A stretch of 64,000 nucleotides of DNA from Macrostomum lignano (Eukaryota): contig NIVC01003142.1 in NCBI GenBank assembly GCA_002269645.1, positions 1 to 64,000 of the forward strand, written 5' to 3'. This document shows positions 1-64,000 of this stretch, in pieces. The notes under the pieces are model-generated. The model saw only the letters and a program-made list of their open reading frames with translations, had not been told where the DNA came from and made no database searches. The stretch's first letter is position 1; each line of letters opens with the position of its first letter. A program made the translations under genes and the position numbers.

Positions 1-3000
1 CTCCGCGCATCTCCGATCCCGTGGTTGCCACTTCAGCGGACAGCAATGGCAAAGCGAGAGCACTCGATCGTAGTGACCGGCCGAAGCAAGCTGGACTTCA
101 GTCACGCTTTTTCTACGAGTCTGGGCAACGCGTACCCGGTGGAGATCGCGTCAACTCCACTCGACCGACCGTACTTAGGTGAGAGAGAATGAATGAAGAC
201 CGACAAATTCAGAATACCGTTGCTTCTCTAAACCAGGGGTCCTCAAACTCCGGCTCGAGGGCCACAGCTTTCTTCTCTCATCTCTCCTCTCTTCTATTCT
301 CTCATCTCTCCTCGCTACTAAAAATGATATTTTGAAACTCAGAAAAGCATTAATTACAGTAGCTAAAAGTTCAAACAATAGCACAAATTCAAAATCGTCT
401 TATCGATACCAGACACTGTGCAGCCAGAAAAAGATTTGTGATCATTAGATACACAGAATTAGGGAAACCACTGTATATCAAACAAACGAAATTTATTAAT
501 TACAATTTTGAAACAATCCGTTAAAGAATCTTGTATTTCAATAGGTCGTCATTCGATAGTCAATAAGACACACTATATGACAGTTAGTAGGGATGAAAAT
601 AATTGTAAGATTTTGACGCTTTTCCTAAAATAAATAGAGTAAGAAACACGACGAAAATGGTCACGTGTACTGTTGTTCGAAGTTACAAACTGCAGAAACA
701 TTTTCTAAACTTTGTCGGGTTTAATTACGAGTAATTGCGCTCCAGGCGGAACTTGACCCAGTCGGCGCTCGTCTCGATCTCCTCCTCCACCTGAGCGTCG
801 GTGAACAGCAGCAGGCGGCAGGCTCTCAGCTTGCTGTTGTACAGCACGTGTCTGCTCGTAGCCAATTTCATCGCCTCGAAAAAGCACTGAATCACGCTGT
901 CAATTTCCGTCAGATCAGTGCAGCAGTACTCCGTACTCGATTGTAGCTGGTGCGCTTGAACGGAGTTCGCTTCCAGACTGAGGAGGTGTTAGGATTAGAA
1001 AAAGGCGAAGTCGTCCCAACGTACTCGCACACGAACCCGCGCAGATCGGAGCACTGATAGTCGTGAAAGAGGTTTGCAAGAGATTTCGTCAAGCAGTCTT
1101 GATTGCCATTGTTATTGGGCATTCCCAAATGCCACAGAAGGTCGTTGAGAGGCAGCACTCCGTTGTCGTTAACCAGCGGCCAGCCGGACCTCAGTGCGCC
1201 TCTCTCGTCAGCCAGATCGGAGACTCCTAACCACAGCTTGCAGCTGCACATCTGGACGCTCAACATGGTGGGCAGCAGCTGCAACGAGTCGTGCAAGTTG
1301 ATGAGCTCGCCTCCGATCGATGCGCACTGCCGATTGGCTCGCACCAGGTGAAGCTCTGGGCTGCATTCACGAACACGCACTTGCCAGCCTCGAGGTTGAA
1401 CGGGTTCGGGCAATCAGGGAGCACTGGTTCCAGTCTACAAAAAAGGAAGAGAGCCAGAAGTCCGATTTTGAGCAACTGGTTGAGGTACATGTCAAGTCAA
1501 GCTGCAATGAACCGTGTAAACTCCTCAAATTTGTTCCGCATCGGCCCAGTAACTTCTTTTATAGAAGCGAGCCGTTGTTTAAAAAACTGGTGCAACCGAG
1601 AACGGATTGAAAAATGAAATTTTGTGGCTTTGAAATTTGTGGCTTTCCGGCTTCCTGCTTAAACGTCGTTGAAGCAAAAAGTGTCGTAGGCGTAGCAACT
1701 GAGACTAAAAATCGAAACCATAGCGAAGTGAAAGTCAAAAAATGCACTGTTTTGTTCTTCTATAGAAAATGATTCCTAAAAAATTGAATGCAAGTCATTA
1801 TTCATTTTTTGAGGCTTGTTTTTGTTCCGGCAAAGCATCATCTGCAGGAAAGCATCGAATTGTAAAACTTACTTCCGAAGTGTGCTATTCTAATAACTTC
1901 CTTGATGTATTCGTAAACACTTACGTTTCAACGCATGGATTGCTTAAAACTATTGGAACGGAGTTTGATTTTATCGAGGCCGGCAAGAAGTTTGTTTCAA
2001 ATATTACACTTTTCAATTATTATTTCAAATATTAAAATTTTTGGATTGCTTTTCTTCGAAGGAATTGCTTTCCTCTGTCCAAAAATTAGTCTACAAATTT
2101 GTCTTAAAGGGTAACTCTTGCAAATCAACAGGAATGAAAAAGTGAACGATTTATCTTTTTAATTTAAAAGATAGGCCTGCCAAACTCTCCACCACCACCA
2201 CCAATTCCTAGGAATCCCATCGCACCTGTACATCAATCAGACTCAATCGCTGGCACGGTGCATTACGCTGCACTGACCACATTTGAAAAGTACAGCTTGA
2301 TCACCGCTCGAGCCAGACAACTGTCCGAAAGCGGCAGCGTTTTCGTTACTGACCGTTTAGAGCCGCCTACGGGCTTCTTCTATGTTGTTGTAAGTGCTCA
2401 AGGAGGTACGGGTTAATGTTGATTTCGAAAGATTCTAGCCAAGCCCCTCGATGTCACGACGAGTGATGGCACTTTGCAACCACCTGGCTCTTTCACAAGT
2501 TATTGAATCACCAAAGATACGAACCCGCTGCCCAACTGTTGTGTCAAGTGAGAGGGTTTGACAGAGACGAACAAGAGACGGTGATTAATTTCTGTTTCGA
2601 TTTCGTGGAGTCTATTCTTTAACAGAGTTATGCAGTATAAAGTCTTGACTTCTTCTCAACTTACTTTCAAGTTCCTTAGTTACAGAATTAAATGAGTCAT
2701 CTAAGTCGACACAATCGAAGAATATCGAGACAATCAATGATGTTATTTAAGGGAAGATAAAGTTGAAGCTGCAAAACCGGCGGAAATATGACGACGAACC
2801 TTTAACTTGTAGCGCTGGTGGAAAAGAGGATGTGAACTAAAGATTCAAACTGGACCCCGAAATATTCGGTACCGACTTTTGTACACCCATCTCTTCATTT
2901 GGAGCCAAATAGCTCCCGTTATGCCTAAAACCGACCACTTTAGAATTTGAGGATCTCTATGGGGAGGATCGAGAAATGGGATAAATGGCGATTTCATGTG

Positions 3001-6000
3001 ATCCGAAACCTTCCTGTGCTATTTGAGTTTAATATAATTTCATTGTGTGTTTTTTCAGAACCCTCTACTATACAGCCATTTATGAAACATAATACTAAAG
3101 TACTAAAGCTTGACGTTATTTACATGAGAATGATTCAGGACATGCACTTTTAGGATAGCATAAACATTATTAAGAAATAACATAATGGGGGTCACAACAT
3201 GACATTACTATCGCTCCTATTCTTCATACAAACATATAAAAAGAGCGTTTATCGTGGTCATCACGTCAGTTAAAACATCTGAAGCTCCAAGTGAAGGGAT
3301 TGGCGTAGAGAGATCGGGACGTGCAATGCTTCAGGCTCCATTTTGACTCTTTAGTTCACATCCTCTTTAATAGCCCGCGGTTTACTTGTTTTCAGCTGCA
3401 GTAGAAATAGAGATGCGACGCCCCACAGTGCCAAGCACAGTCCTCGGTTGTCCTGCACAAATTCAAATGGACACCTGGCCGCCTAAATTATCTTTTTCTC
3501 ACACACACCTTGCCACTAACTAACAACACCAGGTGACCGGCAAGGATCTCGAAGGCAGGGACTATCAGCGCTACTCGCCCACAGCTGTGAAAGCTCTGGT
3601 CGCGCCGGCTCCTCGCGTCGAATGTCGCAGCTTGGACGTCCGGGTTCGTCGAGGCGACTGGACCAGCCTGCGCTGCGAGGTGTTCAGCACCAAGGACTAC
3701 CTGACTACCTGGTATAAAGTGCTGGGCGAGAATCGAAAACAGGTGCTACAATCGATCAGTAGTCCAGCTGGGCAAAGACTCCAAACTCTGACTTTGAAAG
3801 AGGCCGACGCCACAGTGGCTGGAGTTTACGAGCTGATGGCAACCACTGTCGACGGCCAGATGCATTCAGACCGCGTTCAGGTCACTGTGCTGCGTGAGTT
3901 ACATTTTGTGTTAATTAACTATAGTGAAATTCGCCGGTACCCAATGTTTGAGCACTAACACGCGCATATCTATAAGTACTTATAAGCTTTTAGCCAACGG
4001 ACCACTGGCAAGTGACCCCATTCCAGCTGATCCGCCTACCGTTCTGGTTGCACCGAACAATGTCAGCGTGGCAGCAAATACTGTAGCAAAGTTGCGGTGC
4101 CTAGTGGTTGCAGAGGCCTCAGCTATGACGTCATTGGTTGTCGATTGGTCTCGGGCCGGCTCGAGATTCGATGTGGCTCGCCCGCTGGTGAACTCTAGCC
4201 GGATCGCGGTGATTGAGTCTAGACAAGTCAGCGCTGTTGATAAAACTTTGATAATAAGGTAAGTACGAGCTATGAATGGGATAGCTTAAAAATTTGAACG
4301 CCCCAGCTCACACTGTCTCACGGCACCGATAGAACATGTAATTACCTTTTGGTGATTCAGCTCTCCTAAGAGTTCAAATCACTTCTTAAAGCTCGAAAAT
4401 TCAAATCGTCGAATTCAGTGAAGTATCGAGGTTGGGTAACGCCCTTAAGAGTTCTTCAAACAGTTAACAGTTAGTTATCAAGTTGCCGTGCAGGGACGTA
4501 GCCAGGGGCTGAGGATACGTCCTGAGGCTTTTACTAAAATAAAAATTTTGTATGCTTGTGGCGCCTTCACACGTTAATGAATCACCAATGACGCATTATG
4601 CCAATAGAGTTAAGAAAAGCGAAAACCTTCTATTTCACCAAGTTATTTTGGAGGTAGCGTCCTTCCACTTGTTTCGTTTATTACAGTAATGTGCTTCGAA
4701 CACGTTATTATTGATAGATACGCCACTGAATCGGACTCGGGCGAGTACGTATGCCGAGCAGCTTACACTACTAGCGGATCGAGCTCAGGAATATCCGGCT
4801 TAAAGTCAACTTGGCTCATTGTCAGCAATATGCCGATCGTGTTGCGACTGTTGCCGGATGTTCGACGATTAAATTATCGACGAAACGACACTATCCGCAT
4901 TGAATGCCAGGTGGAATCGGGACAGAGAGGTGTGCAGCTCAACTGGTGGCGCATGAGCACAGGCCAGCTGGTGTCCACCACTGGATACTTCAAATTGCAC
5001 GCGCCGAGCCTCAACACGCCGGAGTTTTCCAGTGCCGACCAGAGACGGCGTCAAGAAACGCGTCGTTTAAATCGGTCGAGCTGGTCTACGGTGAGCCACC
5101 GGCTGTACAAGCTGTACCAGCCAATCTGATGGCTTACTACGGCACGAATGCTTCGCTGTACTGCGCGATAACTGCCGGAGTGCCGAAACCTCGGCTCGTC
5201 TGGCAGCGACTATCGACTCCGACAACTGCTAGTAATGTCACAGTTGTCGAGAGCGGCGGTTTGAGAATTCATTTCTTAGCTACGGAAACTACCGTTGGAG
5301 AGTGGGTCTGCTTGGCAAAAAATGAGGCCGGGACGGCAGAGGCAAAAGTGCAAGTCTCGATTGTTCGTAAGTTGACTGCTGTTTTATTTACCTTTTTATT
5401 TAACTGTACCAGAACTTACAAGTTAAGCGGAGTGGTGGCGGTTAGTATGTCAAGCCTTAAGAGCTGAAAACTTGGGACTGTAACGGTAAAAGCTGCACTG
5501 AACCTTCAAATGCACCACGCATAATTTTACTAAAAATCCGTTCGCTTTCGACACTTTTAGCGTTCATCAAAATTGATGCGACTCCATCGCCAGTGCTGGT
5601 TAAACTGAGCAGACCCGTAGAGATCGAGTGCCGAATTCGAGGTCAACCGCGACCCACAATCGTTTGGACAAAGGATGGAGAGGCATTTATTGCTGATGCA
5701 TCTATCGATCAAGATGGACAGAGATTAAGAATTTCAAGAGCCCAGGTGCGCCATTCTGGCAATTACCGATGCACAGCCGAAAACTCTTTAGGCAGCATGT
5801 CTAAAGTCATTAATCTAGTAGTCGGTCAAGCGCCTAAGCCCGTTAAACCTCTTGTTGGTCCAAACAAATTAGTCCTATACGAAGGAGAAGCGCGCGAGCT
5901 GCATTGCAATGCCACCGGCATTCCTAATCCGATCATTCAGTGGCGCCACAACGGCAGTGTCCGGTCCAGCAGTGGATCCGTGCTGAACATCCGTACAGTG

Positions 6001-8395
6001 ACAGTTTCGTCAGCTGGACGGTACAACTGCTCCGCTAGCAACCAGTTTGGAGCGACTACGATTCTCTTTGACGTTAGCGTCGTCTCCAAACCTGTTATCG
6101 TTCCTCCAACCGGACTTGTGAATTCAAAAAAGCTTGTGAAACTTAATGACAGCTTGCTGTTGGATTGCCGTCTCTTTGACTCTGTCAGGTCCGATCTGGA
6201 CGCCTCGCTGGAGGTGATTTGGCTTAAGGACGGCGATCCGATTGATGGTCGTGTTATAGACGTTGTCCAGAACTCCGATGGGGTGAGTTTAGATCGTGAA
6301 AATGTACATTCTTATCACTGCATACGATCTAAAATGTGACAATGGTGCATCGTTAGCGCATGCGACCATGGAGCCATGTAGGCCTGGGGCTTGTGCGGTT
6401 GTCGATCACGAGGCATAATACGAGCTAATTCGCGCCGGAGTACATATTCATGTGTGTGTGTGCGTGCTCAGGGGTCAGAGTAGCCTATTCTGTATATTTT
6501 ATTAAATAACAATTGAACCACTGCATCTACTCAATCCTAGACAAAATCACTTCTGATTCGTCGAGCCAGCCTAGCCGACTCCGGAAAGTACATGTGCATC
6601 GCTAGCAACAAGGCAGGCTCCGACAGTATACTAATTGACGTGTCCGTCATTTATTCGCCTCACGCCACCAGTTCGCAAGTTCAAGTTCTCCGTCGAAGTG
6701 CCGGACAGGATGTCAGTATTAGCTGCAACGTGACCGATGGAGTTCCTCCTGCCGTGTTCACTTGGCGAATGAACCCTGCGGTGTCATCAGCTCGCAGCTC
6801 CTCGATTGGCTCGCCTGACAGCAGCAGTCGAATCAAGCTGTCTACCGATCGAAAAGTGCTCACAATCAAGCGCTTAGTTGCCAGCGACTCGGGTAGTTAC
6901 GATTGCACAGCAACCAATCGAGTCGGCTCGGCAACTAGTCGAACTCGCCTAATCGTCAGCGACCCACCGGTGATCGATCGGAGCAAACTCGGTCCCGTTG
7001 AACGGTGGGTTCTGCGCAATCGAGGAGCCAGTTTAACTTGTCCAATCGGATCGGGCAGCCCGCGTCCATCGCTGACCTGGTTTCTGAACGGCAGACGCCT
7101 GGACACTGCAGATTCTTCTAACGGTTTTATACTTCGACGCAACGGTGAGGAGCTGGAGATTCTAAGCGCCCAACCCGAGCACCAAGGCCGTTATCGATGC
7201 GGGGCAGCCAATCCATCTGGCATAGACGCCATCGAGCTCGTTCTGTCCGTTGTTGAAGCTCCGATTCTTCGCCAGTCGCCAGACGAAATCCGTGCGAAGT
7301 CTGGCGATCCAGTCAGCATTTGGTGTCGCGTGCTCAACGGCACAAGGCCGATTGACCTGAGCTGGACTCGGGTGACAGTCCAATCGTAAGTTACTTGCTG
7401 CTTCGATAATGTAGTCAAAACTATCGTACCATAGGGATGATAAGTTGTAGAGTTTCACTTGTGAGGGTTTGCAGTGGGAACTTCAGAAAATCAAGGCGAC
7501 AGTCGATCAGTCGTTTCCGTCCACGAAATAGAACCTGTAAATTTCCTCGAGGGGTACCCTGCTACCTGGCACTTCAATAACTCTGTGCACTTCAACAGAG
7601 GATAATCCAGCCTAATCTTTTCCCCAATTTAAATCCGGCACAGATTGAATCGAGCCGTGTCCGCATGGAGGCCAACGGTGAACGATTGGTGATTCAGTCA
7701 GCTCAGACCTCCGACTCTGGCAGGTACAAGTGCACCGCTCGGAACCGATTTGGACTGGACAGTCGCAGTCTTGTGTTGGATGTCGAATCGCCACCGTTGC
7801 GTTTCCTCAACCAAAGAATCGGCATCTACGTTGTGGTGAAGGCGATTGAAAATCAATCCGTATCGCTGGATTGCTCGTTGGAGCCGCAACGTACTCAGCC
7901 AGAGTTTCTGTGGGTCCGCCACGGTCACGGCCCGATCGTTGGTGGGTCGGCTGTTTCTGCCGATTCTAGTCGACTAAATCTCAATAATGTGACGCCTGAG
8001 GAAGCTGGCAACTACACCTGCACAGCTAGGTCAGGTGATCGGTGGCTGACGCGCTATTTTAAATTAGTTGTTAACTCGCCGCCGAGGCTACGAGAAGGTC
8101 CTGATGATGTCAACATCACCGTAAATGCCAAGGAGTTTGTCAGTCTGCAGTGCACTGCCGACGGAGTCTTAAGGTATGTTGATTGATTGATTACTCGTAA
8201 TTGATAAATTGACTGACTGATTGATTGATTGATTGACTGACTGATTGATTGATTGACTGATTGATTGTTTGATTGATTGATTGATTGATTGATGGATGGA
8301 TGGATGGATTGATTGATTGATTGACTGATTGATTGATTTATTGATTGACTAATTGAATGATTGATGGATTGATTGATTGATTGATTGATTGATTA

Positions 8396-8436
<41 letters not shown>

Positions 8437-8473
8437 CTGATTGGTTGATTGGTTGATTGATTGATTGATTGAC

Positions 8474-8516
<43 letters not shown>

Positions 8517-8573
8517 CTGATCGATTGATTGATTGACTGATCGATTGATTGATTGACTGATTGATTGATTGAC

Positions 8574-8620
<47 letters not shown>

Positions 8621-8807
8621 CTGATCGATTGATTGATTGACTGATCGATTGATTGATTGACTGATTGATTGATTGATTGATTGGTTGATTAATTGATTGA
8701 TTGATTGATTTATTGGTTGATTAATTGATTGACTGATTGATTGATTGATTGATTCATTGATTGATTGATTGATTGATTGACTGATTGATTGATTTATTGA
8801 TTGACTA

Positions 8808-8838
<31 letters not shown>

Positions 8839-8939
8839 AATTGATTGATTGATTGATGGATGGATGGATTGATTGATGGATGGATGGATTGATTGATAGA
8901 TTGATTAATTGACTGATTGATTGATTTATTGATTGACTA

Positions 8940-8974
<35 letters not shown>

Positions 8975-9071
8975 AATTGATTGATTGATTAATTGATTGA
9001 TTGATTGATGGATGGATGGATTGATTGATTGATTGATTGATTGAGTGATGGATGGATGGATTGATTGATTG

Positions 9072-9108
<37 letters not shown>

Positions 9109-12100
9109 CTGATTGATTGATTGATTGATTCTTTAATTACTTCACACGGGGTCATTCGACGACAGTTGATTGCAATTTCAGATCAACAATCCAATGGTTC
9201 AAGGATGGTATACCTGTGGAGATATTAATAGCAAGCGGAGCTGGCTACCTGATAACCGATGTGGGAGCCGGTGGTTCCAACCTGTTAATTCCGTCTGCTC
9301 AGCTAAATGACGCAGGAATTTTCACCTGTCGCGCACGCAATTCAGCAGGCAGTGTGTCAAAGCGACACTACTTAGTGCTGCAATCCGGTCCAAGTTTCCC
9401 TTCGGATTTCAACACTAGTAGAGAATTGCGACAGGTCAATCTGCAAGATTTTGTTGAGCTCTCTTGTCCTGTCCGAGGTGGACGGCCTCCACCCAGCATT
9501 GTCTGGTCCCGACAGCTTCCAGACGGCACGCGACAAGATCTGAGCAGCTCCAATATTGACTCTAGTCGATTCAGCGTCCTTGACAATGGTCAGAAATTAT
9601 TGATCTTCAGCGTGGCCTTAACGGACTCCGGCGTATACACCTGCACAGCGCGTAGCATTGTCGGGCAAATTAACAAAGTTTACAATCTTCAGGTGAGGCT
9701 GAGACCGAAAATTCTGGATGGTCAACTAAAAACTGTCACATCTATTGAAGGCGACAGTGATGTCCGGTTGCCATGCAGCTTTGAGGCGTCACCGGAACCG
9801 ACCGTCAGGTGGTCAAAAGCTGGACAGAGCCTGGAATCTGCTGGAAGGTTCAAAATACTTCGCGAGTATCTGGAAATTTCTAGCGTCACCAGTGCAGATT
9901 CTGGAGAATACACTTGCCTAGTTACTAACAGCGCAGGCCGAGATGTGACTCGTGTGCAGCTCAGGGTTCTGGGTAAGTTGGCCCAGATTTTACACTCAGA
10001 TGCTTTGTGTTTTACTGCATTCACTAATAACTGATTGACAAAGTTTATTTAATTGGGTACCGGCTAAATTAAAGGCTAATTAACATAATTGAACTGTGCA
10101 AGCTCATGATCTTGAAAGCGCTCAAACTTGTCCTGTTCAGTGAAGCCCAGAATTGCTGGCGGTCCATTTCCAAGAACTGTGGTGGCAAAACGAGGCCAAT
10201 CTGTGAAGCTCAACTGCTCTGCAATTGGAGATCCGCAGCCCAGCATTGTTTGGAAGCGAGGCACAGATGACGTCATAGTGCCCAGTAGCAGTGAGTCGTT
10301 TCGTTAAAAAATGTATTTCCAAGCAAGCTTCATTTAAAATTTTGCAATGTGGCTGCATTCTATTATAGCTTTTCAGCCATCTGGGAGCTCTTTGATAATC
10401 AACAACTTGGATCCGAGTCACGCTGGCATGTTCACCTGCGAGGCCAGCAACACGGCTGGTACTGCCGCGGCGCGGATAGAGCTGCAGATTCTGCGTAAGG
10501 ACTCTGTCTTGGTGTCTGTCTTAGTGTCTGTCTTAGTGTCTGTCTTAGTGTCTGTCTTAGTGTCTGTCTTAGTGTCTGTCTCAGTGTCTGTCTCTGTGTC
10601 TGTCTCAGTGTCTGTCTTAGTGTCTGTCTCAGTGTCTGTCTCTGTGTCTGTCTTAGTGTCTGTCTCTGTGTCTGTCTCAGTGTCTGTCTCAGTGTCTGTC
10701 TTAGTGTCTGTCTCAGTGTCTGTCTCTGTGTCTGTCTTAGTGTCTGTCTCAGTGTCTGTCTTAGTGTCTGTCTCTGTGTCTGTCTCTGTGTCTGTCTCTG
10801 TGTCTGTCTCAGTGTCTGTCTTAGTGTCTGTCTCAGTGTCTGTCTTAGTGTCTGTCTCAGTGTCTGTCTCAGTGTCTGTCTTAGTGTCTGTCTCAGTGTC
10901 TGTCTCAGTGTCTGTCTTAGTGTCTGTCTCTGTGTCTGTCTCAGTGTCTGTCTCAGTGTCTGTCTTAGTGTCTGTCTCAGTGTCTGTCTCTGTGTCTGTC
11001 TCAGTGTCTGTCTTAGTGTCTGTCTCAGTGTCTGTCTTAGTGTCTGTCTCAGTGTCTGTCTCAGTGTCTGTCTCAGTGTCTGTCTCAGTGTCTGTCTCAG
11101 TGTCTGTCTCAGTGTCTGTCTCAGTGTCTGTCTCAGTGTCTGTCTCAGTGTCTGTCTCTGTGTCTGTCTCTGTGTCTGTCTCAGTGTCTGTCTTAGTGTC
11201 TGTCTCAGTGTCTGTCTCTGTGTCTGTCTTAGTGTCTGTCTCTGTGTCTGTCTCAGTGTCTGTCTCAGTGTCTGTCTTAGTGTCTGTCTCAGTGTCTGTC
11301 TCTGTGTCTGTCTTAGTGTCTGTCTCAGTGTCTGTCTTAGTGTCTGTCTCAGTGTCTGTCTCTGTGTCTGTCTCTGTGTCTGTCTCAGTGTCTGTCTTAG
11401 TGTCTGTCTCAGTGTCTGTCTTAGTGTCTGTCTCAGTGTCTGTCTCAGTGTCTGTCTCTGTGTCTGTCTTAGTGTCTGTCTCAGTGTCTGTCTTAGTGTC
11501 TGTCTCAGTGTCTGTCTTAGTGTCTGTCTCAGTGTCTGTCTCAGTGTCTGTCTCTGTGTCTGTCTCAGTGTCTGTCTCAGTGTCTGTCTTAGTGTCTGTC
11601 TCAGTGTCTGTCTTAGTGTCTGTCTCAGTGTCTGTCTCAGTGTCTGTCTTAGTGTCTGTCTCAGTGTCTGTCTCAGTGTCTGTCTTAGTGTCTGTCTCAG
11701 TGTCTGTCTCAGTGTCTGTCTTAGTGTCTGTCTCAGTGTCTGTCTCAGTGTCTGTCTCAGTGTCTGTCTCAGTGTCTGTCTCAGTGTCTGTCTCAGTGTC
11801 TGTCTCAGTGTCTGTCTCAGTGTCTGTCTCAGTGTCTGTCTCAGTGTCTGTCTCAGTGTCTGTCTGTCAATCACTCTATACATGCAATTGTCTGTCTTTG
11901 TAAAAACAGAGTAGCTCAGCGGTAACGCACCCCGGGTTCGAATTTTGTGCATAGTAACATTAATTTGGGGCTCCTACACAAAAATTGGCTGTTTGCGCTT
12001 CGCCTTGATAATCAGTGCCCACTAAAATGATTAAAGACTCGATTTCCACAACCATACCCCAGTCGCTCCTGTCATCCAGCCGCCGAGCACCTCAGTTCAC

Positions 12101-15100
12101 CGGGTGCCAGCAGGCGAGGCTGTACTGCTGGAATGTCGAGCTGTTGGAGATCCGCAGCCTCTGGTCACCTGGAGCAGAAACGGTTCGCAAATCTATTGGA
12201 ATAATCCGCTCTACCGGCTGCTGAGCTCCGGGAGTTTGCGGATCTCCAATGCACAGTGAGTGAGACAAGATATCGATAGATCTAAGAGATAGTTTCCAAA
12301 TCAATTAGCGTTAAATTTCGATGCCCAACTTCGGGCGTTCAAACTCAAGGTCAAACGATGCTGGAATGTTCCGCTGCACAGCCAGAAACTCGGCGGGCAC
12401 GGCGGTTCAAGATCATTGGCTGGAGGTGATAGGTGAGAGAACCCAGGTGATAAAAGTACAAGTAGGACTTTGTGTTTCAGATTTTGCCACTTTAGGTGCT
12501 AGTAGACATACTATTTTTGGTGTCAACAGTGACGATGTAAGTGTCAGGGTGCACTTTAGCTACGTGTCAATATGTACTTTAGATAGGTTTAAAGATGCAC
12601 TTTAGCGAGGTGTCAAAATTTATTTTAGATAGGTTTTAAGATTTACTTTAGCTAGGGGGTCAGTATGTACTTTAGAGAGGTTTTATGATGCACTTAAGCT
12701 ATGTGTCAGTATGTACTTTAGATAGATATTAGGATCCACATTAGCCAGGTGACAGAATGTAATTTAGCTATACGTAGGGATGTACTTTAACTATGGGTCA
12801 GTATGTACTTTAGAGAGGTTTTATGATGCACTTAAGCTGTGTCAGGATGTACTTTAGATAGATATTAGGATGCAATTTAGCCAGGTGACAGAATGTGCTT
12901 TAGTTAGACGTAGGGATGCACTTTAGCTAGATGTCGACGTACTCGATTTTTGTCGTCAAAAGCATTGCTTCATTCCTATTCTAAAACAATAATTGACACA
13001 GATCGGCCAACAGTGGTGGCAGCAGCCCCCGTCGTGACGGTCACCCTGGAGCCCGGTGCGTCACCGGATGCTACACTCCGCTGCGAAGTCCGCAGCGGCG
13101 CCGCTGCCAACTTGTCCTGGCGGAGGAATGACGCCCAGCTGCAATCCTCATCGTCAAGATTCTATCAACAGTCGTCAACAGGTCCCGGCGGAGTTGTGAC
13201 CATGAGCCTGACGATTCGGCAAGTTCGAGTTGATGACGCGGGCCAGTACAGGTGTCTGGCAAGCAATGGGGCTGGCGCGGATTCCGCGGAGGTTCTGCTG
13301 CGAACTCTGGTGCCACCCAGTGTGGCTGATGATCAGGTTGAGGTATGTGCGATTGCAGAGTGACTGCGATTAGACTGGAGTATGGTGAGACAGGACAGAC
13401 ACCAGGACAGACAGACACTAGGACAGACAGACAACAGGACAGACAGACACTAGGACAGACAGACACTAGGACAGACAGACACTAGGACAGACAGACACTG
13501 AGGACAGACAGACACTGAGGACAGACAGACAACAGGACAGACAGACACTAGGACAGACAGACACTAGGACAGACAGACACTAGGACAGACAGACACTGAG
13601 GACAGACAGACACTGAGGACAGACAGACACTAGGACAGGCAGACACTAGGACAGGCAGACACTAGGACAGACAGACACTGAGGACAGACAGACACTAGGA
13701 CAGGCAGACAGAATTCCTCTCTCGGACTCTCCCAGGTTGCGGGGCCACCCGAGGTGTCCCACGCGGCGGCGCCCAACTACCAGTTCTTCATGAACGGCTG
13801 GATGCAGTTGCGCTGTCAGTCCAGCGGCCGACCGCCTGCCCGGATTTTCTGGTACCGCAACGGCAGGCGCATCAGCTCGGAGACGCCGCCTGCCACTGGC
13901 TCGGGCTCTCACTCGGTGTACAGGCTCGGGCCGGACGACTCGGGTCTGTACGAGTGCGAGGCCGAGAACTTAGCCGGACGCAAGAGAAAAATTGTTGCCA
14001 ACGTCACAGTGCTGGGTGAGAAGCTTTGAGTAGCGAATTGGAGTTAAAATGTTACAAGTACTCGTAGTATAAATTAAAGAATACTAGAGACACAAGTAGT
14101 ATACTACCTATAGTAGGATAATTAGTATATGTGCGACGAAAAATACCCTGGGAGGCAAAAATGACTACTTGAGTGAATATAAAGTCAGCAAATACTGTAT
14201 AAGTAAAAAGTATTGAGTCTATAAATACTACTAGAGTGACATGTATTTATTAAGTGACAATACTAGAGTGATAACTAATACTGCAGTGACAAGTAATACT
14301 AGAGTGACAAGTAATACTAGAGTGACAGGTAATACTAGAGTGACAAGTACATGTAATACTAGAGTGACAGGTAGTACTAGAGTGACAGGTAATACTAGAG
14401 TGACAAGTACATGTAATACTAGAGTGACAGGTAGTACTAGAGTGACAGGTAGTACTAGAGTGACAGGTAGTACTAGAGTGACAGGTAGTACTAGAGTGAC
14501 AGGTAGTACTAGAGTGACAGGTAATTCTAGAGTGACAGGTAGTACTAGAGTGACAGGTAATTCTAGAGTGATGAGAATAACTGGATCGACAAAGGAATAC
14601 TCTCTGGAGTGAAAGAGCCGGATGCACAGTTAAATACTGTAGAAAACTTAATTTACAAACCGGAAACACACCAGGCCCACCGGAAGTACTCAGCCTTGGC
14701 CACTCGACAGATCTGAGCGGCGTGTATCCGGCTGTCACACTGACTTGTCAGATTCAGGGCAGCTTCACTCAGCTCGACTGGACACTGAATGGGCAGCCGT
14801 TGCAGACCAGCGCCGGCAGCAGATTCAGCGACTACGGCAACGGCACCTTGGTGATACGGCGGGCAACTGTGCGTAAAAACAACAGATTTCCTGCGTTTTT
14901 CTACTGTTAGTAGAGCTATAGAGTTATACAGTAGTTTCTTATCAGTGATTCATAAAAAACATCCATAACCAAGGTAAGCAAACCTATTCGAGGTAACACA
15001 ACTCGTATCAAAGGATAAAACAACACTGCATCCAGGGTAACAAAACTCCCAAGGAAAACAACCCATATCAACCCAGAATAACCCCCCTGATTCAAGGTAA

Positions 15101-18100
15101 AAAACTCTGTATCCAAGGTAAGCATCTCCGTATCCAAGGTATGCAACTTCGTATCCAAGGTATGCTACTTCGTATCCAAGGTAAACAACTCTGTATCCAA
15201 GGTAAGCATCTCCGTATCCAAGGTATGCAACTTCGTATCCAAGGTAAACAACTTTGTATCCAAGGTAAACAACTCCGTATCCAAGGTAAGCATCTCCGTA
15301 TCCAAGGTAAACAACTCTGTATCCAAGGTAAACTACTTCGTATCTAAGTTAAACAACTCCGTATCCAAGGTAAACAACTTCGTATCCAAGGTAAGCAACC
15401 TTGTATCCAGGGTAAACAACTCCGTATCCAATTGGTAAACTACTTCGCTTCCAAGATAAAACACATTGTATGTAGGCCGCAGGGTAAGCAATACGCATCC
15501 ACAGTAGACAATTAGTATCCAAGGTAAACAATCCGTACCCAAGGCCTTCCCCTTCCACTCTGCCCACGTAGTCCGCAGACGCAGGCCGCTACACCTGCAT
15601 CGCTCGAAACCCGAGCGGCAGCGGTCGCGCCGAAGCGTCGGTTCCGGCGCCACCGGACGGCCGACCGAGATTTCTCGACGACGACGCCGGCCGACCGAAC
15701 TTTCGGCTCCGGCCGGACAGCCGCTGCGCTTGCGCTGTCCCGGACGTCCGGTTGGCCGTCCGACTCCTCGAGTCTACTGGCTGAAGGACGGTCGACCTCT
15801 GCCAACGTCTTCGACTGGTGCACAGCCGCGGCGGCAGCTGCAGCTGCTCCTGGTCAGTCCCGACCCGGTCGCCGACTCCGGCGTCTACAGGTGCGTCGCC
15901 GAGAATTCGATTGGCGGCTACGCTGAATCGTCGTCAATCCGGCTGAGAATCTTCGTCAACGGCGGCTTCTCTGCCTGGTCGAACTGGTCGCCTTGCAGCG
16001 TCACCTGCGGCCCCGGCGGCTGGACTCGACGGAGCCGACGGTGCGACAGTCCGGCGCCGATGAACGGCGGAGCGGATTGCGTCGGGCTGAGCGTCGAGTC
16101 GAGAGGATGCTGGGAGCGGGACTGCGTCGGTGAGGATTTCGGGACTTTGGCTGTTTCTATAAATCGTGCTGGGGTTCTCGGGGATTTTCTTGGGATTTTT
16201 CAAGGTATTTAGCAGGGATTCTTCGGGGATTTCGCAGGGATTATTCGGGATTTCACAGGGATTATTCGGGGATTTCACAGGGATTCTTCGGGATTTTGCG
16301 AGTTACGCATAAAGCTGAGGTTCTAAAAAATCTAAGAAATGTATATAGCTCGTATTTCATTTCTGTTGTCTCCAAAAGCAGCAAAACAGTAAAAGTACTC
16401 CCAGCAGCGATTGGCTTGCGGTCACGCAAAGCGACTTCTGAGCAGGCATTTAGAAAGCTGTCGGCTTTTCAAAGCAAACTGAATAAAACTGCAATCAATG
16501 ACTTCGGTGCAAAAGCTGCAGAATACGGACCACCAAGCCGAGCTCGAAATCCCTCTGAGGATTTCTATTTTGATTGAATTTTCTAAACCAACTCTTCGGA
16601 AAAGCGATTTCTAAGGCTGATTTAGCTCTGGGAATTTGATTAATTGGGATTTTTTATACAGTGAGCTGCTATCGTTCCCTCCGATCATTTTTGGTGGGGC
16701 TTACAGAGTAATGTCACTGGATGCTGCTGCATGAGAGTCTTACCCTAATCGGCAGCTATACTACTTCTATGTTATGCAGGAGGGGGCCTTCACTGCAGCA
16801 TCCTTGTGAGATCTGCTTCTTTTTTCTATATGCAGCATGGACATAGGAATTTTCTACGGATAGATTAACCCAAGCTTGATAAGTGTGTGTGAATTATTAA
16901 TAATAATGCTTATTGAATCATTTTTAATATCGTATGGTCTCTCTCTGATCAGCTCTCTTAAGGGCTCCTGTACCTGTGTGTTCCCCTTCTGTCTCCCCTT
17001 CTGTCGGTTGTCTCCCCTTGTCTCCCCCTCTGTCTCCCCTTGTCTCCCCTCTGTCTCCCCTTGTCTCCCCCTTCTGTCTCCCCCTTCTGTCTCCCCTTGT
17101 CTCCCCTTATCTCCCCCTCTGTCCTCCCTCTGTCTCCCCCTGTCTCCCCTTCTGTCTCCCCCTCTGTCTCCCCTTGTCTCCCCCTCTGTCTCCCCCTGTC
17201 TCTCCTTCTGTCTCCCCTTGTCTCCCCTTGTCGCCCCCTCTGTCTCCCCTTGTCTCCCCTTGTCGCCCCTTGTCTCCCCTTGTATCCCCTTGTCTCCCCC
17301 TCTGTCTCCCCTTGTCTCCCCCTCTGTCTCCCCTTGTCTCCCCCTCTGTCTCCCCTTCTGTCTCCCCTTGTCTCCCCTTGTATCCCCTTGTCTCCCCCTC
17401 TGTCTCCCCTTGTCTCCCCCTCTGTCTCCCCTTCTGTCTCCCCTTGTCTCCCCCTCTGTCTCCCCCTCTGTCTCCCCTTCTGTCTCCCCTTCTGTCTCCC
17501 ATCTGTCTCCCCTTGTCTCCCCTTCTGTCTCCCCTTGTCTCCCCCTCTGTCTCCCCTTCCGTCTCCCCTTCTGTCTTCCCTTGTCTCCCCCTCGTCTCCC
17601 CTTCTGTCTCCCCCTCTGTCTCCCCTTCTGTCTCTCATTCTGTCTCCTATCTGTCGATCCCTCCGTCTTCCCCTCTGTCTCCCCTGTCGCTTCCCGTTGT
17701 CTCTCCGTCTTCTACGACCAGATTACGCGTAACTCTTATCAACAACTCCACCCCCTATTCAGTCCGTCGCACCTGCGCCCAGTTCGGTCACACCTGTCAG
17801 GCCGGCTGTCAGGACACCCCAACCGGGTTCCGGTGCACCTGCCCTCGAGGCTACTCTCTAGACGAAGCCACCGGGCGACGGTGTCAAGACGTCGACGAGT
17901 GCCTGGCAACTAGCAGACCGCCGCCCTGCCCAGCCTTTGAGCAGTGCCTGAACACCATTGGCAGCTATCACTGTCGGACTATCCAGTGCCCAGCTGGTTA
18001 CGTCTACGACTCTAGGCAAAGGTCGGTCCTGCATTCACAAACTATATGTACATGTATTGTACTGCAGCACAAAACTAGGGGACGCCATACTATACACTCG

Positions 18101-19150
18101 TTTATTGTGCAAAATTGCTGGGTCGCAGACGGCTGCATGAGAAAGGGAGGTTGGTGCTGCAGACGGCTGGGGGAAGGGAGTTGGTGCTGCGGCTGGGAGA
18201 GGAGGGTTGGACGGTGCGGACGGCTGGGGGAGGGAGGTTGGTGTTGCAGACGGCTGGGGGAAGGGAGTTGGTGCTGCGGCTGGGAGAGGAGGGTTGGACG
18301 GTGCGGACGGCTGGGGGAAGGGTGTTGGTGTAAACGGCTGGGGGAGGGGAGTTGGTGCAGACGGCTGGGAGAGGGGGTTGGTGTAAACGGCTGGGGGAGG
18401 GGAGTTGGTGCAGACGGCTGGGAGAGGGGGTTGGACGGTGCGGACGGCTGGGGAGGGGGTTGGTGTAAACGGCTGGGGAGGGGAGTTGGTGCAGACGGCT
18501 GGGAGAGGGGGGTTGGACGATGCGGACGGCTGGGGGAGGGGGTTGGTGCAGACGGCTGGGGGAGGGGGGTTGGTGTAAACGGCTTGGGGGTGTAAACGGG
18601 TTAGAGTGGAAAAAATGCTGGCCCTACCTGATCGAGAGCCACCGAGTGCTCATTGGTGCAAGCGCACCGGGGCACAAAAGTACATGCAAGATACACTAAC
18701 ATCAGCAACAGATTGAAAACACAAACACCGCCCAATCACAGGGTGTGCCTCGAGCCCTGCCGACCAGAGGACCGCAACTGCAACTCGACCAACGGAAACA
18801 GCCTGAAATTCATCGTCATCAACGTACTGCCGAAGCACAACAACTTCACGCTAAAAATCATCGACGCCAGGCATGTGAACGTGAGAAACTGTCACTACAG
18901 ACTGTTGCAGAAGTCAGCTGACGCGCCATTCAACATTCGCAGCAGCTCCGGCCGAGTGACAATAATTCGAACCCCGGACCCCGACCTGGCTGGCAAACTC
19001 GGTCGAATGTTCCAGATGAAGATTAAGGCGGAATGCTACCGCGGCGGCGATAAGCCAATATTTCGCACAACCTTCAATGTGTATATCAGCATAGCGGCTT
19101 ACAACTATGGGATGCCGACTTTGCAGTTCCTGTTTCCCAGGTTCAACTGA
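1..19150 (+). CDS. hmcn: Hemicentin-family extracellular matrix protein, 5'-partial, 19 exons in window (~2,360 codons): N-terminal hemicentin region, ~20 Ig domains, 1 TSP1, EGF/cbEGF, fibulin-type C-terminal domain
   Basis: GT-AG exons with consistent phases: 1-178, 2212-2389, 3533-3893, 4027-4258, 4718-5366, 5561-6282, 6541-7385, 7644-8173, 9182-9972, 10141-10290, 10369-10494, 12063-12255, 12350-12432, 13002-13342, 13736-14015, 14675-14868, 15572-16129, 17763-18021, 18742-19150 (TGA). The first exons read [18 protein letters not shown] / GIPSHLYIN / [25 protein letters not shown], resembling the region after the vWA domain of hemicentins as I recall it. Repeated C...W...DxGxYxC Ig motifs follow. 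Four single-base deletions (~2245, ~4984, ~7370, ~15721) must be corrected. Confidence 0.9.
725..1490 (-). CDS. Secreted C-type lectin domain protein (~255 aa after correcting two 1-bp deletions), intronless, nested antisense in hemicentin intron 179-2211
   Basis: Signal-like [18 protein letters not shown]; CTLD motifs CPNPF..AGKCVFV, TWCE(A)[40 protein letters not shown]. Frames join at ~1338 and ~931. A third frame continues [22 protein letters not shown]...[11 protein letters not shown]...RNYS to TAA at 725-727. The 766 nt plus 2 restored bases give 256 codons. Confidence 0.8.
8178..9130. repeat. (ATTG)n microsatellite filling hemicentin intron 8174-9181
   Basis: Continuous ATTG with ATGG/ACTG variants, starting a few bases after the GTATGT donor. 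Confidence 0.97.
10508..11866. repeat. 12-bp minisatellite (TYWGTGTCTGTC)n, >100 copies, intronic
   Basis: Units TTAGTGTCTGTC / TCAGTGTCTGTC / TCTGTGTCTGTC. It produces the spurious VSVS and QTLR ORFs. Confidence 0.97.
11911..11972 (+). mobile_element. Internally deleted tRNA-derived SINE head
   Basis: A-box-like TAGCTCAGCGG, B-box-like GGTTCGAAT, then ACATTAATTTGGGGCT, which also follows the B box in the full SINE at 59252. Confidence 0.55.
12530..12935. repeat. Degenerate intronic tandem repeat (GTACTTTAG core)
   Basis: Recurrent TGTACTTTAGA / GATGCACTTAG motifs with a longer duplicated block. Confidence 0.7.
13388..13710. repeat. 16-bp minisatellite (GGACAGACAGACACTA)n, intronic
   Basis: About 20 copies with ACTGA variants. 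The reverse complement contains the 12-bp unit of the 10.5-11.9 kb array. Confidence 0.95.
14225..14570. repeat. 18-bp minisatellite (GTARTACTAGAGTGACAG)n, intronic
   Basis: Tandem units visible; source of the STRVTG ORF. Confidence 0.92.
15095..15545. repeat. 21-bp minisatellite (GTATCCAAGGTAAACAACTCC)n, intronic
   Basis: Tandem GTATCCAAGGTA cores every ~21 bp. Confidence 0.92.
15940..16129 (+). other. Single thrombospondin type-1 repeat within the hemicentin CDS
   Basis: [52 protein letters not shown]: WxxWxxCSVTCG and RxRxC motifs. Confidence 0.92.
16165..16295. repeat. Short GGGATT-based tandem repeat (~11/22 bp)
   Basis: GGGATTATTCGGGGATTTCACA-like units just after the donor at 16130. 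Confidence 0.75.
16983..17700. repeat. Pyrimidine-rich (TGTCTCCCCY)n repeat, intronic
   Basis: Continuous TGTCTCCCC units; the P/L/S/V and GETR ORFs are by-products. Confidence 0.95.
17763..19150 (+). other. EGF/calcium-binding EGF exon (17763-18021) and fibulin-type C-terminal exon (18742-19150) of hemicentin
   Basis: [28 protein letters not shown]...[10 protein letters not shown] (DVDEC and NxxGSYxC signature). The terminal exon ends [16 protein letters not shown]..., like fibulin C-terminal modules. Confidence 0.88.
18122..18600. repeat. G-rich minisatellite (GCAGACGGCTGGGGGAGGGGGTTGGT-like), intronic
   Basis: Recurring ACGGCTGGGGGAGGG...TTGGT units with dense G-runs. Confidence 0.9.
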
Positions 19151-19489
19151 CCAATTTCTAAACTTTAGTTGAGTTTGTGTTTTTGTTTTAGAAATTAGCA
19201 GCTTCAATAAGCGACTCAAAGTAGAGTTAATACAATACAAAAAACAAAAAATCAAACTCTGTCTGATACAATTAAATAAGCATGGATGTAATTATAAATA
19301 GAATCGTTGACTGTTTAACTACGCAAACTATATTTATAAGATGACTGATTAATTCAAAATTACAAGCAATTGAAATATATCTTTAATGTGGATAATTTTC
19401 CACATTAAACGCTTATAGTTAATCAAAATTAAGGTGCAGAAGTGACTTTTCAACCACTTTGAAGGCATGAACATTTTTTGTTTACTCCT

Positions 19490-20430
19490 ATCGGGCTGTG
19501 ACCTATGGGTACGATCGGGTCATGACCTTTTGGGTATAATCGGGTCATGAACTTTTGGATATGATCGGGTCATGACCTATGCGTAGGATCGGGTCATGAC
19601 CTTTTGGGTACGATCGGGCCATGACCTTTTGGGTATAATCGGGTCATGACCTTTTGGATATGATCGGGTCATGACCTATGCGTAGGATTGGGTCATGACC
19701 TTTTGGGTATAATCGGGTCATGAACTTTTGGATATGATCGGGTCATGACCTATGCGTAGGATCGGGTCATGACCTTTTGGGTATAATCGGGTCATGACCT
19801 TTTGGATATGATCGGGTCATGACCTATGCGTAGGATCGGGTCATGACCTTTTGGGTATAATCGGGTCATGACCTTTTGGATATGATCGGGTCATGACCTA
19901 TGCGTAGGATCGGGTCATGACCTTTTGGGTATAATCGGGTCATGACCTTTTGGGTATAATCGGGTCATGACCTTTTGGGTATAATCGGTTCATGACCTTT
20001 TGAGTATAATCGGGTCATGACTTTTTGGGTATAATTGGGTCATGGCCTATACTTTTGGGTATAATCGGGTCATGACCTTTTGGGTATAATCGGTTCATGA
20101 CCTTTTGAGTATAATCGGGTCATGACTTTTTGGGTATAATTGGGTCATGGCCTATACTTTTGGGTATAATCGGGTCATGAACTTTTGGATATGATCGGGT
20201 CATGACCTATGCGTAGGATCGGGTCATGACCTTGTTGGGTATAATCGGGTCATGACCTTTTGGATATGATCGGGTCATGACCTATGCGTAGGATCGGGTC
20301 ATGACCTTGTTGGGTATAATCGGGTCATGACCTTTTGGGTATAATCGGGTCATGACTTTTTGGGTATAATCGGGTCATGACTATTTGGGTATGATCGGGT
20401 CATGACTTTTTGGGTATGATTGGGTCATGA
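19490..20430. repeat. 25-bp minisatellite (RATCGGGTCATGACCTTTTGGGTAT)n with a 3-unit higher-order pattern
   Basis: Core ATCGGGTCATGAC. The variants ...TTTTGGATAT / ...TATGCGTAG / ...TTTTGGGTAT cycle in order. Confidence 0.95.
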
Positions 20431-21084
20431 CCTAACTTGAGCTTATTAGGTAATTATTTGTACATGCCCTTTCCGTTTCATGACCTCTAATGAACTATAA
20501 TTGGCTCTAATTACATAGAGCAGTAGTATGATGGTTTCAAACAAGAAGAAATGAAAATGACGTCAGTGAAAGTTACGAGTAAATTGATACAGATTAATGT
20601 GCTTACAATGGCAGCAGCAGCAACAGCAGAAGAGAAGCACTATAGCAAGTGTGCAAATCTACCCTATGTAATAAGGATTTTTTTCAAATTCCAAACAAAA
20701 AATGCTCTCAGTTGGAGTGCTACAATAGAGCTAGAAGTACAAAAAACTTTTCTTGATAACGCATCGGGAAGACAGACACTTTGCCCACTAGATAGCTACA
20801 GGCAGTGAGGCGAATCAAGCGAGGAAATAGCATATTATTGGCATAAACCACCCGTAAATCTTATACACAGGCTATATAAGTCACTGCCCAATCAAGTGCT
20901 TTACGATATGTATCGTAAAACAGGTTTTACACTACTAGACGTACAAAAGATTCTTTGGGTTTCCTAGAAAGAAAAACACTTAATGATTCACCATTTATAT
21001 TTGATATTATACTTGTAGACGTTTAAAAGCCATAGACAATTGCAATTCATTACAGACACACTTAAGCCACACGCAATTACAATT

Positions 21085-21635
21085 AACTACAGAATATAAA
21101 AGCCATAGACAATTGCAATTAACTACAGACTTATAAAAGCCATAGACAATTGCAATTATTTACAGACTTATAAAAGCCATAGACAATTGCAATTGACTAC
21201 AGACTTATAAAAGCCATAGACAATTGCAATTGACTACAGACTTATAAAAGCCATAGACAATTGCAATTGACTACAGACTTATAAAAGCCATAGACAATTG
21301 CAATTGACTACAGACTTATAAAAGCCATAGACAATTGCAATTGACTACAGACTTATAAAAGCCATAGACAATTGCAATTGACTACAGACTTATAAAAGCC
21401 ATAGACAATTGCAATTAACTACAGACTTATAAAAGCCATAGACAATTGCAATTAACTACAGACTTATAAAAGCCATAGACAATTGCAATTAACTACAGAC
21501 TTATAAAAGCCATAGACAATTGCAATTAACTACAGACTTATAAAAGCCATAGACAATTGCAATTAACTACAGACTTATAAAAGCCATAGACAATTGCAAT
21601 TAACTACAGACTTATAAAAGCCATAGACAATTGCA
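21085..21635. repeat. 37-bp minisatellite (CAGACTTATAAAAGCCATAGACAATTGCAATTRACTA)n, ~14-15 copies
   Basis: Head-to-tail copies without spacers, lying between the convergent hemicentin and NDRG 3' ends. Confidence 0.96.
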
Positions 21636-21727
21636 ATTAATCATCCCAAAAATGAGCATAACAGCTGAATGTAAAACACAAATCAATATATATTCGCTAA
21701 GACATAAACAAAAATTATTTATTTGGT

Positions 21728-24700
21728 TCAGAAATCGCCACAATCAATGTCCGCTGTCTCGTCGATTGCTTCAACATCAGCTGCTGCCGCGACAGAGGCG
21801 GAGGCGCAGCGCTGTTTAGCGAGCTCTCGCACACGCTCTGGAGTTAGAGACACAACCAAACCGCAGGAGCGCAAATGACGCAGGAACAATACGGCTAATT
21901 TAGCCGGCTCAGTTTCCATCATCATACCGTCAGATTCGTCAACTATGAGGAATTCGGTTCGGCCAGGATCGCAGCGGGAGTTCATGGCGACCAAACGTGT
22001 GACCATGTCCTTGGCCAGGCCGCCTGTGACTAGGAAGGCCTGGCATGCGGGATGTTGGAGACTGGCTTTGAAGAGGGGCATAAAAAAAAGGGCTGCTGTT
22101 CACCCCCTGTGAGTGGGTGCCTGCGTACAGTGCACTCATTTGAGGCTGTACTTCAAGCTAAAATGGGGATTTCTGGTAGCTAAAATGGGGATTTCTGGTA
22201 GCTAAAATGGGGATTTCTGGTAGCTAAAATGGGGATTTCTGGTAGCTAAAATGGGGATTTCTGGTAGCTAAAATGGGGATTTCTGGTAGCTAAAATTGGG
22301 ATCTCTGGTAGCTAAAATGGGGATTTCTGGTAGCTAAAATGGGGATTTCTGGTAGCTAAAACTTGGGATTTCTGGTAGCTAAAATGGGGATTTCTGGTAG
22401 CTAAAATGGGGATTTCTGGTAGCTAAAACTTGGGATTTCTGGTAGCTAAAATGGGGATTTCTGGTAGCTAAAACTTCGGATTTCTGGTAGCTAAAATGGG
22501 GATTTCTGGTAGCTAAAATGGGGATTTCTGGTAGCTAAAATGGGGATTTCTGGTAGCTAAAATGGGGATTTTTAGTAGCTAAAATGGGGATTTCTGGTAG
22601 CTAAAATGGGGATTTCTGGTAGCTAAAATGGGGATTTCTGGTAGCTAAAACTTGGGATTTCTGGTAGCTAAAATGGGGATTTCTGGTAGCTAAAATGGGG
22701 ATTTCTGGTAGCTAAAACTTGGGATTTCTGGTAGCTAAAATGGGGATTTCTGGTAGCTAAAATGGGGATTTCTGGTAGCTAAAACTTGGGATTTCTGGTA
22801 GCTAAAATGGGGATTTCTGGTAGCTAAAATGGGGATTTCTGGTAGCTAAAATGGGGATTTCTGGTAGCTAAAATGGGGATTTCTGGTAGCTAAAATGGGG
22901 ATTTCTGGTAGCTAAAATGGGGATTTCTGGTAGCTAAAATGGGGATTTCTGGTAGCTAAAATGGGGATTTCTGGTAGCTAAAATGGGGATTTCTGGTAGC
23001 TAAAATGGGGATTTCTAATAGCTAAAATGGGGATTTTTGGTAGCTAAAATGGGGATTTCTGGTAGCTAAAATGGGGATTTCTAATAGCTAAAATGGGGAT
23101 TTCTGGTAGCTAAAATGGGGATTTCTGGTAGCTAAAATGGGGATTTTTGGGAGCAAAAATGAGGATTAATGGTAGCTAAAATGGGGATTTCTAATAGCTA
23201 AAATGGGGATTTTTGGTAGCTAAAATGGGGATTTCTGGTAGCTAAAATGGGGATTTCTAATAGCTAAAATGGGGATTTCTGGTAGCTAAAATGGGGATTT
23301 CTAATAGCTAAAATGGGGATTTTTGGTAGCTAAAATGGGGATTTCTGGTAGCTAAAATGGGGATTTCTAATAGCTAAAATGGGGATTTCTGGTAGCTAAA
23401 ATGGGGATTTCTGGTAGCTAAAATGGGGATTTTTGGGAGCAAAAATGAGGATTATTGGTAGCTAAAATGGGGATTTCTAATAGCTAAAATGGGGATTTTT
23501 GGTAGCTAAAATGGGGATTTCTGGTAGCTAAAATGGGGATTTCTAATAGCTAAAATGGGGATTTCTGGTAGCTAAAATAGGGATTTCTAATAGCTAAAAT
23601 GGGGATTTCTGGGAGCTAAAATGGGGATTTTTGGTAGCTAAAATGGGGATTTCTGGTAGCTAAAAAAGGGATTTTTAGTAGCTAAAATGGGGATTTCTGC
23701 TACCATTAAAATGAAGATTTTAAACTGCTTAAACAAAAAGGATTTCAGGTAGATTAAACTGAGGATTCCTTAGTCAAGCCGGCCTTACCTGCACCTCCAA
23801 AGTTCTCAGCCCGCTACCCGGCTGCTTAGCCAAATCGCGCTGTATTCCCAAATCAGGCCTATCATTGTACGCTTTGATATAGCCGGCCACATTGGGTAGG
23901 CACATGCTCAACAGCTGCTGTTTGCAAGCTTCAACCGAGTCATAGCAATCCGAACTGTTATGACCAAACCAATGCCGCTCCAACAGCTTCAGCGCTGAGT
24001 CTGTTAGCAATCCCTGTGACATTCTCTGCCACTCGGCATTGTTATTGGCAAATAGCCAATTATAATAAGTATTATCCGTGTTAGCATTGGGATTAATTAG
24101 GAACAGACTGAGCACTTTGTCCGGGTGCTTCAAAGCGTAGCGGCACAGCACGTTGGAGCCCGCGCCGCTGCCGAAACCGACAAAGTAGGCCAGGTTGAAG
24201 TGGGCCACCACCGACTGCAGCATGTCTGCGATCTCGTCTAGGCTAGGGTACCCGATTCTGAAGGGTTTGGGCCGGATTAACAGGGGGATTAACGGCTGTT
24301 AGAGTGGTACAGTGGAAAGCGCTTATTAAAATGAGCCTAATCGGTGACGCTATATGCTAAGCTTCTTGAAGGGAAGCGGTTTTGTAGGGAAGCTGTTTTG
24401 TATAGAAGTTGTTATCTATAGAAGCTGTTTAGAAGGGAAGCTGTTTTGTAGGGAAGTTGCTTAGAAGGGAAGCTGTTTTGTAGGGAAGCTGTTTTGTAGG
24501 GAAGCAGTTTTGTAGGGAAGCTGCTTAGAAGGGAAGCTGTTTTGTAGGGAAGCTGTTTTGTAGGGAAGCTGCTTAGAAGGGAAGCTGTTTTGTAGGGAAG
24601 TTGCTTAGAAGGGAAGCTGTTTTGTAGGGAAGCTGCTTAGAAGGGAAGCTGTTTTGTAGGGAAGCTGTTTTGTAGGAAAGCTGTTTTGTAGGAAAGCTGT

Positions 24701-27700
24701 TTTGTAGGAAAGCTGTTTTGTAGGAAAGCTGTTTTGTAGGAAAGCTATCTTCTAGGAAGTCAGGTTAGTTCAAGTTCAAGTTAGCGACTATTTTAAAGGT
24801 CAACGAATCTTTCACGGCTATAATGACATTTAAGGAAAACAATGCAACACTTCATACTCACTTCCCGGGCACACCATCAGCGTAAGTGGCAAACTGCTGT
24901 CTCTCCGTTAACAGGCCCTCCTTTTCTTCTACTCCACTGAAATATTATTAAGTGGTAGTTAAGTAAAAGGGTAATTTACTTAAATTACACCCTAATAATG
25001 TAGAAAAATTTTGCATGGATTTTGCGTGAGTATAAAAAATCAAGATAAGAGATGCTTTAAAGTAACAATACAAATGTTAATACAAAAAAATTTCACTTTG
25101 TCGTTTAAAGTCGCGCAAAGATTTTATAAGAACTTATGAGTGCAGGTGAATTCACTTGAACAGGATTGTATGTTAGTGTATGCCTGGCTACCTGATTCAC
25201 TCAGTGGTCTGTGATTGTGGATTGGTCTGTGGTTGTGAATTGGTTTGTGATTGTGAATTGGTCTGTGATTGTGGATTGGTCTGTGATTGTGAATTGGTCT
25301 GTGATTGTGAATTGGTTTGTGATTGTGGATTGGTCTGTGATTGTGAATTGGTTTGTGATTGTGAATTGGTCTGTGATTGTGAATTGGTTTGTGATTGTGG
25401 ATTGGTTTGTGATTGTGGATTGGTTTGTGATTGTGGATTGGTCTGTGATTGTGGATTGGTTTGTGATTGTGGATTGGTTTGTGATATTGGTTTGTGATTG
25501 TTGATTAGTTTGTGATTGTGGATTGGTTTGTGATTGTGGATTGGTTTGTGATTGTGGATTGGTTTGTGATTGTGGATTGGTTTGTGATATTGGTTTGTGA
25601 TTGTGGATTGGTTTGTGATTGTGGATTGGTCTGTGATTGTGAATTGGTCTGTGATTGTGAATTGGTTTGTGATTGTGGATTGGTCTGTGATTGTGAATTG
25701 GTTTGTGATTGTGAATTGGTCTGTGATTGTGAATTGGTTTGTGATTGTGAATTGGTTTGTGATTGTGAATTGGTTTGTGATTGTGGATTGGTTTGTGATT
25801 GTGAATTGGTCTGTGATTGTGGATTGGTCTGTGATTGTGAATTGGTTTGTGATTGTGGATTGGTTTGTGATTGTGATTTGGTTTGTGATTGTGAATTGGT
25901 CTGTGATTGTGAATTGGTTTGTGATTGTGAATTGGTTTGTGATTGTGGATTAGTTTGTGATTGTGGATTGGTCTGTGATTGTGAATTGGTTTGTGATTGT
26001 GAATTGGTTTGTGATTGTGAATTGGTTTGTGATTGTGATATTGGTTTGTGATTGTGGATTGGTTTGTGATTGTGGATTGGTTTGTGATTGTGAATTGGTT
26101 TGTGATTGTGATATTGGTTTGTGATTGTGATATTGGTTTGTGATTGTGATATTGGTTTGTGATTGTGATATTGGTTTGTGATTGTGATATTGGTTTGTGA
26201 TTGTGGATTGGTTTGTGATTGTGGATTGGTTTGTGATTGTGGATTGGTTTGTGATTGTGGATTGGTTTGTGATTGTGGATTGGTTTGTGATTGTGGATTG
26301 GTCTGTGATTGTGGATTGGTTTGTGATTGTGGATTGGTTTGTGATATTGGTTTGTGATTGTTGATTAGTTTGTGATTGTGGATTGGTTTGTGATTGTGGA
26401 TTGGTTTGTGATTGTGGATTGGTTTGTGATTGTGGATTGGTTTGTGATATTGGTTTGTGATTGTGGATTGGTTTGTGATTGTGGATTGGTTTGTGATTGT
26501 GGATTAGTTTGTGATTGTGGATTGGTCTGTGATTGTGGATTGGTTTGTGATTGTGGATTGGTCTGTGATTGTGGATTGGTTTGTGATTGTGGATTGGTCT
26601 GTGATTGTGGATTGGTTTGTGATTGTGGATTGGTTTGTGATTGTGGATTGGTTTGTGATTGTGGATTGGTCTGTGATTGTGGATTGGTTTGTGATTGTGG
26701 ATTGGTCTGTGATTGTGAATTGGTTTGTGATTGTGAATTGGTTTGTGATATTGGTTTGTGATTGTGGATTAGTATGTGATTGTGGATTGGTTTGTGATTG
26801 TGGATTGGTCTGTGATTGTGGATTGGTTTGTGATTGTGGATTGGTTTGTGATTGTGAATTGGTTTGTGATTGTGAATTGGTTTGTGATTGTGGATTGGTT
26901 TGTGATTGTGGATTGGTTTGTGAGTGTGAATTGGTTTGTGATTGTGGATTAGTTTGTGATTGTGGATTGGTCTGTGATTGTGGATTGGTTTGTGATTGTG
27001 GATTGGTCTGTGATTGTGGATTGGTTTGTGATTGTGGATTGGTCTGTGATTGTGGATTGGTCTGTGATTGTGGATTGGTTTGTGATTGTGGATTGGTCTG
27101 TGATTGTGTATTGGTTTGTCTGTGTTTAGGTTTGGGAATTGGTAAATGGCTTTTAGATAATTTGACGTATCCATGCAAAATTTAGTTACACAAGCTGATG
27201 TTAATTACTCGAGACAAAATCACAATTAGTAGGAGAGTAAAATAAAAACCGTTAATTCCACTAGTGTTAAGACTTCCATAAGTTTAAAACCACAAAGTCG
27301 CATTCATTTAGATTTGATAAAGAACTGGGTAAATTTACTAAATTTAAATAATAAAATTAATACAAAGCTTTCAATAAAAGCCAGTTATTTAAGGTTCGGG
27401 TATTTTAAAAATATTAATAAATAATTATAATGACAGTAGATACATTACCGCTGATTAATGCATCGAATAATCACCCTGAAAATGAATTTACAATTAAGAA
27501 AAGAATACAAACTACAAACTACGCTAAAAAAATATGTGCAAAATTTTGTTAGTGACTTAAAGTGCAATATGTTAATTAGTTATACCATGTTCCCAAATTC
27601 AAAGTGCAATCTTACTCGGACGCGACAGGACCGGCATTGTCCTGGTGACCCGGTGCGCACACGTGGTAGACATTGAAATTGTCTGCAATCACTTGCATGT

Positions 27701-29038
27701 CGCAGTAGTTGAAAAAGCCGAGAAATGACCGATCTGGAAATTTCATCCAGGAGAATATCAACTCTTTGTTAATTGGTAACACTCATGGCCTAACGCTACA
27801 AACACTGCAGTTTGCACAGCACATCTCGCTGTTTATCAGATCATGAATCTTGGCTACCAGATCCTCAGGTTTTTGACTACCAGATCCTCAGGTTTTTGGC
27901 TACCAGATCCTCAGACTCTTGGCTACCAGATCCTCAGACTCTTGGCTACCAGATCCTCAGACTCTTGGCTACCAGATCCCCAGACTCTTGGCTACCAGAT
28001 CCCCAGACTCTTGGCTACCAGATCCTCAGACTCTTGGCTACCAGATCCCCAGACTCTTGGCTACCAGATCCCCAGACTCTTGGCTACCAGATCCCCAGAC
28101 TCTTGGCTACCAGATCCCCAGACTCTTGGCTACCAGATCCCCAGACTCTTGGCTACCAGATCCCCAGACTCTTGGCTACCAGATCCCCAGACTCTTGGCT
28201 ACCAGATCCCCAGACTCTTGGCTACCAGATCCCCAGACTCTTGGCTACCAGATCCCCAGACTCTTGGCTACCAGATCCTCAGACTCTTGGCTACCAGATC
28301 CTCAGACTCTTGGCTACCAGATCCTCAGACTCTTGGCTACCAGATCCTCAGACTCTTGACTACCAGATCCCCAGACTCTTGGCTACCAGATCCCCAGACT
28401 CTTGGCTACCAGATCCCCAGACTCTTGGCTACCAGATCCTCAGACTCTTGGCTACCAGATCCTCAGACTCTTGGCTACCAGATCCTCAGACTCTTGACTA
28501 CCAGATCCCCAGACTCTTGGCTACCAGATCCCCAGACTCTTGGCTACCAGATCATCAGACTCTTGGCTACCAGATCCTCAGACTCTTGGCTACCAGATCC
28601 CCAGACTCTTGGCTACCAGATCCCCAGACTCTTGGCTACCAGATCCTCAGACTCTTGGCTACCAGATCCCCAGACTCTTGGCTACCAGATCCCCAGACTC
28701 TTGGCTACCAGATCCCCAGACTCTTTGCTACCAGATCCTCAGAATCTTGGCTACCAGATCCTCAGACTCTTGGCTACCAGATCCCCAGACTCTTGGCTAC
28801 CAGATCCTCAGATAAGCTCAGAGGTACAGTGCATTGAAAAATCTAAAACTCGTAAACAATTTTCAGCAAATCCACTAACTCGGATTTGGGGATTTAGGAC
28901 ACTAAATTTTTGAACAATAGGCACCACTCACAGTTAGTTCCAATGTCGTGAAATGTCAGGATTGATCCACTAGTCTTGGTGCCACGCTGCATATAAACAT
29001 GCAGTGGAATGCCATAACTGGTTGCAATTACATGTTCC
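21728..29038 (-). CDS. NDRG: NDRG-family protein (catalytically inactive alpha/beta-hydrolase fold); start codon not located
   Basis: Exons 29038-28932 (EHVIATSYGIPLHVYMQ...ILTFHDIGTN, needs removal of one A at ~29029), 27733-27616 (FLGFFNYCDMQVIADNFNVYHVCAPGHQD), 24936-24862, 24257-23789 (GYPSLDEIADML..VVAHF..GFGSGAGSNVLCRYALKHP...AYNDRPDL), 22039-21728 (AFLVTGG...MNSRCDPGRT...EPAKLA). All GT-AG with matching phases; AATAAA lies 4 nt after the TGA. Confidence 0.92.
22155..23700. repeat. 22-bp minisatellite (GGTAGCTAAAATGGGGATTTCT)n, ~70 copies, fills NDRG intron
   Basis: Highly homogeneous tandem units. Confidence 0.97.
24370..24740. repeat. 16-bp minisatellite (GGGAAGCTGTTTTGTA)n, NDRG intron
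   Basis: Tandem units alternating with GGGAAGCTGCTTAGAA. Confidence 0.93.
25204..27118. repeat. 18-bp minisatellite (GTGATTGTGRATTGGTYT)n, ~100 copies, NDRG intron
   Basis: Tandem units; source of the CDCGLV, SQTNP and IHNHKP ORFs. Confidence 0.97.
27850..28812. repeat. 23-bp minisatellite (GGCTACCAGATCCYCAGACTCTT)n, ~42 copies, NDRG intron
   Basis: Tandem units; the same peptide cycles through all three forward frames because 23 is not a multiple of 3. Confidence 0.97.
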
Positions 29039-30869
29039 TAAAGGATTTTAATGCAATAATATCAGTTGAGTGCAGGTATTTGCAAAAATAGAACTGCAAT
29101 ATTTTATAAGAACAACTTTTATCAATAGAACATTGAAACAATTTCAATGGTTTTTTGCTACTAACCTCCATTTTAATAATTGAAAATCTGTCAGATCCAG
29201 ATATCAAATTATAACAAGCATGCAAAAGAGAGCATGATTATAGTATAGTATTTTTTATAGTTTAATGTATTTCCAAAGAATTTTTTTTTTGGCTAGCATA
29301 TTTACTATTTCAAGGGAAACAAAAGACTAGATTTGCTTGCAATGACACTTGTTTGCCCTAATAGAATTGAGATTTTGTTGCTTTAAATAATATAATAAAT
29401 CATAAAATATGATTGCCATTAAAACCAAATAATGTGGTCACTAATAATTACATTACTCCATGATTAGCTAAACATTTTATATCAATTATTTATGCTTTGT
29501 CATAAAACTGATTTGAATAAATATGACTATGCTTAGGCACTTGAGTGAGGGTCTTATGACTTGCCAATATGCATTCAAAAAGACAATCCTTTGTCCTAAT
29601 TAACCTAGAGTTAGTCTAAGACTTGAATTATAAGGTTAAACAATATAAGATTAGGCGTAGGGAGGAAGGGTATACCCTAAGGGGGCGAAGCACTTCTTTA
29701 CTAGTTTATGCTAGTGCTAAAATGCAAAATTGCACCGTATCGGAATAAGTGTAGAAAATCTGTGGATGTGCAACATGGGATCTAAAATTGTGGCTCAAAA
29801 ACACATCACAATGCAGAACATGTTAACTTTTGTACCGAATACGGCATAGTATGAATTAGATGACATGGCATTTAGCCTTAATAAGACAGTTGGGTTACTC
29901 TTGCCATTTACCCAAAATCACACTGCACTGCAACACTATCTCCTTGACTCTAGCAATGATGCAACACCAGAAAATTCCAAAATTGCAATGGACAGTCAGA
30001 CACCTTTTGTCCACTTATACCAATAGGAAAATTGCATCCAATGTCTAATTTTAGGATGCAACCCCTTTGATTATCTATTATTTATCTAAGAGTGCCCCCT
30101 TTGGAATGGCCAATAAGCAAGGAGCAAAAACTATGCAAATCCATTAAAAACACATTTTCTTAAGAACCATTTCCTTTTTCTGTTTCAAAGACTTTATTTT
30201 CTTTAGCTTAGGTAAATAAAATACTGATTTACTGGGTGCTACCTTATGATGTAATCATTATTCAATTCTAATCAATGGCTTATAATAATTTAACATAATA
30301 TTATAGTTACATAAGTAAGTCAAGCCTAATTTACAATTGCAAATTTTCATTATGTTATTATATTGTGTTTTATAGTGATGCAATTAAGTCAGATCAGATT
30401 GATAATTAACCAATTAATAATAAATAAATAGCCTAGTATAATATAATATTTATCATAATCAAAACTTAGCTAGTTAGCATTCTTACATTCTTAAAATGCA
30501 TTTCAAGCCAAAAAGTCTATTTGACCTTTGCAAAAAGCATATATTTGAATACCTAATCCTTTGAGCATTGAGAAATATTTTATAGATACCTGTACCACCA
30601 GGAAAAGTTTAATTGAATAGTACAAGTTTGAAAAAAAATGATTGTGCAACTTTTTTAAATTGATCCCATAGACACCTATATACCAAAACCATTTTTTAAT
30701 ACATGGATTTGGAAAGTCTGGATATTATATAGCATCCCTATGTAGGCTATTGTATGAAAAACCTAGCCTAGCCATAGGTTTTATTGCTAGCACTAGGATG
30801 CAAAATTGCAACCAAGGTCTAATTTGAGAATGCAATTTTGAAAGTCAGGATACTATATCCAGACTATAT

Positions 30870-31970
30870 ATCCCAAAAGTTTTTAGACTGTTTATAACAT
30901 ACAAATGGAAGCTGGTTTGAGTGCATGGAATTACAAGCTTTTAAAGTAACATCTTCTAGCCTAGATGACATCTGAACTCTATCTATGGCTCCTGTATATG
31001 CCAGGTGATTTGCCAATTGGACAACTTTGCCAAATAACTGATCAAGGTTGGTGAACTGAAACCTATGGTACTGATTCTTTAACTTTGGAAAAAATTAAAG
31101 TCAGAAGGACTGATATCAGGGGAGTAGGATAGGTAAGGCAGTACCTTTTAGCCATAACTTAGCAGCAGCTATTTCACTATGCTACCTATCTATGCACTCA
31201 AATTGTTAGTATAGGCAGTGTAGCATAAGAAGTCTATCACTTAGCAGAGCTGGTTGTTTTTTGCAGATGGCAGGTTAGAGGTGCAATATCAGAAATTCTA
31301 TAGTATTGCTAGTTCACAGTCTGATCCTAGGGCACTTGGTGCACAATCAGAATGCCAAAGGCATTGTAGGCAGCTATAAGCATCATCTTAATGCTTTGAC
31401 TCTGATTGACAACTGTTGGCTGCATGTCCAATGGCTATTTCCACTTGCTGTTCTAGCTCCTTAGGTTCAACTCATATAGGCAGGCCTACATCTCATCAAT
31501 GATAACCATCTGATGCAGAAGCAACTCTTCTTGTGACACTAGAGCAGCTACTGAGTAATGCAATGCTGCCTATGGCTATCTGATAACTAAGTGAGGCACC
31601 CACTTAGTAGTCACCTTGCGCATCCCAAGATCTTTAGTAACAATGTGATGCACAATAGTTGATATGATCCCAGAGAGCTCTGACATTTCCTTACATGTCT
31701 ATCTCCTCTAAATCTCAAACAGCTACCTGATCATCAAAATGTTTTCAGCTGATCATGTTTTCCTAGTTCTCTCAGATCTAGGTGAGTCTTTAATGGAAGT
31801 TTGGCCATCCCTAAAGCAGGCATACCACCTGAATATAGCTGCTCTGCACAAGGCATGCTCAACAAAGGCTTCTTCTAACTGGCAATGTACTTGCATTACT
31901 GTTGTTCTTCTAGCTAATTGTTTTTCTAGCTCTTTTATTCTTAATTTATTGTCCATGATTAATAATTAAC
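30870..31970 (-). mobile_element. Degraded mariner (Tc1/mariner, DD34D-type) transposase relic
   Basis: N-terminal HTH (HALCRAAIFRWYACFRDGQTSIKDSPRSER); TIVHHIVTKDLGMRKVTTKWVPHL (WVPHEL motif); VIIDEM* (DETW motif); YSPDISPSDF (YSPDLAPSD motif) near 31090-31125. Multiple stops; boundaries approximate. Confidence 0.85.
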
Positions 31971-32534
31971 TTCTCTTACAAAATTAGGCCTAATAATAAA
32001 AACACATGAAATCAATATGCTTATGTTATTATATTGTAGCAGTTAAGCCAGTTAGATTATATTTGTTTCCTTGCATTTAATAAAAGTACTTTCTTTTGAG
32101 TGCTCACAAGCTAACTTGTCTATGACCTAAATTTCCACTTTCAGTTTCAGCCTCAAACTCACTATAGGCCTACCTTAATCTTATTAAATAGATACAACCC
32201 TATCCATAATTAACCTTCCTCTTGCAACTTAATCAAATGTGTCTTAATCTTTAAGTAGCCAATACTACAATGTAGGCCTACAAGTATTGTGTATTGATTG
32301 GTCCCAAGATGAAGTCAAGAAATATTCTATAAATCATTCAACTAAAAATTGCCTCAAATAAATGCTTAACAACCAATATAATGATGGCTAGATAATCTAC
32401 CTAGATGAAAGGCTAATTAGTTTGATTATAGCATATAAACTAATTGCATTATTGTGTAGGTCCTAACTTGTCTTAACATAAAGTTAAATGCATTTTTAAG
32501 TATATAAGTTCATATTATAAGATATACCCTAGCA

Positions 32535-32790
32535 AGAAAACATGATAATTTCTTGTTTTCATGCTTGTGCTTGAAGATTCCATTTTCCAACCCAGTTCAC
32601 CTTGGCAGCATTCAACCTGGCTCTCAAGGCACCTCTAGTCCCTTTATCCTGCTTTATTCTATCCCCACTTTATCCTATCACACTTTATCCCAGCGGCCAG
32701 CAAGAAAATGTGATAATTTCTTGTTTTTATGTTTGCACTTGAAGATTCTATTTTCCAACCCAGTTCACATTGGTAGCATTCAACCTGGTA
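32535..32790. repeat. Diverged direct duplication of an ~85-bp block (32535-32620 and 32702-32790)
   Basis: AAGAAAA..GATAATTTCTTGTTTT...CCAACCCAGTTCAC.TTGG.AGCATTCAACCTGG occurs twice. Confidence 0.85.
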
Positions 32791-33492
32791 TGTAGTTCTG
32801 TAGGGTTATGTAGAGGGTGTATGTTTATAGTACACATATGTTTTTCATTGTTGTATTGCATTATTTGTTGCTTTAAGACAAATTACTTGAAAAATGCTTC
32901 CCTTTACATATTTATTACAGGCTTTTGTTAAGGATGCTTACAATCATTTTGATGGTCAAGGCCCCTTGCTATTGTCTTTGTTGAATCAAGAATTTGTGGT
33001 TGGTGTTTGACTTCAGGCTGCAAATGTGAAAGAGGCAGCTAAATTGCTTAGCTTATCAATGCGTAATTGTAATGTTTGTATTGTCAATGGTATTGATTTG
33101 AAGTACTTGACCAGTGGTGGTTTCAGTGTCACTTTTGGGAATAGTGTTGCTACCATTTGTAAAAAAGGCTCACAGACTAAGTGTTGTCAGACTGTTTCAG
33201 CATGGCTCAAAGCCGCCAAAATAGGCCAATTGTGGTTGGAGAGCAATAATTGGAAGCTTTTATCTTACAGTACTTACCACCCTGCTTTTAAGCCGGGCAG
33301 GCAGCAAATAAATTATATATGAAAGAGGCCACTTGACACATTGAGATTGCCTGCTCTGTTTCAAAAGGCCTATTAAAGAGTGTTATTTGCCTAAGTTTAG
33401 TATGTGTATGGCAAGTATTTGCAGAATTAAGTTAGCTTAATGGTGATTTTGAGGATAGAGCAATAAGTGATGAGGAAGAGCAGAGTGTTAAT

Positions 33493-33945
33493 GATGAGCA
33501 GACAGCTGAAGATGAGCAGATGGCTGAAAATGAGCAGACAGCTGAAGATGAGCAGACAGCTGAAGATGAGCAGACTGCTGTAAATGAGCAGACAGCTAAA
33601 GATGAGCAGACAGCTGAAGATGAGCAGACTGCTGAAAATGAGCAGACAGCTAAAGATGAGCAGATAGCTGAAAATGAGCAGACAGCTGAAGATGAGCAGA
33701 TGGCTGAAAATGAGCAGACAGCTGAAGATGAGCAGACAGCTGAAGATGAGCAGATGGCTGAAAATGAGCAGACAGCTGAAGATGAGCAGACAGCTGAAGA
33801 TGAGCAGACAGCTGACAATGAGAAGATAGCCAAAAATGAGCAGACAGCTAAAGATGAGCAGACAGCTGAAGATGAGCAGACAGCTGAAGATGAGCAGACA
33901 GCTGAAGATGAGCAGACAGCTGAAGATAAGCAGATGGCTGAAAAT
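33493..33945. repeat. 18-bp minisatellite (GAGCAGACAGCTGAAGAT)n reading as (EQTAED)n
   Basis: About 25 copies; open acidic frame 33520-34014. Confidence 0.93.
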
Positions 33946-34099
33946 GAGAAAATGAAAAGTGGAGGAGCAAGCTGGACAGCAGCGCAACAACAGGCAAGAT
34001 GTGGACGCTGCTGAAGTGGATCAATGGCAGGGCACCAACCAAGAGCAAAGATCAGGTCTTAGAGCACGCAGGAAAATGATATAAGTCAGACAAGGCCAA

Positions 34100-36200
34100 G
34101 GCTAACATCATTGCGAAAGTGTACACCAAAGTCAGTGCCAACAGTTAGGGCCAAGCACAGATGGGCATGCAGAGAAATCAATGCCCACCTCTGGCATTGT
34201 GCCATGACCTCCACTACTGCAGACTGCCAAGCACTGACCTTGGACAAGTTGCAAGCAGCGTTGCAAACCATGGACACCAACAGGGACACTAGCATGGACA
34301 ACATCCACCCAAAGCTGCTGAAGGCGCTACCCCAAGAGGCACTTCAAGAGGTCCTGAAGCTGTTCAATTGGCTGTATGACTATGGCTTTGCTCCATAGAA
34401 CTGGCGCATGGCCTGCATCATTCTGTTGCTAAAAATGATAAACCAGCCAAGGATATCAGTTGCTGCTGCTGTTTATCATCTTTATAGACAACTGCTAAGA
34501 CAGTTGGACTCTATCCCAGACCTGCAGGTTAGCGGCTACGCCAACAATCTGGCCACCTGGACTAGCAACATAGGACCCACTGCAGCGACTGCTATGCAGT
34601 AGGCGGTGGTTGACGTTTTACAGTCATGGAATGAGATCTGGCTGCTGCCTGTGGCCACAGACAAGTGTTTGCTTACCCTGTTCTCTAGTGATCCTGCGTT
34701 GACCCCACAACCAATGCAGTGGATTGAGCAGCCCAAATTCCTTGGGCTTATATTTGACAGGCAACTGAAGTTCACGGTGCATATGGACAATGTGATATCC
34801 ATCTGTTGGAACTGCCTCAATCTGCTATAATGCCTCACAGGCAGCTCTAGGGGCTGGCATGCTGAGCTGGTACGCAGCACTTACATCTCCCTCATCTGCA
34901 ACAAAATGCTCTATAGGTCTTGTGCTTGGATGCTGTGGCTCACTTACACTGTCTGGCGGAAACTGGAGGTGGTGCAGCATAGCGCAGAGTGATCATTACT
35001 GGAGCAGTTGCTACCACCCCCATTGAGACCCTCTGCTGCGACAATAGGCTGCTCTTGGTCCAACAACAGTGTGAGATACTTTGGAGCACCAAGCTTGACC
35101 AGTAACTTAGGCTAAAGGCCAGCTTGCCTAGACCCTGTCTCACTAGCCAGCCAACCAGACAAAGGCTGAAGCAGCAAGTCTAGAGCCCAGGCCTAGAGAG
35201 GCCTTACTAGTGCTGACCTGGCTGAAGTGGCTTGGCTTGTTAGATGCAGCGGACCTCCCTCCCTGGCAGAATTGGAGAAACTACGTCACTTTCACCATAT
35301 CAACCAACAAAGCTAGGCAAGTGACATGCGCTAGAAACCTTGAGATGGCGCAAGCAAAGCTCACTCAGGCATGCCCCAACCCCGACATCACCATCTTCAT
35401 GGATGGGTGACAGGTCAGTGCAGAAGGAGGGAGGAGGCGGTGGAGCCATTCTATCATTTACCAAAAAGGGCACTAGTTAGATGGGCAAACCAGCAACCAG
35501 ACCAGTCTTCAGGGGGGGGGGGCAGCCGGTCTCCTTGCTGCAAGCAGAACTCATGGCCCTGGAACTCGTGCTAGCTTGGCTCAGTGAGCAACGGGACTGG
35601 AACACTGCACTGGTGGCCTTGGACAACAAGAGTGGCCTTTTAGCAGTGCTGAGGGTACAACCCACTTGAAATCAAGATCTGCAAACTGCTTGACAAGATC
35701 AGTCTTTCCGGATGGAAGATTGTGCTCTGCTGGATGCTGGCCCACTGCAGGTTAGAAGGCAACCAGGCTATGGACAGAATAGCCAAAGTGATAATACTGC
35801 CCTAGGAGGCGGGATTCCTGGCCAGTGTGGTCTGCCGATGGCTAGCAGCTGACACTAAGACCAAGAGCAAAAATAGCAAGCACTGGACCCACAGCAGGAT
35901 GGTAGGCACATATGGCAGCCTTGGTATGGCGAGACACCTAGACTACAAGGATAGGGCAGAAGCAGTCAGCTTTATGCATTTTTGCACTGGCCACTTGCTA
36001 AAGCTAGGGGCCTACTGTCGCAGGATAGGATAGACCACTGATGCAACCTGCCTAGCATGTGGGACTGAGGACAAAACAGTTAAGCATTTGAGCTGCTATT
36101 GCCTAGCCACAGAGCTCAGGAGAAGTCTAGATGGGCCCACCAAGCTGCAACACCTCAACGAGCACCCAGAGGCAGCGCTCAGGTACTGGGCCTAGTACCG
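34100..36200 (+). mobile_element. Degraded non-LTR retrotransposon ORF2 (RT + RNase H + C-terminal zinc motif), I/Ingi/Loa-like group
   Basis: DNIHPKLLKAL...W..ACIILLLK; YANN (decayed YADD); PKFLGLIFDRQLKF; RNase H ITIFMDG, QAELMAL, HCRLEGNQAMD; CLACGTEDKTVKHL..C; followed by an (AAC)n tail. Many stops and frameshifts. Confidence 0.88.
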
Positions 36201-36250
36201 CACATGGTGGAACCAACTGAGCAGTAGCAAAGGATGTTGCACTTTAGCTA

Positions 36251-37830
36251 TAACAATAATAACAACAACAACAGCAGCAGCAGTACCAATAGCACCAGTA
36301 GCAAGAACAGCAACAGCAGCACTAGCGGCACTAGCAGCAAGAACAGCACCAGCAGCAATAGCAGCACTAGCAGCACTAGCAGCAAGAACAGCAATAGCAG
36401 CAAGAACAGCAATAGCTGCACCAGCAGCAAGAACAGCAATAGCAGCACCAGCAGCAAGAATAGCAATAGCAGCACCAGCAGCAAGAACAGCAACAGCAGC
36501 ACCAGTAGCAAGAACAGCAACAGCAGCACCAGTAGCAAGAACAGCAACAGCAGCACTAGCAGCACCAGCAGCAAGAACAGCAATAGCAGCACCAGCAGCA
36601 AGAATAGCAACAGCAGCACTAGCAGCACCAGCAGCAAGAACAACAACAGCAGCACCAGCAGCAAGAACAGCAACAGCAGCACCAGTAGGAAGAACAGCAA
36701 CAGCAGCACCAGTAGCAAGAACAGCAATAGCAGCACTAGCAGCACTAGCAGCAAGAACAGCAATAGCAGCAAGAACAGCAATAGCTGCACCAGCAGCAAG
36801 AACAGCAATAGCAGCACCAGCAGCAAGAATAGCAATAGCAGCACCAGTAGGAAGAACAGCAACAGCAGCACCAGTAGCAAGAACAGCAACAGCAGCACCA
36901 GTAGCAAGAACAGCAACAGCAGCACTAGCAGCACCAGCAGCAAGAACAGCAATAGCAGCACCAGCAGCAATAATAGCAACAGCAGCACTAGCAGCACCAG
37001 CAGCAAGAACAGCAACAGCAGCACCAGCAGCAAGAACAGCAACAGCAGCACCAGTAGGAAGAACAGCAACAGCAGCACCAGTAGCAAGAACAGCAACAGC
37101 AGCACTAGCAGCACCAGCAGCAAGAACAGCACTAGCAGCATCAGCAGCAAGAACAGCAATAGCAGCACCAGTAGCAAGAACAGCAACAGCAGCACCAGTA
37201 GCAAGAACAGCAACAGCAGCACTAGTAGCACCAGCAGCAAGAACAGCAATAGCAGCACCAGAAGCAAGAATAGCAACAGCAGCACTAGCAGCACCAGCAG
37301 CAAGAATAGCAACAGCAGCACTAGCAGCACCAGCAGCAAGAACAGCAACAGCAGCAAGAACAGCAACAGCAGCACTACTATTGGAGGCAGAAGGTGGGCT
37401 TGGACCCGGCTGGAAATTGCTCTTTTTGCAACGAATAAGAATTGAAAGACTACTGGATGACGTGTAGTAGATGGGACTCTATCAGGATTTGGTGTGGAGT
37501 GGAAGGAATAAGATCGCTTCAAGACGAGCCCAAGGTTTTAAAATTCCTTCAGCTGGCCCACCCACGGTGGCTCAGCTGAATGGTTTCCTGGCCGAAGACA
37601 CACACACAGCAGCACTAGCAGCACCAGCAGCAAGAACAGCAATAGCAGCACCAGTAGCAAGAACAGCAACAGCAGCACCAGTAGCAAGAACAGCAACAGC
37701 AGCACCAGTAGCAAGAATAGCAACAGCAGCACTAGCAGCACCAGCAGCAAGAACAGCAATAGCAGCACCAGCAGCAAGAATAGCAATAGCAGCACCAGCA
37801 GCAAGAACAGCAACAACAACAGCAGCAAAA
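36251..37830. repeat. AGC/AAC/ACC-based cryptic minisatellite (24/33-bp units such as AGCAGCAAGAACAGCAACAGCAGCACC), interrupted at ~37380-37607
   Basis: Trinucleotide-phased tandem units; gives S/N/T/K, poly-L and A/T/P/R ORFs. Confidence 0.95.
37379..37607 (+). mobile_element. 5'-truncated LINE 3' end with (CA)n tail, inserted in the satellite
   Basis: A unique segment reading GNCSFCNE*ELKDYWMTC (C..C...C zinc-knuckle-like), ending GACACACACAC; AGCAGCACTA on both sides. Confidence 0.5.
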
Positions 37831-39023
37831 GATTGCCTTAGACTAACAGCAGGATGATGCGCTGATGGAGAGCTCCATTAATAAGGATGTTTGACTATAA
37901 TTTTTCCTTAGCAGGTCTAGCCTACAGTGTTTACTCTTATTCCCAGAGCTTCTAAGGAGAAAGACATCCTAATACACTCCAGTGGCTATAGCCAATAGTT
38001 CCACCATGGAGCCAGAACATACTGGAGGTACATAGTCAGAAATGCGCATACTAAATGTACTGCCTCAGCTAATTGAGGCAAATGGCATATACATTAATGG
38101 TAAGAATGAGCATACTTCCCTAGAAGACATTTTATTTCTCAAACTTAGCAGATCTTGCCTGCCATGCCATTTTTAGCAAATCTTTTCAATCTATTTGGTT
38201 CTTGCAAGATCTTTTACAAATGGAGGTACATTTATTTTGTTATTAGTTTGGCTAAAGTGTTTTAGATGAATTATATTTTATTTTATGACAAAACAGGACT
38301 ATAAACTTAGGAAAATGCAATTTGAAGCATTTCATAAGATATTAGAAATCTGCTTCATCTTGCAAGATATGTGCAAACTAAAAAGTCAAACATTTTTTGA
38401 AAAGTTTTGTTCCTAAATAATCTTGTTTAAATAATTGAATTTGCATTGAAATTGCACTTATCTAATAGTTTTTGTTAGTGCTATAAACTTAAGACTTAAA
38501 ACATTGTTTATTTAATTAAAAATGGGACATTTTGATTAAAAAATTTGCATTGCTATTTGTTAAAAATTGAATAATTTAGCTACTTTCCAATTTCTTGGTC
38601 TATTTTGATTAGTAGTTGTGATTGATAATACCAATTTATCTGACAATTATTATACAGCTTATATAAAGTATCAATTAGATATGTCAATTAGGTCAAAAAG
38701 ATCCAAAGTGTGACATTGTGGCGATATGCTAGTGTATTTTTATTATTGCAATATTATGCTTTGTGCATTCTTAGTTAGTTAGTATTTGCGTGCGCGCTGA
38801 TTGGCTAGTGTGTTTCAGTGCATGTGCACTGCGTCGGGTTGTTTGCGTTTTACGCGTGGCTAGCATGGTGGGGTCTGAGCAGTCAGGCTAACCACCCTCT
38901 TTAGTCCTAGGGTTGATGAATAAGAATAAACAAGTCATATAAGAGCCCAGTTGTGTGTACTGGCTCTCCACGTTCAACTTTCCTACGCATTCACTACAAG
39001 CCTTTAGCTTCAATATATTACAA

Positions 39024-39076
39024 TGGCGACGAGGATGGGATACGAACCCACGCGGGGAAACCCCAATGGATTAGCA
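39024..39076 (-). other. 53-nt copy of the 3' half of mature tRNA-Ser(GCT) (positions 33-76) occupying the PBS
   Basis: The minus strand reads TGCTAA TCCAT T GGGG-TTT-CCCC GC GTGGG TTCGTAT CCCAT CCTCGTC G CCA: anticodon GCT, long variable-arm hairpin, T-arm, acceptor strand, G73 discriminator, CCA. Confidence 0.93.
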
Positions 39077-39080
39077 TACC

Positions 39081-40436
39081 GTGTTGAGAAACTTGTGTCT
39101 ACCTGCCAAGGTCTCCGACAAGTCTCTGGCCCAGTTGACCAAGATTCTGGAGGACCACTACGCTCCAAAGCCGTCCGAGTTGGCAGCCAGATTTCGGTTC
39201 CAAAGACGCCTGCAGCAGCCTGGCGAGAGCCTTGCCAAGTTCGTTGCCAGCCTGAAGGCCTTGTCAAGTCACTGCAATTTCAGTGCTTCCCCGTGTGAGC
39301 ACTGTCACTTCGGCGGCACTCTAGATGAGCGACTGCGAGACCAGCTGGTTTTCGGCCTGCACAGCGATGCCTACCGAGCGAAGCTGCTGGAGGAGAAAAA
39401 TCCCACCTTCAACTCGCTGCAGGAGAGAGTTCTATCCCTCGAGGCAGTGGAGCGGTCATCATCGGAGATGGCGCAGAAGTCAGCAGCACAAGTAGCCCAG
39501 CTGCGCGCTCACCAGCTGAATAAGCGCCAAGGACCCAAGCCAGCGCTCGAAGGTTCGCAGCAGCGCAAGGGCGGTGGCAACAACAGCAGAAGCGGAGTCG
39601 GCAGCAGCGGCAACACCGGCAGTGGCACCTGTGCAAGCTGCAGCGGTGCTCACAGTCGCCAGCAGTGTAAGCTGCGAGACGCTAAATGCCACGCGTGCGG
39701 AAAGACGGGCAATATTCGCAAGGTCTGTCGCTCAGCCAAGCTGCATTTTCTACAAGAAGCGACACCGACACCACCACCGGAAGCCTCCGCGCAGCTGCCG
39801 ATTTTTGCCGTGCAGCCGGCTGGTGGCAATGCGGGTCCGACGGTGCAGCTGCAAGTCAATGGCCAGCCATGCCGGTTTGTCATCGATACGGGCTCCGCCG
39901 TCACTCTGATGCCCGAGTTTCTGCAGCTCATGCTTCTACCGCGGCTCTCCATGTCACCGTCCGTTGCTGTCCTACGCACCTTCACCGACGAGCAGTTCCG
40001 CCCTCTCGGCCAAGCGTTGGTCTCCGTTCAGCAAGATGGTCAGCAGCTGCAGTTGCCCCTGCTGATCATCAAGCACGGCGACACGGCCCTGCTCGGTCGC
40101 GACTGGCTGGCCAAGCTGCGGCTAGACTGGCCGAGCATCATGGCGCAGGTTCACGCCGTCCACGACTCCGAAGACATCGGCAGCATCGTCAAGGAGTTCG
40201 CACCAGTCTTCGAGGACGGCCTAGGCGAGTTCCGGCACGGCCAGGTGCGGCTTCAAGTCTCCGAGGACGCTCAGCCCAGGTTCTTCAAGGCGCGGCCGGT
40301 CCCCTACGCGCTGCGCGAGCGCGTCGACGCCGAACTGCAGCGCATGGAGTCCAGTGGCATCATAACCGCCGTGAAGCACAGCGACTGGGCTGCGCCGATC
40401 GTGCCGGTTCGGCACGATCCGGCACGAACAAGCTGA
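39081..40436 (+). CDS. gag-pol: Gag (N-terminally truncated) + aspartic protease + start of RT
   Basis: LRNLC..K.SDKSL..L.KILEDHYAPKPSE..ARFRF..R.Q.PGES; two Cys knuckles (CASCSGAHSRQQC, CHACGKTGNIRKVC); IDTGS protease; LLGRDWL; WAAPIVPV. Confidence 0.9.
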   Translation: MLRNLCLPAKVSDKSLAQLTKILEDHYAPKPSELAARFRFQRRLQQPGESLAKFVASLKALSSHCNFSASPCEHCHFGGTLDERLRDQLVFGLHSDAYRAKLLEEKNPTFNSLQERVLSLEAVERSSSEMAQKSAAQVAQLRAHQLNKRQGPKPALEGSQQRKGGGNNSRSGVGSSGNTGSGTCASCSGAHSRQQCKLRDAKCHACGKTGNIRKVCRSAKLHFLQEATPTPPPEASAQLPIFAVQPAGGNAGPTVQLQVNGQPCRFVIDTGSAVTLMPEFLQLMLLPRLSMSPSVAVLRTFTDEQFRPLGQALVSVQQDGQQLQLPLLIIKHGDTALLGRDWLAKLRLDWPSIMAQVHAVHDSEDIGSIVKEFAPVFEDGLGEFRHGQVRLQVSEDAQPRFFKARPVPYALRERVDAELQRMESSGIITAVKHSDWAAPIVPVRHDPARTS

Positions 40437-42898
40437 CATACAACGCGGCGAGCAAGCCGGAGCACTACCCGCTGCCCCGCATCGAGGACCTCTTCGCCAA
40501 GCTCGGCGGCGGCTGCAAGTGGACCAAGCTCGATCTGTCCAACGCCTTCTTGCAGCTTCCTCTGGCCGACGACAGCAAGGCGTTTCTCACTATCAACACG
40601 CCCAGAGGCCTCTTCCAGGTCAATCGCCTCCCATTCGGCATAACGAGCGCCAGCGCGATCTTTCAACGCACCCTGGACACCCTGCTGGGAGACCTGGATG
40701 CCGTCCAAGTCTTCGTCGACGACATTCTGGTCACCGGCAGCACCCTGCAACAGCACAAGAGGAACCTGGCGCTGGTCCTGCGGCGCTTGAAGGACGCCGG
40801 CCTGCGGCTCAACAAAGAGAAATGCAAATTCTTCGAAGACTCTGTTGAGTACCTCGGCCATCGGATCGACGCCAGCGGACTCAAGCCGCTGCCGGACCGG
40901 GTCGCCGCCGTCCAGGACGCGCCAGCACCCAAGGACGTCAGCCAGCTGCGCTCGTTTCTGGGCATGCTAGCGCAGTACTGCAAGTTCCTGCCCAACTTGT
41001 CTACCGTCCTGGCGCCGCTCCACCAGCTCTTGGCCAAGAACACCCGCTGGTCATGGGGGCCACCGCAGCAACAGGCATTTGCAGAGGCCAAGCGGCTGCT
41101 GCTCGAGTCACCGGTTCTCGTGCACTACAATCCGAATCTGCCGCTGCGATTAGAGTGTGACGCCTCTCCCTACGGCCTGGGGGTCGTCTTGACGCACCGC
41201 ATCGACGACAAGGACTGCGCGGTCGCCTTCGCTAGCCGCAGCCTAACAGCAGCGCAGCGCGGCTACTCCCAGCTGGACAAGGAGGCGCTGGCCATCATGT
41301 TTGGTCTGCACCGGTTTCACCAGTTCCTCTATGGCCGGCGGTTCACCATCGTCACCGACCATCTGCCGCTGCTGGGTCTGCTGGGCGAGCGCAAGGGCAT
41401 TCCGGCACACGCGGCCGCCCGGATGCAGCGCTGGGCCATTCGGCTGTCGAGCTACGACTACACGCTGGAGTTCCGGCCGACCGAAAAGCATGCCAACTGC
41501 GACTCGCTCTCGCGGCTGCCGCTGCCGCACCTGTTCGAGGAGGAGCCGGCCGTCAACTCGCTGCTGCTCGACGAGGGCTCCGGATCGGCCATCACGGCGC
41601 TGGCGGTGGCGCGGCACACTAGGACAGACGTCTCACTCGGTCGGGTGCTTCGCTGCTTGCAGACCGGCGCGCCCATCGGCGACGACCTGAGCGACTTCGC
41701 CCGGCGGCAGTCGGAGCTGTCAGTCGACCAAGACTGTGTCCTGTGGGGCGCAAGGGTCGTTGTGCCTACAGCGCTGCGTCGACGCGTGATCCAAGAGCTA
41801 CATCAGGCGCATCCCGGCATCAGCAGAATGCGCGCCCTGGCTCGCAGCTACGTGTGGTGGCCCGGCCTCGACGGCGATCTGGAAGCTGCGGCCAAGTCCT
41901 GCCGCACCTGTCAGCTCAACCAGCCCGACCCGCCCAAGGCGCCGGTGCAACCGTGGCCTCTGCCATCCGAACCGTGGGAGCGCCTGCACATCGACTTTGC
42001 TGGTCCGGTCGACGGTCATACGTACCTGGTGGTAGTCGATGCTCATAGCAAGTGGCCGGAGGTCCAGCGGATGCGCGGTACAACGTCGGCGGCCACCATC
42101 GCGGCTCTGCGGGAGATGTTCGCGCGCCAAGGCATTCCGCGCACCCTGGTGTCCGACAACGGGCCGCAGTTCGCCTCCGCCGAGTTCGCCGAGTTTACCC
42201 GGGCCAACGGCATTCGTCACGTGTTCTCGGCGCCGTTTCATCCCGCCACCAACGGCCAGGCCGAGAGGTTTGTGCAAGTCCTGAAGCGACATCTGCTCAA
42301 GAGCGGCCACTCTGACGTCGAGCTTCAGCGACTGCTGCTCAGCTACCGCAACACCCCACACAGCATCAGCGGCGCAGCCCCGAGTCAGCTGCTCATCGGC
42401 CGTCGGCTTCGCTGCCGTCTGGACCTCCTGGCACCGTCGCTGGCTGACGACGTCCAACGGCGGCAAGAGCGGCAGCTGCAGGGACGCAGACCAGCGCGCG
42501 AGTTTCAGCCGGGTGATCACGTCCTCCTCCGCGACTACAGCGCCGGCGCGAGAGCCGGCGACACGCCACGCTGGGCTGAGGGTGTCGTCACGGGCGCCGG
42601 CAGCCGCAACTACACGGTTGACTCGGAGCGAGGCCAGCACTTCCGGCACGCTGATCAGCTGGTGGCAGCCCGCGCTGACTCCGCCGACACCGTCCATCCG
42701 CCGCCTGCTACGGATGACGGCGCCGCCCCGAGTGACAGCGGCGTGCAAAGCGCTGACGCCGCAGCCGTCGCCGACACGGCCTGCGGGGCGTCATCCGGCA
42801 CTGACGACGAGCATGCGAGCGGCGTGCGACACGAGCCGGGCACTACACGGCGGTACCCACTGAGGGTTCGAGGCCCACCTCAGAGACTTCAGCTGTGA
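40420..42898 (+). CDS. pol: Pol remainder: reverse transcriptase, RNase H, integrase
   Basis: YPLPRIEDLF, LDLSNAFLQ, RLPFG, FVDDIL, YLGHRI; CDASPYGLG, YSQLDKEALA, TDHLPL; HPG...C..C zinc finger, HIDFAG, SDNGPQF, NGQAERFVQ. Confidence 0.95.
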
Positions 42899-44211
42899 AG
42901 GGGAGAACTGACTCAGGGGGGAAGTGTGACATTGTGGCGATATGCTAGTGTATTTTTATTATTGCAATATTATGCTTTGTGCATTCTTAGTTAGTTAGTA
43001 TTTGCGTGCGCGCTGATTGGCTAGTGTGTTTCAGTGCATGTGCACTGCGTCGGGTTGTTTGCGTTTTACGCGTGGCTAGCATGGTGGGGTCTGAGCAGTC
43101 AGGCTAACCACCCTCTTTAGTCCTAGGGTTGATGAATAAGAATAAACAAGTCATATAAGAGCCCAGTTGTGTGTACTGGCTCTCCACGTTCAACTTTCCT
43201 ACGCATTCACTACAAGCCTTTAGCTTCAATATATTACACAAAGAAAAAAAATTGAACTCAAGAAACTCTAAACATCTTTTTAATTCTTTGGTTTAGCAGT
43301 ACCAAAAGTTAGTGGAGTGCTTTCTCTAGGCTCCTATTAGTAACTCTATTCCCTAAGGTAAGGAATAAAGATTTTTCTTTAATAAGTGTTTACTTTGTAC
43401 ATTTTTATGTCAGCACTGTGCTAATATTAGTGATTTTTACCAAATTGTTCAACTTTGATTTTTGAACTTCATTATTTTAACTAGACTCTTTTTGCCTAGG
43501 CCTAGCTATAGTTTATAACTAGACCAAGCTAACTTGCTAAAAAAATCAGGTGAATAAAAAGTGGGAGTATAGTCCACTTTAGCAAACTCCTATTTGAGAG
43601 AATAGGGGCATTGAGACAATAATAAATCAATATATTGAAAGGCCCTAGTCTACAAATTTGTAAGTCAAGCTTTTAATAGCCTAGCTAGTTAGTTATATCT
43701 ATTGTAAATTTCAATTGTAAATATGATTATTTAATACAATCAGTTATAGTATGGATATATTGTCCTTTAAAGTTTTTTAGCCTTTTAAAGTTAATGACTT
43801 CCTTATTTATCTTTATTTTGGCTTGCTATTGGAATAAATGTTGAAAACACATGGACAAATACTTTAGCCTAGCTAAATTGCCTATCAAATTACTTTATAT
43901 ATTATGCATATTATATTAGGATGCTAATAAATTATATTGAGATATGATTTTTACAATTGAGCCAATTTTTTAGAACTATAATCTATCTTTTTTATATAAA
44001 TTACAATCCAAAATAGACACTGTATTAGAGCTAACTAACTAAAAATATTTCTACTTGCCTTTTCAGTTTACTAATTTTGAGAAGTTGAAGTGGTCAAAGG
44101 TGAGCTGGCTGTTTATTTTTTACCAGTTTTAATATTTCTATAGTATTGGTTTAGTAGAGTTTTTTATAACATTTCTATTCTACCTTTAATTAAGGTGAGA
44201 AACAAATTAAT

Positions 44212-44880
44212 CTCTACATATAAAAATCAAAACTCTGTGTGTCTGTGGACAATTTTGTTCGCTATGGACTCCTAAACCGCTCAACCAAATGACACCAAAC
44301 TTTACACCCACCCTAAACTTACTACGGAGAATGTCTTAGGCTACCTTTTAATTTCCTAGACTCAAGTCTTCCTACCTAAAAGTGCAAAAAACTGCTCAAA
44401 ATGCGCAATTTTTTCACTAAATCCTCCATAGCGCCGCTCCACTTCTACCGATTCTCTTCAAATTTGACACAGATAATCTTAAACTATTTTGGCACAATCA
44501 TGTAAAATTTCGAGTCTCAAAGTTAATCCTGAGCGGTGCTGTGCACTTTTAAAATTAGGCTGTTTTTTTCAGCATAGCAACCACCCCAACCTCCACCCGC
44601 CTACCTCTCTTTCCCGATCTGGGCAAAGGGTGCAAATAGGTTTTTAAACGACTAACTTTGGGCTGCCATAAGTTTGCTTCACGTGAAGCGATTAACTTCA
44701 AATTTGACACAATTCTTCATTAACTTATTCTCTGTCTAAATGTAAAGTCTCAACTCTGTATCTCAATCAGGACAGAAACTGTAAGCATGTGAAGTTTGTC
44801 TGCTTTTTCTGTTGTTTGTGCCACTCACTCACTCATTCCCCCAAAGCCAGACGAAGGGTCAGGCGATAGGACTGAATGTA
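44212..44880 (+). mobile_element. Possible DINE-1/Helentron-associated non-autonomous element
   Basis: The 5' block CTCTACATATAAAAAT...TGTGTGTCTGT...TTGTTCGCTATGGACTCCTAAACCGCTCAACCAAAT resembles DINE/HINE cores as I recall them; internal repeated CTTCAAATTTGACACA. The 3' boundary is uncertain. Confidence 0.4.
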
Positions 44881-45399
44881 CATAGCAAATGTACAGTGTT
44901 TTGGAATAACTTTATTTATAGCCTTCTCTGTACCCTGAGAGTGGAGAGGCTACGTTTAGCCATAACAGTTTAGTGAGAAATTCTAACCACTGCCCTCCCC
45001 TCTGTATTGGCAAACTCTGCAGCAGTTTAACAGTGGATGGCAATTGGCAAATCAAAAAAAATCTAGCATGGTTTGTAAAAGCGAAAGATTTATGAAAAGG
45101 CGATGCGATGCAATGCAATACAACCCTACTAAATTAGGCACACCATGGAAATTTTAGGTTTCTTTTAAAGGTACTGTGTAAATTTTAAATGTCCTCCTAA
45201 GAAATGTGCATTTCCTTGGTTGTTAGACTGATGCAGACTGCAGTGGAGCTGAAGATACACAAATTCCTTTCAGGGCTGCAAATTGGCAAGAAAGATGACG
45301 TGATCAAAGCATGGAACAACCATGTGAGTGGCCAGATAAAGAATCCAGCTCATGGCTGAGGGGCAGATTAGAGTGGAAAGAAGAAGGAATAGACGATTC

Positions 45400-45965
45400 G
45401 AAGAGAGGAGAAGTGAAAGAGGGGATAAAAGAAAATATAAAAGATAATAGAAGAGATGAGGGGTGAGGACGATGAGAGAGAGGGGGAGAAGAGGGGAGAG
45501 AGGAAAAGCAAGAGGAGAGCAGAGAGTAAAGGGAAGAGAGAAGAGATAAAGATACATCTCTACATCTCTAAGGTTGTAGAGATGAGAAAGGTGGAAGGAG
45601 AGATGAGAAATGAGAGATGAGAGATAAAGGAGAGAGGAGAGTGGAGAGAGAGAAGAGAGGGAGAGAGAGTATAGAAAATGGAAAAGAAGAGAAAAAGTAA
45701 AGAGAAAGGAAAGTGAGGAGTCAAAAGAGGGGAAAGAAAAGAGTATAGAGGAGAGAGGTGAGAGAACATATAAGACAGAGATGCCAGATTAAAGAGGGGG
45801 ATAAGAGAGCAGAGACGAGAGTGAACAGATGGAAGATGGGAGAGTAGAGAGAACAGAGGAGAGATAAGAGATTACAGAGACGAGAGGAGAGAGGAGAGAC
45901 AAATGTAGAGAATTGAGTGAGGAGAGAGAGGAGAGGAAAGAGAGAGAGAAAAGAGATAAGAGATA

Positions 45966-45996
<31 letters not shown>

Positions 45997-46550
45997 AAAG
46001 ATAAAAGAAGAGAAAGGAAAGATGAGAGAGCAAAGGCAAGAGAGAAAAGAGGTGAGGGAAGAGACGAGAGAAGAGGGGAGAGAGGAGAGAGGAAAGAAGA
46101 GATGAGAGGAGAGAGAGAGGAACGAGTAGAGAGGGGAAAGATGAGAGAGTAGAGGAGACAGTTAAGAGAAGAGAGAAAAGAATAGAGAGGAGAAGGAAGA
46201 GACGAGAGAAGAGGGGAGAGAGGAGAGAGGAGAGGAGAGAAAAGAAGAGGGAAGAGATGAGATAAGAGATATGAAAGAGAAGAGAGATGAGGGAAGATAC
46301 GAGAAAAGATGGGAGAGAGGAGAGAGGAGAGGAGAGAGAAAACGACAGAGTAGAGAGGAGAGAGGAGAGGAGAGAAAACGAAAAAGTAGAGAGGAGAGAG
46401 GAGAGGAGAGAGAAAAGAAGAGACAAGAGATGAGATAAGAGAGATGAAAGAGAAGAGAGATGAGGGAAGATACGAGAGAAGAGGGGAGAGATGAGAGAGG
46501 AGAGACGAGGGACGAGAGAGAAGAGAGGAAACAGAAGAGACGATAGAAAT
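45400..46550. repeat. Polypurine (GA-rich) low-complexity tract
   Basis: About 1.1 kb almost exclusively G/A on the + strand. Confidence 0.93.
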
Positions 46551-46938
46551 TTTAAAGCATCCAAGGGACGTAAGGAGAGGCAGGGAGAGGCCTGAGTTTG
46601 CCAATACATGTTTTAGAGTCAGATAGACATTGCCTGACATTCTGCGCAGTACCCCAGCCAACAATATCAACGTTTGCCTCAAACCCTAATTTTACACGAA
46701 TGTGCTCCATTTTATGTCTACCTCTATCCTACTAACTATAAACAAGTTTTTGTTTGTGTATGGCCTTAGATTTCAAAATACATGCAAAAGTTCCAGGGAT
46801 TGGAATTCCCCGGGTTCAAAATCCGCGGGTTTCAACAGCTTGTTTTTTTATATATCTCATTTTAAGAATATATATATATTGCTTGTATTTAAAATACTAA
46901 ATATATCTAAAAATATAAATATGCCATCTCATTATTAA

Positions 46939-47110
46939 CATACGTGCGCAACCTTGGGAATCACCCGGCCGTTTCTATTGGCAACACACACATGTAAGTC
47001 GCTATTGGCTGAGAGCAGTCACATGACTACTTTTCTGTCCAATAGCGACATACATGTGTGTGTTGCCAATAGAAACGGCCGAGTGAATCCCAAGGTTGCG
47101 CCCAAGCATG
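46939..47110. mobile_element. 172-bp palindromic MITE with 8-bp TSD ATTATTAA
   Basis: Arms 46946-47008 and ~47039-47101 are reverse complements with ~3 mismatches; termini CAT...ATG; ATTATTAA at 46931-46938 and 47111-47118. Confidence 0.8.
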
Positions 47111-48149
47111 ATTATTAACATTTCAGATAGTTTTTAAAAGTATCTTGTTGTTCAAGGAACTGAACTTTGCTTTGTTCCCCTATTGCTATCATGCAAAGAC
47201 AATTAATTTACCCAATTGCTTTATATTTCTTTGTACCTTAATTTACTCATATTTACCACTTTGTCTTTTAATGCAATCTATTGCTGCTGCATGATGTGCT
47301 AATTGTACTTAAATTTTCTCACAATTGCCATTTTGTTTTAATGCGCTCTATTGCTTGATCAATATTGTTTTATCTTAATTCACCAAATAATGTGATATAA
47401 TGTAATACATATATAATTACATTTATTTAAATTTATATATACTAAATTTTAAATTTTATAGTGCTATAAATTTGTAAGGATTACTGAAAACGATGTCATT
47501 GTCTTTTTTATTTAACTTTACTGTCTACTATACAATTGTGAAAACAGATATACAATACAGAAAGGTTACAATAAACTAATAATAATAAAGCTTTGGCTAA
47601 TCACAAAAGTTATTTGCTGCTCTTGCAAGATCTTACTAATAAGATCTTGCAAGATATAAAAGATAAGATCTTGTATGATGTAGCAAGTTGCCAAGATCTG
47701 ATAAGTTTACCTAGGTATTATCATAGCAAAGGTCTTGCACATTCTTGCAAGATGTTATCATAGCAAAGACTTGTATAGCAACCCAAGAAAATTAGATAAG
47801 ATCTGCTAAGAATCAATAAGTCAATGTCCTCTAGGGTTGTTGCCCAGTTGGGCAACAAGCAATATGCCAACTGATTTCTCAAGAAGTATGCAATCAACCT
47901 CAGGAGAAGCTCTTCAAACCTGCTGCTGAAATTAAAGAACAAGTTCTGCAAGATGAAGGCAGCTTAAGAGGTCTGCCTTAGCTGCCAACACTGGAACTGT
48001 TGGCATAGCATCCTAATGAACCATAGGATCTAGAACTCCAACTTTAAGAAGAGGTGCTTCTAGATAGCTTTTTGCCAAGTGATGTCCACATTAAAGAGAA
48101 CAGCAGATGCCACTTTATATTTGCTAGCCAGTGTTAATTACAGCTACTA

Positions 48150-48900
48150 GGACATTGCAAGGAGTGGTTTGGCAATAGAACCTTTTTTGTCATCAAAGAA
48201 CCATTTTTATAGCTGTGTATCTTTCATGGTTACATTTGGCAAAATGAGTCTATAAAGCAGATACTACTAGCTTACATTCTCATGTTTATAAAGAGCAAAT
48301 GAGACTATAGGCATACACTGCGAGCTTTCAAAGATCTGCTGCCTGAATGCAAACTGAAGAACATCATATTCAACTTTGAAACCAGAATATAAAAGGCTAC
48401 AAAGTCTTCTATTTCCCAAATGTATTCCCAAAGTAGAGAGTATTCCCAAATGTGAAGTGTCACGGCTGCAGCTTTTACTAGGCCTTATTCACAGGCAATT
48501 TAGCAGTATATTCAGTCACTTGGCTTACAACCTGCTTACACAAATGATAAGGCTGTTTGGTCCTTTTGTCACAAATTAATGACATTGGCTTTTCTGCCAA
48601 GCAATTGCATGCAAGCTGCATTCATAGAGCTGCAACAGACAACCTAAAAAAAAACAGCTATGTGCATTGTGTGAGTACATTTCCAACATATGGCTTAGCA
48701 ACACTGTCTGGTGATTGGACAAAGTTAGTGTTTTCCACCATACCATCAGAATGAACAATGGGACTGAAGGCTACCATCACTATCTCAACCAAAAAGCACA
48801 GAGTGGCAACTTTCGCTTCTACAAAATTGCAACCTTACTTTACAACAAAGCAAGGGTAGCCAATCTCCAGGCTAAGCTGGTGTCTCGGGAGCAATTCAAC
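48150..48900 (+). mobile_element. Degraded MULE (Mutator-like) transposase relic
   Basis: Fragments (D)GTFFVIKEPFL*LCIFHGYI, FETRI*KA, HGCSFY*A (GC.FH motif) and RMNNGTEGYHHYLN (RTNN..EG.H..LN motif), in the expected order. Confidence 0.7.
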
Positions 48901-49504
48901 TCAGCTTTATCATTTATATTTTTAATTACACCTATTTTATTGTCTAGGTCTAGTCTACTTATTCATGGCCATATAGTATAGTTTTAAGAATTTAGAAGAC
49001 TCGGAAAACTTTAATCATGTTTATCAAAATTGCATACCAGTTTGCCTATAGTGAACATATAGGCCTAGTTCTAAAGTACTTGTCTAACCTATTTAAGTAT
49101 TATCAACCTGAGCCTAGCCTAGGGCATGGCTAATAAGCCAATTAAGATTTTATTAGGCCTAGGCCTAGTTAAATAATTTATTTAGAATCTTAGGCCTACT
49201 TTAAAAGTCTATAACTTCCATTGTGTCACCATGGGTACCCATTACACTTATAATCTTCCAACTCAGTTTCACTTTGTGGCTTAAATAAATTGTTCCACTT
49301 TAAGATTGAAACAGTTTTGTCCTATAAACTTTAGCAATCCTTTGGTTTACAATCACTATCTATTTTGCCAGCTTTAGTTTATAATTTAATAAATATATTA
49401 AATCTCTAAGGTTTGCATGCTTGTCACTTTCTATTTTTCCAGTTTTGGTTTAGGATCACCTTATATTTTGCTTAGGCCCCTTATTGCAATGCAAAATGGA
49501 GTGT

Positions 49505-50190
49505 TCAAAACTAAGACATAAAAACTGATGGTAATTTCAAATGAAAAGAAAGCAAAAGTTGGCTGATCAACTAACTTTGTTTATTTGAAATTGAAAGGAT
49601 TGTACATTAGTTTATTAGTAGCTTATGCATATATATCATCTTTGGTTTACAATCATCCAAATGTACATGTCTTATTAAAATGATTGTAAACCAAAGCTGG
49701 TTGTAAGAAAGCATGTCAATCCTAGCTTAGCATAGGCCTCTAATTAATATTTAATGCTACACCCTCCTCACTTTTGGTCTACAATCATTTCCATACATGC
49801 ACTCCATTGAAATAATTGTAAACTGAAGCTGGCTATAAGAAAGCATGTCAACCCTTAGTACACTTTCTTATGGCTAGCTTTGGTTCATAATCATTTAATG
49901 GGTAACATATGTTTGGGTGATTATAAACTAAAGGTGAAATATATAGGCTACCATAGCTCAAACTTGTGACTTGACAGTTGAAATTAGTTTGACAGTCTTT
50001 CTTACTGCCAGCTTTGGTTCGCGATCATTTAAATGGGCAATATATATTTGGGTGATTGTAAATTGAAGGTGAAGTATAAGGTGCTATGACAATCTTACCA
50101 TCTTTTGAAATAAACAAAGTCAGTTTGCCAATATTTGATTTACTTTCATTAGAAACTCTAGATTTATGTCTTACAACTATTTTTTGCAGT
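49505..50190. mobile_element. Non-autonomous TIR element with ~100-bp imperfect TIRs and four internal hairpin modules
   Basis: 49505-49605 is an imperfect reverse complement of 50095-50190; CTTTGGTTTACAATCAT / ATGATTGTAAACCAAAG-type pairs lie inside. Confidence 0.6.
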
Positions 50191-52080
50191 GATCATCACT
50201 GTTAAAGGTGATTGTCACTGTTTGGGGTGATTGTAAACAGAAGGAATGCCGAAACTTTAAGATTGTGCTATATAGAGTTTCAGTAGGCTGACACTGCGAC
50301 TCGGTTTGCAATAATAGGGGGGGGGGCTACATTAATATAGGGCCTAGTGCAGGAATTTTTCTGCAGACAGCATTTCCAAAGAAAATAAAATCCAAAATAA
50401 ACTAACTAAACATAGCTAAATAAAAAAGAATCGTAGATCTATAGACAATACAGGTAAGATATAATTAGATTCTATGTAACTATTTACACGCTGCTTTTGT
50501 ATTATGCACCCGCTTAAAAAATTCAAGCCGATTCCTGGTTAAATTCCAAGTTAAACTGTGAATATTCAAGGTTTATCTAGGAATGAGAGTTAAGATCGCT
50601 TCCAAGTTAAACTGACGTTTAAATTCATTGCACTTTAACAAAGCACGGTCAAAAAAGTTGAAAAAAACGACTGTTAAACTAAGCTAACTGTAAAGAAAGT
50701 TTTAAGTTTTAAGTTAAAATACTAGGCTGAGCTTCACTACACACATAAATCAAACGCAGCATGAAAAGTAAAAGATTTGAATGTTATCGCGCGCTCAGAC
50801 CATCTGCACATTTTTTATTTTTATTTACAAGTGCGCGCATTCACTTGTATTATGAAGTAATCGCATTATCGCGCGCAATCTTTTGGGGCATAAATTTCAG
50901 ACAATAATCTTTAAGATTTTACTACAGCCGCATCTGGGGCATGAGTTTAAAATTTTGACGCGGCTGAGACGCGGCTAGCAACATGGAAGTGCGCATTCTC
51001 AGTTTTTGCCTCAATCTCTAAATTAGCTTTCTATTGTTCATTTCTACTATTTAAAGGGTATTACTAACCAAAATAATTAAAGATCTAAGCGATAGGTGTG
51101 CAACTATACTACTTGTTACTGTTTAGTTCTTGGTTTGTGTGTTTTGCTATATTTGCTATTTTAAAAATATCTAGAATAGATATTTTTATATCATATTATT
51201 TCTTTTTAATTCTGTCTTGAAACTTTCATAGTAAAAGACACATTGAACACGAATTATGTTTTATAGTTATACTAACTATAAAGTTTTATTTTATATTTTT
51301 TATATATTAAAATTTTATTTTTAGCAAAATATTAATTGCATTGTTCTAATAAAAAATAATTGTTAGAAATTTCTATAAAGAAGCATTACTTTTTGTTCCT
51401 CTATCCTCAATTTTAGCAGCCAAAACATTTAGTTTTTAAATGTAAGAACTATCTCAGTTTTTATGTAGCTTCATTTTAAAGAGATATTTTGTACATATTT
51501 GAAAAAAAAACAACTAAAATGGTTCACAGTTTTATAGTCACTCAAAATCCTGCTATCAATAAAATTCCTATTAAGGCATTTAGAATTCAGTATTGAATCA
51601 TTATAAATCAATAAATAACTTTAAACCATTAAATCACAAAAATAACCTGTTTGCATGCACTTGCATTTGCACTTTGAGCTCCCATCATTTGATTTTTCTC
51701 ATCAGTAGTATTTTATATTTGTTATTTTTCATACAATATTTTCTAATTGTGATTAGTGACTTCTAGCCCTATCACATCAGAGAAAAAGCAATGTATAAGC
51801 TGTTGGGCATGTAGAAGCCATCAAAAGCGAGCATAATTTTCTTGAATAATATAGGTATATTTGTCTGGAATAAGTAGGAAGTTTAAAAAATACTAACTGT
51901 AAAGTTGTAAAACTGGCAAAGTTGGTAGAAGAAACACTTCTACTTCACAAGTAGAAGAAACACTTCAACACTTCTACATTTTTTAACAAAAGTTAATAAA
52001 TAATGTGCTTCACAAAAAAGTGCAGTACCATCGAAAAATATGACTAATTTTACTTTCGCTGTCCTTGCAGTTATTTCAGG

Positions 52081-52693
52081 TTGCACATGGAGCACCAATT
52101 AAACAAATTGTTTGTAGTTCGCTTTGCTCAGAATGCGATGCAAGCCGTCAATGAACAGGACTTGTGCGTCATTATTGCAGCGAGCAAAGAAGAGGCTCCT
52201 CTACGTCTATGCTACGGGAGGAAAGTACATGTAGCCGTAGCTGGACGCTCCTCGAGCAGTTTACAACCCGACGTTGATGGTCCCTGCTTTGCCTACCTTT
52301 GCGCTGATCAGGAACTGCCTCCCAATCATGGGAATAGAGACGGTGAGAATGACACAGTGCCTGGCACTTATTTGTTACAGTAGGCGGCTAGCTTGCAAAA
52401 CTATAGATTAGAAAATGTGGTATTAGCTGTACAGTATGTGTGTTACGTTTTGTTTTATGAATTTCCCTAACTTTTTAGGGGAACCGACAATCGGCAACGT
52501 GCGACTGGAGCAGATGAACAAAAAGCTCGATAAGTTGATCGAATTGCGCAGCGCCCAGAGTCATGGTGGTAGGACGGTTGGACAGGCTACACAAGAAAAT
52601 ACGCCTGAGGCTGAACCACAGGACAGGTTGATGGAGGAGCAAAATGGCATCGCGACTGGACAGGACGGCGATGAGGCGGCATGTAACATGTAA
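52081..52693 (+). CDS. Putative spliced gene fragment of unknown function (exons ~52081-52342 and 52479-52693, coiled-coil segment)
   Basis: Donor GTGAGA at 52343 and acceptor TTTTTAG at 52478 join in phase (NHGNRD-G-EPTIGNVRLEQMNKKLDKLIEL). No family recognised with confidence. Confidence 0.35.
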
Positions 52694-53090
52694 TCTGGTT
52701 GAGGAGCTCCCGGCCGTAACAGTAAACAAACGGCGACTCGACATCGCCATTCAGGCTAATGCTGCTGCGCTTGATGCTACGGCAGCCACCAAGCTTTGTT
52801 ACTAAGGAGCTGCTAATCGAACTAATAGGTATGGAGGCTTATCGCTTTCTACGAAAAGGCATTTTCCAGATTTTTTCTAACTTAATTAACAATGTCTGTC
52901 ACTTTCTTGCAAATATAAAGAAATGATTATCATAATTTGAATTTTTAGGTTTTGCAATTTTATAAATAATAAAAGCGCACTAGAGGTGCGCCATTTATAA
53001 AAGTTAAAGTTCAACTGCACATTTATATTTGCTGTTTATTATCATATTTCAGGTCGTGATGCTCTTACATGCGACTCCGGCTCCTATATG

Positions 53091-53825
53091 CAAGGACTAC
53101 TTAAGTAGAAGGACGGAAGACTCAGAATTGGTGAAAATTTCATTGGAGGCCGATTTTTCAATGTATCTCCTGTGTACGCTATTGATCGACAAACCTCCGC
53201 CAGTACTGAGGCCCATGCTTGAAATGGCGAAGACTCTAACTGTCCGCGGCGACTTACTCAACGAGCTGCTCAAAGCTAAGTGTGTCAGCTAATTGTATTC
53301 ATTTAGAAAAAATCTTATAACATAAAAAATGTGGATATAAATGCGATTCCCAAATGTCGATTCTCAAAAAAACACAGCTTTTTTATTTCTTATTTTCTTC
53401 AGTTTCTACTTATAGACAAATCGTGAATACATTCACGCATTCGCTCTTTCCCACGCGCATCTCCAATTGCTCACTGTTCATTTTTCTTTCATTATGGTTA
53501 AAATTCAATAAATAAATAATACAATCGAGACTGGAGACCGTCTAAAAATTAAGAAAAAATTCAACGTTTTTGTCATTAAACAGACTCGTATCCGTGATAA
53601 GAGTTATGTACTTTTGTTAAATTTAATAGTGTGAGAACTAGCGTTGCTACGGCGAGCAAAAAACGGCTGAAATTTGGCGTCAGGGCTTCTAAATACGAAA
53701 TTCCTCATTTACTACTACTGCAAAAAACTTTGCGCACTACTAACCGCAGTAGATAAATTCGAACATAACTCCTAAATTTTCGCGACGCTCATTAAATTAA
53801 ACAATTCTTCCGTCTTCCTACTTAA
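53091..53825. mobile_element. TIR element related to the 54199 foldback element; right terminus incomplete
   Basis: CAAGGACTACTTAAGTAGAAGGACGG at 53091 matches the 54199 terminus at 25/26. 53806-53825 is the inverted partner of 53101-53120 (18/20). Confidence 0.6.
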
Positions 53826-54198
53826 ACTAGGAACGTCTTCCGACTTACCTGATTGGCTGGCTAACATGGAAGAATAGAGTGATTTTAAACTAGGAATATG
53901 GCTTTAATTTTCTATGCGGGCAAGCACAAAACAACAGAAGTAAAAAGTTCTTAGTTGTAAGTCTATATTCTAGAGTCTTACTACCTAAAGCTTAAAAAAA
54001 TCTTACTACATTTGTGTGTCACATGCCTAAAAAATTCTAAATTAACAAAATTTATCTAAATTGTTATATTAAGTGATCAAATTGCGGCCCGGCCCGGACT
54101 GCAGCTGGCCGAGCCGGGCCGCGAAATACCAACACGTATATTTATCGTGCAAGCCTGCATGCATGCATTGCACATCCCAGGCATGCACATCCCACATC

Positions 54199-54895
54199 CA
54201 AGGACGACTTAAGTAGAAGGACGGGAAACCTCGTTTCTTAGAAAATTTTTGAAGGCACTTTTTCCCGAAAAAATACACTACGGAGATAGGAAATTTTCAT
54301 TTTTTCAGCACAAAAATTGCTATTACTTTTGATAGGAAGCAGATTCAGTGTTCATCTTTTGATATGTTGTGCCTTTTTTATTGCTCTATCGATATTTATA
54401 AAACTTTTCGTTCAGAAAATTACCTTTCTATGTTAATTTTTTATTCTACGTATATCTTCACGCGTCTTGGCTTGAAATACATTAAAATGCCACGGCTCAG
54501 CTCTTTGGTTTTATGAGTCTATTTTGTCATTCTTAACTGACTGTGTAGCAAATATTCGTAACAGAGATGATAAAATAGATTCATAAAACCAAATATTGGA
54601 GCTGTGTCATGCATTTTTGTGATTTTCAGGTACAGGAAATATCCGTGGAATAAAAAATTAACATAGAAAGCTAATTTTCTGAACAAAAAGCTTTTTAAAT
54701 ATCGATAGAGCTATAAAAAAGGCACAACATATCAAAAGATAAACACTGGATCTGCCTCCTATCAAAAGTAATAGCAATTTTTGTGCTGAAAAAATGAAAA
54801 TTTCCTATCTCCGTAGTGTATTTTTTCGGGAAAAAGTGCCTTCAAAAATTTTCTAAGAAACGAGGTTTCCCGTCCTTCTACTTAAGTCGTCCTTG
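54199..54895. mobile_element. 697-bp foldback MITE, P-element-like termini (CAAGG), 8-bp TSD CCCACATC
   Basis: TSD at 54191-54198 and 54896-54903; the arms are inverted copies that extend, imperfectly near the centre, to a ~36-nt loop (54531-54566). Confidence 0.9.
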
Positions 54896-56498
54896 CCCAC
54901 ATCATGCGAGTTCAAATTAATTAAAGAAAGAAAGCAAAAAATAACAAAAAACAAAAAGTATAACAAAAAATATATTTAAAGATTAATTATGCTAGGTAAT
55001 AAAATATAGCTATTTCGGTTAAAAAGCTAAAAAACATATAATATGTAGATTGATCGATAATAATTACATAACAAATCACTAAATAACCGATCGGTGGATC
55101 AAGGGAACCGGTCAAACCGCGGCGACAAGACGATCCGGCGACAGTCGAAGCAGAGACAGACAATTCGGCGACAAGGTATACATATTTACAGCACTGGAGT
55201 AGTGTAGTATAACTGTAGTACTGTACTGTAGTAGTGTAGTATGACACAGCTTTGTGAATAAAAGAAAACTTTTTTCCAATTTTTTTTCGATCACTGAGTG
55301 TGGGCCACTCCCGCTGTGTGGGCCACCCACGCTGTAAAACTGAACGTGGTGCACTCAGCTGCTCAACTAAATGTACTTGACAGTGTCCATTTGTACATTG
55401 TTCGCTAGGATCGCGTATGTCTTGTCACCGTTTGACTCGAATTGCCTCCAATCGCTATGTACATTATGTATAACTTGACATATAATATCTTCTACACGTG
55501 TGAACATGTACGTCAGACTGTGGTGAAAAGCCTGACTATATTAACACCATTACACGACTTCTCACTTTAGTTTGCAACAAGTTTCTCACAGAGAGCCGTT
55601 TAAAGCAAAAAATTGAAGACAAAAATTCATCGCCATTCGGATAAGACTGCAGGCCGGCCCTGGGGTACAGACCTCTAGAAAATCCATTGATTCGTAGTTC
55701 TAAACTTATGCAGCTATATTAATGATAAAACTAGCGTTTCAATTCGCCCCTCGATTTTTATACTGTTCAGACAAATCGACCTGGTTTTTGGTCGAACGCT
55801 TCAGTAGAGGCTCTGCTGATCGGCCTAACACCGGCCCACCGACGGGACTGGGCACACACACTCACACACACACTCACGCTCTACCACTAGGCTACAACCC
55901 CGTGTGCGCTCATTGGTCAAATAAATAAGAGCTATGGAACACTGTACGATTTTATAGTGCTGAAGAAAAATATATTAAAAATTAAACTAAATAAATAAGC
56001 TGCTCCAAGAAATTCCATTCTGGTCGACGACAATTATAGGATTCTCAATTTAAATTGCACACACACCATTTGAAAGGAAAATGGAGTATCAAGGAGAATT
56101 AAGTCAAGACTGCCGCTGTCTGATCAGCAGCAATAGTTCATTAATATTGTTAATTTCTCCATCACCAGACTGAATTTCTGTTCTCGGCGTACTTTTTACT
56201 GACCTGCAATTGATTAGGAAATGATCAGATTGGGCACGCGATATATTCTCTACTAATAGCATTGCAACCCAACAGACGAGGGCTAAACTGCCAAACTATT
56301 GCGTCTTTACGTAACAAAAATGACAACAAAATCATTAATGTACCAACTGCCATCCGTCAAAGGGTCTCTCAAGGAAGATGATTGGGAAAATTTCGATTTC
56401 ATATGCGCTTATTAACTCTTAGTTCAATTTTCAGTGACTATCGAATTACGCACCGTTCTGATAAAGACTCTCTTCAAGCAAAAAACAATTAGAACTGA

Positions 56499-56818
56499 TC
56501 AAACGAATCCAGCACGAATGTCCCAAGACGTACCAGGAACGAATCCAGTAGGATAAACTTCGTTTCTATAGGCCCCTCCGCAGGTCTTGCTGCTGTCTCC
56601 GCCGCACGCCATTTTGCAATCGGAGTCGCTAGCCTTGCCGTGCTTGCCATACGAGTTGCCGCAGAGGCACCAGTTACTGGCTTAAAGACCGGCGTACTTG
56701 TAGTTCTGAGATTTGCAGCGGCTCACGCAGGACTCGGGCGTAGTCGACGACGAATGATGGAGAACCGGCAGGTCTCTGTCACTCCCCTTGTCCACGTAGC
56801 AGCCGAGGCGCTTCGCTG
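56499..56818 (-). pseudogene. Duplicate WSC-domain exon with premature stop
   Basis: 56507-56808 matches 57751-58052 except CTC CAA to CTT TAA (stop at 56684-56682); own acceptor TTTACAG in the same phase; own terminal TGA at 56501-56499. Confidence 0.85.
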
Positions 56819-56959
56819 CTGTAAACAATATTTCAGCGAATCTCTTTGTTCCTACAGTGCACGTCTGGCACAAACCCACGTAAACAGCCCTAGGCTCGTT
56901 CTCTTGAAATTCTCTTTCGTACAACAGAACAGCAAGCATCTAATTTAGGCAAAGTCTCA

Positions 56960-57290
56960 TTTAGGTACCAATCAAGTTTAGGTAGCGTTTCTTCTGTGTA
57001 GCAACAATTTGGGTGACATCTGGGTGACATTTATTTAGGTACCCTGTCATCTGGGTGACATCAATTTAGGTAACATCTCATCTAGGTAGCATCAATTTAG
57101 GTAACATCTCATCTCATCTAGGTAGCATCAATTTGGGTGACATCTTGGTGATATTTATTTAGGTAACATCTCATCTAGGTAGCATCAATTTAGGTAACAT
57201 CTCATCCAGGTAGCATCAATTTAGGTAACATCTCATCTAGGTAGCATCAATTTAGGTAATGTCTTATCTGAGCTGCATCAATTTAGGCAA
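56960..57290. repeat. ~31-bp minisatellite (TAGGTAGCATCAATTTAGGTAACATCTCATC)n between the two WSC copies
   Basis: Recurring TAGGTAGCATC / TAGGTAACATC half-units. Confidence 0.88.
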
Positions 57291-57733
57291 CATTGTTGTA
57301 CTTTACCTGCTGCCATCTTTGTTACAACGTTGCCGTTGCTTGTCGCCATAGACATCTTAGTTCTGCACTACGTTCAATTAAGCGCGTGCAGCGCAGCCCC
57401 CTCCCCATTAAATTACAACCAGCTCTCAGTAAACTACAAACATCTTATCTAGGTAGGCATCTAATTTTTCCAGAGTCTGATTCAGGTAGCATCTAATTTG
57501 GACAACATCTCATTTTGCTCGTGAAGCAAAGCTTAACCCTAAATATTGCATGCCCTAACCCAATATTTATACTTTCTAACTCCAGCATTAATTTACTTCT
57601 CAAGCAATCAACTGCTTCACCGATCAAGAAAACGAGCGGAAGGAATGCAAAGATGCCGAATGAGCAGCCCTCTTTCGCCCCAACTGACACAAAGTAAGCG
57701 AGCTTGACTACCTTGACGACTTAAATTAGCACG

Positions 57734-58228
57734 CTACTGACAAATGACTAATCCAGCACGAATGTCCCAAGACGTACCAGGAACGAATCCAGTAGGATAA
57801 ACTTCGTTTCTATAGGCCCCTCCGCAGGTCTTGCTGCTGTCTCCGCCGCACGCCATTTTGCAATCGGAGTCGCTAGCCTTGCCGTGCTTGCCATACGAGT
57901 TGCCGCAGAGGCACCAGTTACTGGCTTGGAGACCGGCGTACTTGTAGTTCTGAGATTTGCAGCGGCTCACGCAGGACTCGGGCGTAGTCGACGACGAATG
58001 ATGGAGAACCGGCAGGTCTCTGTCACTCCCCTTGTCCACGTAGCAGCCGAGGGAAGTAAGTGCTGCAAAATGTTTTAAGCGAGAACGTGACTTTTCAGTC
58101 TTCACTTTTTTCACTGAGCAAACGGAGGCATGGATTAGAGTCCTTCCTTTCTCTATAGGCTTACCTTCAGCACATCCCGCGGCCAGACACAGGCAGACGA
58201 GAATCGCTGGCAGAGGTTGAGTAGCCAT
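57734..58228 (-). CDS. Small secreted single-WSC-domain protein (~131 aa), 2 exons (58228-58165, 58062-57734)
   Basis: Signal peptide MATQPLPAILVCLCLAAGCAE; GTAAGC donor and TTTTGCAG acceptor in phase 1; WSC signature LGCY.D...R.L...T.ESC...C.....YAGLQ...WC.CGN...C...C.G.....CGG. Confidence 0.92.
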   Translation of the reverse strand: MATQPLPAILVCLCLAAGCAEGKPIEKGRTLIHASVCSVKKVKTEKSRSRLKHFAALTSLGCYVDKGSDRDLPVLHHSSSTTPESCVSRCKSQNYKYAGLQASNWCLCGNSYGKHGKASDSDCKMACGGDSSKTCGGAYRNEVYPTGFVPGTSWDIRAGLVICQ

Positions 58229-59251
58229 TCGAGTTCAGTTGAGTTCGCCCAGAAGCCCTGAGTGATGGCGGCCGAAGTTGTGGCTGAATCGGAATATTAC
58301 TGCTGGTTAAGCTTTTTAAAAGCGATTCTTCTAGGGACTTTATGAGTTCTCCGAAGCAGGTGCCTTTTTGGAAACTTGTGTCCAGCGGAGGGTGGTTCAG
58401 TCATTCGCATTGCAATATCCACTGCTCAAGCATTGGGCTTGCGGCTGCGACATAGCAGCGCTACAGCTTGAGTGACCTCACTAAACTGGGTCTGCTGGAA
58501 ACCCCAGTTTCAAGAATTTATCGAAGCCGCCAATGCATTGTAAACTTGAGTCGGCGACTAAAAACCATACTGAGCTTGTTCGGCGGATTTGTGTTCGATA
58601 TTTGCTTGCTAGACTGGTTGGCGCCTCTGCTGGGGCAAAGGACAGCATTGTAAAACTTGGAGAGCCGTTTGATTGAAGTAAAAAAAACTGAAGACACGAT
58701 TCAGCAATCGCCATTGGGATAAGACAGGGGAGGAGTAACTTCTATACAATCGATTAACTCGTAATTCTAACCTCATGAGGCATTATAAATGAAAAACTTG
58801 GCTTTTCTTTGCCCTTCGATTTCTAGTGTTCTGATGATCAACCTGGCTTTTGGTTGAACGCTTCACTAGTGGCTGATTCCGGTGGTTAGGGCTGTGGAAC
58901 ATGCGAGGGGATAGACTGCGCTGATATTCCCCGTCTTCTTAAAACGGTTGTGTAGCCAGCTTGTGGCCTCAAATGCCCAGTGGCCATGTAAAACGGCTGT
59001 GACACAACAGCGCCGGTTAAGGCGCTTTAACTCCTCGCTAGCTACATCCTGAATAACAATGGCCTCTTTGTACGCTCGTAATTGTTGCAAAAGCTGTCTG
59101 CATATGTCTTCCACCCTGTAAATCCCCTTTATCTCGATAGCAGTTCAAAAGTGCAATTCTAAAACAGCATGATTTAGCTGGAGCTCAGCTTGATCCGAGT
59201 GCTTGCTTCACGTTGATGCAAGCAGCTTTAAGCAAAACAGAGTGCCTAATG

Positions 59252-59606
59252 AGGGGGGCCGTAGCCCAGCGGTAGCGCAGCTGCTCTGGTGTGCCAGCGA
59301 CCCAGGCTCGATTCCAAGTGCAGTCACATTAATTTGGGGCTGAATTGGAATCTCGGCTTGGCTCTGCTCGTGCAATTAACGGCCTTGAGAGCCAACCCCC
59401 CAAGGCGCAGTGAAGTGTACATGCCTAACGATAATATAAAGTTAGCTGTACACTCCTGTGTCAGTGTGTGCCTGCGTACGTATCCGCGCGCTTGTATGCC
59501 TGCTCAGGGGAGTCGGCGGAATAGGCAGTAATGCCTCTCGCCGGTTGTGTGCCAATGTCGCTTAAAGTGCGCCAGGGTGCACACAACCCCCCTGCCTCTA
59601 AAAAAA
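59252..59606 (+). mobile_element. Full-length tRNA-derived SINE (~355 bp) with 13-bp TSD
   Basis: A box TAGCCCAGCGG (~59262), B box GGCTCGATTCC (59305-59315), A-tail 59600-59607, TSD AGAGTGCCTAATG at 59239-59251 and 59607-59619. Confidence 0.9.
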
Positions 59607-61074
59607 AGAGTGCCTAATGCTAATTTACGAATGCAATTCCGAAGTAGTGAGAATTGACGAAAGGCCATCCTTGTCAACACAAAGATAAATATAAGTACAC
59701 TGTAATATAAGATCTTTATATGCGGATATCCCATTGTTAGTACAGCAAGTTTGCCAAATGGAAAATGTCAATCTATCTGCAAGCTTGTTCAGTTTAAATT
59801 AAGCCTTAAAAGAATCATTGAAGCAAATTTTAAAGAAAATATGGCACAGGAGAAAACTATAACAATTAGCTTGAGAGTATAGCGAGACGTCCGAGCAGAT
59901 CGATTTGGCTCTTGAGTTTGCAGGGCTCGCCGCTTGTTCCTAACTTTCTGGACTAACTGAGGCATTTTTTCAGGCTGCAATGCATTTGCTTTTAGCTTTA
60001 CAAGTTTTTTTTGCAGCCAAGCCCCCTGTGCGACTAAGGCGGTAAAACTGAATCATTGTTCCACAGCTTCTCCAACTGCTGACGGTTGAAGAATCGACCG
60101 ATTATGATGCATTATGATGTATGATATCGCAGGCACTCTACTCAACCTCCTCTTTGAGTCTCTTCTTGTCTTAGCCCTGAATTTGTACAAAAGTGTGGCA
60201 TTGGCGGTAGTAAAATTAGGATAGTCCCATTGCTGTAATAATTAATGGCGCTCTGTAAAGTCGTCTCATTATGTAGCTCTACTCGAAGTTAAATGGGGAA
60301 TAGGGCAGTCTACGAGCTATGGTTGGCTCACATTACGAACCTGCTGCACAGTTATAGACTTTGTTAATTTAGCAATAATGAAAAATATCTCTCGATGTAT
60401 GTCAGTTAGTTTATTTATTTACAGTTGGCTCCAGGGTAGGTGGCCCTGGATTGCAGGGCTCAGGCCAAAGGCCTCGAAGATCGATCACATTGTCTAAGAT
60501 GCCAAGTGTCAATTGGGAGTTTTTTGCTTTGGTTTTGGTTTGGGTTTTCGATATCTGATAGCTGATAGTGACTGTACAAGGTCGAAAGCTACAAGTAGTT
60601 TATTCAAAAGTAATTTTTCCTTTCGCTGTTGTTTCCCCAACGGGGGGCGAAATTTGCTATAAGTATACGTATCTATAAAATTGAATCAACTGCCGGTCCT
60701 GCATACTTTAAAGTTGCTATGTGTTTTGCTTTAATGGCCATCAGACGTTGGTCCAGTGATGCGATACCATAGACTAAAAGAGCTGAAGTATCTTTAGTTT
60801 CAACAAAATCCTCTATAATAATTAATAGACATCCCTTTCATATCTTGCCAACTCAGCTTTAACCGATCAACACCCATAGCCTTTTGGATTTAGTTGATCG
60901 AACTTTATTAGATCGAATCAGACAGTACAATCATTTTTTCATGTATAGGTAAAATTATATTGATAGATTTGCTACTATTTAGCAAAATACGCTCGTAATT
61001 ATCGAATATTTATGTCTGGCTAGAAAACTATAGGTCGAAACTCCCCCAGCGAGGAGCTAATACTAATAGTTGCT

Positions 61075-63748
61075 ATGAAAACCAGTCGATTATCTAATAC
61101 CGCAACCGGTGTCAGTCGGCTCAGTCTCAGCAGCACCGGTGGCACGGATGGCGGCACCACCGAAGGAGGCGGTGGCGACTTCGGCAATCAATGCGCAGAC
61201 GGTAGCTACGCCGATGACAGCACTGACGAAGGCTCGACAAATATTGCTAAGGCGGAAGCGACTGGAACGGGGGCCGAGGGCGAGTCGGAACCCGCCATGC
61301 CGGAGGAAGTGTTTAAATGGATGGCGCACACCGTTAACCAGGACTTCATTAGACTGGGCTATCCCACCATCCTCACTAAATCTGCCGATCAAGAATACGT
61401 AAGTCTGTGCCCGCTAATCCGAAACTGTTCCTCGGTGCTGACGCTGCTGAAAGCTCGACGATGCAGCTCGGCTGATGCCTCCGCTACCGCCGCCTCGGCT
61501 GCTGCTGACTCGACAACGGCTACCTCAGCCGGAGGAGTAGCCGCTGCTTCAACGCTAAGCCGTCGAAAACGACGTCGATGGGGTCTGTTCTCCAGTGGCA
61601 AGCAGAACCGGAGAGCAACTCGACAGCCGCAGCAGGGAGGAGCGCACCAGCATCATCATCAGCAGCTTTATCACCAAAACCATCAGCAGCAGCAGCATGA
61701 CCAGTCGCAATCTCTAAGCGAATCGATGACTACGGTAGACAGTCTTCACGAAAGCATGGCTAGGAAGATGCGCAGAGATACTGAACGAATTATTCGACGC
61801 ACCCGATGCTTAGACGCGCGCGCTCTGCAGACGGCCGGGCTGCAGGAGCCGGCGCCCTACCCAGAGGGCAGCACGGCGCGCAGCGACTACGCCTTTGTCC
61901 GGTCCACTTGGCGTAGCTTTCGAAAACTGGCGCAACAGCGAATCGCGGAGAGCGCGGAACTGGCTAAGAGGGCCGAAGAGCTGCAACGGCAGGTGAGAAG
62001 TGAAGTTTAATAACTCCGTTTTTTGTCCTGCAGCCAACTGTTATGAATTGCTTAAAGCAACAAAAAAGTTTAAGCATCGACTTCAAGCTTCATTGAGATT
62101 TGCATTAAAACTACCCTAAAAATATTTTGCATTGATTTGCGTTGATTTCGGAAGTTTTGAAACTTTTAAATATGAATTGTCTGATTGTACCTGATTGACG
62201 TAGAAGTTGTTCAGTTGTACCATAAAATTATCCAACACAATGTACCAAAAAGTGTCTGACAATATGCCAATTGTCTGATACTTAAGCACCAATTAACTTT
62301 GTAAGCTTTGTAGGTCACCGACAAGTACATTTACGTCCTACATGTATTTCATAGTGCACCATTATCAACTTTTGCATGCTTTTTCCAGGGTCTAACCATG
62401 CTCAATTATCCTCTTTTAAGAGAAGTGCACTGACCCTGGTCTCAAACGTTTTCAGCTCACCGATGCGAACATGGAGATTGAGCAACTTCGTACGTCGATC
62501 AATTCGTCCAACAACCAGCAGTCTCAGCAGCAGCCAGCTTCGACATCAATAGCTTCAGCGCAAGAGGCAGCTGGAGGAGGCCGGCTTCAGCGAGTTGGCG
62601 GCTTCCTGCGACGTGCCGTATCGCGCGAACGCCTGACCTTCGGCCGGTCCGCATCTCGCCTGGATGCCTCAACGACGCCTAATCATCCTCAGCAGCTGCA
62701 ACAGCAGCAGTGGCCGAGTCGTCCTCAGTCGGACACACGGAGTCGGGCAAGCTCCCAGCCTCCTCCATCGTCATCAATCGCTGTAGCAAATCACAGAGGA
62801 GTAGAAGACGACTCTGAGCTACATCGAATTCGAGCGGAATTTGACAGACGCGAACGCTTGCTTCTGGCCGAACGGGAGAGACTTCGACAAGCCAACAGCA
62901 AGCTGACATTTCGCATCCAGTATCTCAGCGGTGTGGCCTCGGCCGCTGCCAAGCAGCAGCAGCAGCATCAGCAGCAGCAACAGCAATCCAATCCAAGTTT
63001 CAAAACTGATCGTCGATTACGTCGAGCCGAGCGTCGAGTCTCCGAGCTGCAGCGGGAGACTTCCAGTCTGCGCAAGTCGTTGGGTGAGAAAACCGACGCA
63101 CTCAAAAGTATCACGTCGGCCGCCGCGCAGCTGCAACGGCACAGCGATGAAACTGCCGACACTAAGCCTGATCATTTAGCGCCACCGGCTCCGCCGCCGG
63201 TGGATGAACCATCGAGGCTGGCCAAATTCGTTGAATCTATCTGCCATGTTGCCTGCACGCGTCTGCAACGGTTGCAGCGTCAGTGCACCGACGCGGAAGC
63301 TCGCGTCGCCGCTCTGACCGAATGCCTTCGTCCAGCCGCTGCAGCTCCGGCTGCGACGCCCAGCGTCGCATCCCCTGCGCCCAGCGCCGCAACAATTGCG
63401 TCTCCAAATGCGGTAACGCCGACAGCTACGGCAATGGATAGCGTCGTTGATCAGCCAACGCTGGAGCAGACGCAGCTCGACTTGGTCAACCGAATCAAGA
63501 GCCAACTGGCGGCGTTGGGTTTCGATCGTCAGGAAGGGGTAGGGGACGGGTCCAGGGTAACTGGCAAAGCTGCTGGAGGCGGCGACATAGAGCGGTCGCA
63601 TCGATCGGTTTTTTCCGAAGCTTTCAGACACCTGCAAGAACAACAGCAGCAGCAGCAGCAACAGCAGAAGCAGCAACAACAACAACAGAAGAGAATGCGT
63701 CGAGCTTCGCACGATCCGAGAGCTCAGAACAGCTTGCACTTCTATTAG
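61075..63748 (+). CDS. Two-exon coiled-coil, low-complexity (poly-Q/A/S) protein, ~736 aa; tentative N-terminal resemblance to ADIP/SSX2IP (Msd1) family
   Basis: Exons 61075-61992 and 62456-63748 joined in phase 0 (GTGAGA / TTTTCAG). The segment VNQDFIRLGYPTIL...LIRNCSSVLTLL recalls the ADIP N-terminus (from memory, unverified); heptad-like stretches follow. Confidence 0.75.
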
Positions 63749-64000
63749 TTTGAATAGCCAGACAGAAAGCAGTAAAAAGAGTAAAAAGTAAAACAATGAA
63801 TTCAATTTAGCCAGCTGCAAAACAAACTTCCTTCATCCAATAGACCAACAAAACTGCCGTTTTACAATTTCGTTTAACATGTACTGCAACTGCAGATAGA
63901 AGACGAGGTTATTTTTGTCTAAAAAGCTGTAACGCATTCTGTTTCTGCCCCCACACATTTTCTTACCTTTATAGAATCTTACTTGTGTCGAAGTTGTACT

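What the first reader, a model, noticed from the sequence alone, without database searches (positions are those of the whole stretch)
39022..39090. LTR retrotransposon carries the whole 3' half of its tRNA-Ser primer, with apparent footprints of m1A58 and m3C32, fused into the middle of gag
Seen: directly after the 5' LTR, 39024-39076 is the reverse complement of tRNA-Ser(GCT) positions 76 to 33, i.e. 53 nt instead of an ~18-nt PBS. It includes CCA, the T-arm, the serine-type variable arm and the anticodon. The first 18 nt are a perfect PBS. The 19th (39042) is the only deviation from consensus (T-loop TTCGTAT, not TTCGAAT), exactly position 58. The match ends at U33, one base short of C32, and the sequence jumps to ...ACC GTG TTG AGA AAC (VLRNLC) inside gag, so the leader and the usual Gag N-terminus are missing. 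Established: CCA is added post-transcriptionally in eukaryotes; m1A58 normally stops plus-strand strong-stop synthesis and causes RT misincorporation when read through; eukaryotic tRNA-Ser carries m3C32, which blocks RT. Inference: RT read through m1A58, stalled at m3C32, then strand-transferred into gag, leaving a genomic record of tRNA modifications. Alternatively the family uses an extended PBS matched to anticodon-cleaved 3' tRNA halves as primer or as a small-RNA target.
Basis: partly seen in the sequence, partly recalled or inferred. Interest (0 to 1): 0.92.

Follow-up and report, generated by a model that had tools for sequence, protein, structure and literature searches.

The report
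Retrotransposon copy that swallowed its tRNA primer
One recently inserted, defective copy of a flatworm (Macrostomum lignano) gypsy-type retrotransposon carries a 53-base copy of the mature tRNA-Ser(GCU) that primed it in place of the first 49 codons of gag: a rare integrated product of a known reverse-transcription error, whose single mismatch and end point fall where that tRNA is expected to carry m1A58 and m3C32.

Summary
Window 39024-39076 is the exact reverse complement of a mature tRNA-Ser(GCT), from CCA back to U33. It differs from real tRNA genes only at position 58 (39042).

The element (38709-43238) is a Ty3/gypsy-type LTR retrotransposon of Macrostomum lignano. It has 100% identical 314-nt LTRs and a 5-bp target duplication.

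A 99%-identical sibling copy at another locus (L002) shows the normal state. The gag ATG lies directly after the LTR, and only a 10-nt PBS (TGGCGACGAG) is embedded in codons M-A-T-S. Three further related families also fuse the PBS to the gag start. So the extension is specific to this copy, not family-wide, and there is no leader to lose. In the window copy, 148 nt of gag are replaced by 43 extra tRNA-derived bases, with a 1-2-nt microhomology at the junction. Gag is now out of frame.

Best explanation: plus-strand strong-stop DNA read past position 58 with a misincorporation. It ended opposite U33, next to C32 in a GGACU (m3C) motif. It then primed non-homologously inside gag, and the product was integrated.

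The mechanism is known from retrovirus and Ty1 work. A germline-integrated example with these footprints is a neat new instance. The modifications themselves are inferred, not shown.

The parts
38704..38708 (+). 5' copy of the 5-bp target-site duplication, CAAAG
   Evidence: The same pentamer follows the 3' LTR at 43239-43243.
38709..39022 (+). 5' LTR, 314 nt, TGTGAC...TTACA
   Evidence: It is 100% identical to 42925-43238.
39023..39023 (+). One-base spacer A between the LTR and the PBS; also the A of the family's gag ATG
   Evidence: The same ACA|A|TGG arrangement is seen in L001, L002, L003 and L011.
39024..39033 (+). The family's normal 10-nt PBS, TGGCGACGAG (complement of tRNA positions 76-67)
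   Evidence: The match between the window and L002 ends here. L002 continues CTCCGCG (gag codons S-S-A).
39034..39076 (+). 43 extra bases copied from the primer tRNA (complement of positions 66 to 33: rest of the acceptor stem, T-arm, serine-type variable arm, anticodon AGC at 39073-39075, U33)
   Evidence: Identical to the tRNA-Ser(GCT) genes L004, L006, L007 and L010 except at 39042. Absent from L002.
39042..39042 (+). Position-58 mismatch: A in the plus strand where T is expected
   Evidence: All six tRNA genes have A58 (TTCGAAT); the window has TTCGTAT in tRNA sense.
39076..39077 (+). Junction between the tRNA copy and gag, with 1-2 nt of microhomology (A or AT)
   Evidence: tRNA identity ends at 39076. 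Identity to L002 (GCATAT|ACCGTG, L002 10158 onward) starts at 39076. The complement of C32 would be G, but 39077 is T, as in gag.
39078..40436 (+). Remainder of gag (from codon 54) plus protease. It has no in-frame start; TAG at 39072-39074 lies in the gag frame, and the ATG at 39023 is in another frame
   Evidence: ORF list; Pfam aspartyl protease hits; alignment to P0076 and relatives.
40409..40428 (+). Second rearrangement: 39 nt of the sibling are replaced by 20 nt that form an inverted copy of the adjacent sequence, causing a frameshift between PR and RT
   Evidence: Pairwise differences; sequences; perfect 10-nt inverted repeat at 40397-40406 and 40410-40419.
40301..42898 (+). RT, RNase H and integrase reading frame
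   Evidence: Pfam RVT_1, RT_RNaseH_2, Integrase_H2C2 and rve. 99% identical to M. lignano BOX15_Mlig026022g1.
42915..42924 (+). Polypurine tract AGGGGGGAAG, abutting the 3' LTR
   Evidence: Sequence read directly.
42925..43238 (+). 3' LTR
   Evidence: 100% identical to the 5' LTR.
43239..43243 (+). 3' copy of the target-site duplication, CAAAG

Best explanation
This is a dead-on-arrival copy of a Macrostomum lignano Ty3/gypsy-type retrotransposon, made by an aberrant second (plus-strand) strand transfer. Normally the element is primed by mature tRNA-Ser(GCU) on a 10-nt PBS that overlaps the gag start codon. Here, plus-strand strong-stop DNA, which copies the tRNA still attached to the minus strand, did not stop at position 58. 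It inserted A opposite residue 58, the outcome expected for a bypassed m1A. It then copied the T-arm, variable arm and anticodon, and ended after copying U33, directly before C32. In eukaryotic tRNA-Ser that residue is the polymerase-blocking m3C. The resulting 43-nt non-complementary 3' tail could not pair at the PBS. Instead it primed on the minus strand 148 nt further in, at gag codon 53/54, using 1-2 nt of microhomology. The minus strand could still pair through the 10-nt PBS to complete the LTR. The resulting DNA was integrated, giving a 5-bp duplication and identical LTRs, and the plus-strand version was fixed by repair or replication. What the sequence shows: the structure, the tRNA identity, the CCA, the single mismatch at 58, the end at U33, the sibling without the extension, the microhomology and the integration hallmarks. 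What is inferred: that residues 58 and 32 were methylated, the order of pairing events, and the heteroduplex resolution.
For: The 53-nt antisense copy of mature tRNA-Ser(GCT) is contiguous with the PBS and includes CCA. Real tRNA genes with this exact body have A58 and C32, carry a GGACU context, and encode no CCA. The sibling L002 (99.0% identical, own target duplication GTTGG) has LTR|ATGGCGACGAG|CTCCGCG and an intact 1320-aa gag-pol. Related families L001 and L003 have the same 10-nt PBS in the ATG, and L011 has 18 nt. The window and L002 realign from 39076 / L002 10158. Identical LTRs, a target duplication and a polypurine tract show a bona fide integration. Literature: m1A58 is the plus-strand strong-stop signal, and read-through products are non-complementary after transfer (PMC8599865). 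Human tRNA-Ser(GCT) carries m3C32, in a GGNCU motif (PMC7969016). m1A and m3C cause misincorporation, and an MMLV-type RT gives mostly T mismatches (PMC8062790). In Ty1, which also has a 10-nt PBS, intermediates that copy further into the tRNA accumulate as dead ends (PMC2939329).
Against: Only one same-family sibling could be examined, because the host genome could not be searched by DNA. The M. lignano tRNA-Ser(GCU) gene itself was not retrieved; the matching genes come from unidentified environmental eukaryotes. No tRNA modification data exist here for flatworms. The end at U33 would also arise from run-off on a tRNA cut between positions 32 and 33, or from a pause unrelated to m3C. The junction microhomology is minimal (1-2 nt). 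The copy carries other defects: a snap-back indel at 40409-40428, a zinc-knuckle His-to-Asn change, and about 17 substitutions relative to L002. It may therefore descend from an already aberrant parent rather than record the error in its own cycle.
Confidence: 0.75

Rival explanations
1. The read-through and aberrant transfer are the same, but synthesis ended at U33 because the template ended there. The primer, or the tRNA remnant left on the minus strand, would have been cut in the anticodon loop between positions 32 and 33 (a 3' tRNA half, or RNase H or nuclease damage). No m3C32 block would be involved.
For: The end point lies in the anticodon loop, where tRNA halves are generated. Sequence alone cannot tell a block from a template end.
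Against: C32 sits in the GGACU context that matches the m3C motif GGNCU, and tRNA-Ser(GCT) is a documented m3C32 substrate in humans. From general knowledge, not tested here, characterised loop cleavages fall mostly 3' of positions 34-38. The position-58 misincorporation shows that the template was a modified, mature tRNA.
Confidence: 0.15
2. The aberrant structure was not created in this insertion event. It was inherited from an earlier aberrant parent that is mobilised in trans, so there is a small non-autonomous subfamily with a 53-nt tRNA-complementary PBS region.
For: The copy differs from L002 at about 17 substitutions and has a second rearrangement, yet its LTRs are identical. So at least some of its defects predate, or arose during, the last cycle. 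The copy number could not be measured.
Against: No second copy with the extension was found in anything searchable, but those collections do not contain the host genome. The origin of the first such copy would still be the mechanism given above.
Confidence: 0.2
3. The family normally uses an extended PBS that pairs with the 3' two-thirds of tRNA-Ser, or that serves as a target for 3' tRNA fragments.
For: An 18-nt PBS exists in one related family (L011).
Against: The 99%-identical sibling and two related families have only 10 nt. No relative extends past position 59. In the window the extension destroys the gag reading frame.
Confidence: 0.02
4. This is an artefact or a secondary event: a chimeric assembly, or a later insertion of a tRNA pseudogene or SINE fragment into the element. 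Position 58 would be a random mutation or a T58 tRNA variant.
For: Raw reads could not be inspected. An isolated tRNA-Ser(GCT) 32-73 fragment with G at position 58 exists in an unrelated contig (L005).
Against: The copy is seamless with the PBS, antisense, starts at CCA and has no target duplication of its own. The flanking LTRs show 0 differences in 314 nt, so a post-integration change hitting exactly position 58 of 53 nt is improbable. All six genes have A58.
Confidence: 0.04

Closest known systems
Plus-strand strong-stop termination at m1A58 of the primer tRNA, and read-through when it fails (HIV-1; PMC8599865)
   Same: Plus-strand DNA copies the primer tRNA from its 3' end. Position 58 is the normal stop. 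Read-through gives a 3' tail that is not complementary after the second transfer.
   Different: In that work, read-through products are treated as non-integrating dead ends. Here one was rescued by priming inside gag and was integrated in a germline. The next stop is at 32/33 of tRNA-Ser, whereas position 54 was discussed for tRNA-Lys3.
[quoted passage not shown]
   Same: A short 10-nt PBS, and tRNA sequence beyond the PBS that is normally not inherited (the sibling L002 diverges from the tRNA at the 11th base). From memory, not verified here: the Ty1 PBS lies within the gag (TYA) reading frame, as it does in this element.
   Different: Ty1 is a Ty1/copia element primed by initiator tRNA-Met. 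The Ty1 dead-end product described carries 2 extra bases, not 43. No integrated example is cited there.
tRNA sequences captured in retroviral DNA: an MLV circle with a tRNA between the LTRs (Colicelli and Goff 1986) and hairpin-induced tRNA-mediated recombination in HIV-1 (Konstantinova et al. 2006), both as summarised in PMC12220202
   Same: Reverse-transcribed mature tRNA segments of about 60-70 nt become part of retroelement DNA, in the HIV-1 case in place of deleted element sequence.
   Different: Those cases were unintegrated circles or engineered viruses in culture, involved spurious tRNAs, and lay at other positions. Here the cognate primer is copied at the PBS of a natural element in a genome. 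The original papers were not available to read.
Half-tRNA-primed elements (copia, Ty5) and 3' tRNA-fragment targeting of the PBS (the latter reviewed in PMC7472051)
   Same: They also involve the tRNA anticodon-loop region or 3' tRNA fragments in LTR-element biology.
   Different: From memory, those elements pair with an internal or 5' part of initiator tRNA. Here the PBS pairs with the CCA end, and the extra sequence is a copy of the tRNA, not a pairing site used by the family.

Membership tests
Ty3/gypsy-type (Metaviridae) LTR retrotransposon | Direct LTRs with TG...CA ends, flanked by a short target-site duplication | tested here: met
   314-nt LTRs, 100% identical, TGT...ACA; 5-bp CAAAG on both sides.
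Ty3/gypsy-type (Metaviridae) LTR retrotransposon | Domain order gag-PR-RT-RNase H-integrase | tested here: met
   Pfam: aspartyl protease in ORF1, then RVT_1, RT_RNaseH_2, Integrase_H2C2 and rve. The subclade (for example Mag) was not tested.
Ty3/gypsy-type (Metaviridae) LTR retrotransposon | A PBS complementary to a tRNA 3' end next to the 5' LTR, and a polypurine tract next to the 3' LTR | tested here: met
   TGGCGACGAG lies one base after the LTR. AGGGGGGAAG abuts the 3' LTR.
Primer-tRNA read-through / aberrant plus-strand transfer product | A tRNA-complementary sequence contiguous with the PBS, in PBS orientation, starting from the post-transcriptional CCA and running past position 58 | tested here: met
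   39024-39076 matches tRNA genes from position 73 back to 33, plus CCA. The genes lack CCA.
Primer-tRNA read-through / aberrant plus-strand transfer product | Sibling copies of the same family lack the extension and keep the sequence that is deleted here | tested here: met
   L002 (99% identical, separate insertion) has a 10-nt PBS and an intact gag. Only one sibling was available.
Primer-tRNA read-through / aberrant plus-strand transfer product | The deletion starts at the PBS, and the junction is non-homologous or has microhomology | tested here: met
   L002 10012-10159 is missing. There is a 1-2-nt overlap (A/AT) at 39076-39077.
Primer-tRNA read-through / aberrant plus-strand transfer product | The mismatch and stop coincide with Watson-Crick-face modifications actually present in the host tRNA (m1A58, m3C32) | not testable with these tools
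   The positions fit, but no flatworm tRNA modification data or host tRNA gene could be obtained.
Family-wide extended PBS | The extension is present in intact, coding-competent family members | tested here: not met
   L002, L001 and L003 have 10 nt and L011 has 18 nt. None passes position 59.
tRNA gene, tRNA pseudogene or tRNA-derived SINE insertion | A complete cloverleaf or 5' promoter half, its own insertion hallmarks, and independence from the PBS | tested here: not met
   ARAGORN finds 0 genes and Rfam finds no tRNA hit. Only positions 33-76 are present, antisense, and fused to the PBS.

The most novel reading that the evidence does not exclude
Integrated read-through cDNAs like this one may be a recurrent class of natural 'tRNA-seq reads' that can be mined from eukaryotic genomes. 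They would record hard-stop tRNA modifications (m1A58, m3C32) in lineages with no epitranscriptome data. In this clade, where the PBS is fused to the gag start codon, occasional inheritance of the tRNA copy could also be how PBS length is reset (10 nt in L001-L003 against 18 nt in L011, which reads M-A-T-R-M-G exactly like the window copy) and how new N-terminal Gag codons arise. The isolated fragment in L005 (positions 32-73, G at position 58) could be a second footprint.
Probability: 0.2. Interest if true: 0.7.

Novelty: new member of a known kind. Interest (0 to 1): 0.5.

Why it matters
It shows that a plus-strand strong-stop DNA that overran its tRNA primer, usually described as a dead end that cannot be integrated, can be rescued by microhomology priming and fixed in an animal germline. 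The fixed copy preserves a single-molecule record of where a retrotransposon reverse transcriptase misread (position 58) and where it stopped (before position 32) on a native tRNA. If the modification reading is right, this is indirect evidence for m1A58 and m3C32 on tRNA-Ser(GCU) in a flatworm. It also suggests a simple genome-mining screen: an LTR end, then a PBS, then more than 18 nt of tRNA complement. The comparison further exposes an unusual clade-wide layout, with the PBS embedded in or abutting the gag start codon and no leader between the LTR and gag. That layout makes every tRNA over-copy a coding lesion. As a single defective copy it has no evident function for element or host.

Tried and rejected
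- **Other copies with the extension.** Exact-protein look-ups of the chimeric 91-aa ORF and of the copy-specific 1070-aa ORF found nothing on record. DNA scans of viral and prokaryotic collections for CCA plus acceptor plus T-arm in antisense found 0. None of these collections contains the host genome, so this is not evidence of uniqueness.
- **Protein search caveat.** The protein search failed to return P0076 for two gag queries that are about 99-100% identical to its N-terminus. Missing near-identical hits therefore mean little.
- **Host tRNA gene.** No tRNA gene is present in the window, L001 or L002. The matching genes come from unidentified metagenome contigs.
- **tRNA gene or SINE reading.** Rejected.
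- **Family-wide extended PBS.** Rejected.
- **L005 as a second example.** There is no LTR or gag context on the 1.58-kb contig, and the fragment has three substitutions. It is left unresolved.
- **Original papers.** Those by Lauermann and Boeke, Colicelli and Goff, and Konstantinova et al. are not held. They are cited only through papers that describe them. The Olsen and Swanstrom 1985 paper on defective retroviral DNA is recalled from memory only, and a search for its title phrase found no paper holding it.
Full report
**1. The observation**

Directly after a 314-nt LTR (38709-39022) and one spacer base (A, 39023), the window reads TGGCGACGAGGATGGGATACGAACCCACGCGGGGAAACCCCAATGGATTAGCA (39024-39076). 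I scanned metagenome contigs with the anticodon-loop-to-T-arm part of its reverse complement, leaving position 58 free. Seven contigs matched.

Six of them carry genes that ARAGORN calls tRNA-Ser(GCT), lying in clusters of tRNA genes and followed by T-runs. Four of these (L004, L006, L007, L010) have the same sequence: GACGAGGTGGCCGAGTGGTTAAGGCGATGGACTGCTAATCCATTGGGGTTTCCCCGCGTGGGTTCGAATCCCATCCTCGTCG.

- The window segment is the exact complement of positions 33-73 of this gene plus CCA.
- There is one difference. The T-loop reads TTCGTAT in the window and TTCGAAT in all six genes. That is position 58, at 39042.
- None of the genes is followed by CCA, so the template was a mature tRNA.
- All genes have C32, in the context GGACU.
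- The window leaves the tRNA immediately after the complement of U33 (39076).
- The 18-mer PBS occurs once in the window, against none expected in shuffles. There is no tRNA gene in the window.

**2. What surrounds it**

The element spans 38709-43238. Its features are:

- two LTRs that are 100% identical;
- a 5-bp target duplication, CAAAG;
- a polypurine tract, AGGGGGGAAG, abutting the 3' LTR;
- the domain order gag-protease-RT-RNase H-integrase.

This makes it a Ty3/gypsy-type element. Its pol region is 99% identical to Macrostomum lignano protein BOX15_Mlig026022g1 (P0076), so the host is this flatworm or a very close relative. The rest of the window carries exons with Ig I-set and EGF domains from an animal gene.

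**3. The decisive comparison**

The locus encoding P0076 (L002, M. lignano contig NIVC01000860.1) is a separate insertion of the same family. It has its own 5-bp duplication, GTTGG, and is 99.0% identical over the internal region.

There the LTR is followed by A|TGGCGACGAG|CTCCGCGCTGGG... This reads ATG GCG ACG AGC TCC = M-A-T-S-S. So the Gag start codon lies directly after the LTR, and the PBS is only 10 nt and sits inside the first four codons. There is no leader between the LTR and gag.

| Locus | Relation | PBS layout |
|---|---|---|
| L001 | M. lignano family, gag-PR query region 58% identical | 10-nt PBS in the ATG |
| L003 | metagenome relative, pol 71% identical | 10-nt PBS in the ATG |
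| L011 | metagenome relative, gag 47% identical | full 18-nt PBS, in frame (M-A-T-R-M-G-S) |
| L013 | more distant relative | 18-nt tRNA-Ser-type PBS with one mismatch, one base upstream of the ATG |
| L012 | fish relative | 9-nt match at the ATG |

No relative extends beyond tRNA position 59. The 53-nt extension is therefore specific to this copy.

**4. Anatomy of the lesion**

Relative to L002, the window copy lacks L002 10012-10159. That is 148 nt, gag codons 5-53. In its place it has 43 nt (39034-39076) that continue the tRNA complement.

- Identity with L002 resumes at 39076 (L002 10158): L002 reads ...GAGGAGGCATAT|ACCGTGTTGAGAAAC and the window reads ...GGATTAGCAT|ACCGTGTTGAGAAAC.
- tRNA identity ends at 39076 (A, opposite U33), and gag identity begins at 39076/39077 (AT). 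So the junction has 1-2 nt of microhomology.
- The base after U33 (T, 39077) comes from gag. It is not the G that C32 would template.
- The net change is 148 minus 43 = 105 nt, but the junction leaves the upstream ATG out of frame with gag: 55 nt from ATG to ACC, against 159 in L002.
- The anticodon-loop complement places TAG (39072-39074) in the gag frame. Gag therefore cannot be made from this copy.

**5. Mechanism (inference resting on established reverse-transcription steps)**

The orientation and position match what plus-strand strong-stop DNA produces when it copies the primer tRNA still attached to the 5' end of minus-strand DNA: the complement of the tRNA, reading from its 3' CCA, contiguous with U5.

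That synthesis normally stops one base before m1A58. Products that run on are no longer complementary after the second transfer (PMC8599865).

In a family with a 10-nt PBS, any copying beyond 10 nt already gives a mismatched 3' tail. In Ty1, which also has a 10-nt PBS, such intermediates accumulate as dead ends (PMC2939329 citing Lauermann and Boeke 1997).

Here the polymerase passed residue 58 by inserting A instead of T. In tRNA-seq terms that is an A-to-T mismatch. m1A is known to give such misincorporation, and an MMLV-type RT gives mostly T mismatches (PMC8062790).

It then copied through the T-arm, the variable arm (whose loop is UUU, so it has no counterpart of the human m3C47d) and the anticodon, and ended opposite U33. 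Human tRNA-Ser(GCT) carries m3C32, and m3C sites lie in a GGNCU motif (PMC7969016). The tRNA here has GGACU.

My proposal for the remaining steps is as follows.

1. The 3' end of the overlong strong-stop DNA primed on the minus strand at the A/AT microhomology in gag.
2. The minus-strand 3' end paired as usual with the 10-nt PBS and completed the LTR.
3. This left a heteroduplex with a 43-nt loop opposite a 148-nt loop.
4. After integration, that heteroduplex was resolved in favour of the plus strand by repair or replication.

These pairing and resolution steps are inferred, not shown.

**6. How strong the modification footprints are**

*Position 58.* This is the only mismatch in 53 nt, at the one residue where a retroelement RT is expected to err. 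The two LTRs have 0 differences in 314 nt, so a random post-integration change hitting exactly this base is improbable. All six genes have A58. I rate the m1A58 reading at about 0.8.

*The stop before C32.* This fits m3C32. A template end at 32/33 (a cleaved tRNA) or an unrelated pause would look the same. I rate m3C32 at about 0.55.

Neither modification has been measured in flatworms here, and the M. lignano tRNA gene itself could not be fetched.

**7. When the error happened**

Identical LTRs date the insertion as recent. They do not show that the error happened in this cycle. The copy also differs from L002 in other ways:

- a complex snap-back rearrangement at 40409-40428, where 39 nt are replaced by 20 nt that form a perfect 10-nt inverted repeat with the adjacent sequence. 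This shifts the frame between protease and RT;
- a zinc-knuckle His-to-Asn change at 39711;
- about 17 substitutions.

The copy could therefore be the product of one very error-prone cycle, or the offspring of an already aberrant parent mobilised in trans. Only a genome-wide copy count can decide.

**8. Comparison with what is known**

The mechanism is a known kind of reverse-transcription accident.

- tRNA read-through past position 58 has been studied for HIV-1 (PMC8599865).
- Over-copied Ty1 intermediates are described as dead ends (PMC2939329).
- Reverse-transcribed tRNA segments have been found in an MLV circle junction, and in HIV-1 in place of a deleted hairpin (Colicelli and Goff 1986; Konstantinova et al. 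2006; both as summarised in PMC12220202).

I found no report of a germline-integrated LTR-retrotransposon copy with this structure, but my literature search was limited to the held library. I therefore file it as a new member (a natural, integrated instance) of a known kind.

**9. Verdict**

- 'Leader missing' and '18-nt PBS' are corrected: there is no leader in this family, and its PBS is 10 nt inside the gag start.
- Interest is moderate. It is an elegant single-molecule fossil and a usable idea for genome mining, but it is one defective copy made by a known mechanism.

Noticed in passing
L002 9998-10011; L001 9998-10011; L003 228-241; L011 332-353; L013 1478-1505; L012 892-905: Across this gypsy clade the PBS for tRNA-Ser is fused to, or abuts, the gag start codon, with no leader after the LTR. 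Three families have a 10-nt PBS inside M-A-T-S. One has an 18-nt PBS in frame (M-A-T-R-M-G-S, the same first six codons as the window's chimeric ORF). One has an 18-nt PBS one base before the ATG. A fish relative has a 9-nt match.
   Followed up: partly
window 40397-40428 (L002 11491-11529): A second complex lesion in the same copy. 39 nt of the sibling are replaced by 20 nt that are an inverted copy of the adjacent GATCGTGCCG (perfect 10-nt inverted repeat with a 3-nt loop). This looks like a snap-back template switch, and it shifts the frame between protease and RT.
   Followed up: partly
L005 1492-1545 (metagenome contig Ga0209679_1133821): An isolated fragment of the same tRNA-Ser(GCT), covering only positions 32-73. 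It has G at position 58 and a T-to-A change in the acceptor stem, and is followed by ACA rather than CCA. It is not a tRNA gene. An ATGGCGACGAG motif lies about 420 nt away (1103-1113, minus strand). It could be an older footprint of the same kind of event, or a decayed pseudogene.
   Followed up: partly
window 39711; L002 13826: Both family copies are individually defective. The window copy has His-to-Asn in the Gag zinc knuckle (CHACGKTGNIRKVC). L002 has a 1-nt deletion that changes the C-terminal reading frame of its annotated 1320-aa protein.
   Followed up: no
window 4900-18600: Open frames with multiple immunoglobulin I-set domains, and calcium-binding EGF domains (16976-18592). These look like exons of a large extracellular-matrix or adhesion-type host gene.
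   Followed up: no
window 33381-34028; 36165-37500; 45476-46547; 56969-57293; 56503-56802 and 57747-58046: Several tandem arrays (18-nt period; 9-nt period, CAG/CAA-rich and open in both strands; GA-rich; 31-nt period), and a 300-nt direct repeat pair 1244 nt apart.
   Followed up: no
tool behaviour: The word-indexed protein search did not return P0076 for gag queries nearly identical to its N-terminus, although it returned it for the pol query. So the absence of close hits in that tool is not evidence of absence.
   Followed up: no
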